A stretch of 64,000 bases of DNA from the NCBI GenBank assembly GCA_001823065.1, contig MHTJ01000003.1, positions 9,844 through 73,843 of the forward strand. Direction: 5' to 3'. Positions within the stretch are counted from its first letter, which is position 1. Every line of letters begins with the position of its first letter. The translations under genes and the position numbers were made by a program. A model generated the notes under the pieces. It was not told the DNA's origin and did not search any database. It saw only the letters and a program-made list of their open reading frames with translations. Shown here piece by piece: positions 1 through 64,000 of the stretch. The stretch comes from Candidatus Vogelbacteria bacterium RIFOXYD1_FULL_44_32 (GTDB taxonomy: Bacteria; Patescibacteriota; Minisyncoccia; Phycocordibacterales; XYD1-FULL-46-19).

Positions 1-2
1 AC

Positions 3-758
3 GCGGAAGTTTTTGAAAAAATATTTTTTCCGACTTTTACCAAAGAGGATATGGTGGGCTTGGGTTTTGCCCAAATCTATTTATCACTGTCGATTGATGG
101 CATTGGGTCGAAGCCATTTTCCGCAGTGACTTTACCTCCGATTTTAAGTGCCGAGACTTCCAGTAAAGAGGAGGCGATTAGGCGGTCGCGGGCTCACTAT
201 ACACGGGCCCGGGAATTGGTGGAGAAAGAAATTATGGATATCCATATGCCAGCCACTAGTGGTAGCAATGTAGCCAAGTCGGTAAGTAGCAATTCTCCTA
301 GCCAAAATAATACTAGAAATAATAATTTTTCAGCTTCTAGTGACCGTCCAAAAAGGGACCTACCGCCACCACCGCCAGCCCGCCCGAGCCCAAAACCAGT
401 TATCTCTAAACCCGAACCACCAAAAAGTGCGCCGGCGGTTCCAGCTCCCACTTTGGTCAAGGCCGTCCCTTTGTCGGCCCGCCCAGTATCTTTGAGTGAC
501 CTACGGGCACAAACCGCCAAGGACCCGCAATCTAAAAGTAGTGAAGCTGGGCGCAGTGCGCTCCGGAGTGCTCTGGCCGAAATTATGAATGCGTCGAATA
601 AGTCAGCCGAACCTAAACCAGCTAAACCAAACATCCCTGAGGTTAAATCAGAGGCAAGGCTAATAAAACCAGAGCAAGTGGCAACGCCAACTAAACCTGC
701 TGTGGCTGAAGTCCCAGAAGATATCCTCCGTGGTATGCTTAATGTCGATGGTAAGTAA
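3..758 (+). CDS. 5'-truncated CDS (continues upstream of window); C-terminal Pro/Ala/Ser-rich low-complexity tail (PPPPARPSPKPVISKPEPPKSAPAVPAP)
   Basis: The open frame runs from position 3 with no stop until 756-758. There is a proline-rich repetitive C-terminus but no recognisable catalytic motif. Confidence 0.45.
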   Translation, partial: AEVFEKIFFPTFTKEDMVGLGFAQIYLSLSIDGIGSKPFSAVTLPPILSAETSSKEEAIRRSRAHYTRARELVEKEIMDIHMPATSGSNVAKSVSSNSPSQNNTRNNNFSASSDRPKRDLPPPPPARPSPKPVISKPEPPKSAPAVPAPTLVKAVPLSARPVSLSDLRAQTAKDPQSKSSEAGRSALRSALAEIMNASNKSAEPKPAKPNIPEVKSEARLIKPEQVATPTKPAVAEVPEDILRGMLNVDGK

Positions 759-1866
759 TAGACCAAAAATATTAATTTTCTCCACCGCTTATTTGCCTTT
801 AATTGGCGGAGCGGAGATAGCGATTAAAGAAATCACTGACCGTTGGCCGGATTGTGATTTTGATTTAGTGACGGCTAAACTTAGACCTGGTTTGCCGAGC
901 TTGGAAAAAATCGGGGCGGTGACAGTTTATCGGTTGGGTTTTGGTTGGTCATTAGATAAATTTTGGTTGGCGGTAGTGGGCGCCGCTTTTGCCAGTAAAT
1001 TGCACCGTCAAAATAACTATGATGTAGTGTGGGCCATGATGGCTAGCTTCGGTGGTTTGGCAGCCGTTTTGTTTAAGCAGAAATTTCCAGCCGTAAAATA
1101 TTTATTATCTTTGCAAGAAGGAGATGAACTGTCGCGACCAACCAAGAAAGCTTTTTTAATAAAAAAATGGTGGAGTAATATTTTTAAACTGGCCGATATT
1201 ATTCAAGTGATATCTAGTTATTTGGCAGAGTGGGCTAAGACAGAAAACCCGTCCGCTAAGGTGATGGTTATTCCCAATGGGGTTGATCTGGCTGGCTATA
1301 ATTTTAGGCCAAAAACTTGGTCGCTAGGCGCTAAAAAATTGGTCACCACTTCGCGCCTGGCTCATAAAAACGGACTTGATTTGGTGATTAAAGCTTTGCC
1401 TTTACTGCCAGCGGACATTACTTTTCATATTGCGGGCATGGGTGAGGAAGAAAATAAATTGCGGGGGTTGGCTACAAAATTAGGAGTGGCTGACCGCGTG
1501 ATATTCCACGGTTTAGTAGCGAGAGAAAATTTACCCAGCTTTTTAATGGCCGGGGATATTTTTATTCGCCCTTCCCGCTCGGAGGGTTTGGGCAATTCTT
1601 TTTTGGAGGCCATGGCGGTGGGTTTGCCGATTGTGGCCCCTTTGGTTGGAGGTATCACTGACTTTCTAGTAGACAAAGAGACGGGCTTTGTTATCAAGCC
1701 TGAAAGTCCCGCGTCGATTGCCGAAGTGGTCAAATATGTGTTAGAGGAGGAGAATAAGACAGAGGTTTTAGGGGTCACCCAAACCGCGCGCGAGCTAGTC
1801 GTGGACCGTTTTGACTGGACCAAAATTAGTCAACAATTTAGAGAATTATTTGAATCTATTATATGA
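742..1866 (+). CDS. GT4 family glycosyltransferase
   Basis: Shows the GT4/GT-B C-terminal motif EGLGNSFLEAMAVGLPIVAPLVGGITDFLVDKETGFV and starts with KILIFST. Its start (ATG 742 or 748) overlaps the stop of the upstream gene. Confidence 0.85.
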   Translation: MSMVSNRPKILIFSTAYLPLIGGAEIAIKEITDRWPDCDFDLVTAKLRPGLPSLEKIGAVTVYRLGFGWSLDKFWLAVVGAAFASKLHRQNNYDVVWAMMASFGGLAAVLFKQKFPAVKYLLSLQEGDELSRPTKKAFLIKKWWSNIFKLADIIQVISSYLAEWAKTENPSAKVMVIPNGVDLAGYNFRPKTWSLGAKKLVTTSRLAHKNGLDLVIKALPLLPADITFHIAGMGEEENKLRGLATKLGVADRVIFHGLVARENLPSFLMAGDIFIRPSRSEGLGNSFLEAMAVGLPIVAPLVGGITDFLVDKETGFVIKPESPASIAEVVKYVLEEENKTEVLGVTQTARELVVDRFDWTKISQQFRELFESII

Positions 1867-2876
1867 AAATCGTCATTGCGACTCCACTTTACCCACCAGA
1901 GGTGGGTGGTCCAGCGTATTATGCCTTTAATTTGGAACAGGCGCTGGTCGCCCAAGGGGTGAAGGTGCGGGTAATATCATATCGCTTCGAGAGGAAATTA
2001 CCACCCGGCCTTAGACATATCTTATTTTTTCTTCGTTCTCTGACCGTGGTACCAGGGTCAGATGGGATAATTGTTCTCGATACTTTTAGTGTTGGCTTGC
2101 CGGCGGGGTTGGCCGCCTTAATATTTCGGACGCCTATTATTGTGCGAGTGGGTGGGGATTTTTTATGGGAACAATATGTGGCCCGCCGGCAAGAGGCCAC
2201 AACGCTGAGTTCTTTTTACCTGGCTCCACGTTTTTTTACGATTAAAGAGAAAATAATTTTTAAATTAACTAAGATTTTTTTACACTGGGCGACGGTAATT
2301 GTCTTTAGCACTAAGTGGCAGGCCGATATTTGGCAACAGCCATATAATATTAGCCCGGCTAAAATAAAATATATTGAAAATTTTTATGGCCACAAAAAAA
2401 ATACTTCACCCCGGCCCTATCCCCAGGATTTTATTTTAGTCTGGGCGGGGCGTGATATTTTTCTAAAAAATTTAACACTACTGCAAGAAGCCTTCGCTTT
2501 AGCCCAAGTCGAACAACCGGCCTTGAAACTGCAAATTGTTACAAATGTCAGGCAAGCGGAACTTTTTCAAGTATTAGACAAAGCCTCGGCCCTTATTTTG
2601 CCTTCATTATCCGATATTAGTCCAAACATTGTTCTGGAAGGTTTGATGTTTAATCTGCCAATGATTGTTACAAAAGAGATGGGCCTTAAAGACCGACTAC
2701 AGGATACGGTTTTATATATTGACTCTTTAGATATTTCCGATATTAAAGAAAAAATATTGCTTCTCGCTAGCCGGGCGGGGTATGAGCAGGGGGCTAAGGC
2801 CGCGGCTAATTTTAGCTTTACCCACAGTTATGAAGCGATCGCCGAGGAGTTTATAAATTTATTTTCCAAATTATGA
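1863..2876 (+). CDS. glycosyltransferase (GT4-like, GT-B fold)
   Basis: N-terminus MKIVIATPLYPPEVGGPAYYAFNL is typical of GT4 enzymes. The ATGA start/stop overlap with its neighbours indicates an operon. Confidence 0.7.
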   Translation: MKIVIATPLYPPEVGGPAYYAFNLEQALVAQGVKVRVISYRFERKLPPGLRHILFFLRSLTVVPGSDGIIVLDTFSVGLPAGLAALIFRTPIIVRVGGDFLWEQYVARRQEATTLSSFYLAPRFFTIKEKIIFKLTKIFLHWATVIVFSTKWQADIWQQPYNISPAKIKYIENFYGHKKNTSPRPYPQDFILVWAGRDIFLKNLTLLQEAFALAQVEQPALKLQIVTNVRQAELFQVLDKASALILPSLSDISPNIVLEGLMFNLPMIVTKEMGLKDRLQDTVLYIDSLDISDIKEKILLLASRAGYEQGAKAAANFSFTHSYEAIAEEFINLFSKL

Positions 2877-3943
2877 AGGTGTTAAGTTTAGGATTGGATA
2901 ATAGTGTTTTAAACCAAGCTTCCAAAGTAGCTGATCGCTTGCGTCGCTTTGAAGGTCTAGTCGCTAAATATGTTGTGATTGTGCCTAGTTATAAATCTAG
3001 ATTTATTGAACTGGCGCCCACTATTCACATCTATGGTGTATCAGGTTTTGGTAAAGTCGGTCAATTGTGGCAAATATATCGTTTGGCCAATAAATTGGTC
3101 AAAACCGAGGGTTATAATATTTTAACCGTGCAAGATACTTATTATTTGGCTCTAGTGGGTTGGCTGATTGCTAAAAAAAATAAGCTTCCGCTTGAGATTC
3201 AGGTTCATGGATTTGAAAAGGAAAATTATTTGCGCCAATTGGTGGCCCGGTTTGTGCTAAAAAAGGCGCAGGTGGTACGAGTGGTTAGTGGGCGCTTAAA
3301 GTATGAAGTGTGCCGAGATTATAATTTAAATTTAGAGCAAGTTTATATTCTACCAATTTTCCCGCCACTTTTAGCTGGCCCGTTACCGAAATCAGATTAC
3401 AATATTGGTCAGCGGTTTATGTTTTTAGCAGTTGGTCGCTTGGTACCGATTAAACGTTTTGATTTACAATTGCGGGCGGTCGCCCAATTGGCCTTGCGTC
3501 ATAGTAATTTTGAACTTTGTATTGTGGGTGATGGTCCAGAGAGAGTTAAACTAGAAACTTTGGCTGTTAATCTTGGCATCAGAAATTTGGTCGAATTTTG
3601 TGGCCACCAATCTCCGTTTTATTTTTATCACAAAGCCGATGTATTTCTTTTAACCTCTGACCGTGAAGGATGGGGGATGGTGGCGATTGAAGCGGCGGCG
3701 GCTGGCTTACCAATTATTATGACTGATGTCGGCTTGGCTGGAGAGGTGTTGCATGGTAATAAAGAGGCCCTTATTATTCCCACTGGCGATGAGGAAGCGT
3801 TGGTTGAAGCGATGGCCAATTTAATGACTGATGATAAATTGCGCTGTAGTTTGGGGACCAATGCGACCAAAGCTATCGCCAAGCTTCCCGCTGGTGATAA
3901 AGTTGCCAGTCTTTACATTAAGGAGTGGAAAAAGCTATTATAA
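2873..3943 (+). CDS. GT4 family glycosyltransferase
   Basis: Motif EGWGMVAIEAAAAGLPIIMTDVGLAGEVL is present. It is translationally coupled to the upstream gene. Confidence 0.85.
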   Translation: MKVLSLGLDNSVLNQASKVADRLRRFEGLVAKYVVIVPSYKSRFIELAPTIHIYGVSGFGKVGQLWQIYRLANKLVKTEGYNILTVQDTYYLALVGWLIAKKNKLPLEIQVHGFEKENYLRQLVARFVLKKAQVVRVVSGRLKYEVCRDYNLNLEQVYILPIFPPLLAGPLPKSDYNIGQRFMFLAVGRLVPIKRFDLQLRAVAQLALRHSNFELCIVGDGPERVKLETLAVNLGIRNLVEFCGHQSPFYFYHKADVFLLTSDREGWGMVAIEAAAAGLPIIMTDVGLAGEVLHGNKEALIIPTGDEEALVEAMANLMTDDKLRCSLGTNATKAIAKLPAGDKVASLYIKEWKKLL

Positions 3944-3948
3944 AAGCT

Positions 3949-4806
3949 ATGAATTTTTCTATCGGCTTTATTGGTCAAGGTTGGATTGGCAAAAATTATG
4001 CCGATGATTTTGAAAATCGGGGATTTTCGGTTGTCCGTTATGGTTTAGAACCGAAATTTGCTGCCAATAAAGATAAAATCAAGGATTGTGACATTGTTTT
4101 TATTGCAGTGCCTACCCCCACTACGCCCACAGGTTTTGATGATTCGATTGTCCGTCAGGTGGTAGGGTTGGTTGGAGCGGGGAAAATTGCGGTTATCAAA
4201 TCAACCGTCAAGCCCGGAACAACCGAATCAATCCAAGCTGATTACCCAAATGTTTTAGTTTTACATTCGCCGGAATTTTTGGTTGAATCATCGGCCGCTA
4301 TCAACGCCGCTAACCCGTTTAGTAATATTATTGGTTTACCTAAACAAACCAAAGAATACCAAGTGGCAGCCGAAGCGGTGCTCAAAGTTTTGCCCCAGGC
4401 GCCGTTTGTGCAAGTTTGTTCGGCCCAAGAAGCGGAATTATTTAAGTATTTACATAATGTTCATGGTTTTGTCGAAGTGATCTTAATGAATCTTTGTTAT
4501 GATTTGGCTGAAAAACTAGGGGCGCGTTGGGAAGTATTAAAAGACGCGATGCTGGCTGACCCGATGTTCTCCAATTATTATCGGGAACCAATTCATAAAA
4601 GTGGCCGGGGGGCGGGGGGTCATTGCTTTATTAAAGACTTTGCGACTTTTCGTGATTTACACCGCAACTTGGTTGCGACTGATACCATCGGCCAGCAGAT
4701 TTTAACGGCTCTGGAAGCCAAAAATATTGAGCTACTTAGCCAATCGGGCAAAGACTTGGATTTGTTACAGGGTGTCTATGGGCCCCGTCATGAAAAAAGT
4801 GACTAG
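3949..4806 (+). CDS. short UDP-glucose/GDP-mannose dehydrogenase-family protein (N-terminal NAD-binding plus central catalytic domain only)
   Basis: Rossmann motif IGFIGQGWIG, the FIAVPTPT motif and the catalytic-Cys motif GRGAGGHCFIKD (GGxCxxKD) are present. At ~286 aa it appears to lack the C-terminal UDP-binding domain. Confidence 0.55.
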   Translation: MNFSIGFIGQGWIGKNYADDFENRGFSVVRYGLEPKFAANKDKIKDCDIVFIAVPTPTTPTGFDDSIVRQVVGLVGAGKIAVIKSTVKPGTTESIQADYPNVLVLHSPEFLVESSAAINAANPFSNIIGLPKQTKEYQVAAEAVLKVLPQAPFVQVCSAQEAELFKYLHNVHGFVEVILMNLCYDLAEKLGARWEVLKDAMLADPMFSNYYREPIHKSGRGAGGHCFIKDFATFRDLHRNLVATDTIGQQILTALEAKNIELLSQSGKDLDLLQGVYGPRHEKSD

Positions 4807-4820
4807 GTTTGTCTTGTGTT

Positions 4821-5876
4821 ATGCGACTTTTAATTATTACTCAAAAAGTTGATAGTAGCGACCCAATTCTGGGATTTTTTCACCAGTGGATTTTAGCACT
4901 GGCTAAGCATTTTTCCACAGTGATTGTTATTTGTCTCGAACGGGGTGAATATAATTTGCCCGCCCAGGTGCGAGTTTTATCGCTGGGTAAAGAAGCCAAT
5001 CAATCTCGCTGGCAATACCTGACTCGCTTTTACCGGTATATTTGGCAGGAGCGTAAAAATTATGATGTGGTTTTTGTGCATATGAATCCAGAGTATATAG
5101 TTTTAGGCGGTTGGCTGTGGCGGGTGATGGGTAAAAAGGTTGCTCTCTGGTACGCTCATGGGGCGGTTGGTTGGTCGCTTTGGTGGGCAATCTTTTTTAC
5201 CCATATTGTTTTTACTTCGACTGAATCAGGATTAAAAATAAAAACGCGGAAAAAAAATATTGTTGGACAGGGGATTGACACAAACTATTTTACCTTTGTG
5301 CCACGTCAGCGGGGGCGAGTCTTGCGCTTAGTCGCTGTTGGCCGACTAGCTCGGTCTAAAGACTGCCTTTTTATGGTTAAAGTTGTCGAGACTTTAAAAA
5401 ATAATGGGCAGGCGGTTTGTCTTACTATTGTGGGCGGGGCGGTGACAGCCGCTGACCGTCTTTATCAAGCAGAAATCGAGCGTTATATCACAGAGCATAA
5501 ATTAGCACCGGAAATCAATTTGACCGGGCCGGTTACAAGTGCGGGTGTGCGTGATTTTCTCTCTACTGCCGATATTATGCTATCGGCCAGCCATAATGGC
5601 AGTTTAGATAAGACAATTGTGGAAGCGTTGGCCACTGGTTTACCGGTGGTCACTTCCAATGAATCAGGACGGGCCCTTTTGGCTGAAAATTTTCCGGAAT
5701 GTGTTTATTCCGCGGGTGCACTTGATGAAGCTATTGAGCGTTTGCAGTATATCTTTGCTTTGTCTGATGGGGAATATTTTAAACTAGGGCAACGTTTGTC
5801 AGCTTTAGTCGAAAAAGAACACAGTTTACCGCGACTCATAAACGAAAAAATTGTCCCTTTAATAAGGGAAATATAG
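4821..5876 (+). CDS. GT4 family glycosyltransferase
   Basis: Motif KTIVEALATGLPVVTSNESG and N-terminus MRLLIITQKVD. The ORF track used an alternative TTG start at 4809. Confidence 0.8.
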   Translation: MRLLIITQKVDSSDPILGFFHQWILALAKHFSTVIVICLERGEYNLPAQVRVLSLGKEANQSRWQYLTRFYRYIWQERKNYDVVFVHMNPEYIVLGGWLWRVMGKKVALWYAHGAVGWSLWWAIFFTHIVFTSTESGLKIKTRKKNIVGQGIDTNYFTFVPRQRGRVLRLVAVGRLARSKDCLFMVKVVETLKNNGQAVCLTIVGGAVTAADRLYQAEIERYITEHKLAPEINLTGPVTSAGVRDFLSTADIMLSASHNGSLDKTIVEALATGLPVVTSNESGRALLAENFPECVYSAGALDEAIERLQYIFALSDGEYFKLGQRLSALVEKEHSLPRLINEKIVPLIREI

Positions 5877-5879
5877 CTA

Positions 5880-7151
5880 TTGCTGGCCCTTGCTCAATAT
5901 TCTAATAATTTAAAAATTGACTCGCTAAATATTATACCTATGCTCCATACTGATAATACTCATCGTCCCCTCATTTTTATTGTCAATTGCGATTGGCGTG
6001 ATATTTTTCGGACAGCCCCGGCAGAGTTTGAGGCCAAAATTAAGCGGGATCACCTAGGTTTAGACCAAAACGATTTCTTTTATTTGTCATTTGCTCATAT
6101 TAACTATAATCTAACAGTTAAAAATTTTTCGACTCGGCATCTCAAGACTTATTTAGGGTTTATCAAACCCTGGCTTGACTTGAAGGCGCTCTGGGCAGTT
6201 CCTTTGACAATTTATCGGTACCACTTGCGTCCTACTGTTTGGCTAGCTTACGATTTTGGTTCTTTGCCTGCCCTTTCCCTGGCGCGGGCAATTTGGGGAG
6301 GTACTATTGTTATGGTCCTGACCAATCAGCCCCGATTTTATTCGAGCACGAGACAATTTGGTGCCTTTAAATCTGTCTATTCGTTTTTCCTCGAGCGACT
6401 TTTTTCCGGTTTGCCGAATTATTTTATGACTATTAATGAGACGATGAAATCATATCTACTTGATTTGCAGGTGCCAGCGCATAAAATAAAAATATTTTCG
6501 ACTGATACTATCAACCGCGATCAGGTCTGGCTTAAACAAGCAAGGTCGGGTCGAGTGCGAGCTAAATTGGGTTTATCTTCAACTGCTAAAATAGTGCTTT
6601 CGGTTGGCCGACTTGAGCCAGAAAAAAATTTTTCCGAGCTGATTACTCTTTTTGCTACTTTGCCGGCTGATTATGTATTGATTATTCTAGGTCAAGGGCG
6701 CATGTTAGCAAGTTTACAGGCGGAGATTAAGGCTAAAAATCTAGAGGGACGAGTTTTTTTCCCGGGTTTTGTCAGTCGCGAAGATATATGGAACTATTAT
6801 CTTGATGCCAATGTTTTTGTTCTTTTGTCTAAAGCCGAGGCCCTAGGGATGGTTTTTTGGGAGGCGATGTATCTAGGAGTACCAGTTATTGGCAGTACTG
6901 CTTCGGGAATAGTGGAAACAATTGGTGCTGATTTTGATCGGGGTCGTCTGTGGCAGACCGAAGACAAAGTCGAGGTTTTCAAAGAGAAAATATTTTCTTG
7001 TGTTGAGGCTAGCACGGCCAAAGACGCGATGTGTGCCCGGGCCAAGGCTTATGTTGAAGTTAAAATCAAAAATAGTGTAACTCTAAATGATATTATTGAT
7101 ATGAGCCATAATGAGAAAAAAATTTCTGGCCAAAGCTTGCTCTCTGATTAA
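5880..7151 (+). CDS. GT4 family glycosyltransferase
   Basis: C-terminal motif EALGMVFWEAMYLGVPVIGSTASGIVETI. The start is uncertain (TTG 5880, or ATG 5940). Confidence 0.75.
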   Translation: MLALAQYSNNLKIDSLNIIPMLHTDNTHRPLIFIVNCDWRDIFRTAPAEFEAKIKRDHLGLDQNDFFYLSFAHINYNLTVKNFSTRHLKTYLGFIKPWLDLKALWAVPLTIYRYHLRPTVWLAYDFGSLPALSLARAIWGGTIVMVLTNQPRFYSSTRQFGAFKSVYSFFLERLFSGLPNYFMTINETMKSYLLDLQVPAHKIKIFSTDTINRDQVWLKQARSGRVRAKLGLSSTAKIVLSVGRLEPEKNFSELITLFATLPADYVLIILGQGRMLASLQAEIKAKNLEGRVFFPGFVSREDIWNYYLDANVFVLLSKAEALGMVFWEAMYLGVPVIGSTASGIVETIGADFDRGRLWQTEDKVEVFKEKIFSCVEASTAKDAMCARAKAYVEVKIKNSVTLNDIIDMSHNEKKISGQSLLSD

Positions 7152-7172
7152 ATACCTTTTATTATGTAAATC

Positions 7173-7829
7173 ATGACAGAAATCTTGGAAAAAATATATA
7201 CGACTCGTCACGACCATAAAGACGCCTTGGGTGGGGGGTCGAGTGGGTTTGAGGCCGAACGGGTAGCTCTTTTTGTTAGCTTGATTGGTAGTGGGAAACG
7301 GGTGCTTGATTTGGGTTGTCGTGACGGTCGAATCGCTCGTCATCTACTGGCTAGTGGTAATGAGGTGGTTGGTTTTGATGTTGATTCCAATGCTCTTAAA
7401 CGTTGCCCACCGGGGATGGTAACCGAATGGAAGGATTTGAATGATGATTGGCACCGCGGGTATGAAGGTCAGTTTGATGTTGTGGTTGCTTCAGAAGTGA
7501 TTGAACATATTTACTATGCTGACCGGACTGTGGCGAAAATTGTAGCTGTTCTAAAACCAGGTGGGGTGTTTATCGGTTCGGTGCCCAATGCATTTAATAT
7601 CAAAAATCGTTTACGCTTATTGTTTGGGCAAATCCAAAATACACCCTTGGCCGAGCCGACACATATCAATCACTTTTCGTATCAATCTCTTACTAGACTT
7701 TTAGCCCAACAATTTGCCGCCGTTTGGGTCAGTGGGATTGCCAGACCGCGCTGGCGTCTGGTGGCTAAATTGTTACCCGGTTTAGGGGGTTCACTTTTAG
7801 TATTTAAAGCTCAAAAACCGAAGAATTAG
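7173..7829 (+). CDS. class I SAM-dependent methyltransferase
   Basis: Motif I VLDLGCRDGRIARHL and a post-I acidic residue ...GFDVD. Confidence 0.8.
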   Translation: MTEILEKIYTTRHDHKDALGGGSSGFEAERVALFVSLIGSGKRVLDLGCRDGRIARHLLASGNEVVGFDVDSNALKRCPPGMVTEWKDLNDDWHRGYEGQFDVVVASEVIEHIYYADRTVAKIVAVLKPGGVFIGSVPNAFNIKNRLRLLFGQIQNTPLAEPTHINHFSYQSLTRLLAQQFAAVWVSGIARPRWRLVAKLLPGLGGSLLVFKAQKPKN

Positions 7830-8887
7830 TGAAGAAAATTTTATTTATAACCAGTGCTTCACTTGCCGATCTGAAACGAGGAACGCCGATTCGGATTTTT
7901 AACTTTGTTGAGCAGCTAAAAAAAGACCATCAAGTGTTGCTTTACGAGTCAGTGCCGACCAATCAGTTATTAAAACAACTGTGGCGGTTTTTGGTGATTG
8001 TTAAAAATGAGAAGCCAGACTTGGTGATGACTGCCACCGATGTCGATATTAGTTTGCCATTCTGGTTAAAAATTATAACCGGTGTCAAAATCGCGATTGA
8101 CCTACATGGTCTGGCCGCCGCGGAAATGTATTTTCATGGCCAAATGGGACAGATTAAGAGTTGGTTATTTCAGCGGAAAATAAGTTGGCAAATCCGTTGG
8201 TATGATCTAGTTTTTGTGGTTTCCCCTAAACTTATCGACTATTATGGGCACCGATTAAAACAGGGAGTGGTCGTGTATGGTGGTGTCACTACCAATGAAT
8301 TTTATCACGGTGCTATCAGGCCCCCAGCTGTTTTTACTATCGGCTATACTGGCAACTGCAATCCCTATCAAGGGGTAAACACTGTTCTCAATGTGGCTAG
8401 CCGTATTCGCCAGAAAAATTTATTTTCCTTTCGACTTAATTTAATTTTAAGTAATGGACGGGGTGAAATTGAAGATCAGCTTAAGGTTTTAGGTCTTTCA
8501 GATGTGACCGAGCTTCATTTTAAGGTGCCTCATGAGGAAGTACCGGCTTTAATTGCAGCTTCGGATGTTTTAGTTATTGCACGACCGAGTGTCCCAATGA
8601 CCGAATACGCCTACCCCTCAAAATTACCGGAATATTTGGCCACCGGTATTCCGGTGGTGACAACCCGAGTTGGTCCAGTGGAAGCTCTATTTCAGGATCA
8701 AAATTGTCTTATTATTATCTCGCCAGATCAGGTGGAGGTAGAGCTCGAGCAAGCCCTGGTCAAATTACAGGTTATGACGAGAGCTGAGCGCGAGATTTTA
8801 GGGTCACGGGCGGTGGCTTTTGTTCGTCAAAATTTGACTTGGGATGTCCTGGGTGCCACTATAAACAAAAATGTGGAAGCCCTGTGA
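7829..8887 (+). CDS. GT4 family glycosyltransferase
   Basis: Motif KLPEYLATGIPVVTTRVGPVEAL. A GTG start overlaps the previous stop (taGTG). Confidence 0.75.
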   Translation: MKKILFITSASLADLKRGTPIRIFNFVEQLKKDHQVLLYESVPTNQLLKQLWRFLVIVKNEKPDLVMTATDVDISLPFWLKIITGVKIAIDLHGLAAAEMYFHGQMGQIKSWLFQRKISWQIRWYDLVFVVSPKLIDYYGHRLKQGVVVYGGVTTNEFYHGAIRPPAVFTIGYTGNCNPYQGVNTVLNVASRIRQKNLFSFRLNLILSNGRGEIEDQLKVLGLSDVTELHFKVPHEEVPALIAASDVLVIARPSVPMTEYAYPSKLPEYLATGIPVVTTRVGPVEALFQDQNCLIIISPDQVEVELEQALVKLQVMTRAEREILGSRAVAFVRQNLTWDVLGATINKNVEAL

Positions 8888-9110
8888 TGACAAGTGGTAG
8901 TGTAAATTAATTATTGGCGTGCCGTAATACCCTGCGACTCGACCACAGGGATAAGAGGCACTAACGATAGGAGCGGCGGAGCCGCTACCTCTTCCAAAAA
9001 ACCAGCCCCGATGCTGTCCGCGTCATACCCCGTCCGCTTGCGGCGGGGAATCGACGGACAGACTGGTTTATTTGCTAGAGTATTTACCAATCTAATCTAT
9101 TTAGAAAAAT

Positions 9111-9926
9111 ATGGCAGTTACAGACAAAAAAGGCAGAGTAGCGGACAAAATCGCTTTAGTCACTGGTGGTGCGGATGGTATTGGCCTAGCGGTGGCCAAA
9201 CTTCTGGCCCAAGAAGGAGCCAAGGTAATAATTGCTGATATTAATGACGCGAAGGGGGTGCTCGCAGCGAAATTGGTGCGGGGGACTTTTCTACATTTAG
9301 ATGTATCTAATGAGGCGTCGTGGCAAGAAGCTAGTAATAAAATTAAAGCCAAATTTGGGCGGTTAAATATTTTAGTGAACAATGCTGGTATTCTGGGTCA
9401 GGGTGCCCAAGACCCAGAACATGTGACACTCGCCGATTGGCGAAAAATACACGCGATTAATCTTGATAGTGTTTTTTTGGGTTGTAAATATGCGATTGGT
9501 TTAATGAAAAAAAGCGGGGGTTCAATCGTCAATATGTCTTCCCGTTCCGGTATTGTGGGAGTGCCTTTTGCGGCCCCTTATGCCTCGACCAAGGCGGGAG
9601 TCAGAAATCATACTAAATCTGTGGCACTCTATTGTGCGGCGAAGAATTATCCCATCCGTTGTAATTCAGTCCATCCTGCTTCGATTATGACCGAGATGTG
9701 GAAGGCGATGCTTGGCACGGGTCAGACTTTTAAGAAAAATCTAAAACATCATAGCGAACACATACCAATGAAGCGTTTTGGTACAGTTCTCGAGGTGGCG
9801 CAAGCGGTTCTTTTTCTTGCTTCCGCTGAGTCTAGTTATACCACTGGTTCAGAACTTGTGGTGGATGGAGGGACTCTCGCCGGCACTCTAACCAGTCCAG
9901 ATACCAATATTAAGAAAAAGGTTTAA
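9111..9926 (+). CDS. SDR family NAD(P)-dependent oxidoreductase (3-oxoacyl-ACP-reductase-like)
   Basis: TGGxxGIG motif ALVTGGADGIGLAV, NNAG motif, and catalytic YASTK (YxxxK). Confidence 0.85.
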   Translation: MAVTDKKGRVADKIALVTGGADGIGLAVAKLLAQEGAKVIIADINDAKGVLAAKLVRGTFLHLDVSNEASWQEASNKIKAKFGRLNILVNNAGILGQGAQDPEHVTLADWRKIHAINLDSVFLGCKYAIGLMKKSGGSIVNMSSRSGIVGVPFAAPYASTKAGVRNHTKSVALYCAAKNYPIRCNSVHPASIMTEMWKAMLGTGQTFKKNLKHHSEHIPMKRFGTVLEVAQAVLFLASAESSYTTGSELVVDGGTLAGTLTSPDTNIKKKV

Positions 9927-10963
9927 TTAAGAGTCGCGGTTGGGGCTAGATGTAGTTCCTCAAAACTGAGTTTATGTTCAATGGGCGATTTACCCATCAT
10001 CAATAAAATAGCATTGGCGATGTCAACTTTTGTCGGGTAGAAAAATTCAGTTAAGGCTGTCGAGGTGGGGCAGGGAACATTAGGACAGGCCACCGCCACA
10101 GAAGTATTTTTGAGAGTAATTGATTTGTTTTTTGCCACTAGGGCAATAATTTCCGAACTGACACCAAAGGCCTCGTTGGTGGTGTCAATACATATTAACC
10201 TTCCGGTTTTTTCGACTGATTGCGAAATTGTTTGGGTATCAATCGGGTTTAGACTAACTAGGTCTATTAGTTCGACATCAGTTTCGTGGCCGATCAGTTC
10301 AAGGGCCTCGGTGGCAGAAAAGAGGCCATCGCCATAAGCAACAACAGTAATATCACGCCCAGTTTTAACGATTCGAGCTTTGTCCAATGGTTCCGCATAC
10401 CTTTCTATTGGGACATCTTGTTTTATATTGAAAATCCAGCGTGGTTCAAGAATAACAACTGGTGAGCTTTCCTTTAAGGCTGATATTAAAAGTCCTTTGG
10501 CCATTTTGGGAGTGGCGGGAATAACCACTTTAATACCTGGAACATTTCCAAAAAGGGAATAAAGCGCTTGGGTGTGTTGGGGCCCGTTGCCCCACTGTCG
10601 ACCAATATTAATACGAAAAACTATTGGGACAGGGTTGTTTCCACCAAACATATAATTCCACTTAGCGGCTTGGGTAAACATTTGATCCGAAGCGAGCAGA
10701 CTAAATTCGACTCGACCATGGTGTACAATAGGCCGTAGTCCGTTGATAGCTGCACCTACCGCCATGCCAGTAACTGAAGCTTCTGATACCGGCACATCAA
10801 AAATTCGTTCCGGGTATCTTTCTTTTAGTCCAGCCGTGGTACCATCAGCCCCATTTTTATAGGACACACCAAGGCCAATTACAAAAATAGTTGCATCAAT
10901 TGCCATCATTTGATCGGTTGCTTCTTTGATGGCTTCGGTATATTTTATAATTCGATCAGACAT
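9923..10963 (-). CDS. thiamine-PP enzyme, transketolase C-terminal section / 2-oxoacid dehydrogenase E1 beta-like
   Basis: Shows transketolase pyrimidine-binding and C-terminal domain features (GMAVGAAINGLRPIV, VVIPATP). The likely start MSDRIIKY overlaps the end of the alpha gene by 8 nt. Confidence 0.8.
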   Translation of the reverse strand: MSDRIIKYTEAIKEATDQMMAIDATIFVIGLGVSYKNGADGTTAGLKERYPERIFDVPVSEASVTGMAVGAAINGLRPIVHHGRVEFSLLASDQMFTQAAKWNYMFGGNNPVPIVFRINIGRQWGNGPQHTQALYSLFGNVPGIKVVIPATPKMAKGLLISALKESSPVVILEPRWIFNIKQDVPIERYAEPLDKARIVKTGRDITVVAYGDGLFSATEALELIGHETDVELIDLVSLNPIDTQTISQSVEKTGRLICIDTTNEAFGVSSEIIALVAKNKSITLKNTSVAVACPNVPCPTSTALTEFFYPTKVDIANAILLMMGKSPIEHKLSFEELHLAPTATLN

Positions 10964-11918
10964 ATAAATTAGCGTAGAGATTTTCTTTGTCTGGATATTT
11001 GGCCTCAATGGCGTACTTCAGACTCTTATCAACTTGATTGTGAATTTCTTTTTCAATTTCGACTAGCATATTTTCGGCAATTCCTTCGCTGTAAAGTTGG
11101 TCTTTTAATTTCTTTAGAGAATCTTTTTCAAGGCGGACTTCAAGCACATCTTCTTCACGATAACCTTGAGCATCATCAAATATTGGTGCGCTGTGTGCCA
11201 TATGTCGATAGGTTATACATTCTAAGACGGCTGGCCCTTCGCCATTCTTTATTTTTTCTACTAAACGCTTTGATTTATTAAATACATCTTGATAATCATT
11301 TCCGTCAGCTTTTATATACTCTACTCCAAAACCTGTAACAATTTGTTCTGTATTGTGTTTGGCCGATCTTCGATCTCTCATTTTTGAATTAACTGAATAA
11401 AGATTGTTTTCTACTACGAGTAAAAGGGGTAGATTAAACAGCGCAGCTAAATTTAAGGTTTCATACACTACCCCTTCTTCAAAGGCACCATCACCACAAA
11501 ATACGGCTGTAATATTTTTTTTGGCTGAGTATTTTTGTTCGAAAGAACTGCCATTTGCTAAAGGGACGGCACTTCCTAAAATTGGGGTTGAACCAATAAA
11601 ATTTACTGATTTATCAATCATGTGCATGGAACCACCTTTACCCTTAGCCAGTCCGTCCTCTTTTCCTAAAAGTTCACAGATCATTTTTTTTAAATTGCCG
11701 CCTTTGGCTAAATAGTGACCATGGGAACGGTGGTTACCCATAACCCGATCCTCTTTTTCTAGAGCATTACAAACGCCAACAGCAACCGCTTCTTGACCGA
11801 CACAAAAGTGAACAAAACTCATAACCTTGTTTTCTAAATAATATTTTGCAATTTCCTCTTCCGCTATTCGGATGGAAAGCATCTTTTTATAAGCATCAAG
11901 AAGGAGGGGGGAGGACAT
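10956..11918 (-). CDS. thiamine-PP enzyme, transketolase N-terminal section / E1 alpha-like
   Basis: ThDP-binding motif GDGAFEEGVVYETLNLAALFNLPLLLVVENNLYS. The preferred start is ATG 11918 (MSSPLLL), not the TTG at 11933. Confidence 0.8.
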   Translation of the reverse strand: MSSPLLLDAYKKMLSIRIAEEEIAKYYLENKVMSFVHFCVGQEAVAVGVCNALEKEDRVMGNHRSHGHYLAKGGNLKKMICELLGKEDGLAKGKGGSMHMIDKSVNFIGSTPILGSAVPLANGSSFEQKYSAKKNITAVFCGDGAFEEGVVYETLNLAALFNLPLLLVVENNLYSVNSKMRDRRSAKHNTEQIVTGFGVEYIKADGNDYQDVFNKSKRLVEKIKNGEGPAVLECITYRHMAHSAPIFDDAQGYREEDVLEVRLEKDSLKKLKDQLYSEGIAENMLVEIEKEIHNQVDKSLKYAIEAKYPDKENLYANLYV

Positions 11919-11922
11919 AAAT

Positions 11923-12957
11923 TTACATCTCAATCAAAATCCGGCTCGCCTGGCCTTTTCTGACCAGGTCTATTGCCTCGTTTATTTGCTCGAGCTTAAA
12001 ACGGTGAGTAATAATATGATCAATATTTAATATTCCCGCTTTATGTAATTTAACATAGCGGGGGATATCCTTGCTGGGAGAAAATTTCCCACCCTGAGTC
12101 GCTTTGATCATTTTTCCTTCACCACCAAACAGGTGGTTAGCATTTAATAAGCCTACCGTTTCGCCGGGTTTTGGTTGACCGACCATAATATATCTACCAA
12201 TACCACTTAAAAGGGGAATCGTATTTTCAATCGCTTGTTTATTGCCCGAGGTGTCAATAATAACATCCACCTCCTTGATATTAAATTTTTTATCTAACTC
12301 CTCCACAATATTTTGGGTTTGGGAATTAATAAAAAGATGTGCCCCCAAAGATTCCGCGAGCTCTTTTTTATGGTCATAGATATCAACCGAGATTATCGGG
12401 TAAGCGCTCGCAGCGGTTGCGGCTCGGACGAGGTTGAGTCCCAGTCCACCGGCGCCAATTATCATTATACTCTCGCCAAATTTGACCTCGGCCTCATTAT
12501 TAATCGTCCCTAGAGCGGTAGATAGGCCACAACCAAGAAGGGCACACAGCTCATTTGGGGTATCGTGGGGGACGGGGGTAATCCTATTTTCTGAGACAAT
12601 GGTGTATTCACTGAAAGTAGTAACTTTACCGCTCTTGATTACTTTGTCTTTAAAGAGATAGCTGGGGAAATCTGACTCAATACCATCACCTTTGCGCCAG
12701 TGCATTATAACTTTGTCCCCTTTTTTTACTTTAGTCACGCCCACGCCAGTGTCTTCTACTATACCGGCTCCTTCATGCCCTAAAAGATGGGGGACAAATT
12801 TAGCATTACCTTTATTGCCAGCTATTTCTTGCAACTGGGCGCCACAAATCCCACTAACTAGTACTTTCACTAGGACTTGGCCAAATGTGAGGTCGGTCAA
12901 CCCAACCTCGCCCACAGTCAGAGGGCCATTGATTTCTTCTAAAATAGCCGCTTTCAT
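11923..12957 (-). CDS. zinc-dependent alcohol dehydrogenase (MDR family)
   Basis: GHEGAGIVEDTG zinc-ADH signature, Rossmann GAGGLGLNLV, and a GroES-like N-terminus. Confidence 0.85.
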   Translation of the reverse strand: MKAAILEEINGPLTVGEVGLTDLTFGQVLVKVLVSGICGAQLQEIAGNKGNAKFVPHLLGHEGAGIVEDTGVGVTKVKKGDKVIMHWRKGDGIESDFPSYLFKDKVIKSGKVTTFSEYTIVSENRITPVPHDTPNELCALLGCGLSTALGTINNEAEVKFGESIMIIGAGGLGLNLVRAATAASAYPIISVDIYDHKKELAESLGAHLFINSQTQNIVEELDKKFNIKEVDVIIDTSGNKQAIENTIPLLSGIGRYIMVGQPKPGETVGLLNANHLFGGEGKMIKATQGGKFSPSKDIPRYVKLHKAGILNIDHIITHRFKLEQINEAIDLVRKGQASRILIEM

Positions 12958-13018
12958 TATTTAATCATTCTAGCACAAAGTGCCCCCTCGTCCAGAAAAC
13001 TTCTGCTATACTGTTTTT

Positions 13019-13810
13019 ATGTCCAAAATTATTCTGCTTTTACCTTTTGGCCTTGGGGATCATATTTATTGTAATGCGATTGTTCGGCATTATTGTCAGA
13101 AATATGAGAAAGTGGCAACTTTTTGCCTACCCCAAAACTACCCAACGGTCGCTTTTATGTTTCGTGACTTGCAAAATTTGGTTATTATTGCGGGGGATAA
13201 AAGTTTTGCCAAGCGATTTATTGCTACTCATAGTGGCGATAATGGCGATAGGGAATATGATGAAGCTAAAATAATTGGTTTTGAAAATTTTAATCGTCAA
13301 TCGGGTGAGCTTTTTCAACACCAGCTTTATCGCCTGGCTGGGGTAGATTTTGACCTACTGGAGAAAAATTTTTTGGTAGAGAGAGACCGGGGTCGAGAGG
13401 AAGTTTTGTTTGCAAAAATTGCTCCCAGTGGGAGCTATATTTTTCTCCACGAGGATCGTTCGAGAAATTACACTATTAAGCGCCAGAAAATCAACTTAAA
13501 ATATAAAGTTGTTGAGCCGGACCCTACTCTCACTGACAATATTTTTGATTACTGTACTTTGCTTGAACGAGCCAAGGAAATCCATGTGATAGATTCCTCT
13601 TTTATGTTTTTAGTTGACTGTTTACCTTATCAAAACTCTCAACAAAAATTATATGTTCATCGCTACGCTCGGCCCAATGAAGACTGGAAACTGCCAGTCC
13701 TTAAAAAAGATTGGCAGATTATTACTGTCGGCTATTCAAGACTAGAAAAATTTTATTTCGCCAGCTGGTTTTGGGGGCGAAAAATTATGCGGAAATTTTT
13801 TTCACTTTAA
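13019..13810 (+). CDS. hypothetical protein (weak resemblance to GT9 heptosyltransferase N-terminus: KIILLLPFGLGDHIY)
   Basis: The ORF starts with a likely ATG at 13019. No firm family could be assigned. Confidence 0.4.
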   Translation: MSKIILLLPFGLGDHIYCNAIVRHYCQKYEKVATFCLPQNYPTVAFMFRDLQNLVIIAGDKSFAKRFIATHSGDNGDREYDEAKIIGFENFNRQSGELFQHQLYRLAGVDFDLLEKNFLVERDRGREEVLFAKIAPSGSYIFLHEDRSRNYTIKRQKINLKYKVVEPDPTLTDNIFDYCTLLERAKEIHVIDSSFMFLVDCLPYQNSQQKLYVHRYARPNEDWKLPVLKKDWQIITVGYSRLEKFYFASWFWGRKIMRKFFSL

Positions 13811-14474
13811 AAATAGCTCCACCCCAACCAAAATAGCCTGTTAGCTCGGTGTCAATTTCCGGATGAAGGGCTAAAAATTCTCGCCAAGCCCGGCGTTCAC
13901 CTTTTTGTTCATCAGCTTCAAAACAGTTCCAGTCGTCAAAGAGGATGGCGGTACCGGGTTGGAGGTAGGGATAGATAAAATTGAGCACATCCCGAGCGGA
14001 TTCATATAGGTCAGAATCAATCAAAACCACTTTGGCGGGACCCAGTGGTAAGTGGTTTAGTTTGGCCTTATTTTTGAGCGACTCATTATAAAAACCTTTG
14101 ATCAAATAGACATTATCAGCCAGGCAATTTTTGCTTTTTAGGTTGGCTGTAACTTCCTCGAGGGACGAACGGTATTGACCACGCTTGAAGCGCCAGCCAG
14201 CGTCAATGCCAGTAACATCTGGTAATCCCTCAAACGAGTCAAAGCCAAAATAATGCGCTGTCTGGCCCCAGGTTTTGCCAAGCTTAATTGCCCGATAAAA
14301 TGAATAACCCTCAAAGAGGCCAAATTCATAGTAATCTCCAGCCAGGCTTTGTGTTTGTTTGAAAGCTTGTTTTAAACCCCGAGCCGTGTCTGGGGTCGGC
14401 GTATAGAAAGAATGCCAGCCAAACTTTTTTTTGAGATGATAGTATTTGCGAATCAAACGATCAGATAGTTTCAT
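13785..14474 (-). CDS. TylF/MycF-family (macrocin O-methyltransferase-like) SAM-dependent sugar O-methyltransferase
   Basis: Motifs GDYYEFGLFEGYSF and VVLIDSDLYESARDVLNF are typical of the TylF family. Confidence 0.7.
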   Translation of the reverse strand: MKLSDRLIRKYYHLKKKFGWHSFYTPTPDTARGLKQAFKQTQSLAGDYYEFGLFEGYSFYRAIKLGKTWGQTAHYFGFDSFEGLPDVTGIDAGWRFKRGQYRSSLEEVTANLKSKNCLADNVYLIKGFYNESLKNKAKLNHLPLGPAKVVLIDSDLYESARDVLNFIYPYLQPGTAILFDDWNCFEADEQKGERRAWREFLALHPEIDTELTGYFGWGGAIFKVKKISA

Positions 14475-15207
14475 AGTTGGTATCGAGGAAAATAGAATTA
14501 ATGTAGGTATCGCCAAAAAGAGTATAGCCCTGATGTCTCAATTTTTCAATTATATTGGCTTGTTTTTCGAGGTGTCCAGCCGCATTATAGCGCAACGTTT
14601 CGATGCAGATCACCTTTGGCCGATATATTTTAAAATTGAGCGAGCTAATAATCTCCTCGTCATAACCTTCGGTATCAAGCGACAGCAGGTCCAGGCCGGT
14701 GGGAAAATATTTTATCAGCAGTTCATTGATGGTGGCGAGGGGGATTTTAATTATCTCGCTAATACTTTGGGAGCCATATTTTTGGTCCTTGATATATCGG
14801 TCAGCCTCATCTTGGCGAAAAGTACTTAGGGATTTTGACTTCATAACGTAGAAATTGGTTGCTGGGGAGGGAACCGGAGCCACGCCTAGATTTAGACAAA
14901 TATCATTTTTACGAATTTTTTTGGTGAGAAGACAAAGTTTTGGGTCTGGTTCCACACATACACCATGATTACCTTGAGTGTAAAAAAGGAAGGTATTATT
15001 GTCACGCACCGGATAATTGCTACCAATATCAAGATAGGTTGGACGGCGAATACCTCTAGTGGCGAGTGCCGCCTCAATTATTAGGTCTTCTCCACATTGG
15101 GAGTAGCTCACCTTGTGAGGTTTGGTTAGGCGATATTTAAAAAATTCCCGGTAATTTTTAAGGGTAAAATATTTTTGGAAATTCATTGCAGTCAGAGTAT
15201 ATAACAT
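14461..15207 (-). CDS. FkbM-family methyltransferase
   Basis: The SQCGEDLII motif is characteristic of FkbM/Methyltransf_21 enzymes. Confidence 0.7.
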   Translation of the reverse strand: MLYTLTAMNFQKYFTLKNYREFFKYRLTKPHKVSYSQCGEDLIIEAALATRGIRRPTYLDIGSNYPVRDNNTFLFYTQGNHGVCVEPDPKLCLLTKKIRKNDICLNLGVAPVPSPATNFYVMKSKSLSTFRQDEADRYIKDQKYGSQSISEIIKIPLATINELLIKYFPTGLDLLSLDTEGYDEEIISSLNFKIYRPKVICIETLRYNAAGHLEKQANIIEKLRHQGYTLFGDTYINSIFLDTNYETI

Positions 15208-15275
15208 TTTCCAGATTTATTCATTAGTTGAAAAGTTGACGAAAAATTATTAGTAGACCAAAATACTCCGTCGGT

Positions 15276-15297
15276 TATATTGTGAGAGCACAATATA
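15276..15297. promoter_or_regulatory. palindrome TATATTGTG-AGAG-CACAATATA in the divergent promoter region between the FkbM methyltransferase (minus) and flippase (plus) genes
   Basis: Perfect 9-bp arms. It is a candidate operator. Confidence 0.35.
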
Positions 15298-15360
15298 GCC
15301 TAGTCTATTTTTCGAGCCAAATATTTTGCATGTGGCCTTAGATTAAGCTAGTATTTTCTT

Positions 15361-16635
15361 ATGTTACAAGTGCTTCAAGTTAAGTTTTATCGCTTCCTCC
15401 GGTGGAGCGAACAATACACGAAAACTGATATGGTCTATATGGCTAAAGGCGGGTCTTGGCTTGTCGCGAGCCAAGTGATTTCTTCTTTGTGTTCTTTGGT
15501 TCTAGTGATTGCTTTTGCCAATTTAATTCCCGCCGAATTGTACGGCAAATATCGTTATGTTATTTCAATCATCGGTATTTTGGCGGTCGCGACTTTTCCC
15601 GGCCTAAACTCGGTGGCTATCACCAGTGTGGCTCAAGGCCATGATTCGACTTTCTGGAAATTACTTTATCGGCGGACCCTCTGGTCATTTGTGAGTACTT
15701 TGGCTGGTTTTTTCATCGCCAGCTATTATTATCTACAAGGTAATAATGAACTTGCATTAGTCTTTGTAGTCGCGGCGGTGGCCACCCCACTTTTGAGTAC
15801 CAGTGGCATGTACGCCGCTTTTTTAAATGGTAAAAAAGATTTTCAGCGGTTGGCTCAATGGTCCACCATTGCCAAATTTGGTACAACCGGTGCTTTAGTC
15901 TTGGCCCTCTTTTTTGTCAAAAGTCTCTGGGTTTTATTCTTAGTTTATTTTATTCCAGAGCTAATCATTGAGAGTATTTTTCTGTGGTACTTATATCGGC
16001 ACAATATCAAAGGGGTGGAGTCCGAATTTGATTTTAAGAAATATAGCCATTTTGGTTTTCATTTAAGTTTAATGGAGGTTTTTAAAATTGTGGCCAGTCA
16101 GATAGACAAAATTCTGGTTTTCCATTATCTAGGGGCGACCCAGCTGGCGGTTTATGCGATTGCGACGACAGCGCCAGGACAAATTAAAAGTCTGTTTCAA
16201 AATATGACCACTTTGGCTTTACCAAAATTAAGCGCGGTGACTGAGGAGGATATAAGAGTCAACTTGCCTCAAAAGCTTTTACGGCTCGAATTGCTCATTT
16301 TGGGCTTTGTTGCGTTGTACTGGATTGTGGCGCCGGTTCTTTTTCCACTGTTTTTTCCTCAATACGCCGAGGCTGTGTTTATTTCTCAAATTTTTTCGCT
16401 CTCACTCCTATTTTTTCCTCGAACCTTCCTTTCAACCGCGATGACTGTGCATTTGAAGAAAACAGAAATGTATTGGATCCGCATCGTGGCTCCAGCTATT
16501 CGCATTATTGTTTTTGCAATTGCACTACCTTGGTGGGGGCTGTGGGGAGCGATTATTGGCTCAATTGTTTCTGGCGGTCTCACCGCTTTTGTCTACCAGT
16601 ATTTTTTCCGACGGGCGTTTAGGGGGGTAGTTTAG
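15361..16635 (+). CDS. polysaccharide flippase (Wzx/MOP superfamily)
   Basis: A ~12-TM hydrophobic protein of ~420 aa within a glycan locus. The start may be a downstream ATG (~15430). Confidence 0.65.
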   Translation: MLQVLQVKFYRFLRWSEQYTKTDMVYMAKGGSWLVASQVISSLCSLVLVIAFANLIPAELYGKYRYVISIIGILAVATFPGLNSVAITSVAQGHDSTFWKLLYRRTLWSFVSTLAGFFIASYYYLQGNNELALVFVVAAVATPLLSTSGMYAAFLNGKKDFQRLAQWSTIAKFGTTGALVLALFFVKSLWVLFLVYFIPELIIESIFLWYLYRHNIKGVESEFDFKKYSHFGFHLSLMEVFKIVASQIDKILVFHYLGATQLAVYAIATTAPGQIKSLFQNMTTLALPKLSAVTEEDIRVNLPQKLLRLELLILGFVALYWIVAPVLFPLFFPQYAEAVFISQIFSLSLLFFPRTFLSTAMTVHLKKTEMYWIRIVAPAIRIIVFAIALPWWGLWGAIIGSIVSGGLTAFVYQYFFRRAFRGVV

Positions 16636-16650
16636 TTTCAACCAAAAGAT

Positions 16651-16678
16651 TTGACATATATAATATATATGCTATAAT
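16651..16678 (+). promoter_or_regulatory. sigma70-like promoter (TTGACA -16 nt- TATAAT) upstream of the GC-rich gene
   Basis: Consensus hexamers lie 49 nt upstream of the ATG at 16727. Confidence 0.5.
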
Positions 16679-16726
16679 AGGTGATAGTTAGATTAAACTG
16701 AATATTTACAACTCGGAGGACGAAGG

Positions 16727-17425
16727 ATGAGAAAACTGGATTCTGGTTTACTCAATCAGCCGGTGGTGGCCGCTCAAGTGGCCCTCGCCTACGCTGTGAT
16801 GAGTGACTGGCCGCTGGAGCCGCTGCAGGTCGTGGTGTTGCACGGGCTCTCCGAGGGCATGTACGCCTCGGGGGATTTGTTCCGCTACACGGCAAGGGTG
16901 CAGAGTATTTGTCCGGTGGCGGTGGTTGGTGGTGATGGCCGAACGACTGGTGGCACGGTGCCCCAAGCGTCTTGGATTGGCTTTGAAGCGGTGGTGCAAA
17001 AACTGCTCCAAGCCGGAGTTGACCGACAGTCCATCATCGAGTTGGATCCAACCACCAACTCGAAAGAAGAAGCGGTGGCTATTGTGAAGATGGCCAAAGA
17101 GCGGGGTTTCAGTCGGGTCGGCAGTGTGTCGGTGGCCTACCATGGCGGGCGGATGTTCCCGTATATGGTGGCAGCGATGAAAGAGTTGGGTTACTGGCTT
17201 GACTATCGGATGTTGCCACCAGCGCGGACCGATTGGTGGCTGCCAATGGTCGCAAGCCAAGGGGCAGGGACGACCAACAGTATCGAGGCTACCTTGCTCG
17301 ATGCCGTCAAAATCGAGCGTCATATCGAACAGGGTTTCGCCGCTTCGTTTCCGGAGGTGTTCTACTACCTCGAACATCGGGCGGAGATTGTTCGCACCCA
17401 GGTGTGGGACTACCCCAACACCTGA
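16727..17425 (+). CDS. GC-rich hypothetical protein, tentatively DUF218/YdcF-like
   Basis: It has ~60% GC against ~40% flanks, a GGAGG SD at 16715-16719, an AT-rich sigma70-like promoter upstream and a terminator downstream. Long antisense ORFs here are a high-GC artefact. Confidence 0.55.
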   Translation: MRKLDSGLLNQPVVAAQVALAYAVMSDWPLEPLQVVVLHGLSEGMYASGDLFRYTARVQSICPVAVVGGDGRTTGGTVPQASWIGFEAVVQKLLQAGVDRQSIIELDPTTNSKEEAVAIVKMAKERGFSRVGSVSVAYHGGRMFPYMVAAMKELGYWLDYRMLPPARTDWWLPMVASQGAGTTNSIEATLLDAVKIERHIEQGFAASFPEVFYYLEHRAEIVRTQVWDYPNT

Positions 17426-17448
17426 ATAACCGTTTGCGTTAGGTCCCT

Positions 17449-17476
17449 GGCCGCTCTACAAAGAGCGGCCATTTTT
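17449..17476 (+). terminator. intrinsic terminator (GGCCGCTCT-ACAA-AGAGCGGCC + ATTTTT)
   Basis: A 9-bp stem with a T-run, located after the GC-rich gene. Confidence 0.65.
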
Positions 17477-17533
17477 GTATTTGAAAAGTGGTGGCTGGAG
17501 TGTTAGTATGGAAGTTACTTAAATTTACATTTT

Positions 17534-18493
17534 ATGGCTCGGATATTAATCACTGGCAGTAAAGGAGTAGTCGGAAGCTGGCTCTCTAAAATTTTACAAG
17601 AGCGCGGGCATGCTGTTTTTGGTTTGGATCTCACTCATCAGCTGGGGGCGGTTGGCTTTGAACATGAAATGTCCGCTGGGCATTTTCATTATGCTCGTTG
17701 TGATGTGGCCAATTTTCGTCAGTTAGAGCGTATTTTTGATAAGGCCGGACCCTTTGATTTTGTCTATCACTGTGCGGCCGAATTTGGGCGCTGGAACGGG
17801 GAAGATTATTATGACCAAGTTTGGAACACTAATGCGATTGGTACAAAAAACATAATCAAATTGCAGGAACGTTTGGGCTTTAAACTAATTCATTTTTCTT
17901 CGTCAGAAGTTTATGGTGATTTCCCAGGCGTAATGAAAGAAGAGGTAATGGAAACAACAGAGGTCAAACAACTAAATGATTATGCTTTGTCCAAATGGGT
18001 TAATGAACAACAAATTAGAAATTCCATCACTCAATACAATACGCAAACGATAATTGTTCGTCTGTTTAATACCTTTGGTCCGGGGGAGTGGTATCACCCT
18101 TACCGTAGTGTCAACTGTAAATTTTCTTATCATGCTCTACACGGTTTACCGATTACTGTTTATCGCGGTCACAAACGAACTTCTACTTATCTCGAAGATA
18201 CTTGCACTACTCTGGCCAATATTGTGGACAATTTTAAGGCCGGTGAGATTTACAATATTGGGGGTAAAGAGGAACATGATATTGAAACCTTGGCGGATAT
18301 AATTTGGAATTATACCGGGGCCTCACGAGATCTTATTACCTATAAAGATAGCGAAATTCTGACGACTAAGGTTAAACAAGTAGACACTTCCAAATCCGAA
18401 CGTGATCTTGGCCATACTTTGACTATTGATCTTAAAACCGGGGTAGAAAGAACTATTGATTGGATGAGGCAATATTATGGGTTATCTAAATAA
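17534..18493 (+). CDS. NAD-dependent epimerase/dehydratase (extended SDR, nucleotide-sugar modifying)
   Basis: N-terminal GxxGxxG motif ILITGSKGVVGSWL and a YxxxK motif (YALSK). Confidence 0.8.
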   Translation: MARILITGSKGVVGSWLSKILQERGHAVFGLDLTHQLGAVGFEHEMSAGHFHYARCDVANFRQLERIFDKAGPFDFVYHCAAEFGRWNGEDYYDQVWNTNAIGTKNIIKLQERLGFKLIHFSSSEVYGDFPGVMKEEVMETTEVKQLNDYALSKWVNEQQIRNSITQYNTQTIIVRLFNTFGPGEWYHPYRSVNCKFSYHALHGLPITVYRGHKRTSTYLEDTCTTLANIVDNFKAGEIYNIGGKEEHDIETLADIIWNYTGASRDLITYKDSEILTTKVKQVDTSKSERDLGHTLTIDLKTGVERTIDWMRQYYGLSK

Positions 18494-18521
18494 CCTATAA
18501 TCTTGATATTTACCGCAGTGT

Positions 18522-18965
18522 TTGTTGGCGAAAAAAAACGATGGTAGAACTATTTTACCTATTATGCTTGAAATGTTTAAAATTAAATTTTACCGCTACC
18601 TTTGGTTTGTGCTAATCGGTGCGCTTGGTTCTCTATTTGTGCTTGGAGGCACTTATGTTCTGACCGAGTTTTTGCATTGGTGGTATTTGCTGGCCTATGT
18701 TTTAGCCACTTTCGTGGCTTGGACAGCTGTTTTTTTTCTCAACGCGCAAGTAACTTTTAAGGACCATAACCGCGACCATTATCTGCAACGTTATCTAAGT
18801 TTTTTCGGATTGTACACGATTATTGGTCTTGTTAATTTTGGTTTGGTATTTCTTTTGACTTCAGTCGTCGGCCTTTATTACTTGTTGTCTATTGTTCTCG
18901 TCGTGGTTCCTCTCTCCCTTTTTAATTTCTGGGTCAACCAGATTTATATTTTCAATTCTACCTAA
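18522..18965 (+). CDS. GtrA-family membrane protein
   Basis: A small 4-TM protein starting FKIKFYRYLWFVLIGALG. The start may be an internal ATG at 18564 or 18573. Confidence 0.6.
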   Translation: MLAKKNDGRTILPIMLEMFKIKFYRYLWFVLIGALGSLFVLGGTYVLTEFLHWWYLLAYVLATFVAWTAVFFLNAQVTFKDHNRDHYLQRYLSFFGLYTIIGLVNFGLVFLLTSVVGLYYLLSIVLVVVPLSLFNFWVNQIYIFNST

Positions 18966-18969
18966 AATT

Positions 18970-20787
18970 ATGTGTGGCATTATTGGCGAACATAATCCAA
19001 GTGGGGATGACAAGGAGTTTACAAAGCGCCGAGACTCCATGTCCCACCGTGGTCCCGACGCTACTGGGTTTGTAAAGTTGTCTGATGGCCGAGTTCGTTT
19101 GGGGCACCGACGTCTCGCGATTATTGACTTGTCTAACCGCGCTGATCAGCCACTAATAATAGATGGTTATGCTCTTGTTTATAATGGTGAAGTCTATAAT
19201 TTTCGCCAACTAGCCCAAGAGATTGGTGGCCAATTTACCACCACTTCTGATACGGAAGTGATACTGCGGGGCTATATTAAATATGGGCCAGAAATTTTTG
19301 CTAAACTCGATGGAATGTTTGCCCTTGCTATCTATGATCCTCGACGCCAAATACTTGTTTTAGCTCGTGACCGTTTTGGGATTAAACCTTTATATTATTA
19401 TCACGCTGGTCAGGAATTTTCCTTTGCTTCAGAGCCACAAGCGGTGGCTAGACCCTTGACCTTAAGTCGGCCGGCTTTACGTTCTTACCTAACGCAGAAT
19501 TATATTTATGGTGATGAAGAAATTGTTGGAGGGCTTCGTTCTTTATTGGCTGGTAGTTATGCGGTGTTTGATTTAAACCAAGCCACTTTGTCCTCAGTGG
19601 TTTATGACAAGGTTAAATTTAGCCAAAAATTTAGCGAACCCACTCAAGCAGCTGATCATTTGCAGGCGGTGTTAAAACAGTCAGTCACCGATTCTTTAAT
19701 TAGTGATGTACCAGTTGGAGTTTTTCTATCTTCTGGTATAGATTCGAGTCTGATTGCTGCTTTGGCTCAGGAAATCACCGGCCAAATAAGTTCCTTCACT
19801 ATTAGCTTTGATTTTAAGTCATTTGATGAATCGCGTCGGTCAGCGGAAATTGCCAATATCCTCGGCACTGACCATCACACGGTGACCTTAGATAAAGCTG
19901 TTGTTTTAGAAGCTATTCCGACTATCCTCAACCAGTTTCATTTACCTTTTGGTGATTCGGGCGCCTTGCCATTTTACTTTTTATGTCAGTACGCTCGCCA
20001 ACATGTTAAGGTCTGTTTATCTGGTGATGGGGCTGATGAATTGTTTGGCGGTTATCCAATCTATTATTTACCCCCTTTGGCTACCCTCTACCAGCGGTTG
20101 CCTTGGCAACGACTAATCGAGCGCGTAGTAGCTATGCCTTTTGCCTCCTTTGCCAAAATGAGTTTTGATTATAAACTTCGGCGGTTTGTTGGGGCAGCGA
20201 AGTATAATTACCCCCAAGCTCATTTTCTTTATCGCGCCATGCACAACGAGGGCGTACTTAAGCCAGCATATCAAGCTGATCAGCAATATTTTGACAGTAT
20301 TTTTGCTCAAGTCCAAGGAGAGGATATTCGGGATCAGTTGATGTATGTTGACCAGAAAACAGTCTTAGAATATGACTATTTAGTCAAAGCTGATCGGATG
20401 AGTATGGCCCATGGTTTGGAAGTGCGGGTGCCATTTCTTAACAACCAAGTCGTGCAATTTAGTCGTGAGCTCGACCCAAATTTGAAAGTTCGTCGGCTTA
20501 CTACTAAATATTTACTCAAGCGTGTTCTCGAGCGTTACTTGCCCGCCAAATATATTTACCGCAAAAAAGAGGGTTTTGCTTTTCCCATCGCGTCTTGGCT
20601 CTGCTTAGAATTGCGGGATTTTATGCTTGATACTCTCTCAGCGAAAAACATAGCTCAAATCGAGTTTTTGGAGTATAGTAAAATTCGCCAGATGATAGAT
20701 GATCATTTGGCTCATCGCCGTGATTATAACCGTGAGCTTTGGGGTCTAATCAGTCTGGTTTGTTTTTTACGATCTAATCGTTTCTAA
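18970..20787 (+). CDS. asnB: asparagine synthase (glutamine-hydrolysing)-family amidotransferase
   Basis: MCGIIG N-terminal nucleophile, SGGIDSS PP-loop motif, and ~605 aa length. Confidence 0.85.
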   Translation: MCGIIGEHNPSGDDKEFTKRRDSMSHRGPDATGFVKLSDGRVRLGHRRLAIIDLSNRADQPLIIDGYALVYNGEVYNFRQLAQEIGGQFTTTSDTEVILRGYIKYGPEIFAKLDGMFALAIYDPRRQILVLARDRFGIKPLYYYHAGQEFSFASEPQAVARPLTLSRPALRSYLTQNYIYGDEEIVGGLRSLLAGSYAVFDLNQATLSSVVYDKVKFSQKFSEPTQAADHLQAVLKQSVTDSLISDVPVGVFLSSGIDSSLIAALAQEITGQISSFTISFDFKSFDESRRSAEIANILGTDHHTVTLDKAVVLEAIPTILNQFHLPFGDSGALPFYFLCQYARQHVKVCLSGDGADELFGGYPIYYLPPLATLYQRLPWQRLIERVVAMPFASFAKMSFDYKLRRFVGAAKYNYPQAHFLYRAMHNEGVLKPAYQADQQYFDSIFAQVQGEDIRDQLMYVDQKTVLEYDYLVKADRMSMAHGLEVRVPFLNNQVVQFSRELDPNLKVRRLTTKYLLKRVLERYLPAKYIYRKKEGFAFPIASWLCLELRDFMLDTLSAKNIAQIEFLEYSKIRQMIDDHLAHRRDYNRELWGLISLVCFLRSNRF

Positions 20788-20799
20788 TCTAATTTATTT

Positions 20800-21564
20800 A
20801 TGGCGTCTACTGATCGTTTTGGATATGAATGGGCTAAATATGACCAAATATTACCAGCTCATGAGGGTCAATTTTTGATGTGGGTAACACCACTGACGGC
20901 TGTTGATTTTAAAAATAAACGAGTTTTAGATGCGGGCTGTGGGATGGGGCGCAATAGTTATTGGGCCTGCCATTATGGGGCGAGGGAAGTGGTGGCTTTT
21001 GATTATGATAAACGTTCTGTGACAGCGGCTCTTAAGACATTGGCGAAATTTCCCCAAGCCAGTGTTCGGTATGAAAGCATTTACGATATCAATTATCAAA
21101 ATGAATTTGATATTGTTTTTTCCATTGGGGTTATTCATCATTTAGTCGATCCCGAAAAAGCCATTCTTAATTTATATCGAGCCCTCTGTCCTGGGGGTCG
21201 GTTGTTATTATGGGTCTATGGGGATATGCATAAGCACAAAATTCGGCTGATTAATTTGGTTCGTTTGGTGCTGTCTAGAATGCCGGTAGCTTTGGTCCAC
21301 TTTTTAACTTACTTTATTTCAGTGCCGTTTTATCTTTATTTAAAAGTATTTCCACAACGAAGTGATTATCTAAAACTGCTCAAGACCTTTTCTTTCCTCC
21401 ATGTTCACGCTATTGCCTTTGACCAATTAATCCCTCAAGTTGCTCATTACTGGAGTCGAGCTGAGATTGAAGTATTACTGCGAGTTTTACCTCCGGAGCA
21501 CGAGAGTTTAATAAGTCCTATTCGGGGTTATAGCTGGTCAGTGTTGATAACTAAACCACTATGA
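20800..21564 (+). CDS. class I SAM-dependent methyltransferase
   Basis: Motif I VLDAGCGMGRNSYWA. Confidence 0.75.
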   Translation: MASTDRFGYEWAKYDQILPAHEGQFLMWVTPLTAVDFKNKRVLDAGCGMGRNSYWACHYGAREVVAFDYDKRSVTAALKTLAKFPQASVRYESIYDINYQNEFDIVFSIGVIHHLVDPEKAILNLYRALCPGGRLLLWVYGDMHKHKIRLINLVRLVLSRMPVALVHFLTYFISVPFYLYLKVFPQRSDYLKLLKTFSFLHVHAIAFDQLIPQVAHYWSRAEIEVLLRVLPPEHESLISPIRGYSWSVLITKPL

Positions 21565-22418
21565 ACACAATTTCTGTTGTTATTCCAGTTTACAATGAAG
21601 AAAAAGGGATCAAGGGCACTTTAGAAATCCTGCAAAACCTGAGGCGTCAGTATCCCGATATTATTGAAATTATTGTCGTCAACGACGGGAGTGTTGATCG
21701 TTCGGGCGAAATTTTAAGCACAGAAACGGGAATTAAGCTTTTAACCAATGGTTATAATATTGGCTATGGTTCATCATTAAAACGTGGTATTAAAGCGGCG
21801 AGTGGCGATTGGATTTTTATTGCTGATGCTGATGGTACTTATCCAGTAGAACGTTTACCTGATTTTTTTAGTTTTATGGCTGATTACGATATGATTGTTG
21901 GGGTTAGAACAACGGCGGTCAATCATATACCAGTGTTACGTCGGCCGGCCAAGAAATTTTTAAATTGGTTTGCTGGCTGGATAGTAAATTTTCCGATTCC
22001 TGATCTCAACTCAGGTATGAGGTTGTTTCGTCGGCGAGAGTGTCTAGAGTTCTGGGGACTTTACCCAGAGCGGTTTTCTTTTACTTCAACTATTACTTTA
22101 GCTTTTATTCGGAGTCATTATTTAGTAAAATATGTGCCAATTGATTACCATAAGCGCTTAGGTAGTTCGAGCTTATCGCCGTGGAATTTTTTTACTTTTT
22201 TGGGTTTAGTTTTTCGGATTGCATTTTATTTTAATCCGCTTAGATTCCTGCTGCCATTTGTCCTATTACTTATAAGTACTGGCGTTATTAAAGGGGTTTA
22301 TGATCTGGCCTATTCTAATGCTATTGGGAACTTTAGTATTTTACTGGTAACAATAGGTTGTTTTGTTTTACTGCTAGCCTTATTATCTGATCTGCTTTTT
22401 CGCCAAAGATCAAAATGA
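21561..22418 (+). CDS. GT2 family glycosyltransferase (Dpm1/GtrB-like polyprenyl-phosphate sugar transferase)
   Basis: ISVVIPVYNEE and DADGTYP motifs, with a C-terminal TM segment. Confidence 0.8.
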   Translation: MNTISVVIPVYNEEKGIKGTLEILQNLRRQYPDIIEIIVVNDGSVDRSGEILSTETGIKLLTNGYNIGYGSSLKRGIKAASGDWIFIADADGTYPVERLPDFFSFMADYDMIVGVRTTAVNHIPVLRRPAKKFLNWFAGWIVNFPIPDLNSGMRLFRRRECLEFWGLYPERFSFTSTITLAFIRSHYLVKYVPIDYHKRLGSSSLSPWNFFTFLGLVFRIAFYFNPLRFLLPFVLLLISTGVIKGVYDLAYSNAIGNFSILLVTIGCFVLLLALLSDLLFRQRSK

Positions 22419-24091
22419 GAGTAAAGATATCAAACTTTTTCAATCTATTTTTTTCTTCGCCTTGGTTTTTTGGGCTTGGCTTGGTCGGGTTGATTTTGCT
22501 TTATGTTGTTAGTAATGTTGGAAATAATATTTCATCTGTGAGTAGTGATGTGTGGTTATATAATTTTTCTCATACTCAAACCATTGAAGGACTATGGAGT
22601 GAGGTGCCGAAAAATTATACTAATGAACCATATTATTTGGCGTATCCTATTCTTAATTGGGCGGCTGCCAATTGGCAGGTTGGAGTGGCGCGTTTTCACT
22701 TTTTAGCTCTTTTTCTTCTTACTGCTACTTATCTAGTAAATGGTCTGGTAATTTTTGCTTTTACTAAAAAGTGGTGGGCGGCCACTTTAGCGGGTCTTCT
22801 GCTTATTATTCCCCATAATGTGTTTTCCACCCAAATTGGAATGCTTAATTTCAATAATGTTCGGGGGCTGGGCTTTGCTTTTCCTTTTTATTTTTTACTT
22901 AGTTTCTATTGGATTCATTTTGGGCTTGGTCATAGGGTGCGTAATATTGTTTTAGCTATTACCGCTGGGGCTCTGGTTTATTTATACCCTCTAGTTGGCG
23001 TGATTATTGTTCCACTTTTTGTGTTGACAGCGGCTATCCTCAAAGGGAAAAAATATTGGCGAGAAATCTCTCTGTTTTTTGCTATCTACCTCTTGGTTTC
23101 AAGTTTATTCTGGTATGGTCATTTTACGGCTGGGTATACCGGTATGCTAAACCAAGAGTCAATACTTTCGCCAGCGCAAGCGAATTTACAAATTGAAATA
23201 TTAAAGGAACGTTTTCATGGTTCGCTATTTGATCTTGAATTTGGCAAATTAAAACGTTCCGCGTGGGATGGTCTACCACTTTTAGTTCTTTTTATTGGAT
23301 CGATTTGGTGGATTAGACGGCGGTCGCTGGAGATTACACCACCCCTTAAAAATTTCACCTCTATTTCCTTAGTTTTTTCTCTCCTGATGGTATCTTTTAC
23401 GGTTGGGGTAGAAATTATCAATCAAATTCTAAGTTTTTATGGTCAGCCGGCCTTTTTTATTGAACATATCAGACTTTTGCGGGCTTTAGGTTTTGTGCTG
23501 ATTGGTCAAGTTGTGGTTGGTCTTGTGGTTCTAGTGAATGCGGGTCGATGGGGGCAAGTCACCGCTTTTGTACTTGCCCTCCTACTTTTGTTTTCGCCCC
23601 TGTCATTGTCGACGCCAGTGGTTCGCCCGGTTGTTCGCACCGTGGTACCGACTTCCATTCGCACCAAGTACAATTTAGCCCCGATTGTCGATCAATCCGA
23701 CTACAAAAGTTTTTCTAATTTGGAGGCGGCCGCTATTTGGAGTCGAGATCAGCTAGCTCCCAAAGCCAAGATTTTTGTTTTTGATGATAGTCAATGGGAA
23801 TTTATTTTTAAGATACTAAGTAAACACGATACTAATCTTACGGTTAAAGAGGGTTCAGTTTGGACCACCGCTGGCTTTGCCAATAGTCTAAGGTGGTACA
23901 CCGAAAGACAAAATTATAAACAAAAGGTAGAGTCGGCGGGCACATTTGGGGAAATTGTTCTGTTTGCTCGATCCTTAGAGATGACCCACATGCTTATTCC
24001 GCGTGGAAAATATGAAGATTTATTTAAACAAAATAATTTTAATCTAAATACTGTCTATGTGAATCCGGATTATCGTTTAATTAAGTTATAA
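22415..24091 (+). CDS. polytopic membrane protein, possible GT-C glycosyltransferase or polymerase
   Basis: About 11 hydrophobic helices in the N-terminal 400 aa, followed by a soluble C-terminal domain. It is operon-coupled to the GT2 gene. Confidence 0.45.
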   Translation: MRVKISNFFNLFFSSPWFFGLGLVGLILLYVVSNVGNNISSVSSDVWLYNFSHTQTIEGLWSEVPKNYTNEPYYLAYPILNWAAANWQVGVARFHFLALFLLTATYLVNGLVIFAFTKKWWAATLAGLLLIIPHNVFSTQIGMLNFNNVRGLGFAFPFYFLLSFYWIHFGLGHRVRNIVLAITAGALVYLYPLVGVIIVPLFVLTAAILKGKKYWREISLFFAIYLLVSSLFWYGHFTAGYTGMLNQESILSPAQANLQIEILKERFHGSLFDLEFGKLKRSAWDGLPLLVLFIGSIWWIRRRSLEITPPLKNFTSISLVFSLLMVSFTVGVEIINQILSFYGQPAFFIEHIRLLRALGFVLIGQVVVGLVVLVNAGRWGQVTAFVLALLLLFSPLSLSTPVVRPVVRTVVPTSIRTKYNLAPIVDQSDYKSFSNLEAAAIWSRDQLAPKAKIFVFDDSQWEFIFKILSKHDTNLTVKEGSVWTTAGFANSLRWYTERQNYKQKVESAGTFGEIVLFARSLEMTHMLIPRGKYEDLFKQNNFNLNTVYVNPDYRLIKL

Positions 24092-24098
24092 TTTATTT

Positions 24099-25214
24099 AT
24101 GAATTTTTTTAATCCTTTTTATTCCTTACCTCGTCGTCTGGCGGTGATTGTTGGCACCAGACCGAATTTTGTGAAGGCAGCCCCTTTCTTACGTGAAGCC
24201 AAAAATCATCCCCGTTTTGATTACACCGTTATTCACACTGGCCAGCATTTTGACCAGAATATGTCGGAAGTTTTTTTTGCGGAATTAGGAATTCCACGAC
24301 CAGATGTTTTTCTTAATCCTGGGGGGGAAAAACATACAGAAAAAATTGCCCTGATGTTTGACCAGATGAAGGATGTTTTTAAGCAACACAAATTTGCGGG
24401 GGCAATAGTTTTTGGTGATGTTAATTCTACTTTGGCTGGGGCACTGGCGGCGATCAAACATAATGTTCGCTTGGCGCATATTGAAGCTGGTCTCCGCAGT
24501 CATGACCGACGCATGCCTGAGGAAATCAATCGGGTGATTGTTGACCATCTGGCTCATTTGCATTTTGTTACGGAACAGTCGGGTGTCGAAAACCTGCGTC
24601 GGGAGGGAGTGAAAGAAAGGAAAATTCACTTGGTCGGTAATATTATGATTGAATCCCTCGAGCTTTATCGAAACAAAATTGAGGCCTCGCCGATTTTAGC
24701 TCAACTTCAGCTAAAGCCTAAAGGTTATATTTTGGTCACCATTCATCGCCAAGAAAATACCGACAGTAAACAAGCTTTGGCCGAAATCCTCCAACTCGTG
24801 GCAGGTCTTAAGAACCAGTATCAGGTAGTTTTTCCGCTTCACCCGGGGACCAAAAAACGGATTGAGGAGTATGGCTTGGCCAGTTTTCTCACCGGACTAA
24901 CTGTGATCGAACCGGTTGGTTATTTTGATTTTGTAAAATTAACTAAAGATAGTCTGGGGGTGGTCACCGACTCTGGCGGGATTCAAGAAGAGACCAGCCA
25001 TCTAGGTATTCCCTGTGCTACTTTGCGAGACAATACTGAACGACCAGTGACTCTTGAACTTGGTTCCAATAAACTTTTTCCTATTGCCGAAGCGACCAGC
25101 AGTGAGATTCTTCAGCATCTCAAACGACTAGACTTCAAGCCTGGCCTTATTCCGTTTTGGGACAGCGGTGTCAGTAAGCGAATTTTTCAGGTCCTCGATA
25201 ATTGGGAAATTTAA
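24099..25214 (+). CDS. wecB: UDP-N-acetylglucosamine 2-epimerase (non-hydrolysing)
   Basis: Motifs VIVGTRPNFVKAAP, HIEAGLRS and DSGGIQEE. Confidence 0.9.
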   Translation: MNFFNPFYSLPRRLAVIVGTRPNFVKAAPFLREAKNHPRFDYTVIHTGQHFDQNMSEVFFAELGIPRPDVFLNPGGEKHTEKIALMFDQMKDVFKQHKFAGAIVFGDVNSTLAGALAAIKHNVRLAHIEAGLRSHDRRMPEEINRVIVDHLAHLHFVTEQSGVENLRREGVKERKIHLVGNIMIESLELYRNKIEASPILAQLQLKPKGYILVTIHRQENTDSKQALAEILQLVAGLKNQYQVVFPLHPGTKKRIEEYGLASFLTGLTVIEPVGYFDFVKLTKDSLGVVTDSGGIQEETSHLGIPCATLRDNTERPVTLELGSNKLFPIAEATSSEILQHLKRLDFKPGLIPFWDSGVSKRIFQVLDNWEI

Positions 25215-25234
25215 GTAGGTTATAATTTTTTACT

Positions 25235-26266
25235 ATGAAATTTGTTTTTATTGCCCCCCGTTTTCATACCAATTTTTATTATCTGGTCAAGACCTTGCTT
25301 GACCATGGCCACCAGGTTGATTTTTTGGCTCTTTATGAGGGTAAGTCTGAGGACCATAGCTTAGTTAAACCGATAATTGTGGGAAAGCCCAATTCACGCT
25401 GGCCTTTAATTATAAAATTAATCAAACAAATATTATTTAGTCAGGCTGATGTCCTTATTATTAAAGATATTGTTACGCCCTATTCACTTATTGCTCTTAC
25501 GACTGGTTTTTTGCTCCGAAAAAAAATGCTGGCGCTAACCCAGATTCCCAAATATCGAGCGCAACTGGTAAGTGGGGCGGTGACATGGCTCTGGCGAGTT
25601 TTTCACACGGAAGCTATTACGCCCGTCCAGGGTGACTTACGATTTTCCAACGGCAATCCAACCTTATGGTATGTGCCGTTTGTAATTGAGGCCAACGATA
25701 AACCCTATGAAGCTCATCCCGATGTTGGTCAAATAAATATCCTTTGTGTTGGTAAATTTCAGACGCGTAAAAATCAATTACTGCTGGTGCAAGCAGTTGA
25801 ACAACTTTGCCAAGAATTTCCGCTTAAGCTACTTTTGGCCGGTGAAGTAGAAGAATTTTCTTATTTTGAAAAATTACAGCACTATATACATAATCACAAT
25901 TTGGATTCCATTGTAACAATTGTGCCCCATTTGCCCTGGGCAAAAATGTCTGACTTGTATCGCGCCAGTGATATTTTTGTTCTTCCTAGCTCGGGTGAGC
26001 CAGCTGCTTATTCTATTTTAGAAGCCATGAGTTATGGTTTGCCGGTCGTAAGTTCTGATGACAATGGGACCCAGTGGTATATCAAATCTAACAGCAATGG
26101 TTTTATTTTTCGCCATGATGATCTGGCTGATCTGATTTTAAAACTGCGGACAATATTGGGCGACAAAGCTAAACTTAAGGTTATGGGTGGGGTTAGTTTG
26201 CAACTTACCAAACAACTCCACCAGCCGGTTATTTTCTATCAAAAAGTAATGGCCATAATTAACTAA
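25235..26266 (+). CDS. GT4 family glycosyltransferase
   Basis: Motif EPAAYSILEAMSYGLPVVSSDDNG. Confidence 0.75.
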   Translation: MKFVFIAPRFHTNFYYLVKTLLDHGHQVDFLALYEGKSEDHSLVKPIIVGKPNSRWPLIIKLIKQILFSQADVLIIKDIVTPYSLIALTTGFLLRKKMLALTQIPKYRAQLVSGAVTWLWRVFHTEAITPVQGDLRFSNGNPTLWYVPFVIEANDKPYEAHPDVGQINILCVGKFQTRKNQLLLVQAVEQLCQEFPLKLLLAGEVEEFSYFEKLQHYIHNHNLDSIVTIVPHLPWAKMSDLYRASDIFVLPSSGEPAAYSILEAMSYGLPVVSSDDNGTQWYIKSNSNGFIFRHDDLADLILKLRTILGDKAKLKVMGGVSLQLTKQLHQPVIFYQKVMAIIN

Positions 26267-26273
26267 AAGTGTT

Positions 26274-27341
26274 ATGCTCAAAAACACTATGGTCAAAAAA
26301 ATTATTCCTCATGTCCGTTTGACCCTTGGTCCGGCCGAGCTCGAGGCTGTGGCCAAAGTTCTTAAGAGTGGGTATCTCGCTCCTGGTCTGGTTGGTGAGA
26401 CTCTCGAGCGGGGGATTGCCCGTTTGTCTAATCAAAAGTCTGGGGTGGCGGTCAGCTCTGGTACCGCTGCCCTTCATGTTGCTTTACTTGCACTTGGAGT
26501 TAAGGCTGGAGATGAAGTGATTATTCCCGCTTATTCCTGCCAAGCCCTTTTAAATGCCGTCCTTTATGTTGGCGCTCGGCCAGTGGTTGTTGATATTGAC
26601 CTTTCTACTTTTAATATTGATCCTCAGGAGGTTCAAAAAAATATTACTAAAAAAACCAAGGCCATTATTGTACCACATATGTTTGGTTTGATGGCTGATA
26701 TAGTTGCTATCAAGCGTTTTAGCATTCCGATTATTGAAGATTGTGCGCTATCAATTGGGGCCAAATTTAAAGGTCAACCCGCTGGTTCTTTTGGCGTAGT
26801 GGCGATATTTTCCTTTTATGCCACCAAGACTATCACTGGCGGTGAGGGGGGTATGGTGGTGTCTTCAGTTGAAGCAATTGTCGACCAGGCGCGCGATGTG
26901 CGTGAATATGACAAAAAGAAAAACTTTATTATCCGCTATAATTACAAATTAAGTGATGTTAATGCGGCTATTGCCCTCGCTCAACTAAAACAACTTCCGT
27001 CTTTTGTTACTAAAAGGCAGGCCATCGCTAAAAAATATACCAAAGCCCTTGCTGGCACTAATTTTATCTTGCCCACCGTGCCGGTCGACTATCATCACAC
27101 TTTTTCCCGCTATATTATTCGTACCCCCCAAGCGGAACAATTGCGAACGTATCTTAAAGACCACGGTGTTGGCACAGGCCGAGGGGTTGTGCTTGGTATT
27201 CATGAGCTAATAAAAACTAAAGCCTCTTTACCTAAAAGCAAGCAAGCTCTTCGTGAGGCGGTATCACTTCCAATTTATCCTACTTTGACGGCTAGCGAGC
27301 AACAAAAAATTATTACACTTTTGATAAACTTTAAATCATAA
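26274..27341 (+). CDS. DegT/DnrJ/EryC1/StrS-family PLP-dependent sugar aminotransferase
   Basis: Motifs SSGTAALHVALLALG and ATKTITGGEGGMVV (PLP lysine region). Confidence 0.85.
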   Translation: MLKNTMVKKIIPHVRLTLGPAELEAVAKVLKSGYLAPGLVGETLERGIARLSNQKSGVAVSSGTAALHVALLALGVKAGDEVIIPAYSCQALLNAVLYVGARPVVVDIDLSTFNIDPQEVQKNITKKTKAIIVPHMFGLMADIVAIKRFSIPIIEDCALSIGAKFKGQPAGSFGVVAIFSFYATKTITGGEGGMVVSSVEAIVDQARDVREYDKKKNFIIRYNYKLSDVNAAIALAQLKQLPSFVTKRQAIAKKYTKALAGTNFILPTVPVDYHHTFSRYIIRTPQAEQLRTYLKDHGVGTGRGVVLGIHELIKTKASLPKSKQALREAVSLPIYPTLTASEQQKIITLLINFKS

Positions 27342-27344
27342 GTT

Positions 27345-28040
27345 ATGCCTGAAGAAGCGATTAATAAAACTACTTACAGCACCGCCAAATCGGTTGAAAT
27401 CTATTCCCAATTATATCTTTGGCCCTATGAAAAAGTGTTGTTCGACCGCTATATTACGCCAGGTCTCTCTGTCCTTGACGTGGGTTGTGGTACTGGTCGG
27501 TCAACTTATTTTTTAAACCAGCGGGGAGTGACCGTGATTGGTATTGATATGGTTGAAGCTTTTATCAATCATGGACACGAGCTCTACCCCGAGCTTGATC
27601 TACGGCTTATGAATGCCACTAAGCTCGAATTTCCGGACAATTCATTTGATATTGTTTTCTTTTCCAATCAGGGTATCGATTATACTGACCGGCGGCTTGA
27701 CGTTTTGCGAGAAGTTTACCGTGTGACCAAGCCGGGTGGTGTTTTTGCTTACTCTAGTCACAACAGTTTGTATTTACCCCGTACTAAAAAAGGGTGGGTT
27801 AATTTCGGTCGTAATCTACGCTATTTTCGACTTGGCTATCACTTTCGGATTGAGCATCATCCAAACGGTGATCTCCATGTTGCTCATAATAATATTTGGA
27901 ACGAAGCAAAAACTTTGCGCCAGCTTGGTTTTAAAGTTATCGAAATTCTCTCGAATAGTCAGCGGTTTTCAAGCTTACCAAAACTCATCACTGGGCTTTT
28001 TACTCGTTGGCCCCTTTTTGTTTGTCGTAAACCATTATGA
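27345..28040 (+). CDS. class I SAM-dependent methyltransferase
   Basis: Motif I VLDVGCGTGRSTYFL. Confidence 0.75.
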   Translation: MPEEAINKTTYSTAKSVEIYSQLYLWPYEKVLFDRYITPGLSVLDVGCGTGRSTYFLNQRGVTVIGIDMVEAFINHGHELYPELDLRLMNATKLEFPDNSFDIVFFSNQGIDYTDRRLDVLREVYRVTKPGGVFAYSSHNSLYLPRTKKGWVNFGRNLRYFRLGYHFRIEHHPNGDLHVAHNNIWNEAKTLRQLGFKVIEILSNSQRFSSLPKLITGLFTRWPLFVCRKPL

Positions 28041-29176
28041 AGAAAGTCCTTTTCCTGATTAATAATCTAAATCGGGGCGGAGCTGAACGAGTGTTTGTTA
28101 ATCAAGCTAATAATTTGCACCGAGCTGGTGGACTAGTTTATTTTGGACTTTTGTTTTCTTCCCCCGTAGATAGTTTTGCCAGCGAGCTAGAATTACCAGT
28201 CGAGCAGATTTTTTCTCTAGCTGGATTAAGGAGCGGAAATCTGGGTCGGTTTTGGACTCTGCAGAAAATAATTCGTCGGCACAAAATCGAGGTGATTTAT
28301 TCTACCCTTGAGCTTTCAAACATTTTTGCGCGTCTAACCAAGATTTTTAATCCCCGTTTGCGTGTAATTATTCGCGAAGGGAGCGCTGTTATTGACAAAA
28401 ATGGTCAAACATCGCCGAAACCTACCAAATTTAGACTGCTTGATATTATCCTTAATCTTTTGGCCAGTCGTGTTATTGCTGTCTCGGACGAGATTGCCAT
28501 TATTTTGCGGGGCTATCAACCCCATATCGCTTCTAAGATTGTTGTTGTGGAAAATGGGGTAATGCTCGGAGAGTCGCGGGCCGAAGTTGAAAAGCGACTT
28601 AAAGCAAAAACTAGCCAGAACACTTTTCAGATTCTGACTGCCGCTTCGATGAATTATTACGAGCGGGCGTTTGAATATCTAATTGAAGCCATTTCACTTT
28701 TGCCAACTGAATTACGAAATCGCACAACCTTGATTTTTGCTGGTGATGGCACCTTGCGGCCGATGTATGAAAAACAGACCAAGGAGCTTGGTTTAGAGAA
28801 ACAAATTAAATTTTTGGGTCGGCTCGATACGGCCCGGCTTGTCGAGGAGTACAAACGGGCCGATGTTTTTGTGCTGTGTTCCACTTCCGAAGGTTCGCCT
28901 AATGTCATTATCGAAGCCGCGTCCCGTGGTTTGCCGGTGGTGACGACGCGCGTTGGCTCGGCTGTGACCATGGTGGTGGAAGGGGAGACGGGCTGGTTTA
29001 TTCCGTTTAAAAATAGCCAAGCAATCGCCGATAAACTTATCTGGTTGGCAACACACGAGTCCAAGCGACTAGCGATGGGTTTAACGGCCTATGACCATGT
29101 GGCCAAGCAATTTTCCTTTGTCAGTAAAATGGAGGAGCTAAAGGGTTTACTTTTTGGGTCAAATCCTGTTAAATGA
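28037..29176 (+). CDS. GT4 family glycosyltransferase
   Basis: Motif EGSPNVIIEAASRGLPVVTTRVGS. Confidence 0.85.
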   Translation: MKKVLFLINNLNRGGAERVFVNQANNLHRAGGLVYFGLLFSSPVDSFASELELPVEQIFSLAGLRSGNLGRFWTLQKIIRRHKIEVIYSTLELSNIFARLTKIFNPRLRVIIREGSAVIDKNGQTSPKPTKFRLLDIILNLLASRVIAVSDEIAIILRGYQPHIASKIVVVENGVMLGESRAEVEKRLKAKTSQNTFQILTAASMNYYERAFEYLIEAISLLPTELRNRTTLIFAGDGTLRPMYEKQTKELGLEKQIKFLGRLDTARLVEEYKRADVFVLCSTSEGSPNVIIEAASRGLPVVTTRVGSAVTMVVEGETGWFIPFKNSQAIADKLIWLATHESKRLAMGLTAYDHVAKQFSFVSKMEELKGLLFGSNPVK

Positions 29177-29188
29177 CATCATTAACTT

Positions 29189-29830
29189 ATGTTTAGTCAA
29201 GCTAAAAAAGTGCTCATTATTAGTGCCCATGCCGATGATATGGAGATTGGCTGTGGGGGCACTGTCCAGAAGCTCCTGAAAGAGGGAAAAGATGTCTATC
29301 AACTTATCCTCTCATTAAATATGAAAGGGGCTTCGGATAAATTTTCCGAAGATCAAATTCGGGCTGAAGTCTATGCCAGTGCGAAGGTTCTTGGCCTGCC
29401 CCAGGAAAATATCTTTTTTGAGAGATTTGAAAATCGGGTTTTTCCTGAGCATCGCCAAGAAATTCTTGACACACTTTGGGTCTATCATCGCAAACTCAAT
29501 CCCGATGTTGTTTTTACAATGGCTCTTGATGATATGCATCAAGACCATGTGACCGTTGCTGTCGAAAGTTTTAGGGCTTTTAAAGAATGCACCTTACTGT
29601 CCTATGGCTATGACTGGAATCGGCTCAACAAAACGGCTGACTTTTATAATGTGTTGTCGGAGGAAGAATTGACTAAAAAAATTACTGCTGTTCAGTGTTA
29701 CCAGAGTCAGCAAGATGGTCGGGCCTATTTTTCACCGGAATATATTAGAAGTTGGGCGATTGCTCGGGGAGTCGAGATTAAGGAAAGATACGCTGAGGCG
29801 TTTAATATTATTCGCTTTATTGTCCGTTAG
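29189..29830 (+). CDS. PIG-L/LmbE-family N-acetylglucosaminyl deacetylase
   Basis: Motif VLIISAHADDMEIGCGGT. Confidence 0.8.
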   Translation: MFSQAKKVLIISAHADDMEIGCGGTVQKLLKEGKDVYQLILSLNMKGASDKFSEDQIRAEVYASAKVLGLPQENIFFERFENRVFPEHRQEILDTLWVYHRKLNPDVVFTMALDDMHQDHVTVAVESFRAFKECTLLSYGYDWNRLNKTADFYNVLSEEELTKKITAVQCYQSQQDGRAYFSPEYIRSWAIARGVEIKERYAEAFNIIRFIVR

Positions 29831-29833
29831 TTT

Positions 29834-30520
29834 ATGCTTGTGTCTATGCATCAGCCGGACTATTTGCCTTGGTGTGGCTACTTCAATAAAATTGTCACAG
29901 CCGACGCCTTTATTTTTTTTGATACGGCCCACTTTTCTAAAGAAGGTTTTCATGAACGGAACAAAATAAAAACCGCAACCGGTTGGGCCTATTTGACTAT
30001 CCCCATGCCCCACGAGTCGGCCTTTAAACCACTCAAAGATGCAAAATTGCCGATCGACACTAGGTGGGCCAATAAGCATTGGCGGGCATTAATATCTTCC
30101 TATAATCGTACCCCTTATTTTAAAGAACATGCGCCCTATTTTGAAGATTTATATGCTAATGTTGGACGTTTTACCACTTTGGCAGATTTGAATATTGATA
30201 TTATTACTTATCTGTGCCAAGCTTTTGGTATCAAGACTATGTTTTCACGAGCCAGTGACTATCCCTTTGATTCGGGTTTAAAGTCTACTGAAGCCATTTT
30301 GGCCATTATTAAGCAAGCCGGGGCCACCGAATTTCTGGCCGGTCCCTCGGGCAAAAAATATCTCAATCAGCCCCGTTTTCCCGAGGAGGGAATTAAGCTA
30401 ATTTTTCAGGAATATCATGAACCCGAACATACTCAAAGGAAACAGCCGTTTGTGGCGGGCTTGTCGGCCGTTGACCTGCTTTTTAACGAAGGGCCACAAG
30501 CTATAAATTTTTTAAGATGA
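29834..30520 (+). CDS. WbqC-family protein
   Basis: The N-terminal MHQPDYLPWCGYFNKI is the WbqC-like signature. Confidence 0.75.
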   Translation: MLVSMHQPDYLPWCGYFNKIVTADAFIFFDTAHFSKEGFHERNKIKTATGWAYLTIPMPHESAFKPLKDAKLPIDTRWANKHWRALISSYNRTPYFKEHAPYFEDLYANVGRFTTLADLNIDIITYLCQAFGIKTMFSRASDYPFDSGLKSTEAILAIIKQAGATEFLAGPSGKKYLNQPRFPEEGIKLIFQEYHEPEHTQRKQPFVAGLSAVDLLFNEGPQAINFLR

Positions 30521-31188
30521 TTCGTTTAGCTATCAGACAATATATTTATCGGCATCACTCACTTGTACGTAGGTTGTTGGGTTTGTTTATCCGTTTGCAT
30601 AATTACAGTTACAAAAAAATCACCGAATACTCCACAATTTTAAACGACGGTTTCAATCCGAAATACCAGATCACTCGCTATCATGATTTTTTCAGTGAGC
30701 GTGTTGCCCCGGGTGAGAGAGTGTTGGATATCGGCTGTGGGGTGGGTTTTTTGGCCAATCGTTTGGCGGATAAAGCGGGGAAAGTCATTGGTATTGATAT
30801 TTCGGCGCGCAACATTGCTCGTGCCCAAGCTGACTACCAACAAGACAATTTGGAATTTATCTTAGGCGATGCCACAACCTACAATTTGGCCGGCCGTTTC
30901 GACAAATTGGTTTTATCAAACGTCCTCGAACATATTGCCGACCGCGTCGCTTTATTGCAAAAAATCGGCCGGTTGGGCGACACTTTGCTTCTGCGGGTGC
31001 CCATGATTACACGTGATTGGACCGCTGCCTACAAGCGCGACCATGGCTACCCCTACAAGCTCGACGATACTCACGAAACAGAGTTTACCCTTGAACAAAT
31101 AAAGGAGGAAACTGCTCTGGCCGGTTGGCGCGTGGAATCTTATCAAGTAAATTGGGGGGAGTTTTGGGGTGTATTAAAGCGGGACTAA
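30517..31188 (+). CDS. class I SAM-dependent methyltransferase
   Basis: Motif I VLDIGCGVGFLANRL. Confidence 0.75.
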   Translation: MIRLAIRQYIYRHHSLVRRLLGLFIRLHNYSYKKITEYSTILNDGFNPKYQITRYHDFFSERVAPGERVLDIGCGVGFLANRLADKAGKVIGIDISARNIARAQADYQQDNLEFILGDATTYNLAGRFDKLVLSNVLEHIADRVALLQKIGRLGDTLLLRVPMITRDWTAAYKRDHGYPYKLDDTHETEFTLEQIKEETALAGWRVESYQVNWGEFWGVLKRD

Positions 31189-31195
31189 TTCTATT

Positions 31196-31990
31196 ATGAC
31201 CAAACTTTCTTTTGCCGCTTATCGAGAAAAAGTGCATACGACCAAATCCGCGCGCATGGAGGTGGATACTATTTATTGGCTGGAGCGACATATCTCGGTT
31301 TGGTTGTCGTATATTTTAATCCGTCTTTGGCCTCAAATTTTACCAACCTATGTTTCTGTGGCCAATGTTTTATTAGTGCTCTTGGTGCTGGTGCTAAATC
31401 TTGGTAAACCCACTGGTTCAATTATTGGGCTGACTTTGGTTCAGTTGTTTTTATTGCGTCTAGCCACTATTGGCGATAAGGTTGACGGGGAAATTGCTCG
31501 TTATCGCGCTTATTTTACTCAGGCGGGTATTTATTTTGATTTAGCTTTTCATTTTTTTTATCCTTTTGTTTTTATTTTTTCGATTGGCTATACCTTTTCA
31601 CTTATTCTCAACAACCCACCACTGACCATTGCTGTGGTAGTGGTAGCCATTCTGATGGTCCACTATCGTCTCTTAGGTAAATTACGTCATCATATTCGTT
31701 TCAAGATCCAACTTGAAAATCACGGGGGAGTCTTGCGTGACTATCGGGAAAAAAATATCCGCTCAGTTGCTTGGCCAGCTAGTTTTCGCTTCATCCGCTA
31801 TCTTCTCTTTTTTATTTATGACTGGACTTGGTTTTTCTATTTACTCCTTATTTTAGGCTTAACTTTTAGTCCATACGCCATGGCGGTTATTTACTGCTTT
31901 TATTTGGCTGTGCTGGCTTTTGCTCTTCTCTTGCAAATATTCGTTATTTATCCTAAACATTATTTGTTTAGTGTTGATGATTTTTCTTAA
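31196..31990 (+). CDS. membrane protein, possible CDP-alcohol phosphatidyltransferase family
   Basis: Multi-TM protein with a D-G-x2-A-R...G...D...D-like motif (DKVDGEIARYRAYFTQAGIYFDLAFH). Confidence 0.45.
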   Translation: MTKLSFAAYREKVHTTKSARMEVDTIYWLERHISVWLSYILIRLWPQILPTYVSVANVLLVLLVLVLNLGKPTGSIIGLTLVQLFLLRLATIGDKVDGEIARYRAYFTQAGIYFDLAFHFFYPFVFIFSIGYTFSLILNNPPLTIAVVVVAILMVHYRLLGKLRHHIRFKIQLENHGGVLRDYREKNIRSVAWPASFRFIRYLLFFIYDWTWFFYLLLILGLTFSPYAMAVIYCFYLAVLAFALLLQIFVIYPKHYLFSVDDFS

Positions 31991-32080
31991 TTTTTTGCCA
32001 ACAGTAAAGGTTGGGTATTCTTTAGCTGTTTTTAGGGTTAACTTGGCAATGACTGATTATCGGGTTATGATATTCGCAAT

Positions 32081-34288
32081 ATGAAAAAACTATATGGTGA
32101 GGAGTTTTTGGCCCCAGTCCTAATTTTTGGCTTGTTTTTAGTGCCCTTTTTGGTCTTATTTGTTCCATCATCATTCTTTTTTCCTTATATTGCCGGCAAA
32201 GCCTTTGCGTTCCGACTGATTGTGGAAATTATCACGGCTGGCTGGCTAGTACTCGCGGTTCAAAGTCCAAAATACCGTCCCCACCGTTCTTATATTTTAC
32301 TCGCCGCCACTATTTTTATTGTCGTTCTGGGGGTGGCCATGGTGGCGGGCGAAAATCCGTATCGCAGTTTTTGGAGCAACTTTGAACGGATGGAAGGACT
32401 AGTGACCCACCTTCATCTTTTCTTTTATTTTTTAGTGGCTACTTCGGTTTTGCAGACTAAAGCTATTTGGCACCGCCTATTCCTAACCAATGTGGTGGCC
32501 AGTATTTTGGTCGGTGTGTATGGTTTTTTTCAACTGGTGGGAGCGATACCGATTAGACAAGGTGGGGGTCGTCTTGATTCAACCTTGGGTAATGCCGCTT
32601 ATCTAGGAACTTATATGTTTTTTTTGTTTTTTGTCACGTTGTATTTATTAATCAATGATTGGCAAAATCGCAGTTGGCGTTATTTCTATCTAGGAGCGAT
32701 GTTGTTGCAGACAATTATCCTTTACGAAACCGCCACCAGAGGCGCTATTCTTGGTTTTATTTTTGGCCTGCTCCTGGCGGCGGGTCTGGGGGCCTGGTCG
32801 GAGCGGAAAAATATTTTTGTCCGCAATATTGCCCTCGGCACCTTAGTCGGACTCGCCCTACTAGCTGGCGGTGTTTGGTTGGCCCGCGATTCTGCTTTTA
32901 TTAAAGGTAATCCAGTGTTGTCTCGTTTTGCCTCTATGTCTTTAACTGAAGGGACAGTCAAATCTCGGTTTATGATTTGGAATATTTCTTGGCAGGGGGT
33001 CAAAGAGCGACCAATTCTGGGCTGGGGTCAAGATAATTTCCAATTTGTGTTTACCAAGTATTATAATCCGCAGATGTATGCCCAGGAGCCGTGGTTTGAT
33101 CGCTCGCATAATGTTTTTCTCGATTGGTTGGTGGCGGCGGGGGTGGTGGGACTGGGCGCTTATCTATATTTATTTTTTAGTGCCACTTATGTCTTGATTA
33201 GGCCTAAAAATAAAATATTTAGCTCGGCCGAAAGAATAATTTTACTTGGTTTGTTGGGGGGCTATTTTCTCCAAAATTTGGTTATTTTTGATAATCTCAT
33301 TAGTTACGTTTTGTTCTTTAGTCTTATCGCTTATATTCATGTTCGTTCCGCTGAGCATAATAAAAATATTATGCCGTATGAGTTGGATCGTGAATCAATG
33401 GTTAAATATGCACCGGCGGTTGGAGCGGTGGCAGTAGTGTTGTTTGGCCTAGTTTCATTTTTGGTGGTGGTTCGTCCGGTTTTAGCATCGTCTAGTTTAA
33501 TCAATGCTCTGCGGGCCACTGGCCAGGGTGACTTAAAAACTGCCACTGAGTCATTTGCCCAGGTCTATCGTTATCATACTTTTGCGGATCGGGAGACGTC
33601 TGAACAAGCCACTTCGGCTTTGACTAGTGCCATTGTTTATCGCAATCCTGATACGGCTAGTATCACTCAATTAAGTGCAGTGGCTGAAGCGGGGCTAAAA
33701 AAACAATTAATTTCGGCTCCCAAAGATGTCCGGTTGCACATTTTTTATTCCGAATTGTTGCAATTGACCAATCGTCCACAGGAGGCTCTAGCTGAACTTG
33801 AGCTGGCTCGCACTTATTCCCCCAAAAAACAAGATATTTTGTATCGGTTGGCTTACTTTTCAGCTAGCAATGGTAACTTGAAAGAAGCTTTACGCTATGC
33901 CCGAGAATCTTATGAATTACTGCCGGCCAATGACCAAGCGGCCAAGATGTATGGTTTGATGGCTATTCAGACGGGTGATCAGGCATTAGCCAAAACCATC
34001 CTATTGCCTCGCTTTGGCACTTTAGCTGTCGATGATGATAATTTTATTAATTATTATTCCAAAATAAAACGTTATGATTTGGTCGCCGCCATCTGGGGCC
34101 AAAGAACCAAAAATAGTCCCAATGATATTAATGCTTGGACTAAATATGCCATGTCTTTATATGCTATTGGAGAGCGGGCCGAAGCGGTCAGTGTTTTAGA
34201 ACAAGCTATAGTTGTTAATCCACAATTCAAGACCGAAGCAGACAAAATTATCGAAATTATTAAAGCGGGCCGAGCGGAGGTTGGTTAA
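32081..34288 (+). CDS. O-antigen ligase (Wzy_C) family membrane protein with C-terminal TPR repeat domain
   Basis: About 12 TM helices, the O-antigen-ligase signature loop (SHNVFLDWLVAAGVVGL), and a C-terminal ~250 aa of TPR-like repeats. Confidence 0.75.
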   Translation: MKKLYGEEFLAPVLIFGLFLVPFLVLFVPSSFFFPYIAGKAFAFRLIVEIITAGWLVLAVQSPKYRPHRSYILLAATIFIVVLGVAMVAGENPYRSFWSNFERMEGLVTHLHLFFYFLVATSVLQTKAIWHRLFLTNVVASILVGVYGFFQLVGAIPIRQGGGRLDSTLGNAAYLGTYMFFLFFVTLYLLINDWQNRSWRYFYLGAMLLQTIILYETATRGAILGFIFGLLLAAGLGAWSERKNIFVRNIALGTLVGLALLAGGVWLARDSAFIKGNPVLSRFASMSLTEGTVKSRFMIWNISWQGVKERPILGWGQDNFQFVFTKYYNPQMYAQEPWFDRSHNVFLDWLVAAGVVGLGAYLYLFFSATYVLIRPKNKIFSSAERIILLGLLGGYFLQNLVIFDNLISYVLFFSLIAYIHVRSAEHNKNIMPYELDRESMVKYAPAVGAVAVVLFGLVSFLVVVRPVLASSSLINALRATGQGDLKTATESFAQVYRYHTFADRETSEQATSALTSAIVYRNPDTASITQLSAVAEAGLKKQLISAPKDVRLHIFYSELLQLTNRPQEALAELELARTYSPKKQDILYRLAYFSASNGNLKEALRYARESYELLPANDQAAKMYGLMAIQTGDQALAKTILLPRFGTLAVDDDNFINYYSKIKRYDLVAAIWGQRTKNSPNDINAWTKYAMSLYAIGERAEAVSVLEQAIVVNPQFKTEADKIIEIIKAGRAEVG

Positions 34289-34430
34289 CCGAGCCGAGCA
34301 CTAATGATTTAAATGGTGCTCGGGTGCTCAACCCAGTTGACTTTTATTGCTTAATTTGCTAGACTGGAAGGGTGAGTGTTGTAATCTAATTCTAGGTTGC
34401 GACTCTAAGTGCAATTTAAATGTCTTACAT

Positions 34431-34452
34431 AAAAACCCCTTCGGGGGTTTTT
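34431..34452. terminator. intrinsic terminator hairpin (AAAAACCCC-TTCG-GGGGTTTTT), bidirectional
   Basis: A perfect 9-bp stem with a tetraloop, flanked by an A-run and a T-run. Confidence 0.6.
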
Positions 34453-34607
34453 ATGTTCGTAAATATTGCATTTAGGTGTAGTTGCTATATCATAAAGTAG
34501 TGGGTTGCCGGTACAAGTGGCCGGCGGCTGCACTCACATTAAGACATTTAGCCTTTGGAGTTCCGCCCCGCCGGCCTCTTGTGCCCACTGGGCAACCAAA
34601 CTAAACT
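34453..34607 (+). ncRNA. candidate small structured RNA bounded by two intrinsic terminators (strand uncertain)
   Basis: A ~155-nt GC-richer non-coding segment with several hairpins (GCCGG-N9-CCGGC; GTGGGTTGCC/GGCAACC; AATGTCTTA/TAAGACATT) sits between terminators at 34431-34452 and 34608-34645. No known RNA family was recognised by eye. Confidence 0.3.
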
Positions 34608-34645
34608 AAAAGTGCGACCGCCTTCGGCGGTCGCACTTTTAGTTT
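34608..34645. terminator. strong intrinsic terminator (AAAAGTGCGACCGCC-TTCG-GGCGGTCGCACTTTT)
   Basis: A 15-bp perfect stem with a tetraloop, flanked by A and T runs. Confidence 0.7.
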
Positions 34646-34776
34646 CTAAATAGTATAAATATTTTTTAACCCTGTTATATTTTTTAGATCAAATTATAAA
34701 ATTATTTTTAAAATTAATTAAAATTAAAATAAAAATTTAAAAATAATTAAATATAAAAAGTTTTTAAATTTTTTAG

Positions 34777-34785
34777 TTATCCACA
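34777..34785 (+). promoter_or_regulatory. perfect DnaA box TTATCCACA inside a ~280-bp extremely AT-rich region (34650-34930)
   Basis: An exact match to the 9-mer consensus, followed by a degenerate box TGTGGTAAA. The surrounding A/T tracts resemble a DNA unwinding element. Confidence 0.35.
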
Positions 34786-34933
34786 TTTTTGTGGTAAAAA
34801 ATATTGTGAGCAAGACATATTTGCTTGATAATGTAATTAACAGTTTGTAACAACAAAATTTTTCATCGACAAAATTTCCTAACAAAGGTCGAAGGTTGTT
34901 ACAAAAACTTTTAAAAATAATTTTTTCTAAACC

Positions 34934-35044
34934 ATGGCTAAGAAGAAAAAAGCTGCCAAGAAAAGCGCAAAGAAGCGCCCAGCAGCAAAAAAGAAGGCAA
35001 CCAAAAAGACTGCCAAGCGCCGCACTGCAAAGCGCCGCAAATAG
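34934..35044 (+). CDS. 36-aa Lys/Ala-rich highly basic small protein (histone H1-like / nucleoid-associated), absent from the ORF track
   Basis: The sequence is MAKKKKAAKKSAKKRPAAKKKATKKTAKRRTAKRRK. The stop sits 12 nt before a strong terminator and an AT-rich promoter-like region lies upstream. Confidence 0.5.
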   Translation: MAKKKKAAKKSAKKRPAAKKKATKKTAKRRTAKRRK

Positions 35045-35055
35045 TCTTTACCAAA

Positions 35056-35087
35056 CACCCCGCAAGCGAAGCTTGCGGGGTGTTTTG
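35056..35087 (+). terminator. intrinsic terminator (CACCCCGCAAGC-GAA-GCTTGCGGGGTG + TTTTG)
   Basis: A 12-bp stem with a 3-nt loop and a T-run, immediately after the small basic ORF. Confidence 0.7.
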
Positions 35088-35128
35088 AGTTAGATTTGAT
35101 TTAGATTTCATTACTAAAAATTACAGTT

Positions 35129-35155
35129 TTCAAACCGCCCATTTTATGCTAAAAT
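35129..35155 (+). promoter_or_regulatory. candidate secA promoter (TTCAAA -35; extended -10 TGcTAAAAT)
   Basis: Lies 26 nt upstream of the secA ATG. The spacer is ~15 nt, slightly short. Confidence 0.3.
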
Positions 35156-35180
35156 ACAACTTTCTCCTAAGTGTAAAATA

Positions 35181-37691
35181 ATGAGTATTTTCAAGGCCAT
35201 ATTTGGTGACAGTGACGCCCGTGAGGTCAAAGCTATCCAGCCCGTGATTACTAAAATCAATGCGTTGGAAGCGACTTTTGCGGTCCTGTCGCCCGAAGAA
35301 TTAAAAAATAAGACTGCCGAGTTTAAACAGCGCGTCGCTGCTGGAGAAACTCTCGAACAAATTTTACCCGAAGCTTTTGCAGCGGTACGCGAAGCTTCAA
35401 AGCGGACTTTAGGCCAGCGCCATTTTGATGTGCAGTTGGTGGGCGGAGTGGTGCTGGCTCGGGGTGGTATTGCCGAAATGCGCACTGGTGAAGGAAAAAC
35501 TTTAGTGGCGACCGCACCGGTTTATTTACATGCTTTAACAGGTAAGGGGGCGCATGTGGTGACGGTCAACGATTATTTGGCGCGTCGTGATGCCGCGTGG
35601 ATGGGACAAATTTATAACGCCCTTGGTTTTTCGGTGGGGATTGTCAATCAACATGAGAGTTTTCTTTATGACCCCACTCATATTGAAAAAGATCACGAAC
35701 GTGATGATGTTGCTTCTTATAAAGTCGTTTATGAATTTTTAAAACCTTGCGCTCGTCGTGATGCCTACTATGCTGACATTACTTACGGCACCAACAATGC
35801 TTTTGGTTTTGATTATTTACGTGACTATTTGGCGCACAGTGACCAGCAGTTGTCGCAACGGCGAGCCAAAGACGAGCGTCACCACTTTGCGATTGTGGAC
35901 GAGGTGGATTCAATTTTAATCGACGAATCGCGCACCCCACTTATTATTGCTGGTCCCGCCGCCGAAGCGGAAAATCTTTATGGCACTTTTGCTAGTCTGG
36001 TGGCTAGTTTTAAAGAAGATGAAGATTACACCGCTGACCATAAATTTCACGCGATCACGGTCACTGAGCGTGGTATCGAAAAAACCGAGCAAGCGCTAAA
36101 GGTGGATAATATTTATACTGACAAGGGTATCAAATATGTTCATCATTTGGAAACAGCTATTCGGGCCAAGGCCCTCTACGAACGGGACAAGGCCTATGTG
36201 GTGAAAGATGGCGAGGTTATTATTGTCGATGAATTTACGGGGCGTCTTCAACCAGGGCGACGCTGGTCCGAGGGTTTACATCAGGCCGTCGAGGCCAAAG
36301 AGGGGGTGGCTATAAAAGAGGAGTCGCGCACTTATGGTTCCGTGACACTCCAAAACTATTTTCGCTTGTATCAAAAAATAGCGGGGATGACTGGGACGGC
36401 CAAAACCTCGGCCGAAGAATTTGAAAAAGTTTATGGTCTCGATGTTATTTCTATTCCCACCAACCAAACCCCAACCCGTCTCGACCATCCTGATTTTATT
36501 TTTCAAACCGAAACGGGCAAATTTAAAGCGATTGCGAAAAGGGTGCGCGATCTGTACGATAAGGGCCAGCCGGTCTTGATCGGTACGGTATCAATTGAAA
36601 AAAATGAATTATTGTCAGCTTATCTGAAAAAAGAGGGAATACCACACGAAATATTAAATGCTAAAAATCATGAGCGAGAAGGGGAAATTATTGCCGCCGC
36701 GGGCAAGAAAAAGGGGGTAGTCATTGCCACCAATATGGCTGGGCGCGGAGTGGATATTAAGCTGGGGGGGATTTCGGCCACCGCCGAAGAAATGGCCGAG
36801 GTTAAAAATCTCGGTGGTTTGTTTGTGCTCGGTACCGAGCGTCACGAAGCCCGCCGGATCGACAACCAGCTCCGCGGGCGCTCGGGGCGCCAAGGTGACC
36901 CAGGGGCGACCCAGTTTTATATTTCCCTCGAAGACTCGCTGATGAAAGTTTTTGCTTCGGACCGTGTCAAAAATATGATGGGGCGTTTTGGTATACCCGA
37001 AGACGAGCCCATTCAAAATAGTATTGTGTCGCGAGCAATTGAAAGCGCCCAGTCACGGATTGAAGGGATGAACTTTGATACCCGTAAACATCTGTTGGAA
37101 TATGATGATGTGGTCAATTTTCAACGCGTGACCATGTATGGCCGGCGCGAAGATGTGCTTTTGGGAGGTAATGCTGAAATTGCCGATTTTCTGGAGCGGG
37201 CCACGATTGAGCTTGGCCTCTCGGTCGAGGAACAGCGCGCGGTGAGCGACCAATTTACCTCGAAGGTGGCTTCACTTGGTCAGGAATATGTCGGAGCAGT
37301 CCGCGAGCTTATTTTGCAGGTGATTGATATGTATTGGATGCAACACCTCGAAGCGGTGGAATATATGAAAGGGTCGGTGCGCTTGCGCGCCTATGGTCAA
37401 CGCGACCCACTGGTGGAGTTTAAGCGTGAGGGTTTGAAAATGTTTAAGGATTTAGAAGCGTCCATTTTTTCGGATGTTATTCGTTTATTTCCCAATGTGG
37501 GCACCGATTTGAAACCACCCGAAGTAGTAAATTTACAGGAAGTCCATACCGATATTACCGCTTTACCAGGCACCGACCCAATTAATGCTGGCGATGTTCC
37601 CACTCCAACCACTAGTGAGCCAAAAATCGGTCGCAATGACCCTTGCCCGTGTGGCTCGGGTAAAAAATATAAAAAGTGTCATGGGCAGTAA
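35181..37691 (+). CDS. secA: preprotein translocase ATPase SecA
   Basis: Walker [16 protein letters not shown]-like motor motifs, N-terminus [17 protein letters not shown], and the C-terminal zinc finger [14 protein letters not shown]. Confidence 0.95.
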
Positions 37692-37713
37692 AAATTAGTG
37701 TTATAATTAAAAT

Positions 37714-38241
37714 ATGTTAAGGATCAAGATACATTTCTTGTTAAATATAGCTTTATTTTCTTTGTTGATTTTGGCTTCGGTTGCAATAATGTTTTATACG
37801 CAAGATTCGCGTAATCCATTAAGGTTTAGTGATGGCCAACAGTGGGGTTTTATTGCCGTTTTGGTTTGGTTTTTACTATTTTGGATTTTTGGTTTAGTAA
37901 CTTCTAATTTAAATAGCCCCTGGTTTAGGGTCTCTCATATTCTTAATTATACAGTGGGGCTGATTTCTCTTTTTATTGCATATAGAACCGTACCAACAGC
38001 TTCTCATCTAGAGTCGTTAAGAGGAGCTAGTCCGGGGATCTTTCCGGTCGAGTTTTTAATCTTAGGTATTGGCGGAATTTTGGCGGTGATTTCTCTAATT
38101 TTTCTGGCCAGTGGAATTTTGGTAACGCAGAAAAATGGCCGAACCAAATGGTCCTACTTTTGGTTTTTCTTTCTGCTATTTTTACCTGTAATCTTATATT
38201 TATCTCAGATTCCACTAGGGTATATTTATAATCTTTTATAG
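37714..38241 (+). CDS. hypothetical integral membrane protein (5-6 TM)
   Basis: The ORF is hydrophobic throughout and is followed by a terminator at 38338-38366. Confidence 0.5.
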   Translation: MLRIKIHFLLNIALFSLLILASVAIMFYTQDSRNPLRFSDGQQWGFIAVLVWFLLFWIFGLVTSNLNSPWFRVSHILNYTVGLISLFIAYRTVPTASHLESLRGASPGIFPVEFLILGIGGILAVISLIFLASGILVTQKNGRTKWSYFWFFFLLFLPVILYLSQIPLGYIYNLL

Positions 38242-38337
38242 ACCATTCTTTTAAAAATCACCCTATGTGGTGAGTAAAATATAATAAAAAGTGCTTGTTA
38301 TAAGTCAGTAAAAAATAAAAAAGTAATAAATCATATC

Positions 38338-38366
38338 AAAAAATCGCGCCCGGCGCGATTTTTTGT
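38338..38366 (+). terminator. intrinsic terminator (AAAAATCGCGCC/GGCGCGATTTTTT)
   Basis: A GC palindrome hairpin followed by T6. Confidence 0.6.
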
Positions 38367-38374
38367 GTGGATAA
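38366..38374 (-). promoter_or_regulatory. perfect DnaA box (TGTGGATAA, = TTATCCACA on the minus strand)
   Basis: An exact 9-mer. It is paired with an inverted copy at 38455-38463 flanking a 45-nt palindrome. Confidence 0.35.
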
Positions 38375-38407
38375 CTTTTAAAATATAATTCAAAAAAATA
38401 TCATAAT

Positions 38408-38452
38408 CCCCACCAAAAATACACCATAATTTATGGTGTATTTTTGGTGGGG
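38408..38452. promoter_or_regulatory. 45-nt perfect palindrome (22-bp arms, CCCCACCAAAAATACACCATAA-T-TTATGGTGTATTTTTGGTGGGG) upstream of the giant protein gene
   Basis: Read directly from the sequence. It lies 74 nt upstream of the 38526 start. Confidence 0.6.
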
Positions 38453-38454
38453 AT

Positions 38455-38463
38455 TTATCCACA
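38455..38463 (+). promoter_or_regulatory. perfect DnaA box TTATCCACA
   Basis: An exact 9-mer adjacent to the palindrome. Confidence 0.35.
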
Positions 38464-38525
38464 AAATCGCCTTTATTTTCAATAATAAATAACGCAAAAA
38501 ATGATAGAATAAGAGTAATTAAATA

Positions 38526-41500
38526 ATGCCAACAAGTTACGGAAAACTGTTACAGACAATCCGTTATTATGTGTTGGTTTTGAAGCAAATAATTTTTAAA
38601 TTTGCTTTTTCAAAGTGGATTAGCAAAAAAAATATCCTAGGAAAAATAAGGGTATTTGGAGTAGTGGTGATTATCCTAGCCAATATTTTTACTCCACTTA
38701 CCGCCAGTGCCGCTATTAATCAGCAAATAAACTATCAGGGTAAACTTACTACTACGGCTGGCGCCGCGGTCACCGACGCTACCCGTAGTACTGTCTTTTC
38801 ACTTTACACCGCTTCGTCTGGGGGCACCGCTATTTGGACCGAAACTCAAAGTGTCTCCACGACTGATGGCTTGTTTAGCGTGATGCTCGGTTCAGTGACT
38901 TCGCTAGCGACAGTCAATTTCAATCAAACTCTCTATCTGGGGGTCAATGTGGCCAGTGACGGCGAAATGTCACCCCGCAAAATTATCGGCGCTGTGCCCG
39001 CTTCTTTTTATTCTAGCGATTCCGATAAACTCGATGGTTTGACCGCCTCTGATTTTCTGTATGCCACTACCACCAATGCCACCGCCACTATTACCTCTTT
39101 AAATGTTGGCAATTCTACGACCACCAACGCGACCACTACCAGTTTATATGTTGGGTCAACTGCCACCGTGGCTGGATCTTTGGTTGTATCAGGAACAGCC
39201 ACTAGTACTTTTAATGGAGGTATAAATCTTCTTGGGACTAATGCTACTTTGACTATTGGCAACAATCTGGCTGAAAATAATTATCTTAAATTCAACTATT
39301 CGTCGACGGGTGGTGGTGATGTGACCGGCCAGCTCGAAGGGGTAGACCAAATGTCCTATGGGTTTAACAATCGGGCTTACTACGGCGGCACGGCGGGCGT
39401 AGCCAGCGGTCGGACTTTGTATATTCTTGATCGCGTGGCCGGGCTCAATCGGGGTGGCTTCAACGCCTCTGGCGATTTCTATGTTGGCCCATCCACTACC
39501 AACTATGGTCTCAATGTCAAAGGTCCCAATTCTGGCGTTACCGGGCTCACTGTTTTGGGAAACGGATATGTGGGCATTGGTACTAGTACTCCAGATACAG
39601 ATTTGGCGGTTTTTGCTAGTACCGGCACCACTACTTTAAAGATTCATAATTCTGGCACCGATTTAAACGCTGTCTTGCAATTTATGGAAGATACAGTGGG
39701 ACAGGGAATGGAACTTCTCTACGATGCCAATGGTAATGATCTAACCATTCGGGGTATTACTGAACAAACACCAATTTTTACGGCGGAACGTACTGGCCGA
39801 GTGGGTATCGGCAAGGCCAACCCTTCAACTACATTGGATATTGTGGGTACTGCTTCCTCAACTGGTTTACAAGTAAATGGCAGTGGAACAATCGCGGGGA
39901 GTTTGACTTTGGGTACTGCCCTAGGTGTTGCCAGTGGTGGTACCGGCCTTACTTCCTACACTTTGGGTGATGTTATTTATGCTTCTGGTACAGGGACACT
40001 GGCTGGCACTTCTACCGCCAATTTGAAAACCACTTTAAGTTTGAACAATGTCGAAAACACGGCCCTGTCCACTTGGGCGGGAACAACCAATTTGACAACG
40101 TTAGGGACAATCGCCACCGGCCTCTGGCATGGCACGGCAATTGAAGATGCTTACATTACCAAAACTGGTGCTTGGACTGGTACCTTTGATGGTCAAGAAG
40201 GTAGTTATTATTTAGACGCCACGAACCTCACCAACTTTGGTACACCGTTCTACACCTATTTCTCCGCCACCACCACCGATGCTCTGACTCAAGGTTCAAC
40301 CAACAAATATTACGCCGACTCTTTGGTTAATGCTTACATTCATGCTTCATCAACTATCCCTAAAACTTACACCGCCAACACTTTCACCGGCGCCAATACT
40401 TTCAACAGCACTTTCACTATCGGCTCCTTCACTGGCCCATTGCAAGCCGCCAACGGCGTCGTCTCCGCCACCACTTCCATCGGCGTCGTCTACGGTGGCA
40501 CCGGTCTCACTTCCGCTCCGGCCTACGGCAACCTGCTGGTTGGTAATGCTTCCAGTGGCTACACTTTGACGGCGACTTCGTCACTCAACCTCGCTATCTC
40601 CGACACTGTTGGTACCTTGAGTGTGGCCAAAGGGGGGACGGGCGCCACCACATTCGGTCAAGGTTGGATATATTCCGATGGTGGCACTGGTGCGCTCGCT
40701 GCTTCAACTTCACCAACGGTCAATTATATTACCGCTACCTCGACCATCGCCACTTCCACCTTTGCTGGTGGCCTCGCGGTGGAGACGAGTGGTTTGGTAT
40801 ATGACTATTCGACCAATAAGGTTGGTATCGGTACAGATAGTCCCACCAATGAACTGCACGTAAATGGCAATGCCCGCATTGGTGAGCTCGGCTTTATAGC
40901 CAACTGGCCGGTGGTATGGTTCAACGCCTACTATGACGATACTGACGCACGGGCAGAGTTTACCACCAGCGATTCTGCTTTTGCTTTGTATCATGATCAA
41001 ACCAATGACTTGTTCAAGATTTTATATAACGCAGTAGGCACGGCTGGAAACCAGGTGAGCTCATCAAACGTTGCATTGTCAGTAAATACATCTGGCAATG
41101 TCGGCATTGGTTCTACCACCCCTGAGGCAAAACTCACCGTTCAAAATACTGGCACGGGTAACTCGTTCATCGTCGAAGACCAAGCCGACGATACCTCACC
41201 TTTTGTCATCAATGCCAGTGGCAATGTGGGTATTGGCATGACTGCTCCCGGCTATAGCCTAGAGGTTTCCAATGCGATTGTCTCATCTTTGGCTAATGGT
41301 TCTGGTCACCCTTATATCGGTATTCGGTCTTCTGGAGCTTCAATGTGGTATTTGTCTGACAATGACACAACCAATGACTTTCATCTCGGTACATCTCTCA
41401 ATGATACAAAGTTTGTCGTTGACTTTTCAACAGGCAACGTCGGCATCGGCGACTCCACTCCCGACTATACCCTCGATGTCACCGGCAACGCTCGATTCAC

Positions 41501-44500
41501 TTCGCTTGTTGATGCTGCCAACTTTGTCGCCACTTCCACCACCGCCACCTCCACCTTTGCTGGTGGCCTCGCGGTGGAGACGAGTGGGTTGGTGTATGAC
41601 TACTCCACCAATTTTGTGGGTATCGGTACAGCTTCGCCATCTCAAGAATTGGAAGTTATCTCCTCGGCAAGTAATAGTAATGTTTTTGTTGTTTCCGATT
41701 CCGCGGGTACTGATACCAGTATTTTCCGTATCTTTGAAGTATCTGGTGGCGGTGGGCTGGCCTCACTTTATAGTGCGTCTGATGCAGAAGCGATTAGGCT
41801 AAGTGCCACCGGTGACTCGTGGATTAACACCGACAATGATCTGGGTATTGGCACCACTTCACCCCTGGCTCGCCTCGATGTCGTCGGCTCTCTATCTGGT
41901 ACTACACCGCTATTTCAAGTTTCTAGTCTGGGCGCGAGCTATGCCACCACGACTCGAATGATAATTGATTCGAGTGGTAATGTGGGGATCGGTTCATCCG
42001 CTCCTTCTGAATTGCTCACTATTCAAGGAGCAAGTGGTGGTATATCGGGTGTTACAGCCGATACGGTGAGAGTTATGATCCATGATACCTCTAATGGTGG
42101 AACTTGGGATATTGTAAATCCGTTTGCTTCTTTTGCTTTTTCGCGGGCTGACACTAGCGGCGAAGGCGCTGGAATAGCCGCGGAAATTGGAGCCGTCCAT
42201 AATGTCTCTAGCACTGGTGGTAATGTGCGAATAGGATTTTTTACCGCTCCAACAACCTCTGGGACTATGTTGGAAAGAATGAGTATTATGGATGCTGGTG
42301 AGGTGGGTATAGGTACCACTACTCCAAGTGCTAAATTGACTGTTACATCAGATACCGCCAGTGATACTTTTGCTTCTTTGTATCTTGGAGCTATTGAAAC
42401 AGCCAGTGACACCTATCTGACTGGTCTATTTAAATCTGGTACAACCAATGGAGCTCCAGATGTGCGGATAGTAGACAAGGATACCAGTCAAGCTCGCGCT
42501 GCTTTACAGATTCAAGGTAATAATGGAAGTACCGAAATCGCTTTCTTTGGGGCCGGTGGTAATGTCGGCATCGGCACCACTACTCCCCAAAATATTTTGA
42601 CAGTAAATAGTGCTTACAATGTGAGCAATGATTCATTGGATGTGAGAATTAACAATACGACCGATAGTTATAATCGGGGGGCGGGTATCCTTTTCTCTGA
42701 CGCCTATCTTACTACTGGGCGGATAATGGGTATGCGTAGTCGGGGGGCATCACTAGCTGCCGACCCACTTTATGGCAGTATGTTTTTGGATTATCGCAGT
42801 AATTTTCATCTATTTAATAATTTAGCTGGTACGACGGAATTTATGCGGATTACTTCAGCGGGCAACATGGGGATTGGCACTACCACACCCCTTGCCCGTC
42901 TTGATGTTGTCGGCTCTCTATCCGGCACTACCCCACTCTTCCAAGTTTCCAGTCTGGGGGCCAGCTATGCTACGAGCACTAAATTTATAATTGATTCCAG
43001 TGGTAATGTCGGCATCGGTACTACCACCCCCGGCACTTCACTTGGTGTCGCGGGGGCTGGAGTCTTCGGGGCCAATGTAACAGCCAGTGTTTTCAATGCG
43101 ACCTCCACCACCGCTACCTCCACTTTTGCGGGGGGTTTGGCGGTGGAGACAAGCGGGTTGGTGTATGACTATTCAACCAATTTTGTGGGAATTGGAACCG
43201 CTAATCCTCATGGAGCTTTAGAAGTCGATGGTAGTATATATACAAGTCGTGAAAATAGAGGCATCTTCTTTAATAATTTTTTCAATGGTACTAATTACAC
43301 AACCATTAATAACGGAGAATCTGGCGTTTTAAATTTCGGTTCTTCTGGGGAGTTAAATTATAGTACCGCCGCTTCTCGCTCAGCTGGGGCAACTGGTTCG
43401 CAGACAAATATATTTACCGTTCTTAATACTGGGAATTTTGGTATCGGCACCTCCACTCCCGGTACCCAACTTGGTGTCGCTGGCGCGGGTGTCTTTGGTA
43501 CTTATGTCAATGCCAGCATATTTAATGCGACTTCTACAACCGCCACCTCCACCTTTGCTGGTGGGCTGGCAGTAGAAACCAATGGACTGGTTTACGACTA
43601 CTCCACAAATTTTGTGGGGGTTGGGACGGCTGCCCCTCAAACAAAATTCAACGTTAATACAGCTAGTGCTTCTCTAAGTTGGAATGGTATGTTTAGAAAT
43701 ACGACTCATCAGTCGGCTGTTGGTCCTGGAGTGGGAGTAAAGTTTCAGCTGGGTGGTGCCGACACTCCTTCTGAATTGCAAAAATGGGCGGGTATTGCCG
43801 GGGTCTCAGAAGTAGGCACTTATGAACAAACAGTCGCTCTAGCCTTTTATACTCGTTTGGAAGCTAGTGCGGCTGATGCGACTGAAAAAATGAGAATTAC
43901 AGGATCGGGCAATGTCGGCGTGGGTACCACCACCCCCTTAGCTCAACTCACCGCTTCGTCTACTAGTAAGATTGGTCTTATTATTGATCAGCGTGGAACT
44001 TCTGACATTGCTCAATTTCAAGATGCTGGTACTTCAATTTTTGTGATTAAAGATGGTGGCAATGTCGGTATCGGTACCACTACCCCGGGGTCGCTTTTGT
44101 CTATCGGCAACACCGGCACCGGGCCTATCAACCTGTCCGCTACCGCCACTTCCACCTTTGGTTTTGGCATCAACCTCCGCGGCGGTTGTTTCTCGATTAA
44201 TGATTCCTGTCTCGCCAGCGGTGGGTCGGGGACCCCGGTGGGTAGTAATGGAAATATTCAGTTTAATAATTCCGGTTCTTTTGGTGGGGAAAATGACTTA
44301 AACTGGAATTCTACTTTGGACATCTTACAAGTTGCAACATCTACTGGTGGTCAGATACATGTCGGATATATAAATAACAGTAATATCACAGGTACAGCAG
44401 CCGCTAATACCTATATATCGTCCGGCCATAGTTTTCTTTCAAACGGAACAAATGCGGCAACTATCTATCTTGCGGTTGGAGGCGCCGACACTTCGATTGG

Positions 44501-45899
44501 GGTTGGCCAAGGAGGAGATGGTGGAGTTGTAAATATGGTTCAGGGGGGTAGTAGTAGTGATACTAACGGTGCTGATGGCACAGTCAACATTGGTCTATCA
44601 ACCGGTAACAAAAATGCCACCGTCAATGTTTATGGGACCATCAATACTATGTTTAGAAATACTGCTACCACTAATGGCGTCTGCCATTCTGGTACTGATC
44701 TAGATACTACTGACACAACTAATACCTACTCTTTAGTTGCCTGTTCGGCGGCACCGGGTGACATCGCCGAATTTTATCCTGTATCTGACGAGGATATAGA
44801 AGCTGGCGATATTGTTGCACCATCACTAGATGAATTTTTGTATAGTGCCGAAGGTAGTGATCCTTATACTGGAGTTGTTAAATCTCTAGGCACTCAAGAT
44901 GTTTCAATAATGGACAAGGCTACTAAAGAGACGGGTTTTGTTGGGGTTGTATCTACTGGTCCATTCCAGACTTTTGGTAAGGATATTTTGAAAGCTAGAG
45001 GCAAAGACAAATCTCGAGCTATTGCCCTAGTTGGTCGGGTGCCAGTAAAAGTAAATGGCGAAGGGGGAAATATAAAGCCCGGTGACCGCATTACTATTTC
45101 ATCCGAACCAGGCATTGGGATGAAGGCTACTACCACTGGTATGACTTTGGGTGTGGCTCTCAATTCTTTTGCTGGCGAAAGTGTCAGTGATACTGGCGAA
45201 GTTATGGTATTTATAAATATGTCTTACGCCAAGATTTCCGATAGTGTCAGTGACGGTGATATTACTGAAGCTTTGTGGCAGATAGACAACACAACTGGAG
45301 ATATCAAAGCTCTAGCCTCGCTTGATTTAGGTGGTAAATCACTAAAAAACATTTCTTCACTTTCTAGTATTACTGGTAAATGGAGTATTAGTGAAGATGG
45401 CAAGCTGGTTGTTGACGAAATAGAAACCAACAAGCTGACAGTCAAAAATGGGATTACGACCCAAGATAAAACCACTGGTGATTTTTATTGTATATATATA
45501 GACAATGGCACTCTTGAAACTGAACAAGGTAGGTGTGAAGATTTGGTTGTAGAAGTAGTGGCTGAACCAGAGCCTGAGCCAGAACCACCGGCCGGTGATA
45601 GCGGTACTGGTGGCGAAACAGGAGACGGAGACGGTGATGGTGACGCTGGTGGTGATATCGGGGGCGAAGAAAATTCCAGTGGTACAACAGAAGAGGGTGG
45701 AAGCACAAGCGGTTCTGCTGGAGAAGAATCGACAGGAGACGAGGAGGCTACTACTGGAGGAGAAACTGGTGGTGGGACAGACCCCGGCGCAAGTGAATCG
45801 GATGTAGGAACTTCTGAAAGTGGAGAGCCATCAGTCGAGTCGGGTGGCGATAGTCAGACCGGTGATTCGAGTGGTGGGGAAACTACTAGTGGTGTGTAA
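38526..45899 (+). CDS. giant (2457 aa) secreted/surface fibre-like protein with Thr/Ser/Gly-rich beta-repeat arrays and an acidic low-complexity C-terminus
   Basis: It has an N-terminal hydrophobic anchor or signal. There are at least 4 copies of ATSTFAGGLAVETSGLVYDYSTN(F/K)VGIGT, many (S/G)GNVGIGTTTP...L(T/D)V motifs resembling phage tail-fibre-like repeats, 2 copies of a ~45-aa LARLDVVGSLSGTTPLFQVSSLGASYAT block, and a C-terminal EPEPEPEPPAGDSGTGGETGDGDGDGD tail. Confidence 0.8.
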   Translation: MPTSYGKLLQTIRYYVLVLKQIIFKFAFSKWISKKNILGKIRVFGVVVIILANIFTPLTASAAINQQINYQGKLTTTAGAAVTDATRSTVFSLYTASSGGTAIWTETQSVSTTDGLFSVMLGSVTSLATVNFNQTLYLGVNVASDGEMSPRKIIGAVPASFYSSDSDKLDGLTASDFLYATTTNATATITSLNVGNSTTTNATTTSLYVGSTATVAGSLVVSGTATSTFNGGINLLGTNATLTIGNNLAENNYLKFNYSSTGGGDVTGQLEGVDQMSYGFNNRAYYGGTAGVASGRTLYILDRVAGLNRGGFNASGDFYVGPSTTNYGLNVKGPNSGVTGLTVLGNGYVGIGTSTPDTDLAVFASTGTTTLKIHNSGTDLNAVLQFMEDTVGQGMELLYDANGNDLTIRGITEQTPIFTAERTGRVGIGKANPSTTLDIVGTASSTGLQVNGSGTIAGSLTLGTALGVASGGTGLTSYTLGDVIYASGTGTLAGTSTANLKTTLSLNNVENTALSTWAGTTNLTTLGTIATGLWHGTAIEDAYITKTGAWTGTFDGQEGSYYLDATNLTNFGTPFYTYFSATTTDALTQGSTNKYYADSLVNAYIHASSTIPKTYTANTFTGANTFNSTFTIGSFTGPLQAANGVVSATTSIGVVYGGTGLTSAPAYGNLLVGNASSGYTLTATSSLNLAISDTVGTLSVAKGGTGATTFGQGWIYSDGGTGALAASTSPTVNYITATSTIATSTFAGGLAVETSGLVYDYSTNKVGIGTDSPTNELHVNGNARIGELGFIANWPVVWFNAYYDDTDARAEFTTSDSAFALYHDQTNDLFKILYNAVGTAGNQVSSSNVALSVNTSGNVGIGSTTPEAKLTVQNTGTGNSFIVEDQADDTSPFVINASGNVGIGMTAPGYSLEVSNAIVSSLANGSGHPYIGIRSSGASMWYLSDNDTTNDFHLGTSLNDTKFVVDFSTGNVGIGDSTPDYTLDVTGNARFTSLVDAANFVATSTTATSTFAGGLAVETSGLVYDYSTNFVGIGTASPSQELEVISSASNSNVFVVSDSAGTDTSIFRIFEVSGGGGLASLYSASDAEAIRLSATGDSWINTDNDLGIGTTSPLARLDVVGSLSGTTPLFQVSSLGASYATTTRMIIDSSGNVGIGSSAPSELLTIQGASGGISGVTADTVRVMIHDTSNGGTWDIVNPFASFAFSRADTSGEGAGIAAEIGAVHNVSSTGGNVRIGFFTAPTTSGTMLERMSIMDAGEVGIGTTTPSAKLTVTSDTASDTFASLYLGAIETASDTYLTGLFKSGTTNGAPDVRIVDKDTSQARAALQIQGNNGSTEIAFFGAGGNVGIGTTTPQNILTVNSAYNVSNDSLDVRINNTTDSYNRGAGILFSDAYLTTGRIMGMRSRGASLAADPLYGSMFLDYRSNFHLFNNLAGTTEFMRITSAGNMGIGTTTPLARLDVVGSLSGTTPLFQVSSLGASYATSTKFIIDSSGNVGIGTTTPGTSLGVAGAGVFGANVTASVFNATSTTATSTFAGGLAVETSGLVYDYSTNFVGIGTANPHGALEVDGSIYTSRENRGIFFNNFFNGTNYTTINNGESGVLNFGSSGELNYSTAASRSAGATGSQTNIFTVLNTGNFGIGTSTPGTQLGVAGAGVFGTYVNASIFNATSTTATSTFAGGLAVETNGLVYDYSTNFVGVGTAAPQTKFNVNTASASLSWNGMFRNTTHQSAVGPGVGVKFQLGGADTPSELQKWAGIAGVSEVGTYEQTVALAFYTRLEASAADATEKMRITGSGNVGVGTTTPLAQLTASSTSKIGLIIDQRGTSDIAQFQDAGTSIFVIKDGGNVGIGTTTPGSLLSIGNTGTGPINLSATATSTFGFGINLRGGCFSINDSCLASGGSGTPVGSNGNIQFNNSGSFGGENDLNWNSTLDILQVATSTGGQIHVGYINNSNITGTAAANTYISSGHSFLSNGTNAATIYLAVGGADTSIGVGQGGDGGVVNMVQGGSSSDTNGADGTVNIGLSTGNKNATVNVYGTINTMFRNTATTNGVCHSGTDLDTTDTTNTYSLVACSAAPGDIAEFYPVSDEDIEAGDIVAPSLDEFLYSAEGSDPYTGVVKSLGTQDVSIMDKATKETGFVGVVSTGPFQTFGKDILKARGKDKSRAIALVGRVPVKVNGEGGNIKPGDRITISSEPGIGMKATTTGMTLGVALNSFAGESVSDTGEVMVFINMSYAKISDSVSDGDITEALWQIDNTTGDIKALASLDLGGKSLKNISSLSSITGKWSISEDGKLVVDEIETNKLTVKNGITTQDKTTGDFYCIYIDNGTLETEQGRCEDLVVEVVAEPEPEPEPPAGDSGTGGETGDGDGDGDAGGDIGGEENSSGTTEEGGSTSGSAGEESTGDEEATTGGETGGGTDPGASESDVGTSESGEPSVESGGDSQTGDSSGGETTSGV

Positions 45900-45998
45900 T
45901 CAAAAATTAAAAATTTTTTCTAAACGAAAAAGTGCCCGCCCAACGAGTGAGCGGACACAGAGGGTTCCAGGGAGAGAGACTAGTTCTGCCTTAAAACC

Positions 45999-46496
45999 CT
46001 AAAGCTTACAGACTAGCCCGGCGACCGGACTGGTCATAAAAACGTAGACGGTTTCGCCGGTGGTGAGAGTGCCGGCCTCAGCGGGAGCGAGAGAGAGGAA
46101 AATAATTTTCCCTTCAATGTCAGCGGTTCCGTGGAACCGCCAAATCGAAGAGTTCTCCCTCACTGTCACTGACGTGAGCTTGGTCTCGACAACTTCTAGA
46201 GTGTCGAGGTCCCAGCCCTGGGCCTCCCACCAGTCGCGGGCGGGGGTGGTGGCTTCGATCCTCGCATTTTCCTCCGTCCGTTCGCGTCCGCGCGCGAGCT
46301 CGGATTCCGTCATCGGAATCATGCTCGAGTTGGCGGCCGCGTACACCGTGTCCATCGGTGTACCCGGGATGAAAAACGGAATCAACGCAATTGTGCCGAT
46401 AGTGATGGATACCGCCACCATCCCGGCGATCAACACCCGCATTCTCCACGTCATCTTTTTGACGGTCTTTGGGCCGTCATTGTTAACAGTCAACAT
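45999..46496 (-). CDS. GC-rich hypothetical membrane-anchored protein (165 aa from ATG 46496)
   Basis: A GGAGG SD lies 4 nt upstream of the ATG on the minus strand and there is one N-terminal TM helix. Coding DNA is ~60% GC. Confidence 0.45.
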   Translation of the reverse strand: MLTVNNDGPKTVKKMTWRMRVLIAGMVAVSITIGTIALIPFFIPGTPMDTVYAAANSSMIPMTESELARGRERTEENARIEATTPARDWWEAQGWDLDTLEVVETKLTSVTVRENSSIWRFHGTADIEGKIIFLSLAPAEAGTLTTGETVYVFMTSPVAGLVCKL

Positions 46497-46672
46497 ATGG
46501 CCTCCTTGCTGGATAACCAGCCCTAATGATAAGTGCTCTAATTTAGATAATACACAATATAGAAAAAAAGTCAAGTACAAGGGGAAAATAGGGGATAAGT
46601 GATATTTAGGTATAAAAATAGCGCCGACTCTGGGGGAGAGCCGGCGCGCTTGGCTTTGTTCTGGTCTTGAAC

Positions 46673-47545
46673 CTAGAACAAAGCCGTGAGGATTGCGTTC
46701 AGACGGGAAGCGGGACCCCGTCCGGTTGGGTACTTTTCAAACGAAACGTGTCCGTCCATGTACAGGATGTTGGCGCCACCAGGAACGTGGTTGAAATCGT
46801 CGGCTTGGGCGTCGACGATATCCCAGAGGACGTAAACATTGCTCTGGGCCGCTGAGCTTGCCGCCGCGTTGTTGATGTCGGTAATGAAAAATCGCTCAAT
46901 GCCTTCGCGCAAGCGCAAGCCTTTGGTGGCTGCTCCACCCGCGTTGGTCCAAGACAAGTCGTTATCCGCGGCCGTTGCGTTTCCGCCACCGACAGCGGTG
47001 GCCACTCCAACTAAGGCGCCGACAAATCCGGCGTCGATATAGGTGCCAACGGCGTTGGCTAGGGTCATGGCACCGTCGTTGAAGTTGACCCCGGGTACTC
47101 CAATCAGGTCTTGGAAGGCCCAACCGGAATACACCAACGAAAGCGAATCTAATTCACAGGGGGCAAACGTCCCGCTGGGGCTGTTTCCCACCTGCCACCG
47201 ACCACCGGTGAAGCGGTCGATGCCGTCGGAATCGGACGGGCAGACAAACACCTTCAAATCAGCGATGTACTCGGGGAACACTGAGTCCCCGCGCACGATG
47301 AAGTCAAACCCGGGCGACTCGCAAAAGTCCCCGTCCCTCGTCTTCGCGGTTGGGAACTTCTCGCCCTTGCTCTCGTTCGCGTACATCTTGAGCACTATTC
47401 CGATCTGCTTGAGATTGTTGGCGCAGGACGCCCGACGGGCCGCTTCGCGCGCCCGGGCCAGTGCCGGCAACAGAATGGCCGCGAGGATGCCAATGATGGC
47501 GATGACCACCAACAGTTCGATCAGGGTAAATCCCTTTTTCTTCAT
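46673..47545 (-). CDS. DUF1559 / H-X9-DG protein with type IV pilin-like (prepilin-type) N-terminal cleavage/methylation domain
   Basis: N-terminus [49 protein letters not shown] and C-terminus [15 protein letters not shown]. This family is hugely expanded in Planctomycetota/Verrucomicrobiota. It has ~60% GC and a GAAGGAG SD. Confidence 0.85.
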
Positions 47546-47696
47546 TTCTCAACACTCCTTCTTTTTCTGTATTTTACCTCACGCCAGGGCGACGCCCTTA
47601 GCAACTAGATGAGGTGTCAGTCCGCTACCAGTTATACACTTCATATAAATAATGTCAAGGTGTGAAATTTGGAATTTAAATTTGAAAATCTGGGTT

Positions 47697-47737
47697 AGCC
47701 ACCATTCATTTATTCCCCACGAGGTTCAACCTCGTGG
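47697..47737 (+). repeat. 41-bp direct repeat copy 1 (AGCCACCATTCATTTATTCCCCACGAGGTTCAACCTCGTGG) containing an 8-bp-stem hairpin
   Basis: It matches 48468-48508 at 40/41 positions. Confidence 0.8.
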
Positions 47738-47862
47738 TGGGGATCTATTTTCCAAAGTTTAACCTTGGAATTTAGCCGGTGGGTTGTAATTTCCCCCCGT
47801 TTTGGCGAAGCCAAAACGGGGGGAATTTACTTAATATTTTTTAAAATGTTACAATAATTTAA

Positions 47863-48339
47863 ATGAACAATTACGCATTTATTGATGCTCAAAATGTCCA
47901 CCTAGGCATCAAATCTTTGGGTTGGGATTTGGACTGGGGAAAATTTAGAGTTTATCTGAGAGAAAAGTATAATATTTTCACGGCCTATATTTTCATTGGA
48001 TTTATCCAGACCAACCAAGATTTATATTCCGAGCTACAGAAAGCGGGTTATATTTTGATATTTAAACCAATTATTTTAGACAACAACGGAAAAGCTAAGG
48101 GAAATTGTGACGCGGATCTAGTATTGCACTCTCTTATAGAAAAAGATAAATATGACCAGGCGGTTATTGTTACCAGTGATGGAGATTTTTATTCCCTCGT
48201 TCGCTATTTATACGAGAACGGTAAACTGGCAATGGTGCTAAGTCCTTATGCCGAAACCTGCTCCAAATTGTTAAAAAGAGAAGCTAAAGATAAGATAAAC
48301 TATATGGACAATTTGAAGGGGAAAGTTGGGCAAAAATGA
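47863..48339 (+). CDS. NYN-domain (LabA/DUF88-like) protein, predicted RNase
   Basis: Motifs FIDAQNV, GNCDADLV and VIVTSDGDF are characteristic of the NYN/PIN-like family. Confidence 0.75.
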   Translation: MNNYAFIDAQNVHLGIKSLGWDLDWGKFRVYLREKYNIFTAYIFIGFIQTNQDLYSELQKAGYILIFKPIILDNNGKAKGNCDADLVLHSLIEKDKYDQAVIVTSDGDFYSLVRYLYENGKLAMVLSPYAETCSKLLKREAKDKINYMDNLKGKVGQK

Positions 48340-48381
48340 AAACGCACCGCATAAGGACAAAACCTTATGAAGTGCGTTTTC
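48340..48381 (+). terminator. intrinsic terminator (nested hairpin AAACGCAC...GTGCGTTTT)
   Basis: The stem plus T-run lies immediately after the NYN gene stop. Confidence 0.55.
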
Positions 48382-48467
48382 TTGTGGATATATACATCAT
48401 ATAGAAATTACCCTAAAAGTCAACTATTTTGATAGGTCTGGAAATTTAGCATCGGAGAATTGGGGTC

Positions 48468-48508
48468 AGCCACCATTCATTTATTCCCCACGAGATTCAA
48501 CCTCGTGG
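48468..48508 (+). repeat. 41-bp direct repeat copy 2
   Basis: Has one mismatch relative to copy 1. Together the two copies bracket the NYN gene. Confidence 0.8.
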
Positions 48509-49026
48509 CGAAGCCCAATTTTTTGAGAGTTAAAGTAAAAACCGTTCTTGCTTAAAAAATTCCTGCTCTTCCTAGTTCTCCAATGACTCCTTTTAGATAG
48601 CTCAGCGAAGTCTGACCTCAAATGGGTAAGTTGTTGGGGGTAGCTTTTTAGGTATTGTGAGGGTAATTTAGAAGAATAAAGTTTAAAGGACAGGTATTTC
48701 TATCGGACATTTAGGAGGGGAGAAAGTAAAACAGGGGGTTTTTAGGTGGTGGGGGAGTAAAGATGGGGTCAGTTTTTAGACAAACTAAATCTTAAAAAAT
48801 ATATATTTAGACGTAATAAAAAATTTATAAACCAGCCAATAATCTTTTCCTTGACAAGTGGGCTCTAAAGTAGTAGTAATTTCAGGGTAGATAGATCTTT
48901 CCCACCTGTTTCTTTGTAGAAATTGCGGTGGGTTCAACTCAGGTGAAAGTTTGTCTTTCACTCAGTGCTCAATTTAAATTATAAATCTCACTTTGTCCTA
49001 AACGAGGCTCTAACTCGTCGTTTTTT

Positions 49027-51204
49027 GTGTATATGTTCAAAAGTATCCTAAAGACCAATAAAACAAAAATCTTCACTCTACTCCTAGTAGCGGTGGTAGT
49101 TTTTGGTGCCTTTGGTTTACCCCTGACCACTTATGCCGACGACGGTAGTGCTACCGCTTCAGTGGATTCAACCTCGACTGCGGACACTGGTGATACTGGT
49201 AGTACAGACACCGGCAGTGCGGATGCTAGTACCAGCGAAAGTGCTTCTGGTTCAGCTGATACTACTGCCACCGGCTCAACCGAAGAGCCAACGGGCACTG
49301 GAGAGGGTGTATCGGACACTGACCAGAGTGTATCGGACACAGATTCAACCACCACTTCCGGTGAGGGTGAGACTGGTACCAGTGACCAGAATACTGGCGA
49401 TACTCAAACTGGGGATAACTCTACAGGGGAAGAAGAAACCAGTGATACTGGCACGACCACTACTCCGATCTTGCCTGATACAGAAAACACTGATACTGGC
49501 ACGACTACGGAGCCGACCTTACCTGGAGATAATGGGACCACGACGGTTCCTGTGCTTCCTGAAGGGGGTGATACTGGTACGACCACCGTGGCGACTACTA
49601 CCGAGCCAGTGACTGGTGGTGAAGACCAAGATGAACTTCCTTTAGTAGAGGGATATCTTCCTCCGGCGGAAGATGTGTCAGGTGAATATGATATGACTAC
49701 ATCCGAGGACGATGGGTTGCCAGCGGTAGCTGAAGATGTTTCCGCTGAATACAACTTCACCACTCTATCGGACACTCTGCCAGCGGTGGAAGAGGAGGTC
49801 TCCCTCGAATACAATTTTAATACACTTGAATCAGGAGGGGGAACTCTAGCTGAAGATGTTTCCGCTGAGTACCACTTCACGACTCTATCGGACAATAATC
49901 CTCCAGTTGACGAGGAGTATTCCTTGGAGTACCACTTCACCACTCTATCGGACACAAATCCTCCAGTGGATGAGGAACACTCCAATGAATATTTCTTTAC
50001 GACATTGTCCGATACAAATCCTTCTAGCGAGGAGTTTTCTAATGAATACAATTTTACCACCGACGATGATGGTGGTACTAATCCACCAAATGAGGAATAT
50101 TCTAATGAGTACCAATTTGGAACTACTGGTGGGGGTGGAACAGAAACGGAAGAAGAATATTCCAATGAGTACAGCTTTACCACCGACGATGATGGTGGTA
50201 CTAATCCACCAAATGAGGAATATTCTAACGAGTACCAATTTGGAACTACTGGTGGGGGTGGAACAGAAACGGAAGAAGAATATTCCAATGAGTACAGCTT
50301 TACTACCGATAACGGTGGCTGTACCGAAAATTGTGGTGGCGGAGGTGGAGGCGGTGGTGGCGGAGGCGGGCATAATCACAAAAAGAATAAAGTTTTGCCT
50401 AGTCCGTGCATGCCACTACTCTTGAAATATATTCGCTTGGGGGCCAACAACGATCCGTATGAAGTTTACAAACTGCAGTGGTTCTTGCGGACTTTTGAAA
50501 ATATGGAAATACCTTTGTCCGGAGTGTATGACCAGACCACATATGAAGCAGTAAAAATATTCCAAGCGCGCCATGCGACAGATGTGCTCCACAGCTGGGG
50601 TATTACTGAGCCGACCGGCTATGTCTATATCACCACCCAACTGATGGTAAATTATATTTACTGTGATATTGACGAGCCACTGCGTCTAGAATTATTGCTC
50701 GAGGAACAAACGGGCACTGGTTTTGGTTATACTAAATTACCAAGTAAAGGTGATGGTCTAGACTATCTGGTCTATCCGCCAAAAACCGAGCGTACGGTGT
50801 TTGAAGGTATCACTCTTGATTTACCCGCCGAAGCAGACAAAAAAGTTGGTAATATTTTTCAACTAGCCACCGCCGGTTTTATGGATTGGCTTCAGGGTAC
50901 CGAAGGTAAGTATTGGTGGTGGTTGATTATTTTGCCGTTGGTAGTGGTTGCTGGTTATCTATATCGGCGATTGAAAGTTGAACAAACTGACAAAGAATTA
51001 GCCCAAGAGGCGCAGGCCACAATTTTGGAAGCCGACCGCGAAATGACCGCTGAACCAATTGTCGGAGCCGAGGCGGAGACACCACATAAAGAAGATGTGC
51101 CCGATGAAATTATTGCCGAATACAATGCGGCTAATGGCGGACACCAAGCTGGCCAAGAAGCCATAGTTTTGCCAGGCGAGAGTCTAGAGGACCGAGAGAG
51201 TTAA
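49027..51204 (+). CDS. secreted acidic repeat protein with a PG_binding_1-like peptidoglycan-binding domain, a single TM helix and a cytoplasmic tail
   Basis: It has a signal peptide, a Thr/Asp/Glu/Gly-rich region with ~19-aa repeats (EEYSNEYxFTTLSDTNPP), and a G12 tract. The PG-binding region reads YEVYKLQWFL...SGVYDQTTYEAVKIFQARH and the TM segment is WWWLIILPLVVVAGYLY. Confidence 0.75.
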   Translation: MYMFKSILKTNKTKIFTLLLVAVVVFGAFGLPLTTYADDGSATASVDSTSTADTGDTGSTDTGSADASTSESASGSADTTATGSTEEPTGTGEGVSDTDQSVSDTDSTTTSGEGETGTSDQNTGDTQTGDNSTGEEETSDTGTTTTPILPDTENTDTGTTTEPTLPGDNGTTTVPVLPEGGDTGTTTVATTTEPVTGGEDQDELPLVEGYLPPAEDVSGEYDMTTSEDDGLPAVAEDVSAEYNFTTLSDTLPAVEEEVSLEYNFNTLESGGGTLAEDVSAEYHFTTLSDNNPPVDEEYSLEYHFTTLSDTNPPVDEEHSNEYFFTTLSDTNPSSEEFSNEYNFTTDDDGGTNPPNEEYSNEYQFGTTGGGGTETEEEYSNEYSFTTDDDGGTNPPNEEYSNEYQFGTTGGGGTETEEEYSNEYSFTTDNGGCTENCGGGGGGGGGGGGHNHKKNKVLPSPCMPLLLKYIRLGANNDPYEVYKLQWFLRTFENMEIPLSGVYDQTTYEAVKIFQARHATDVLHSWGITEPTGYVYITTQLMVNYIYCDIDEPLRLELLLEEQTGTGFGYTKLPSKGDGLDYLVYPPKTERTVFEGITLDLPAEADKKVGNIFQLATAGFMDWLQGTEGKYWWWLIILPLVVVAGYLYRRLKVEQTDKELAQEAQATILEADREMTAEPIVGAEAETPHKEDVPDEIIAEYNAANGGHQAGQEAIVLPGESLEDRES
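50050..50289 (+). repeat. 2 x 120-bp near-perfect tandem repeat inside the 49027 gene
   Basis: NEYNFTTDDDGGTNPPNEEYSNEYQFGTTGGGGTETEEEYS is encoded twice, with only 1-2 nt differences. Confidence 0.8.
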
Positions 51205-51285
51205 ACGTTCGCTAATTTCTGTTGAAAATTTGCTCGGCTCGGGCTTTACTTTTTATTCTCGTGGAGTATAAAGGAGATAATCAAA

Positions 51286-54200
51286 ATGGTGTCTAACCAC
51301 TCTAAGCGGTATAAAGGCCGATATTCATTTCTAACTTACATCAAGCCAGCTTTCCTAGTGCTGGCTTTTTTATTCTTTTTCCAATTAATCACGCCAGTCG
51401 CCCTGGCTCAAGACGGGACGGTGGAGGAATCATTGCCGCTTCCTCCGGCAGAGGAGCCAGCACCCGTTCTTCCGCCGGCCGGAGGTAGTATCAGCGACCC
51501 CGAAGCTCCAGCCGAACTGGCAGCAGTTGCGGAGGAAGACAACCTAGTCGCTTTGTCACTTACTGTCACCAGTCGTTCGCCGGTAGACTTAGGCAAGCCA
51601 CCAGTGGGAACGGGCTTTAAAATTTCGGCCGACACCTCGGACGGCTCGCTGGCATATGAGTTTCCCCTGACTCTCCCTCCTGGCCGCCAGGGTTTGGCCC
51701 CGGAGCTGTCTTTGCTCTATTCTAGCCGTCCTACTAGCGCTACCTCTTTATTTGGTTACGGTTGGACGTTGTCGATTCCTTTTATCGAACGAAAAAATCT
51801 TCATGGTTCGGATCGGCTGTACGAGGAGACAGATTTCACTTCTTCCTTAAGTGGTGACTTGGTGGCCTTAGGCGGCGAGACCTATCGCGCCAAAGTTGAT
51901 GAGGGGGAGTTTCTGGTTTATGTTTTCCGCGATAATGCTTGGACAGTGACAGACAAAAGCGGCATGGTCTACCGCTTCGGCCAGACCGCCGCCGCCCGTC
52001 AGGATGATGCTGATCATCCGACCCACGTCTACAAATGGATGCTCGAGGAAGTTCGCGATCTAAACGGAAATTATGTTACCTATCGTTATGCCAAAGATTC
52101 CAACCAAATTTATCCGGAATCAATAACTTATACTCACCATGCTGATACGGCTGGTCTATATTCAATACGCTTCATCAAAACTCCACGTGATTATCCCGTC
52201 ACCTCTTGGGCGGCAGGTTTTAAAGTTGTCACCAATCATATTATAAGTGAAATAGTTGTTGAAGTCGGAGGAGGGTGGACGAGGAAGTATTCTTTCGCCT
52301 ATACCCAGCGAGACAACCAGAGTCGGTCATTGCTAACCTCAATCATCGAATGGGGAAATGACGGTTCAAAAATCATCTCTTTACCACCGACCACCTTTAC
52401 TTATCAAGTATCAGCTAAGGCCTGGGTTGAAAACAGCCGTTGGACTTTGCCAGTGTCTCTTGTCGGAGACAACTACGAAGACACGGGCGCGCGAATTGCC
52501 GACATTAATGGCGATGCTTTACCCGATATTATAACTAATAATAATGGCTCCTTTCTTAACACTGGTTACGGTGACTGGGACAGAGCCGGCCCCGAGTGGA
52601 CCCTGCCTGTGGCGTTGACGAAACCAGATGTGGTCCACCCTGGAAGTATGTTGATTGACGTTAATGGTGATGGATTGATTGATATTGCCCAAAGTCGGGA
52701 TGGTGATGAGGACCCGGATATTGTCTATTTTAATACTGGCCACGGCTGGGTGACATCGTCGACCACGGTTCCGGTCTATTTTGCGACGCGAAACGGCAGT
52801 GATAACGGAGTCCGGGTTGCCGACATTAATGGCGACGGTCTGCCTGATTTGTTGCGTTTTCATGCTGGCGACGGCGCATTGGGTAATCGTGTTTATATCA
52901 ATAATGGTTCCGGCTGGAGCGAAGATCGGTCCTGGGTTTTACCGGAGCCGACCCTTGCCGGCGACGGCCAGACTGATTTGGGCACGCGTTTTGGCGACGT
53001 TAATGGTGATGGCCTAGTCGATATCCTTCGCAAAGATGAAAGCGTTAGTAAAGTCTATTTCAATACTGGTCACGGTTGGGAACTGGCCTCTGCTTGGGTT
53101 ATTACCGCCGAGGAATTTATGAACGACGGTGGTGATCGAGGCACGCGAGTTTATGATGTCAATAGTGACGGATTTGACGATCTTGTGAATAGTCAGGCGC
53201 CAGGTGATGTTGGTGTTTATCTCAATACGGGTAGTCCTTCTAACGACTGGACTTTAGACATGAGCTGGCGTATTCCTTTCAGGTTGGTTGATTATCTTCG
53301 CGACGGGGGCCGTTACGTTGATCCGGGAACGCGGTTGGTGGATTTAAACGCTGACGGACTCCTGGACATACTTCAGTCACGATCAAGTGGCCCGAACCAG
53401 GTTTATTTTCAAGCTGGCCCACAGCCTGATCTCCTTCAGAGTGTGACATTTAGTCGGGGCGGTGGGGCGAACATTACCTATCTCTCCAGCACCTTTTATC
53501 ATCCAAATGGTCTTGGTCGTCTCAATCAAAAGTTGCCGTTTCCGATGATAACGGTTAGTACGATTACCGAGCACGATGGCCTCGGCGGTAGTGCCACTAC
53601 CGAATATAGTTATAAAAATGGCGAATATTATCACGAGAACATTCTTGACCGAAAATTTGCCGGCTTTGGCCAAGTGGAAAAAACCGATGCCATGGGCAAT
53701 ATTACTAAAACCTATTTTCACCAAGGTAATGATTCTGATTCTGGTCGCGGGGAATTTGAAGATCATTTTAGTAAAATTGGGCGAATTTATCGAGTAGAAA
53801 AATATGATTCAGCTGGCAATTTATTGACCCAAGAAATTAGTCGGTGGGGGAGGGTGGCCTTGGCTGTCAGCGCTGGCCTTGATCGATCTTTTGTTCCATT
53901 GTTAAACAATATAAAAATGACTTACGATGGCGACAATAGTCACCGTGATGTGGCTGAAGCCTATACTTATGATAATTTTGGTAATTTAGTTCGGGCCGAA
54001 AATTATGGTGAAGTGGTGGCTAGTGACGATGGAAGTTTTAGTGATCTGGGTTCTGATAAAACAACCAAGATTTTGAGTTATGTCACAAACTCAACAACGG
54101 GCATATTGGGGTTAGTAAGGATGGAAGAATTGAGAAATAACAATGGAGCCAATGTGGCGGTCAAAAAATATTATTATGATAATCTTCCCATTGGGGCAGT

Positions 54201-57192
54201 TCAACGGGGCAATTTAACCAAAACGGAAAGTTGGGTTGGGGGCACTAAATGGGTGACGACGGCCAATAGTTATGACAACCAGGGTTTACTTAAAACAAGT
54301 ACTGATGGGCGAGGATATTCCACCACTTATTTATACGACGAATTTGGCTTGTACCCTAGTACAATATCCAATTCTCTAGGGCAGGTCACGTCCTATCAAT
54401 ATGATTATGCTTCAGGGCAGGTCACTAAAGAAACTGACCCTAATGGTTTTGCTAAAATTAAAATATACGATGGGTTGGGGCGAGTGGTTACTGAAAAAGA
54501 GCAAACAGGTGGGGTGGCCGAGGTGGTGACAAAAGAAACATTTTATCGTGACGATATTGTACCTAAACTTATTCAGACCAAAAAATTTCTTCTCTTAAAT
54601 TTATCTAACGAGGTCTATAGTTATTTTGATGGTCTGGGTCGACTAGTCGAAGAGAGGACGCAAATGGAAAATGCCGGCGACTATGCTGTGACCTCGCTTA
54701 AATACAACCCAAAAGGAGAATTATTAGCTAAGACTTTGCCCTACCTGGAAACTGGTTCAAGTTATACTGCACCAACCTTTCCCGTTGGTCTTACCACTAA
54801 TTTTACTTACGACTCTCTTGGTCGGGCTAAAACGGTGAGTGATTCGCTGGGCACGACCAATTACTCTTACACCGATTGGGTGACTACAATTACCGACCCG
54901 CTTGGCAAAGTCAAAAAATATACGACCGACGCTTATGGCCGACTAATCTTGGTTGATGAGGGGTATGGCAAGGGCTTTTATCATACTCGGTATTATTATA
55001 GTCCCACGGGTAATTTAATCAGGATTATGGATGCACTGAATAATATCCGTGATTTTACTTATGATAACCTGGGGCGTCGTCTGTCGGCTCAAGACTTGCA
55101 TCAGTCGAGCGATACTAGTTTTGGTCTGTGGTCTTATACCTATGACGATAATAATAACCTGTTTTCCAGGAAAGATCCGCTCGGTCAAACTGTAAATTAT
55201 ACTTACGATGGCCTAAATCGGCCATTAATAGAAGACTATCTCGGTCGAGCCAATCCGGAGGTAAAATATACTTATGACAATTGTATAAATGGAGTGGGGC
55301 GCTTGTGTAAGGTGGCTATAGTTGGACTGTCTAAAAATTATCAATATACTCCGCGTGGTGAAGTACGGGTGGACAACAGAGTTTATAATCAAGCTTCTTA
55401 CACTACAGTCAATGCTTACGATTTAGCTGGCAATATAGTATCTATTCGTTTACCCGACAACAGTCAAATTATTTATGAATATAATTTAGTTGGAAAAGTT
55501 GAAAACATATCACGCCGTGATATTTTCAATAGCTCGGCCATTATCCCCGTTGTTTCCAATTTTGATTATAGCCCTCATGGCTTACCTGTTTATCAGCAAA
55601 ATGCTGATGGCATAAAAAATATATTTACCTATGACCCGACCAAAAGTTATCGTCTGCAGACAAAGACAACCAAAAAAGATAATATCAATTATCAATTAGT
55701 TAGTTATGAATATGATTCAGTTGGTAATATTACCAAACTCATTGATACCTCTCCTAACCTATTAGCCAAGACAGTTAGTTATACTTATGACGATCTCTAC
55801 CGACTGACCAAGGCCGTAGCGACCAACGCCAGTTCGACTTTATATTCCCAAGATTTTCTTTATGGCCCAACGGGGAACATTTTGAAAGGGTCGATGGGTA
55901 TATATGCTTACAGTGGTATCGATTTTACTTCACCTCAAGCTGTAACCTCAATTGCTTCTTCTACTTACAGCTATGATAAAAACGGCAATATGTTAACCGC
56001 CCCTAGCGCCACTTACGCTTGGGACTACAATAATCGCTTAGTTAAGAGTGTGGCCGGAACCACTACCACCACCTATGAATATGACAACGAAGGCCAACGA
56101 ATCTCTCAAAAAACTGGAGCCAGTGCTACACTGTATATTAGCCCCAACTACGATTTGACCGGTTCGGTCATTGATAAACATGTCTATGCTGGTGACCAGT
56201 TAGTCGCTACTCTCCGTACTCAAAACGGCACCACTAGCCCTTATTACACCCACTCCGACCACCTGTCCGGCACTAGTCTGGTAACTGACCAAAATAGTAA
56301 CGTGATGCAGAGCATAGACTATTTACCTTATGGTGCCAAAAGAATAAGTTCTGGAACGGATGTTTCTCAAAGAGAGTTCATTGGTCAAATTTATGATGAA
56401 TTGACTTCGCTAAGCTATCTGAATGCACGCTACTACGATGGGTCGAGAGGACAATTTCTTTCCCAAGATCCAATGTTTTGGCAACTTCCATCGACCTTGC
56501 TCGTAGATCCTCAACAGCTAAATTCTTATAGCTACGCAAGAAACAATCCTCTAATATATAAAGATCCACTAGGTCTATACAACATAAAAACTGGAGCTGT
56601 TGAAAAGGGTGATAATCTGTCTAAGATTAGAAATTTGATTAATGGGGCAAATGGAACAAGCTACTCTGTTTCTCAACTTGCGAAGCTAAATAATATATCA
56701 AATCCAGATCGTATTTATGTTGGTCAAACAATCAAACCGAATAACTTGGTCCCAGATATTACAAGATCCCTGAATAGTGTCAATCAATCACATGGAGTGC
56801 AAGCCCAGGGTCCGGTTGTTGCAGGTTCTGGTTCTACCAATTCTACTCCAGCGGCCAAGGGTATAGGGTCGGTTGAATTTGGATGGAATTTTAGGGAAGG
56901 AGGTAAATGGGATTTGAAGTCGCAGGGTTCAAATGTAGAAGGAGGAGTATTCTGCCAGAAGTCAGCTTGTGGAGGACAGAGAGCAACAAGTTATATTTAC
57001 AATTCTCAAGAAGTCTCGGGTGACGCACCAGGAAATATTCATTATGGTTATGTTGGCAAAAGAGCAGAGTATAGTGAAAGCACACTCTTATTCTTCGGTG
57101 GAGCAGTTCAAACTATTACACACCCAGGTCAATTTGGAGACCCTAGTTCTGACAAAACTTACATCATGCAGGGTTATGGGTTAAACTATTAA
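51286..57192 (+). CDS. RHS/YD-repeat polymorphic toxin with SpvB-like N-terminal domain and FG-GAP beta-propeller (Tc-toxin TcB-TcC-like fusion), C-terminal LysM plus unknown toxin domain
   Basis: Signal peptide; SpvB motif GSLAYEFPLTLPPGRQGLAPELSLLYSS; six DxNGDGxxD FG-GAP repeats; more than 20 YD repeats (YxYDxxGRL); RHS core end DPQQLNSYSYARNNPLIYKDPLGL; and then a LysM (GDNLSKIRNL...IYVGQTIKP) plus a ~110-aa Cys-containing domain. Confidence 0.9.
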   Translation: MVSNHSKRYKGRYSFLTYIKPAFLVLAFLFFFQLITPVALAQDGTVEESLPLPPAEEPAPVLPPAGGSISDPEAPAELAAVAEEDNLVALSLTVTSRSPVDLGKPPVGTGFKISADTSDGSLAYEFPLTLPPGRQGLAPELSLLYSSRPTSATSLFGYGWTLSIPFIERKNLHGSDRLYEETDFTSSLSGDLVALGGETYRAKVDEGEFLVYVFRDNAWTVTDKSGMVYRFGQTAAARQDDADHPTHVYKWMLEEVRDLNGNYVTYRYAKDSNQIYPESITYTHHADTAGLYSIRFIKTPRDYPVTSWAAGFKVVTNHIISEIVVEVGGGWTRKYSFAYTQRDNQSRSLLTSIIEWGNDGSKIISLPPTTFTYQVSAKAWVENSRWTLPVSLVGDNYEDTGARIADINGDALPDIITNNNGSFLNTGYGDWDRAGPEWTLPVALTKPDVVHPGSMLIDVNGDGLIDIAQSRDGDEDPDIVYFNTGHGWVTSSTTVPVYFATRNGSDNGVRVADINGDGLPDLLRFHAGDGALGNRVYINNGSGWSEDRSWVLPEPTLAGDGQTDLGTRFGDVNGDGLVDILRKDESVSKVYFNTGHGWELASAWVITAEEFMNDGGDRGTRVYDVNSDGFDDLVNSQAPGDVGVYLNTGSPSNDWTLDMSWRIPFRLVDYLRDGGRYVDPGTRLVDLNADGLLDILQSRSSGPNQVYFQAGPQPDLLQSVTFSRGGGANITYLSSTFYHPNGLGRLNQKLPFPMITVSTITEHDGLGGSATTEYSYKNGEYYHENILDRKFAGFGQVEKTDAMGNITKTYFHQGNDSDSGRGEFEDHFSKIGRIYRVEKYDSAGNLLTQEISRWGRVALAVSAGLDRSFVPLLNNIKMTYDGDNSHRDVAEAYTYDNFGNLVRAENYGEVVASDDGSFSDLGSDKTTKILSYVTNSTTGILGLVRMEELRNNNGANVAVKKYYYDNLPIGAVQRGNLTKTESWVGGTKWVTTANSYDNQGLLKTSTDGRGYSTTYLYDEFGLYPSTISNSLGQVTSYQYDYASGQVTKETDPNGFAKIKIYDGLGRVVTEKEQTGGVAEVVTKETFYRDDIVPKLIQTKKFLLLNLSNEVYSYFDGLGRLVEERTQMENAGDYAVTSLKYNPKGELLAKTLPYLETGSSYTAPTFPVGLTTNFTYDSLGRAKTVSDSLGTTNYSYTDWVTTITDPLGKVKKYTTDAYGRLILVDEGYGKGFYHTRYYYSPTGNLIRIMDALNNIRDFTYDNLGRRLSAQDLHQSSDTSFGLWSYTYDDNNNLFSRKDPLGQTVNYTYDGLNRPLIEDYLGRANPEVKYTYDNCINGVGRLCKVAIVGLSKNYQYTPRGEVRVDNRVYNQASYTTVNAYDLAGNIVSIRLPDNSQIIYEYNLVGKVENISRRDIFNSSAIIPVVSNFDYSPHGLPVYQQNADGIKNIFTYDPTKSYRLQTKTTKKDNINYQLVSYEYDSVGNITKLIDTSPNLLAKTVSYTYDDLYRLTKAVATNASSTLYSQDFLYGPTGNILKGSMGIYAYSGIDFTSPQAVTSIASSTYSYDKNGNMLTAPSATYAWDYNNRLVKSVAGTTTTTYEYDNEGQRISQKTGASATLYISPNYDLTGSVIDKHVYAGDQLVATLRTQNGTTSPYYTHSDHLSGTSLVTDQNSNVMQSIDYLPYGAKRISSGTDVSQREFIGQIYDELTSLSYLNARYYDGSRGQFLSQDPMFWQLPSTLLVDPQQLNSYSYARNNPLIYKDPLGLYNIKTGAVEKGDNLSKIRNLINGANGTSYSVSQLAKLNNISNPDRIYVGQTIKPNNLVPDITRSLNSVNQSHGVQAQGPVVAGSGSTNSTPAAKGIGSVEFGWNFREGGKWDLKSQGSNVEGGVFCQKSACGGQRATSYIYNSQEVSGDAPGNIHYGYVGKRAEYSESTLLFFGGAVQTITHPGQFGDPSSDKTYIMQGYGLNY
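52501..53375 (+). other. FG-GAP/integrin-like beta-propeller repeat region of the RHS protein
   Basis: Repeats DINGDALPDI, DVNGDGLIDI, DINGDGLPDL, DVNGDGLVDI, DVNSDGFDDL and DLNADGLLDI. Confidence 0.7.
56579..57189 (+). other. hypervariable C-terminal toxin module (CT1) downstream of the RHS DPLGL autoproteolysis motif; LysM at ~56590-56730
   Basis: Sequence similarity to the orphan copies stops exactly after YKDP(L/T)G. Confidence 0.7.
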
Positions 57193-57201
57193 TAAATTGA
57201 G

Positions 57202-57777
57202 ATGAAAAAATATTCATTCAAAAAAATAATTACTATTTTAGCTGTTGCACTAGTACTGGTAATTCTAATTTACTATATTCTTGGTGAGTTAGGAGGAAAT
57301 GCTTTCCGTATCCGAGCAGGTTTGTTGATTCATAAAGAAGAATTTAATGAATTTGTAGACAAGTTCCTTAATCAAAATTCTATAAAAAATATTCAAACGT
57401 CTGTTGGTTTCTTTAGCACTACGGAAAGTATAAATAGTTGTAGCCGCTATCCTGAAGAAGGCGATACACCTTGGACTTGTAGTGAGGGGGAATACCCAAA
57501 TATCGTATCAATAAATCTTGCGAGTATTAATGCAGTTTTAGAACATGAACATATCCCGAATGAAGAATACCAATACTTTGTTGATTTTATGGAAAGATAT
57601 AAATTCAACGGTGTGGGTAAGAATAATAATGACAGATCTGTCGAAATAGAAGATAAACTAAAAGGCTTGAGATATTACGAACAACAAAATTCAAGTAAGC
57701 TTACTGAAAATAATGAGTATCTTTTTGTTAAAAAAATTAATGAACATTGGTTTTACTATGTGAGAGATTGGAATTAG
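57202..57777 (+). CDS. putative cognate immunity protein for CT1 (N-terminal TM anchor)
   Basis: A small ORF 10 nt downstream of the toxin gene. Both position and size are typical of RHS immunity genes. Confidence 0.5.
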   Translation: MKKYSFKKIITILAVALVLVILIYYILGELGGNAFRIRAGLLIHKEEFNEFVDKFLNQNSIKNIQTSVGFFSTTESINSCSRYPEEGDTPWTCSEGEYPNIVSINLASINAVLEHEHIPNEEYQYFVDFMERYKFNGVGKNNNDRSVEIEDKLKGLRYYEQQNSSKLTENNEYLFVKKINEHWFYYVRDWN

Positions 57778-57789
57778 GATAAATAGAGA

Positions 57790-58881
57790 TTGAAATTTGA
57801 CAACGAAGGCCAACGAATCTCTCAAAAAACTGGAGCCAGTGCTAAACTATATATTAGCCCCAACTACGATTTGACTGGTTCGGTCATTGATAAACACATC
57901 TACGCTGGTGACCAGTTGGTTGCCACCCTGCGTACCCAAAACGGCACCACTAGCTCTTATTACACCCACTCTGACCACTTGTCTGGCACTAGTCTGGTGA
58001 CTGACCAAAATAGTGTGATTACTGAACTAATCGACTATTACCCCTACGGCGATATTCGCCTAGACCAAAAAACCTCCACCTACAATGAAAGCAAGAAATA
58101 TATTGGTCAGGAGTATGATGAGGCTACTGGTCTTTCTTATATGAATGCCCGTTATCAAAATGGAAAAACAAGTCGATTTTTGAGCCAGGATCCTGTGTTT
58201 TGGGAAATCGGAAATGAGGGAGAGATCAAGCAGAAGACGGGGCTCGGTCTACAAGAACTCCTAGCTGATCCTCAGCAATTTAACAGCTATTCTTACGCTC
58301 GGAACAATCCGATTACATATAAAGATCCAACAGGTAATCTTACTTGGGGGGCTCTCTTAAATCATCCTATTGGTAGCATACAAAGTGCGACAAATTGGGG
58401 ATTATTTTCTCTCGGCGGAAACATTATGAATAAACCATTTGCAGCCTCTCTTTTGAGACATTCAGCTTCCCTTAATCCTTCTGCAGAACTTAATATAGAT
58501 TCTGGTAATCAAAAGCAATATGGAAATCCAGTTGACCAAGTAATGCAGACAGATCAGTACAAGAACTACATTAAAGATACAATCCAGAGAGCGGAGAGCG
58601 GTAAGATGAAAAACTCAACTCACTTTGAGTTTGAAAATAGAAGTGATTTGTACTACGCCTTACATGGTGCAAATATTGAATCACAAATTACTCAAGAAAA
58701 TGGGGAATGGGTAGTAAATAGCACTGTGTCAGATAAATATGATTTTAATAAACCTAATCCTCAAACAGAGAAGGGTAGAGTAATTAAAATTCCTGCAAGT
58801 AATGCTTATAAAGCTCAAAGTAAGGGTATCCTAAGTAACTATAATGTAAAGATTAAAATTAGTGATAGAATTAAAAAATAA
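57790..58881 (+). CDS. orphan RHS C-terminal fragment (rhs core remnant plus alternative toxin domain CT2), TTG start
   Basis: 57796-58020 is ~90% identical at the DNA level to 56086-56310 of the main rhs gene. It retains DPQQFNSYSYARNNPITYKDPTG and then a novel ~185-aa C-terminus. Confidence 0.8.
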   Translation: MKFDNEGQRISQKTGASAKLYISPNYDLTGSVIDKHIYAGDQLVATLRTQNGTTSSYYTHSDHLSGTSLVTDQNSVITELIDYYPYGDIRLDQKTSTYNESKKYIGQEYDEATGLSYMNARYQNGKTSRFLSQDPVFWEIGNEGEIKQKTGLGLQELLADPQQFNSYSYARNNPITYKDPTGNLTWGALLNHPIGSIQSATNWGLFSLGGNIMNKPFAASLLRHSASLNPSAELNIDSGNQKQYGNPVDQVMQTDQYKNYIKDTIQRAESGKMKNSTHFEFENRSDLYYALHGANIESQITQENGEWVVNSTVSDKYDFNKPNPQTEKGRVIKIPASNAYKAQSKGILSNYNVKIKISDRIKK

Positions 58882-58886
58882 ATATC

Positions 58887-59396
58887 ATGAAGAGAAAACT
58901 GCTAATTATTGTAACTAGTGTCACATTAATTATTTTGGGTGGTGCCATGTTTCTGTACTACTTTTGGTTTGTTGCTCCAGAAAAAAAGATTGCATTGGAG
59001 TGTCAAAATTTTGTTCCAAGTTGGTTGGATTTTATTGAATGTTCAGGAGTAGTTGCTATCAATGATGGGTGGGATATGGATTATATTTCACTCAAGGATC
59101 ATGTTCATGACTATGAAATTGCACGTGTCTATGATCAGAAGCAATACTTGTTTGTTGAGAATAAGCTATTTGTAATCAATCAAAAGTATATTGAAAATAG
59201 TGCCTCAGATAACGTTGAGGTTACTTATTATCATAAGTTGTTCCAAAATGGAAAATTGATTGAGAACTCTTACGGTAGTATTTCTGATATCCCGACCTAT
59301 TTAATTGTCGACACTAAAACGGGGGAAGTAAAAGCATATAAAGATCTGATGGAAGCTTCTGAAGCAGAAAAGAAGTATTTTTCTGAAATAGAATAA
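58887..59396 (+). CDS. putative immunity protein for CT2 (N-terminal TM helix)
   Basis: Immediately follows the orphan CT2 with a 5-nt gap. Confidence 0.5.
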   Translation: MKRKLLIIVTSVTLIILGGAMFLYYFWFVAPEKKIALECQNFVPSWLDFIECSGVVAINDGWDMDYISLKDHVHDYEIARVYDQKQYLFVENKLFVINQKYIENSASDNVEVTYYHKLFQNGKLIENSYGSISDIPTYLIVDTKTGEVKAYKDLMEASEAEKKYFSEIE

Positions 59397-59408
59397 ATAT
59401 CTCTACAA

Positions 59409-59723
59409 ATGCCTCAGGTAATACCATTAGAAATATTGAATAATTGTGTCGTAAATTTAAGACAAGAAACTAGCGCTGGTGATTTTAAGGTGGGAACAGG
59501 AATTCTTATTGGAAAAGATAACAAACTTTTACTCCTTACAGCTGAACATGTCGCACGGGATATGAAGAATGATGAGAAGCTTATCTTAAGAGTTGATAAT
59601 AATTTACCAATAAGCTTAGAAATTATTCAAGTTTGTAAGTTAGATAATTCAGGAAATATACCATATATAATGGTTCAAATGATCATGCTAAAAGATATGG
59701 AGAAAGAATTAATGCTCAATTGA
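59409..59723 (+). CDS. short protein resembling the N-terminal fragment of a trypsin-like serine peptidase (GTGILIG...LLLTAEHVA)
   Basis: The catalytic-His-like motif TAEHV is present but the ORF is only 104 aa. It may be a gene remnant. Confidence 0.3.
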   Translation: MPQVIPLEILNNCVVNLRQETSAGDFKVGTGILIGKDNKLLLLTAEHVARDMKNDEKLILRVDNNLPISLEIIQVCKLDNSGNIPYIMVQMIMLKDMEKELMLN

Positions 59724-59804
59724 ATAACCCAAACTATAATAAGAACATCGTTGCTAATCAATTGAAAAAATTTATTAAATCATTTAATAAATCAAAGTAA
59801 AAAT

Positions 59805-60143
59805 ATGAAAAATAAAGCGGTTAAAAATCTATATTTAATAACAGGATTATTTTCAATCGTTCCTTTCTTTATTTATTACTGGGAAGCGATGCGTGGGAGG
59901 TTGCCAGATCCAGATGTATGGTTTATGGATTCCAATCACGGTCCTTGGAGATATGAATTACAGGGATTTCTAGTCCTTAATCCGATCCTGTTATTGCTAC
60001 TTATCACAGGAATATTATTCTTGAAGAACGTATTTAAGCTTAAAGAAAATAAAGATGCTGCATTTTATTTGGGATCTTTGATTGTCATTCAAATTCTAGT
60101 TCTTTTACTACAGCTTTTTGTGATGGGATGGACTATAGATTAG
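59805..60143 (+). CDS. small membrane protein (3 TM)
   Basis: A hydrophobic ORF within the cassette array. Confidence 0.4.
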   Translation: MKNKAVKNLYLITGLFSIVPFFIYYWEAMRGRLPDPDVWFMDSNHGPWRYELQGFLVLNPILLLLLITGILFLKNVFKLKENKDAAFYLGSLIVIQILVLLLQLFVMGWTID

Positions 60144-60822
60144 TCCCATTAAAGACATTTAAATCAACGTTCCCTTTTATTCCATCAATACTCCCTCTGG
60201 GATTATATTGCCAAATTTCCCAATCACCGATTTTTTTTGTATCAGGTTTTGAAAAAATATCTCTTATCCATATCTTTTCTTTCTCAAATTCTGGGTAGAG
60301 ATAATCTTCATAAAACTCGTAAGTAGTATAAAGAATTGGCTGTTTATTATAGTGACTCGAAATAACTCTTAGGTAGATTCTAAGTCCATTTACAAATTCC
60401 TCTTTTGGGGGTCTTTTTTTACTGTTACCGACATATTCCAGATCGACAACTGGTGGAAGCTGATACTTATCTAGTGGTACAGTTTTGATAAAATTTTCTG
60501 CTTGGATCTTGCCAGAGTGGGCTAAGGAATAGAAGTGGTACGCTCCAGTCGGAATATTATTTTTTATTGCATTATTCCAATTGAACATAAATTTAGCATC
60601 TCTTAAGTCATTAGCTTCTGTAGCTTTTATGTAAGCAAACCCTACGTCATCTTTTGAGACAGCTTGCCAATCAATGTCTCCCTGATAGTGTGATACGTCT
60701 ATACCCCTTATAGGGTATTTACTTCGATCCGGGTTGACTAGCCAAATCTTTCCCTGAATAAATAAAAAAAGTGATATGACAAATGCCAACAACAAAAAAA
60801 ATAGGAGTAATTTTTTACACAT
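60133..60822 (-). CDS. secreted GH25-family lysozyme (muramidase)
   Basis: It has a signal peptide. Motifs GIDVSHYQGDIDWQAV, GFAYIKATE and GAYHF form the GH25 signature. Confidence 0.8.
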   Translation of the reverse strand: MCKKLLLFFLLLAFVISLFLFIQGKIWLVNPDRSKYPIRGIDVSHYQGDIDWQAVSKDDVGFAYIKATEANDLRDAKFMFNWNNAIKNNIPTGAYHFYSLAHSGKIQAENFIKTVPLDKYQLPPVVDLEYVGNSKKRPPKEEFVNGLRIYLRVISSHYNKQPILYTTYEFYEDYLYPEFEKEKIWIRDIFSKPDTKKIGDWEIWQYNPRGSIDGIKGNVDLNVFNGTNL

Positions 60823-60851
60823 CGTCTATATGTTAATATTAAAAGCAAAAT

Positions 60852-61793
60852 ATGAAAAGCCCCTATTACACCCACTCTGACCACTTGTCTGGCACTAGTC
60901 TGGTAACTGACCAAAGCAGTGTGATTACTGAACTAATCGACTATTACCCATACGGCGATATTCGCCTAGACCAAAAAACCTCCACCTACAATGAAAGCAA
61001 GAAATATATTGGTCAGGAGTATGATGAGGCTACTGGTCTTTCTTATATGAATGCCCGTTATCAAAATGGAAAAATCGGGCGGTTTTTGAGTCAGGATCCA
61101 GTATTTTGGGAGGTAGGACAAACCGATGAAGGTAAAGCCTCCCTAATGAATCCGCAAGCGCAAAATAGCTACAGCTATGCGGGTAATAATCCTATAACTA
61201 ACAAAGATCCGAGTGGACGTTTCTGGTGGGTTGGGTTCTATGATTGGAGCGGTTATGAGGGAATGAGTGGTGTGGCTATGAAAGCGGGTGAGGTCTTAGG
61301 AGGTCACTCGCGTGCTATGAATGCTATTCAACAGAATCAGAGCACGATTAATTCAGCGAGTTCAAAATACGGTGTCGATCCGGCCTTAACTAGTGCAATC
61401 ATAAGGGAAGAGCAATCACATCTTCTGCCTGGCGAAGGAATGAAAGATGCCGCGTTCCCAGACTCTCAACTGGCGGGATATGATGGAGGTGTGGGTATTA
61501 TGCAGGTAAGCGGTCGTGTAGGAAAAGACTTCGGTGGCTACACAAAAGCCGAGCTTGCTCGAAATCCTCAGAAGAATATTGATTCAGGGACGGCGTACTT
61601 GGAAAATATAAGTAGCTCTAGAAATACGACTAATCCTGCCACTATTGGAACAGCGTATAATGGCGCAGGCGCATACGGACAACGCATCCAATCACAGATG
61701 AATAATCCAAATTACAATACAAACGTTGTAGTTTATGGACTTCAGAAACTTGTTAAATCATTAAATTCTTATGTTAAAAGTCTTAAAAAATAA
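60852..61793 (+). CDS. second orphan RHS C-terminal fragment with lytic-transglycosylase (SLT)-like toxin domain (CT3)
   Basis: 60862-61110 is ~97% identical to 57957-58205. After NPITNKDPSG it carries AIIREEQSHL...GGVGIMQVSG...TAYL...AYNGAGAYG (E...GxMQ...AYNxG, SLT family 1-like). Confidence 0.75.
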   Translation: MKSPYYTHSDHLSGTSLVTDQSSVITELIDYYPYGDIRLDQKTSTYNESKKYIGQEYDEATGLSYMNARYQNGKIGRFLSQDPVFWEVGQTDEGKASLMNPQAQNSYSYAGNNPITNKDPSGRFWWVGFYDWSGYEGMSGVAMKAGEVLGGHSRAMNAIQQNQSTINSASSKYGVDPALTSAIIREEQSHLLPGEGMKDAAFPDSQLAGYDGGVGIMQVSGRVGKDFGGYTKAELARNPQKNIDSGTAYLENISSSRNTTNPATIGTAYNGAGAYGQRIQSQMNNPNYNTNVVVYGLQKLVKSLNSYVKSLKK

Positions 61794-61799
61794 AATGTC

Positions 61800-62285
61800 A
61801 TGAAAAGAAATACTTTAATTTTGTTAGGGATTCTTGGCTCAGTTGTTCTAGTAATTGCCTTATATGTAGGAGGCTTCATCTGGATTGTGCCGAAGATGCA
61901 CGATGAAACCCTAACTAAGTTCTCAAACCAAATCTTTTCTGTGCAATTACCCGCTGATACTACCCAGGTCGATTCAATAAGTGTAATTGGCCAGCAATTT
62001 GCGAATGGAAATCATTGTGATTATCTGGCGGCGAGGTTGCTTGAGACATCGCTCCAAAAAGAAAAGCTAGAAAATGACTTTGAAGAGAACTACCAAGGAA
62101 CATCAAAACTACAATTTATCTGGCTGGATGAAAGTAATGCCTACACTGATGACATCTTTGACTCTTCAAAGATTTACTCATTGGATGATTGGCTAGACCA
62201 ACACGCACAAACTTCAAAAGCTGATGTAGTTGTCTATCTTTTTGAAGGCCATATGACATCATCATTTGATTATCGTTGTCGCTAG
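61800..62285 (+). CDS. putative immunity protein for CT3 (N-terminal TM anchor)
   Basis: Lies 6 nt downstream of CT3. Confidence 0.5.
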   Translation: MKRNTLILLGILGSVVLVIALYVGGFIWIVPKMHDETLTKFSNQIFSVQLPADTTQVDSISVIGQQFANGNHCDYLAARLLETSLQKEKLENDFEENYQGTSKLQFIWLDESNAYTDDIFDSSKIYSLDDWLDQHAQTSKADVVVYLFEGHMTSSFDYRCR

Positions 62286-62451
62286 GTAGCTGTCGTATTC
62301 ACCTCTACTTATCACTGCAGTTGAAGCATATGGTCTTCTTTCTATCTTTACTGAGAGGGTAAGGTTGATGAGGTAGGAGCTTACTTTGAGTAATTCTTTA
62401 TCTCGGTTGGTCTATATTGATTTTTTGTAGGATCTAGTAATGTGACTTTAT

Positions 62452-62649
62452 ATGAAAAATAACATTACTATAAAGTTGTTGATTGTAGGTATAATAATGC
62501 TTCTTTGTTATGTTGCTGGTTTGTTTGTGTATGATGTAGTATCCGATCGCGACCCAGTAGTAAAATATGTCTCTAATTCGCGCGAATCAGGGAATATAAA
62601 AAAGTGGGTGGATGATGGGTGGATTAAGGCGGGGCGGACAATTTTATAA
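62452..62649 (+). CDS. small membrane protein (65 aa)
   Basis: Has a single TM helix. Support is weak. Confidence 0.3.
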   Translation: MKNNITIKLLIVGIIMLLCYVAGLFVYDVVSDRDPVVKYVSNSRESGNIKKWVDDGWIKAGRTIL

Positions 62650-62699
62650 ATATGAAATGGACAAATGACATTTTAGGGAGGGCTTGGTAGGATTGGGAG

Positions 62700-63509
62700 A
62701 TGAGAAATATTTTGTTGGTTGGTGGCGGTTTAATTTTACTGACCATATTGGTTTCTTTTGTATTATCCGCAGGGGTGGAGACGGGAGTTCAATCTAAGAC
62801 CGTAGCGATATTAGCGACTAGTACGGCAAAAATAGCGATTGAGGCGACATCAACTGGCCCTGCGTTTTTAGTAGTGCCGAAAGTATTAAACAGCTATCAA
62901 GTGGTAAAAGTAGTGGATGGGGACACGGTAGTGGTAAATATAAATGGCAAGACAGAAACTTTGCGCCTGATTGGGATAAATACGCCTGAGACAGTGGACC
63001 CGCGGAAAGCGGTGGAATGTTTTGGTAAAGAAGCCTCGGCCAAAGCCAAAAGTCTGCTTGCTGGGCAAACGGTACGGCTAGAAGCCGACCCAAGCCAAGG
63101 TGAACGGGATAAATATAACCGGTTGTTGTGCTATGTTTTTTTAGCTGACGGGACTAATTTTAATAAACTAATGATAAGCCAGGGCTTTGCTTACGAGTAC
63201 ACCTACAACTTGCCCTACAAATATCAGGCGGAATTTAAATTAGCGGAAAGGGAAGCGCGTGAACTAAAAAAAGGTTTGTGGGCTGATGGGGTGTGCGAAG
63301 ATAAAATCGTGACCAAAGAGACCCCCGCCGCGCAAAGCGCGGCGGGGGTGGGGGAAAATTATATTTGTGACCGCAATGTTTATAATTGCACAAACTTTAA
63401 GACTCAAACTGAAGCTCAATCAGTTTTTACAGCTTGTGGTGGTCCAATGGCTGACCCCCACAAATTGGACAGTGATGGCGATGGGGTGGTGTGCGAGAGT
63501 TTAAAATAA
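62700..63509 (+). CDS. secreted thermonuclease (SNase-family) with C-terminal Excalibur calcium-binding domain
   Basis: N-terminal TM/signal segment. The SNase core reads [29 protein letters not shown]...[13 protein letters not shown]. The C-terminal [10 protein letters not shown] is the Excalibur motif. Confidence 0.85.
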
Positions 63510-63602
63510 AAAGTGGACAGAGAGATTTTATTGTTGTAGTAATAGAACAGATAAATAAGTCACCAGTGATTAAACCGCAAAGAAAAACAGAAGGGAAAAA
63601 CA

Positions 63603-63875
63603 ATGGGCAGTTTGTCGCGCCAACCAAATTCCAATGAGTCAACGCCAGCCCCAATGACCAATCCGTGGGCCCCAGCTGACACAATGTTTGCGCTCTTGAG
63701 CAAGGGGGCAGTGCGTTGTTGCGTATGTTATCGGCCCACAGCCAAAGAACATGTGACTGTCAAAGGTGAACACGTGTTTTGCCCCGATCATTGTGACGAA
63801 GAGTGTTGCGAGCCTGCTGAATTTGATCACCACTACAATGTGAAAGGCTATTTGGACTATCATTCTAGTCGGTGA
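63603..63875 (+). CDS. small Cys-rich hypothetical protein
   Basis: It contains 8 Cys in 90 aa (CCVCY...CPDHCDEECCEP) and is followed by a strong terminator at 63899-63933. Confidence 0.4.
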   Translation: MGSLSRQPNSNESTPAPMTNPWAPADTMFALLSKGAVRCCVCYRPTAKEHVTVKGEHVFCPDHCDEECCEPAEFDHHYNVKGYLDYHSSR

Positions 63876-63898
63876 GGAGAATATTCCGGAGTTAGTTG

Positions 63899-63933
63899 CC
63901 GTGAGTCCCAGCTGGGACTCACGGCATTTTTTC
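63899..63933 (+). terminator. intrinsic terminator (GCCGTGAGTCCCA-GC-TGGGACTCACGGC + ATTTTTT)
   Basis: A 13-bp perfect stem followed by a T-run. Confidence 0.7.
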
Positions 63934-64000
63934 TAGACAAAAAATTAAATATATTGTAGAAGTATGGGTGGAAAAAACCGCTAAGCGGAAGGAGATTGAA

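Follow-up and report, generated by a model that had tools for sequence, protein, structure and literature searches.

Organization of the locus

The region analysed lies within a window of 64,000 nucleotides (the whole stretch of DNA under study) from Candidatus Vogelbacteria bacterium RIFOXYD1_FULL_44_32, a CPR organism with a tiny genome from groundwater of the Rifle aquifer. One RHS carrier of the TcB/TcC type, predicted to be Sec-exported and bearing the C-terminal tip CT1, is followed by two 5'-truncated orphan CT modules and a decayed fourth module (Table 1).

Table 1. Coordinates of the array and of the genes within it and at its 3' border, numbered from the first letter of the window
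Feature	Position	Strand	Basis or remarks
Main RHS toxin gene	51286..57192	+	1968 aa; Pfam and NCBIfam
CT1	56578..57192	+	LysM, ~50-aa linker, Ntox44
Imm1, candidate immunity protein for CT1	57202..57777	+	191 aa; hydrophobic aa 3-35
Orphan cassette 2, 5'-truncated RHS core fragment	57790..58335	+	TIGR03696, E 1.5e-16
CT2 toxin domain	58336..58881	+	Family outside Pfam; predicted colicin M/DUF3289-like fold; DKYDFN motif
Imm2, candidate immunity protein for CT2	58887..59396	+	169 aa; N-terminal TM anchor, conserved Cys pair
Decayed module	59409..59800	+	104-aa ORF and out-of-frame SLT-type tail
orf112, membrane protein	59805..60143	+	112 aa; three hydrophobic segments; 5 nt past the SLT remnant
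GH25 muramidase	60133..60822	-	Pfam, E 7.3e-41; N-terminal hydrophobic signal anchor
Orphan cassette 3, shorter 5'-truncated RHS core fragment	60852..61217	+	TIGR03696, E 6.5e-18
CT3, GH23/SLT lytic transglycosylase domain	61218..61793	+	Pfam SLT
Imm3, candidate immunity protein for CT3	61800..62285	+	161 aa; N-terminal TM anchor
Thermonuclease (SNase) with C-terminal Excalibur Ca-binding domain	62700..63509	+	Predicted membrane-anchored or secreted

The carrier combines, in this order, an SpvB N-domain, an FG-GAP propeller, TcdB_toxin_midN, a YD/RHS shell, the Rhs-associated core and CT1, with the Rhs structure 8h8a and the N-terminus of YenB as relatives in the PDB; its cocoon amounts to ~220 kDa. 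An N-terminal hydrophobic segment (aa 13-43) is read as a predicted Sec-type signal peptide cleaved near ALA/QD, at aa ~41. Export and membrane anchors were called throughout solely from charge and a 19-residue hydrophobicity scan. A TcA translocator was not detected, and an upstream protein of 2457 aa has no Pfam or PDB similarity.

The core of the carrier ends in KDPLGL at nt 56577, and the Rhs-associated core motif is found in all three copies (main gene, cassette 2 and cassette 3). Two tracts of 220-260 nt join these copies in a stepwise chain: 56078-56298 is 92% identical to 57794-58014 (main gene to cassette 2), and 57952-58212 is 93% identical to 60858-61118 (cassette 2 to cassette 3), so that the core fragment of cassette 2 holds both. 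GC content is 0.42-0.45 in the core fragments, against 0.29-0.33 for tips, immunity genes and the GH25 gene. After every CT module comes a small protein that carries an N-terminal membrane anchor; these partners, whose bulk is predicted to lie outside the cytoplasm, are candidate immunity proteins, and the pairings CT1/Imm1 and CT2/Imm2 are seen again in other metagenomes.

The array, with its main gene, orphan CT/immunity cassettes and recombination tracts, is thus of standard RHS design and represents no novel type of arsenal. The original prediction, made from the sequence alone, had regarded a locus of this kind as uncharacterised; TcdB/TcaC-type carriers are already listed as one trafficking mode of polymorphic toxins (Zhang 2012, PMC3482391).

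The tip of the carrier

As had been proposed, CT1 begins with a LysM domain, which lies directly past the Rhs-associated core (carrier aa 1772-1817, nt 56599-56736; E 5.9e-7, 29.8 bits versus a Pfam cutoff of 20.9). Its catalytic part is an Ntox44 domain (aa 1868-1966, nt 56887-57183; E 3.3e-12) with the motifs DxK (WDLK), GNxxxG (GNIHYG) and DxxxD (DPSSD), the same set as in Zhang 2012. This domain had escaped the first reading of the sequence. A homolog of CT1 (71% identity) sits on another RHS protein (L096) and is followed directly 3' by a partner 39% identical to Imm1, for which a single N-in TM anchor is predicted and in which a Cys pair is conserved.

Tips stored downstream

CT2 belongs to a family of 147 representatives that corresponds to no Pfam family. 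The domain is C-terminal in 105 of the 108 cases analysed, and its carriers include SpvB/FG-GAP/RHS giants, among others. A structural search, which had been suggested for CT2, returned DUF3289 and colicin M as the best matches of its AlphaFold model (pLDDT 89.8). CT2 bears the DxYD motif of colicin M (DKYDFN, aligned to ColM D226-Y228-D229), and D-x-Y-[DN]-[FY] is almost invariant across the family, which has an invariant D104 and an HSL..NP motif of its own. Neither the PF14859 nor the DUF3289 sequence profile matched CT2, which also lacks the HR of DxYDx5HR. DUF3289 has been shown to be a periplasm-acting homolog of colicin M (PMC11148199, PMC12135965). Judged by its modelled fold and its DxYD motif, CT2 is probably a lipid II hydrolase. 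Partners 53-54% identical to Imm2 lie directly 3' of CT2 homologs in two other loci (L093 and L095).

The lytic-transglycosylase-like motifs noticed earlier in CT3 proved to belong to a recognizable domain: ORF 60852-61793 matches Pfam SLT (E 5.4e-9; 36.1 bits versus a cutoff of 21.3) and solved MltC structures (E 1e-6), with MltC and EmtA as the NCBIfam and PDB matches. The catalytic Glu (IIREEQS), GIMQV and AYNGAG are intact. CT3 qualifies as a genuine lytic transglycosylase domain of family GH23, predicted to cleave glycan strands. Its 16 homologs are mostly annotated as RHS-associated, and none of them is a full-length RHS protein with an SLT tip. SLT tips in four other loci share a conserved TM-anchored partner of 122-126 aa; Imm3 is unrelated to it and belongs to a different family. 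This mismatch and the lack of a full-length carrier among the 16 homologs both count against the explanation that we favour.

Both orphans are 5'-truncated fragments with neither signal peptide nor shell and, on these features, are stored rather than deployed warheads. Since CT2 and CT3 lack a secretion signal, only CT1 is deployable.

A further tip has decayed. The 104-aa ORF of this module contains a weak trypsin-like N-terminal fragment (Trypsin_2, E 0.02), and nucleotides 59648-59800, out of frame, hold the final ~47 codons of another SLT-type CT (TIYNG...YGERINAQLNNPNYN), which aligns locally with the C-terminus of CT3 (score 116) and has tblastx matches to two other loci (L006 and L008). 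The adjoining orf112, which gave no holin or Pfam match, is probably an orphan immunity gene.

Neighbouring hydrolases

The GH25 muramidase does lie on the opposite strand inside the array, as foreseen, and carries the catalytic D...DxE motifs (GIDVS, VVDLE). Its GC content (0.33) is low and cassette-like, and in a Saccharibacterium (L006) a GH25 fragment 58% identical to it is convergent to an SLT-CT/immunity pair. Because of this shared low GC and the same convergent arrangement beside an SLT module, the gene appears to have moved along with the cassettes. Its closest GTDB relatives are from Clostridia and Bacteroidales, and no RHS, SLT or SNase neighbours were found beside GH25 relatives elsewhere.

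The expected SNase/Excalibur nuclease ends the block (E 7.7e-25 and 1.7e-5, respectively). All four features of the original prediction lie where it had placed them, and their profile scores greatly exceed chance. Secretion signals had been anticipated for the hydrolases: an N-terminal anchor was predicted for GH25 and SNase, but the CT3 orphan has no signal peptide. The SNase gene has the GC content of the resident genome and lies at the border with housekeeping genes. CPR bacteria have no nucleotide synthesis of their own and make use of external nucleases, for which a nucleotide-scavenging role has been described (PMC6031116). Most simply, then, SNase-Excalibur is an enzyme of the resident genome that scavenges nucleic acids and borders the array by chance; its tie to the array is adjacency only. 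GH25, too, is linked to the array by position alone. The upstream protein at 49027, previously read as PG-binding, does match PG_binding_1, but below the Pfam cutoff (21.3 versus 23 bits), and it has no homology to the PG-binding proteins encoded near related loci.

Proposed mechanism and alternative explanations

We favour, with a probability of about 0.72, the reading of this region as an RHS polymorphic-toxin locus with envelope-directed tips and stored warhead/antidote modules. The domains, the repeats, the predicted membrane anchors and the conserved CT1/Imm1 and CT2/Imm2 pairs are observations; toxin activities, immunity function and tip switching we infer. The Sec-exported, TcB/TcC-fused cocoon would enclose its own LysM-Ntox44 tip, which would be cut off past the DPLGL motif, by analogy with solved RHS and Tc structures. 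CT2 (probably lipid II cleavage), CT3 (glycan-strand cleavage) and the decayed SLT module would be kept downstream. Given truncated core copies with tracts of 92-93% identity, homologous recombination could transfer a new tip, together with its immunity gene, to the carrier, as suggested by the orphans of Rhs and CDI systems in Salmonella and E. coli. With an N-in anchor, the immunity candidates and their conserved Cys pair would face outward from the membrane, on the side that holds lipid II and peptidoglycan; Cmi uses this topology against colicin M. A monoderm-like cell without T6SS, T7SS or detected TcA presumably cannot inject proteins, and the best-fitting logic would therefore be warheads whose targets can be reached from outside the target's membrane.

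For CT1, an envelope target is disputable. TseR (PAAR-Ntox44), the sole characterised Ntox44 member, is reported to be a divalent-cation-dependent RNase (PMC13577199), and Pfam and Zhang 2012 (PMC3482391) group Ntox44 with presumed nucleases. On this account CT1 would act in the cytoplasm; LysM would merely tether the released toxin to peptidoglycan, and Imm1 would intercept it at the surface before import or would not be an immunity protein. We hold this to be a possible but rather doubtful account: in each of the five loci surveyed (CPR, Clostridium and Pseudomonas) the gene next after the Ntox44 toxin is one for an exported or membrane protein, PG-binding modules are fused to two of these Ntox44 proteins (LysM in one, 2x PG_binding_1 in the other, with the window/L096 family counted once), and a Sec-secreted RHS protein has no evident machinery for import.

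The idea of cell-wall-directed payloads is supported, and extended by the ColM-like fold of CT2, the decayed SLT tail and the membrane-anchored immunity candidates. The original prediction had gone further, joining the RHS tips, GH25, the upstream PG-binding protein and SNase into one co-deployed arsenal with which an epibiotic CPR bacterium opens the host envelope and harvests nucleic acids. Export or surface anchoring is predicted for all components, and the recurrence of GH25 beside an SLT module, its low GC within the array and the CPR use of external nucleases would fit. However, such coordination is improbable with CT2 and CT3 as undeployed orphans, GH25 on the opposite strand with relatives unlinked to RHS, SLT or SNase, a resident-like SNase gene and a sub-threshold PG-binding match in a protein that is not homologous to those near related loci. 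Dedicated immunity genes, moreover, imply that the toxins can hit producer-like cells, and point at least as much to competition with kin or neighbours as to host attack. Still less credible is that GH25 and the three-TM orf112 are the remnant of a phage-type lysis pair (endolysin and holin) inserted in the array and unrelated to the toxins. GH25 does match families of phage endolysins (phrog_291, E 6.6e-32), and orf112 resembles a class I holin in size and number of TM segments, but the two genes are convergent with overlapping 3' ends, orf112 lacks a holin match and starts at an immunity position, other phage genes are absent nearby, and the closest full-length GH25 relatives are chromosomal genes of Clostridia.

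Comparison with known systems

Rhs/YD loci with orphan cassettes (Rhs of E. coli, Salmonella and Dickeya; WapA of B. subtilis) share with this locus a YD shell, a core ending in DPxGx, low-GC variable C-terminal toxins with adjacent immunity genes, and alternative tips on downstream 5'-truncated core fragments; WapA likewise uses Sec export, not T6SS. Unlike them, the carrier described here has a TcB-like front half (SpvB, FG-GAP, TcdB_midN) and a CPR host, and its readable tips (CT2, CT3 and the SLT remnant) suggest an envelope target, with all partners membrane-anchored, whereas the well-studied arrays mostly carry nuclease tips. That front half recalls the Tc BC sub-complex (TcdB2-TccC3, YenB-YenC2) in its order of SpvB-like N-terminus, beta-propeller, TcdB middle and RHS cocoon, and probably in the autoproteolytic release of the tip. 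It differs in the fusion of B and C into one predicted Sec-exported polypeptide, in that no TcA was detected, and in tips that read as antibacterial with candidate immunity genes.

At the level of the tips, CT2 resembles colicin M and the DUF3289 T6SS effectors (lipid II hydrolases with Cmi, PmiA or DUF943 as immunity proteins) in its predicted fold, with a hairpin followed by D-K-Y-D-F-N, in its place at a polymorphic-toxin tip and in a membrane-anchored partner facing the extracytoplasmic side. It differs in the profile, HR and family-specific features given above, and in being carried by RHS instead of a TonB-dependent bacteriocin or a T6SS spike. CT3 shares the GH23 catalytic Glu and the GLMQ- and AYNGG-type motifs with glycan-cleaving effectors (T6SS Tge/Tse3 and a SleB-like T6SS effector, PMC11148199) and with housekeeping MltC/EmtA, and like the effectors is followed by a predicted exported partner; in contrast to them, it is joined to an RHS core, so far on orphan-sized fragments only, and its immunity families vary by locus. 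TelC, an LXG/T7SS lipid II phosphatase of Streptococcus intermedius, differs from the toxins of the window in fold, carrier and secretion route, but is alike in concept, as a lipid II toxin acting in the wall zone of single-membrane bacteria and held in check by an immunity protein outside the cytoplasm (PMC5555719, PMC6193138).

Organization of the RHS locus

CPR bacteria (Patescibacteria) are abundant and mostly uncultured, and little is known about how they fight other cells or feed on them. The source of the window, Candidatus Vogelbacteria bacterium RIFOXYD1_FULL_44_32, belongs to the CPR and comes from the Rifle aquifer; an NCBI protein under this name matches the ORF with the SLT domain at 100% identity, the scaffold measures 495 kb, and the gene order of the region is identical in the ENA and JGI assemblies. 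The locus has the standard anatomy of Rhs systems, a main gene followed by orphan tip/immunity modules, and is not the uncharacterised assembly that the original prediction had envisaged. RHS arrays with orphans are already known, as are TcB/TcC-type carriers of polymorphic toxins (Zhang et al. 2012, PMC3482391), and a Saccharibacterium was noted earlier to have an RHS toxin beside an immunity gene (PMC6031116).

Features of the RHS region and of the genes upstream (CT, C-terminal toxin tip; Imm, candidate immunity protein)
Feature	Position	Strand	Remarks
Giant ORF	38526-45899	+	2457 aa
Type IV pilin-like gene	46673-47545	-	N_methyl + DUF1559
NYN-domain gene	47863-48339	+	
Acidic repeat protein	49027-51204	+	725 aa
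RHS main gene	51286-57192	+	1968 aa; tip CT1
Imm1	57202-57777		
Cassette 2	57790-58881		tip CT2
Imm2	58887-59396		
Small ORF	59409-59723		104 aa
SLT remnant	59648-59800		frame differs from 104-aa ORF
Small ORF (orf112)	59805-60143		112 aa
GH25	60133-60822	-	
Cassette 3	60852-61793		tip CT3
Imm3	61800-62285		
Small TM ORF	62452-62649	+	65 aa; one TM segment; between Imm3 and SNase
SNase-Excalibur	62700-63509		

The main protein carries, in this order, a predicted Sec-type signal peptide, SpvB (Pfam, E 4.4e-22), FG-GAP (FG-GAP_3, E 1.6e-19), TcdB_toxin_midN (E 5.1e-18), RHS repeats (RHS_repeat, E 5.5e-37) and a core ending in KDPLGL. Its solved relatives in a PDB search are Rhs cocoons and the YenB N-terminus. 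Compared with the Tc (ABC) toxin complex, the TcB-like and TcC-like parts are present in this carrier, whereas a TcA translocator was not found: at the sequence level, neither of the neighbouring 2457-aa and 725-aa proteins has a TcA-type Pfam domain or PDB relative, the larger of the two, considered as a TcA candidate, showing no Pfam (E<=0.01) or PDB sequence similarity.

The Rhs-associated core TIGR03696 (NCBIfam) was detected in the main gene (1.4e-15), in cassette 2 (1.5e-16) and in cassette 3 (6.5e-18). The ORFs of the two cassettes start within the core, at MKFDNEGQRISQKTG and MKSPYYTHSDHLSG, both internal to the main protein, and reach DPxGx-type ends of their own (KDPTGN and KDPSGR, respectively), after which unrelated tips follow. 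The three tips (Ntox44, colicin M-like and SLT) are mutually unrelated, and a small gene follows each. A 221-nt tract of the main gene (56078-56298) recurs in cassette 2 (57794-58014) with 92% identity, and a 261-nt tract of cassette 2 (57952-58212) recurs in cassette 3 (60858-61118) with 93% identity; the repeats thus form a chain, with little direct identity between the main gene and cassette 3 in a sliding identity profile. GC content is 0.42-0.45 in the core fragments and drops to 0.29-0.33 in the ends of the tips, in the immunity genes and in the GH25 gene. As the orphans have neither a signal peptide nor a shell, CT1 is the sole deployable tip as the locus stands. A promoter/terminator scan gave counts at the level of shuffled sequence.

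A decayed fourth module lies within the array. Its remnant encodes FRKYTIYNGSNDHAKRYGERINAQLNNPNYNKNIVANQLKKFIKSFNKSK, which aligns with the final 40 residues of CT3, AYNG motif included (tblastx, then local alignment). The remnant ends 5 nt before orf112, which therefore occupies the immunity position; the encoded protein has three hydrophobic segments, and its identification as a holin found no support from PHROG or Pfam. The 104-aa ORF of this module gave only a weak match to a trypsin-like N-terminal fragment (E 0.02). The 65-aa ORF downstream of Imm3 may be one more remnant of an orphan immunity gene, or else spurious.

A lytic transglycosylase tip and a colicin M-like tip

The lytic-transglycosylase motifs that the original prediction had recognised in CT3 were borne out. 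The domain, of the GH23/SLT type, scores above the curated cutoff of Pfam SLT (E 5.4e-9, 36.1 bits versus 21.3) and is similar to MltC/EmtA in NCBIfam. When the tip is aligned with the solved MltC catalytic domain (E 1e-6), IIREEQS places its Glu on the catalytic one; the GIMQV and AYNGAG motifs are there as well. In three comparison loci from other genomes or metagenomes, 5'-truncated SLT-tip fragments are immediately preceded by a Y1 transposase gene of the IS200/IS605 type (L006, 7300-7971; L007, 395-1066; L091, 1801-2472), which suggests that SLT cassettes are truncated by IS insertion, or else mobilised by the IS.

Close homologs of CT2 are few, each either attached to an RHS core or a truncated piece of such a tip. 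When 1.84 billion representatives were searched with a profile, a family of 147 proteins was retrieved (E<=1e-3), and of the 108 CT2-type domains analysed, 105 lie at the extreme C-terminus; carriers include SpvB/FG-GAP/RHS proteins of 2000-3200 aa as well as one Laminin_G-RHS and one Peptidase_C39 protein. None of 55 members matched Colicin_M, DUF3289 or any other toxin family of Pfam at E<=1, and in PDB searches with CT2 itself and with the family profile the toxin part found nothing, the profile matching only at the Rhs core part. A first structural model, built from a 5-sequence alignment, was unusable (pLDDT 47.5). Repeated with 55 sequences, AlphaFold2 returned a model with pLDDT 89.8 and pTM 0.84, in which CT2 is predicted to adopt a fold of the colicin M/DUF3289 type, with modest fold scores. 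In a single hhalign comparison (E 0.005), CT2 NGEWVVNSTVSDKYDFNK was aligned with colicin M NGSWTYNGVVRSYDDKYDFNA, the sequence of the latter having been checked against PDB 2xmx. The DKYDFN motif of CT2 is identical to colicin M residues 226-231 and the preceding hairpin is co-aligned; the His-Arg pair is absent. Of the 108 family domains, 106 have the Asp, 104 the Tyr and 107 the second Asp/Asn; His-Arg is not conserved, and Asp104, peculiar to the family, is invariant. Colicin M itself requires DxYDx5HR (PMC5821083), and DUF3289 is a colicin M homolog that acts in the periplasm and whose immunity protein is membrane-bound (PMC11148199, PMC12135965). The fold is supported reasonably well. 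CT2, which represents a new sequence family, probably degrades lipid II, a chemistry that is inferred.

An orphan CT2/Imm2 pair of another contig (L093, 2223-4857) lies beside an N6/N4 methyltransferase and a Gabija-like pair made up of an AAA_15/OLD-TOPRIM protein and a UvrD-like helicase, neighbours that place it in a defence-island-like setting; no full-length RHS gene was found near this pair.

Candidate immunity proteins

In a hydrophobicity scan, a single strongly hydrophobic segment comes after the basic N-terminus of each of Imm1, Imm2 and Imm3, from which an outside-facing Imm domain is predicted. All three also contain a Cys pair, which is retained by the Imm1 and Imm2 homologs that were found. 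Partners 53-54% identical to Imm2 directly follow CT2 homologs in two unrelated contigs (L093 and L095), and a partner 39% identical to Imm1 follows a LysM-Ntox44 tip on another RHS protein (L096). The SLT tips of four other loci (L006, L008, L089 and L091) are followed by a conserved TM-anchored protein of 122-126 aa, to which the Imm3 of the window is unrelated; when Imm3 and orf112 were considered as members of this SLT-partner family through its 123-aa form, neither showed any similarity. The protectors against colicin M (Cmi) and TelC (TipC) are likewise outward-facing and membrane-anchored, and the predicted topology of the Imm proteins fits targets in the wall compartment.

Ntox44 and the site of action of CT1

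The LysM domain expected in CT1 is present (Pfam, E 5.9e-7), and the catalytic part, which the original prediction had missed, is Ntox44 (PF15607; E 3.3e-12, 47.1 bits versus a cutoff of 24, positions 5-101 of 104). The motifs listed for Ntox44 by Zhang et al. 2012 (PMC3482391), DxK, GNxxxG and DxxxD, are found as WDLK, GNIHYG and DPSSD. PDB sequence and profile searches with CT1 gave no match to the toxin part. A LysM-Ntox44 tip 71% identical to CT1 is carried by a 682-aa RHS protein with a signal peptide (L096, 2570-4618), much shorter than the Vogelbacteria carrier and without its SpvB/FG-GAP front half; one warhead thus serves different carriers.

Ntox44 carries the label of an RNase, and according to a 2026 review the PAAR-Ntox44 effector TseR, the sole member with such a report, is a cation-dependent RNase (PMC13577199). 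The context of the loci is at odds with this label. In a small, unsystematic sample, the gene after Ntox44 encodes an exported or membrane protein in five of five loci examined, drawn from CPR, Clostridium and Pseudomonas: a TM-anchored protein after the LysM-Ntox44 tips on RHS of the window and L096; a 208-aa multi-TM protein after an RHS fragment with Ntox44 (L091, 3502-5611); a DUF5412 lipoprotein after two PG_binding_1 domains plus Ntox44 on a Clostridium botulinum plasmid (L098, NZ_CP063819.1, 3296-4699); a signal-peptide protein after a standalone Ntox44 of Pseudomonas (L099, 2501-3299); and again a DUF5412 lipoprotein after an RHS fragment with Ntox44 (L100, 359-1149). DUF5412, a lipoprotein with a lipobox, is thus the partner in two of the loci, and two of the examined Ntox44 toxins are fused to peptidoglycan-binding domains. 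Matches to the Ntox44 profile are mostly short standalone proteins. Together, the exported partners and the peptidoglycan-binding fusions argue for a site of CT1 outside the cytoplasm; within the bounds of so small and unsystematic a sample, CT1 may also work there, and the RNase label may not describe all members of the family.

A more speculative reading, with a probability of about 0.3, is that Ntox44 may not be, or not only be, a cytoplasmic RNase and may act in the cell-wall compartment, that the entire Vogelbacteria array would be tuned to targets which can be reached from outside the membrane, and that CT2 would found a new and widespread RHS-borne branch of the colicin M/DUF3289 lipid II hydrolases with its own immunity family. 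The role of Ntox44 is proposed on account of the lipoprotein, signal-peptide and TM partners in five loci and the two peptidoglycan-binding fusions, and the specialisation of the array because a Sec-secreted RHS cocoon of a single-membrane cell cannot inject. The rule suggested would be that secreted RHS toxins of single-membrane bacteria without injection machinery may favour warheads that act outside the target membrane. Among polymorphic-toxin modules, ColM domains are already known (PMC5821083), and TelC, DUF3289 and Tge are known toxins directed at the wall or at lipid II whose immunity proteins are exported. What is new is the combination: a CPR array whose tips appear uniformly envelope-directed, an unannotated family of colicin M-like tips together with the immunity partner, and the use of SLT as an RHS tip. 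The locus offers concrete enzymes: CT3 as a lytic transglycosylase tip, CT2 as a probable lipid II hydrolase with its conserved immunity partner, and the LysM-Ntox44 tip CT1. Beyond this genome, it points to an unannotated, colicin M-looking toxin family of about 150 representatives and provides context evidence that the Ntox44 'RNase' label may not cover every member.

GH25, the nuclease and the upstream genes

The original prediction had joined the tips, a GH25 muramidase, a thermonuclease-Excalibur protein and an upstream peptidoglycan-binding protein into one coordinated extracellular arsenal. Both enzymes are what they were taken for. GH25 matches over positions 1-180 of 180 (E 7.3e-41, 140.9 bits), with the catalytic Asp and Asp-x-Glu read from sequence in GIDVS and VVDLE, and the nuclease has SNase (E 7.7e-25, 87.9 bits) and Excalibur (E 1.7e-5, 25.5 bits, cutoff 22) domains. 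Each has one N-terminal hydrophobic segment after a basic N-terminus (aa 1-30 in SNase-Excalibur). The GH25 gene has cassette-like GC, lies on the strand opposite to the cassettes, and overlaps orf112 by 11 nt at its 3' end. A Saccharibacteria locus (L006) shows the same order, an SLT-tip fragment (70% identical) with its TM partner and, convergent to them, a fragment of GH25 (58% identical), so that GH25 likely shares some history with the cassettes. A role as a general RHS companion was rejected, as no RHS, SLT, SNase or immunity homologs occur within 10 kb of its best 80 relatives in a GTDB genome scan. Its closest full-length relatives in GTDB genomes, 40-45% identical, are from Clostridia and Bacteroidales, and its endolysin matches are generic. 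The SNase-Excalibur gene has resident-like GC (0.43-0.47) and stands at the array edge beside housekeeping genes (BipA, pseudouridine synthase and others, beyond the window). Its protein reads RLIGINTPE versus RLLLVDTPE in staphylococcal nuclease, the equivalent of the Ca-ligand Asp40 being Asn, and contains seven Cys, of which several belong to the Excalibur part. External micrococcal-type nucleases have been proposed as nucleotide scavengers in CPR (PMC6031116). Our analysis found no evidence that GH25 or SNase functionally belongs to the toxin system.

Nor did the upstream member of the proposed arsenal hold up: the PG_binding_1 match of the 725-aa protein is below threshold, and it has no homology to the PG_binding_1 proteins located near L006 and L093, which speaks against a conserved system component. 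This protein is very acidic (138 D+E versus 28 K+R), with a signal peptide, tandem EEYSNEY-x-FTT-like repeats, a 13-Gly run and a C-terminal TM segment. The giant 2457-aa ORF lies two genes upstream of the RHS gene, and between it and the acidic repeat protein are the type IV pilin-like and NYN-domain genes.

Follow-up and report, generated by a model that had tools for sequence, protein, structure and literature searches.

Why should a large secreted Rhs gene be followed by two rhs fragments that have lost their 5′ ends but keep toxin tips of their own? We addressed this for the 3′ end of an rhs locus in the uncultured groundwater CPR bacterium Candidatus Vogelbacteria RIFOXYD1_FULL_44_32, using a 64,000-nucleotide stretch of contig MHTJ01000003.1 (hereafter, the window). 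Both fragments that the original prediction described were found as open reading frames at exactly the coordinates given for them, downstream of the full-length gene and on the same strand (Table 1). The main gene has two intact orphan cassettes behind it and another that has decayed, and all four structural features of an orphan rhs-CT/immunity array are present. We conclude that these are spare tip and immunity pairs, probably swappable onto the main gene, and we put the probability that this is a polymorphic Rhs toxin locus with exchangeable tip/immunity cassettes at roughly 80%. The main/orphan arrangement is familiar from other bacteria and is now confirmed for the little-studied Candidatus Vogelbacteria.

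Table 1. Features of the rhs array, in coordinates of the window
Feature	Position	Strand	Description and basis
Main rhs gene	51286-57192	+	1968 aa; Pfam, NCBIfam, hydropathy, PDB sequence matches
Block A (main copy) / A′ (orphan 1 copy)	56078-56298 / 57794-58014	+	Direct repeat
Cassette 1	56420-57776	+	Last ~150 nt of core, LysM-Ntox44 tip (56575-57192), immunity gene 1
Motif YSYA[RG]NNP...[KN]DPxG	56527-56574 (main), 58288-58335 (orphan 1), 61170-61217 (orphan 2)		
Immunity candidate 1	57202-57777	+	191 aa; hydropathy scan; adjacency to tip conserved in locus L014
Orphan 1	57790-58881	+	363 aa, TTG start; 167 codons of Rhs core end, then CT1 tip (58336-58881)
Block B (orphan 1 copy) / B′ (orphan 2 copy)	57952-58205 / 60858-61111	+	Direct repeat
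Immunity candidate 2	58887-59396	+	169 aa; homology to ORFs after CT1 homologs
Trypsin-like peptidase gene, N-terminal fragment	59409-59659	+	His motif TAEHV; weak Trypsin_2 match, E 0.02; frames inspected
Fourth-cassette relic	59660-59800	+	Last ~45 codons of another SLT-type tip; Rhs core gone
ORF112	59805-60143	+	3-TM protein; position, hydropathy scan
GH25 muramidase	60133-60822	-	Pfam Glyco_hydro_25, E 7e-41; N-terminal TM/signal segment (hydropathy scan)
Orphan 2	60852-61793	+	313 aa, ATG start; 109 codons of Rhs core end, then SLT tip (61218-61793)
Cassette 3	61092-62342	+	~125 nt of core end, SLT tip, immunity gene 3, 57 nt downstream; homology to L017
Immunity candidate 3	61800-62285	+	161 aa; hydropathy, homology to L017/L018 and L020 ORFs
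Scar or att-flank	62262-62345	-	Encodes last 27 residues of the L017 large serine recombinase

The main Rhs protein opens with a Sec-type signal/TM segment (residues 13-43, ...VALA/QD, from the hydropathy scan), followed in Pfam and NCBIfam searches by SpvB, FG-GAP, TcdB_toxin_midN, RHS repeats (PF05593, E 5.5e-37; TIGR01643, E 4e-21), Rhs_assc_core, LysM and Ntox44 (PF15607, E 3e-12). Its N-terminal part matches YenB in the PDB and its C-terminal part the Rhs proteins 8h8a and 7q97. Judged by this domain order and these matches, it is a fused TcB/TcC-like cocoon protein, and the gene product would be a Sec-exported cocoon with the LysM-Ntox44 tip at its end. WDLK, GNIHYG and GDPSSD are invariant in the Ntox44 alignment and match the family motifs WDxK, GNxxxG and GDxxxD; these motifs have been described as DxK, GNxxxG and DxxxD (PMC3482391). 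Structure modeling was confident for the LysM portion of this tip and of low confidence for Ntox44 and for CT1, the tip of orphan 1 (pLDDT 45 and 36, respectively).

The main protein and both orphans carry Rhs_assc_core (TIGR03696, E 1e-15 to 7e-18; 1.5e-16 in orphan 1 and 6.5e-18 in orphan 2) and the YxYxxNNPxxxxDPxG motif, with both conserved Asp positions (..SQDP.. and ..KDPxG) kept in all three; past the motif the sequences are unrelated. The tip of orphan 2 is a predicted family 1 SLT lytic transglycosylase with its catalytic Glu: it matches Pfam SLT (PF01464, E 5e-9) above the family cutoff as well as the MltC/EmtA structures, and its EE(Q)S aligns on the MltC catalytic E-S motif. CT1 has 152 relatives, in all of which it is C-terminal and some of which are full-length Rhs proteins, and no relative in Pfam or the PDB; this distribution marks it as a putative member of an undescribed toxin-tip family.

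Each intact cassette would thus consist of an Rhs core-end stub, an alternative toxin tip and its cognate immunity gene. The small TM-anchored ORF predicted to start 5-10 nt after each tip was found in every case, at gaps of 9, 5 and 6 nt, and all three products have one N-terminal hydrophobic segment. Candidate 1, for which Pfam and NCBIfam searches gave no match, is rich in Lys at its N-terminus, has a predicted N-in/C-out topology and carries two Cys in the outer domain; candidate 2 has two invariant Cys, and candidate 3 also has two Cys. All three are predicted single-pass membrane proteins, with their bulk outside the cell. Given this orientation and the peptidoglycan-related domains of two tips (LysM and SLT), the tips most likely hit the cell envelope from outside; they appear to act on the cell wall, and the immunity proteins would protect the producer's own.

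The three genes are connected by two direct repeats. Block A and its copy in orphan 1 are 91.9% identical over 221 ungapped nt (E 3e-90; longest exact run 47 nt), with 14 synonymous and 4 non-synonymous codon differences. Block B and its copy in orphan 2 are 94.5% identical over 254 ungapped nt (E 8e-114; longest exact run 124 nt), with 6 synonymous and 4 non-synonymous differences. The blocks are in frame and their differences mainly synonymous; B overlaps A′ by 63 nt, and orphan 2 has only 58 nt (93%) in common with the main gene directly. Both repeats had been predicted and are real, but the first was placed 2-12 nt off and given as ~90% identical, and the second was overestimated at ~97%. 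Divergence exactly after YKDPxG likewise holds for the proteins but not for the DNA, where high identity gives out before the motif is reached, 276 nt upstream of it between main gene and orphan 1 and 106 nt between the two orphans. At its 5′ end a cassette begins within the sequence coding for the end of the core, near the NARYY..RF.SQDP motif, and not at DPxG.

Repeats of this kind could in principle be an assembly artefact of collapsed or duplicated reads, and short contigs of other samples do end inside the repeat copies (L023, L024). However, the copies are 6-8% divergent and lead into unrelated tips. Contigs from other samples, put together independently and with several assemblers, contain the region and its junctions at 100% identity, and gene order is the same in 12 contigs from at least six samples. 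This effectively refutes an artefact, to which we assign a negligible chance, and disposes of the assembly duplication that had been named as a possible objection.

The same cassettes occur in other genomes in the opposite state. Cassette 3 is 86% identical at the DNA level over 1253 nt to positions 7463-8713 of L017, where it sits on a full-length 2594-aa Rhs; identity rises from ~78% to ~94% at ~61640. Immunity candidate 3 is 92% identical to P0004, encoded next after the SLT-tipped Rhs of L017/L018, and 58% identical to the ORF behind a 62%-identical SLT tip in L020. Cassette 1, the extent of which we set by homology with the orphan cassette of L014, is 81% identical to it over 1358 nt (L014 5879-7234; tip 88% and immunity 74% at the amino acid level). 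CT1 is found elsewhere on P0020, a 2537-aa SpvB/FG-GAP/RHS protein, and the ORF that sits behind homologs of CT1 in three genomic settings unrelated to each other (L005-L008, L009) encodes a protein 54-58% identical to immunity candidate 2. Each tip has its immunity gene next to it in every case, and the two vary together, with paired amino acid identities of 91/92%, 62/58%, 65/58%, 68/56% and 88/74% across genomes. They are under purifying selection, with dN/dS of 0.06 and 0.18 for tip and immunity of cassette 3 and 0.08 and 0.13 for those of cassette 1. Related CPR Rhs loci also have orphans, with downstream ORFs mostly of the TM type. On the evidence of their sequences, it is shown that cassettes of ~125-155 nt of core end, tip and immunity gene move horizontally between genomes, both fused to full-length Rhs and as orphans. 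The array reading is upheld by this: each of the three pairs is a conserved, co-varying module. The alternative junctions that had been proposed as a check are thereby supplied, although the comparison is between genomes and not between strains.

The stretch between the two orphans holds further material. A decayed cassette that the original prediction had missed (59660-60143) consists of an SLT-tail relic, 53% identical to residues 267-305 of orphan 2 (E 8e-11 by tblastn in a small search space; DNA 72% over 68 nt), and ORF112. The latter starts 5 nt past the relic stop and so stands in the immunity position, which makes it the candidate immunity gene of this cassette; no homologs were found among the loci fetched for comparison. 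The peptidase fragment, probably junk, forms the first part of a composite ORF104 (59409-59723), and the GH25 gene lies on the strand opposite to the rhs genes. With the relic, the peptidase fragment and the GH25 gene inside it, the array has had a less orderly past than serial displacement by itself would leave. Behind immunity gene 3, the recombinase tail reads IERRPYASTAVISRGEYDSYLATTIIK up to its stop in the window and TERRPYASTEVISRGEYDSYLATTIIK in L017, where the recombinase follows the same immunity gene.

How might such an array work? The exact runs within the direct repeats would permit RecA-type recombination, which would cut out the tip and immunity gene in between and leave the full-length gene fused in frame with an orphan tip; experiments on orphan Rhs of Salmonella have established this mechanism (PMC3967940). 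The third tip would be reached mainly in two steps, because orphan 2 and the main gene share so little. Neither orphan has a signal peptide or TM segment in the hydropathy scan, and among the array genes only the main one has a strong Shine-Dalgarno sequence (AAGGAG), so the orphans in their present form are probably not put to use. The immunity genes behind them could still shield the cell from neighbors deploying those tips. No recombinant junction (main with orphan, or orphan 1 with orphan 2) was found among contigs with the exact immunity 2 protein or among JGI metagenome contigs, so for this locus we infer swapping rather than observe it.

A different use of the orphans would lie in immunity alone: the tips would be remnants on their way to decay, of no further use, and the cell would retain just the immunity genes as resistance to neighbors' toxins. 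The absence of recombinants from the contigs searched and of export signals and strong ribosome-binding sites from the orphans would fit, as would the relic followed by an intact ORF112 and, in L009, a CT1 tip frameshifted into 246 + 103 aa beside an intact immunity gene. Against this, both orphans in the window are full-length open frames from core stub through tip, their stubs differ mainly at synonymous positions (14:4 and 6:4), the exact runs of 47 and 124 nt are kept, and tip dN/dS is only 0.06-0.08 relative to the opposite-state relatives. We consider such hoarding of immunity genes possible though doubtful, and it is compatible with tip exchange rather than exclusive of it. It is quite improbable that the orphans are small toxins expressed from their own TTG/ATG starts and working without an Rhs shell. 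Both have in-frame start codons, orphan 1 has AGGA 10 nt upstream, and short versions exist elsewhere with their own signal peptide (P0010) or as orphan-like ORFs with an N-terminal TM (L011, L013); yet the orphans here lack any such segment while their predicted immunity proteins face outward, and the ATG of orphan 2 coincides with the point of truncation, lies 29 nt from where the divergent GH25 gene starts and has no recognizable Shine-Dalgarno sequence.

The origin of the array can also be read in more than one way. A 5′ truncation progressing with position, as originally proposed, does not hold, since the coreless SLT relic and ORF112 sit between the two orphans. Serial displacement itself is plausible, but orphan cassettes also occur singly at loci without an rhs gene (L005, next to an island with recombinase, MTase and OLD genes; L009; L014), which indicates that cassettes may also arrive without displacing a resident tip. 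Taken to its end, this would mean that no orphan tip ever belonged to the main gene and that each cassette was inserted behind it as a mobile unit of its own, for instance carried by or next to a serine-recombinase island. Besides the lone cassettes, the recombinase-gene scar directly behind immunity gene 3, the recombinase, MTase and CBASS island inside the L017 rhs array and the foreign GH25 gene and peptidase fragment are consistent with such insertion. Purely additive entry nonetheless seems unlikely: stepwise displacement predicts the nested pattern seen, in which orphan 2 resembles orphan 1 (94.5%) far more than the main gene and orphan 1 resembles the main gene at 92%, and the core stub of orphan 1 starts 17 nt past the stop of immunity gene 1, exactly at the end of the L014-defined cassette.

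Tip and immunity cassettes behind a secreted Rhs gene invite comparison with several known systems. The shell shares SpvB, an FG-GAP beta-propeller, TcdB_toxin_midN and RHS with the TcB-TcC cocoon of Tc toxins (YenB/YenC, TcdB2-TccC3), as well as a predicted Rhs_assc_core autoprotease and an enclosed variable C-terminal domain, although here a single chain combines B and C. Despite this BC-type architecture we rejected a Tc toxin identity: no TcA-type Pfam domain was found in the neighboring ORFs scanned, including one of 2457 aa with no Pfam match, and without a TcA translocator among them the locus is not classed as a Tc toxin. No conserved upstream gene stands beside related Rhs genes, where the giant neighboring ORF is not conserved. 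A further difference from Tc toxins is the cognate immunity gene of the tip, which points to bacteria as the target.

WapA of Bacillus subtilis, a Sec-exported, wall-associated Rhs/YD-repeat toxin of Gram-positives, has tRNase tips neutralized by cytoplasmic WapI and is without a SpvB/TcdB-mid module. Sec dependence, T6SS independence, a polymorphic C-terminal tip, an adjacent immunity gene and a cell without an outer membrane are common to both, whereas the Vogelbacteria tips are peptidoglycan-directed in appearance and their immunity proteins outward-facing. A wall-degrading domain (SLT here) paired with immunity outside the cytoplasmic membrane recalls T6SS peptidoglycan effectors (Tse1/Tsi1, Tse3/Tsi3 and the Acinetobacter lytic transglycosylase Tse4), for which periplasmic immunity has been described (e.g., PMC11796386); the Rhs cocoon, Sec export scaffold and orphan array set the present system apart. 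A T6SS Rhs effector was rejected, as the protein has at its N-terminal end a Sec-type signal and then SpvB, with no PAAR/VgrG, and no T6SS-type domains occur in the ORFs scanned across the window.

Orphan tips with their immunity genes are also arrayed in tandem in the CdiA-CT/CdiI systems. There, too, a short stretch homologous to the main gene lies upstream of each module and the array is a store of tips for exchange, but the carrier is a two-partner-secretion filamentous protein and the tip is demarcated by VENN rather than DPxG. In enterobacterial Rhs arrays (Salmonella Typhimurium rhs-main/rhs-orphan, E. coli, Dickeya, Serratia), a full-length rhs is likewise followed by 5′-truncated rhs-CT fragments that keep a main-homologous core, change tip past DPxG and have an immunity gene directly behind, and core-repeat homologous recombination has been shown experimentally to join an orphan tip to the main gene (PMC3967940). 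There the carrier has a PAAR/VgrG-linked T6SS delivery domain, the tips are of nuclease or ART types and immunity is cytoplasmic; in the CPR bacterium the carrier has a Sec signal and a TcB-like SpvB/FG-GAP/TcdB-mid half, the tips are envelope-directed in appearance and the immunity candidates are membrane-anchored.

The ORF map of the array (table below) agrees with the layout of the original prediction, a main rhs gene followed by two orphan rhs fragments and three small downstream ORFs, and confirms the orphan rhs-CT/immunity array itself, subject to corrections of its repeats and truncation. In GenBank these genes (OHA58443-OHA58450) are every one annotated as 'hypothetical protein'. The main protein opens with a hydrophobic signal-like segment (residues 13-43, ...VALA/QD) and carries, in order, SpvB, FG-GAP, TcdB_toxin_midN, RHS repeats, Rhs-associated core (TIGR03696), LysM and Ntox44. 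By sequence its N-terminal part resembles YenB, the TcB of a Tc toxin, whereas the shell in its C-terminal part is closest in kind to Rhs proteins of known structure. Together, these features mark it at the sequence level as a fused BC-type (TcB/TcC-type) cocoon bearing a Sec signal.

The Rhs-associated core is also present in both short ORFs (E 1.5e-16 for orphan 1 and 6.5e-18 for orphan 2), as is the motif YSYA[RG]NNP....DPxG, beyond which all three proteins are unrelated. The main protein ends in LysM-Ntox44, orphan 1 in an unassigned domain (CT1), and orphan 2 in a domain that Pfam assigns to the SLT lytic transglycosylases (E 5e-9) and that can be aligned with MltC over the catalytic Glu region. 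AlphaFold2 gave a mean pLDDT of 35.6 for the CT1 tip (3-sequence alignment) and of 45.1 for the LysM-Ntox44 tip (5 sequences), the latter confident in the LysM part only.

Features of the rhs array and its flanks (window positions)
Feature	Position	Strand	Remarks
2457-aa ORF	38526-45899	+	N-terminal TM segment; no Pfam match
725-aa protein	49027-51204	+	just upstream of rhs gene; 150-nt units 96% identical at 50037-50309
Main rhs gene, 1968 aa	51286-57192	+	ORF map
Immunity candidate 1, 191-aa ORF	57202-57777	+	9 nt after main gene
Orphan 1, 363 aa, TTG start	57790-58881	+	ORF map
Immunity candidate 2, 169-aa ORF	58887-59396	+	5 nt after orphan 1
Trypsin-like peptidase gene fragment	59409-~59659	+	TAEHV His motif; Pfam Trypsin_2 E 0.02
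Relic: tail (last ~45 residues) of a further SLT-type tip	59660-59800	+	53% identical to residues 267-305 of orphan 2
ORF112, 3-TM protein, immunity position	59805-60143	+	starts 5 nt after relic stop; intact
GH25 muramidase, N-terminal TM/signal segment	60133-60822	-	inside array, opposite strand
Orphan 2, 313 aa	60852-61793	+	ORF map
Immunity candidate 3, 161-aa ORF	61800-62285	+	6 nt after orphan 2
Last 27 residues of large serine recombinase	62262-62345	-	just after immunity gene 3
Secreted staphylococcal-type nuclease	62700-63509	+	directly downstream of array; C-terminal Excalibur domain

BLAST and position-by-position comparison resolved two direct repeats, both ungapped and in frame. 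Block A (56078-56298 versus 57794-58014) links the main gene to orphan 1 with 91.9% identity over 221 nt and a longest exact run of 47 nt; block B (57952-58205 versus 60858-61111) links orphan 1 to orphan 2 with 94.5% over 254 nt and a longest exact run of 124 nt. The main gene and orphan 2 directly share only 58 nt (93%). The predicted identity blocks are therefore real, the values of ~90% and ~97% and the coordinates first proposed for them being close but not exact. Similarly, the proposal that the copies diverge exactly after YKDPxG holds for the proteins but not for the DNA, in which high identity ends short of the motif, by 276 nt between the main gene and orphan 1 and by 106 nt between the two orphans. 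Synonymous outnumber non-synonymous codon differences by 14:4 in block A and 6:4 in block B, a mainly synonymous pattern that fits divergence within functional genes of separate lineages better than neutral decay in place.

Independent assemblies speak against an assembly duplication. Across 58609-62639 and 59881-62604, independently assembled contigs from other samples match the window with 100% identity, and the same gene order recurs in all 12 contigs carrying the exact 169-aa protein (at least six samples), which rules the duplication out. Some short contigs terminate within the copies of block B (254 nt), the behaviour expected of a true repeat. The scaffold holding the window measures 495 kb, and the array context is chromosomal, with a polysaccharide-biosynthesis cluster, secA, a pilin-like gene and a giant ORF as surroundings in the window.

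The region between immunity gene 2 and orphan 2 does not support the progressive 5' truncation proposed earlier: truncation does not progress with position, and an SLT-tail relic lies between the orphans. 'ORF104' (59409-59723, +) is a composite in which the peptidase fragment runs into this relic in another frame, and is probably a gene fragment. The relic and ORF112 form a decayed fourth cassette (an intact one comprising core-end stub, tip and immunity gene). Taken with the peptidase fragment and the GH25 muramidase, they indicate that the locus records at least three or four events. Three peptidoglycan-hydrolase-type sequences (GH25, SLT tip, SLT-tail relic) lie in about 2.5 kb, near the LysM-bearing main tip.

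Comparison with other genomes revealed the same tips in the opposite state, supporting the interpretation as an orphan tip/immunity array. On L014, a MAG contig titled Candidatus Saccharibacteria in its own record, a 459-aa orphan rhs fragment with a LysM-Ntox44 tip, followed by a 191-aa ORF, sits among housekeeping genes. Its DNA is 81% identical to the window over 1358 nt, exactly window 56420-57776, from ~150 nt before the motif through the last codon of immunity gene 1. Contig L017, in turn, encodes a full-length Rhs (2594 aa) that shares the domain architecture of the main protein and has a shell only 36-42% identical to it; this Rhs ends in an SLT tip and precedes a 161-aa ORF 92% identical to that of the window. 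Here DNA identity is 86% over 1253 nt (window 61092-62342), and the left edge of the shared cassette coincides with the right edge of block B in orphan 2 (61111).

For CT1, a word-indexed search gave only three close relatives, all orphan-like; the two whose contigs were examined, P0001 and P0003, lie in unrelated contexts, and directly downstream of each is a TM protein of 170 aa that shares 54-58% identity with the 169-aa ORF. An exhaustive HMMER search (cluster representatives at 50% identity) gave 152 relatives, CT1 being C-terminal in every one, among them P0020, a 2537-aa SpvB/FG-GAP/RHS protein (E 1e-72). Searches of CT1 against PDB, with its sequence and with a 28-sequence profile, and of each member against Pfam gave chance-level matches only; CT1 belongs to a tip family not described before and has no relative in Pfam or PDB. 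Given L014, L017 and P0020, a full-length carrier is known for each tip of the array, and the main tip has also been seen as an orphan, which provides the between-genome equivalent of the alternative junctions that had been proposed as a test.

From locus to locus, the identity of the tip varies together with that of its immunity protein (tip/immunity 91/92, 62/58, 65/58, 68/56 and 88/74%), and both have dN/dS of 0.06-0.18. These comparisons demonstrate that the cassettes are mobile modules, spread horizontally and found both as orphans and fused to carriers, with tip-immunity adjacency conserved. Nor is the pattern unique to this genome, since other CPR loci have a main gene with an orphan (L013) or a distal orphan (L017), their downstream ORFs being mostly membrane proteins. 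A CT1-type orphan on contig L009 (10001-11567) is frameshifted into 246-aa and 103-aa pieces upstream of an intact 170-aa immunity homolog, and reads as an example of immunity outliving its toxin.

Exchange may also occur within a cassette. Identity between the window and L017 jumps from ~78% to ~94% at ~61640 (L017 ~8010), within the orphan 2 tip and at the same point in the SLT tip where the relic at 59660 begins; dS is 1.19 for the tip and 0.21 for the immunity gene. It thus seems that the tail of the SLT tip and the immunity gene were exchanged as a separate sub-unit. The recombinase remnant lies just after immunity gene 3. It corresponds to the end of the large serine recombinase that comes after the immunity gene 3 homolog in L017, L018 and L019, and a comparable recombinase directly follows a more distant homolog in L020; that of L017 heads an MTase and CBASS island inserted inside the rhs array. 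The remnant represents either the scar of a deletion or the att-site flank of an island with recombinase and MTase (with or without CBASS), and islands of this type appear to insert at the edge of, or inside, rhs arrays. On contig L005 (1-11336), a lone CT1 orphan and its immunity gene border an island that carries two serine recombinases, an N6/N4 methyltransferase and an OLD-family nuclease/UvrD-like pair, a second case of rhs cassettes beside recombinase-borne defence islands.

A conserved accessory or translocator gene was sought beside related Rhs genes, and none was found. The 725-aa protein, which is not conserved there, contains long tandem repeats that are acidic and rich in Thr/Glu/Asp, as well as a poly-Gly run, and matches PG_binding_1 weakly. 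The 2457-aa ORF is of TcA-like size, but TcA domains are not in evidence and related Rhs genes do not have it as a neighbour. The window gave no matches in Rfam and tRNA scans, and scans for consensus promoters and terminators stayed at background level and were uninformative.

In the Rhs/TcC family, the cocoon encloses the tip, with release at the DPxG site. We propose that the main protein would leave the cell by Sec with its tip enclosed, release following at its own DPxG site. In all three immunity candidates, an N-terminus rich in Lys/Arg precedes a single TM segment and the rest of the protein contains two Cys, which predicts an N-in/C-out topology; a permissive Pfam scan of them gave no credible match. 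This topology, together with LysM and SLT, points the tips to peptidoglycan, and we infer that they act on it outside the membrane. The orphans have no export signal and a strong Shine-Dalgarno sequence is found only at the main gene, which suggests that the orphans are probably silent reserves whose immunity genes may still protect. Two short proteins elsewhere, P0010 (339 aa) and P0012 (354 aa), have their own signal peptide and end in LysM-Ntox44, preceded by a stub of the Rhs core end in P0010 and by an unrelated N-terminal region in P0012. As mini secreted versions of the main tip, they suggest that short rhs fragments need not all be silent.

RecA-type recombination between the copies of block A would delete 56298-58014 (main tip and immunity gene 1) to give a full-length Rhs-CT1, and further recombination between the copies of block B would place the SLT tip on the main gene. 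Such tip recombination is known experimentally from Salmonella (PMC3967940). No recombinant junction emerged when orphan 1, orphan 2 and the immunity 2 protein were looked up as exact proteins, and two gapped DNA patterns gave none of the predicted deletion junctions in JGI metagenome contigs (a control pattern did match the window). The negative is a weak one, since minority variants are suppressed in assemblies and the parental sequence may not be fully represented in the JGI collection.

CPR bacteria live attached to other cells and, to our knowledge, have no T6SS. The locus hints that they wield outward-acting cell-wall toxins on Sec-exported Rhs cocoons. In its fullest form, to which we give about one chance in five, our reading is that Sec-exported, TcA-independent BC-type cocoons put peptidoglycan-degrading tips (LysM-Ntox44, SLT, CT1) on neighbours' walls from outside while outward-facing, membrane-anchored immunity shields the producer's own wall, and that the orphan array, sub-tip exchange (~61640) and serine-recombinase defence islands at the array edge retune this weaponry to new hosts or competitors. 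If the tips do hit peptidoglycan from outside, this would suggest a way for ultra-small bacteria poor in secretion systems to fight or attack their neighbours. Besides clean cassette boundaries and a tip family not described before, the analysis provides three toxin/immunity pairs open to testing: LysM-Ntox44 with the 191-aa ORF, CT1 with the 169-aa ORF and SLT with the 161-aa ORF. The first offers a candidate immunity for Ntox44, a domain given no assigned activity or immunity family by Zhang et al. 2012 (PMC3482391).

Full-text literature searches returned no description of Rhs orphan arrays in CPR/Patescibacteria, and a textbook mechanism of toxin diversification is now extended to a Parcubacteria-group CPR genome. 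The organisational principle is not new: the array is organised like enterobacterial Rhs orphan arrays and CdiA-CT orphan arrays. Its export logic resembles that of B. subtilis WapA, the placement of toxin and immunity that of T6SS peptidoglycan effectors, and the carrier the Tc BC cocoon, but here without a TcA partner.
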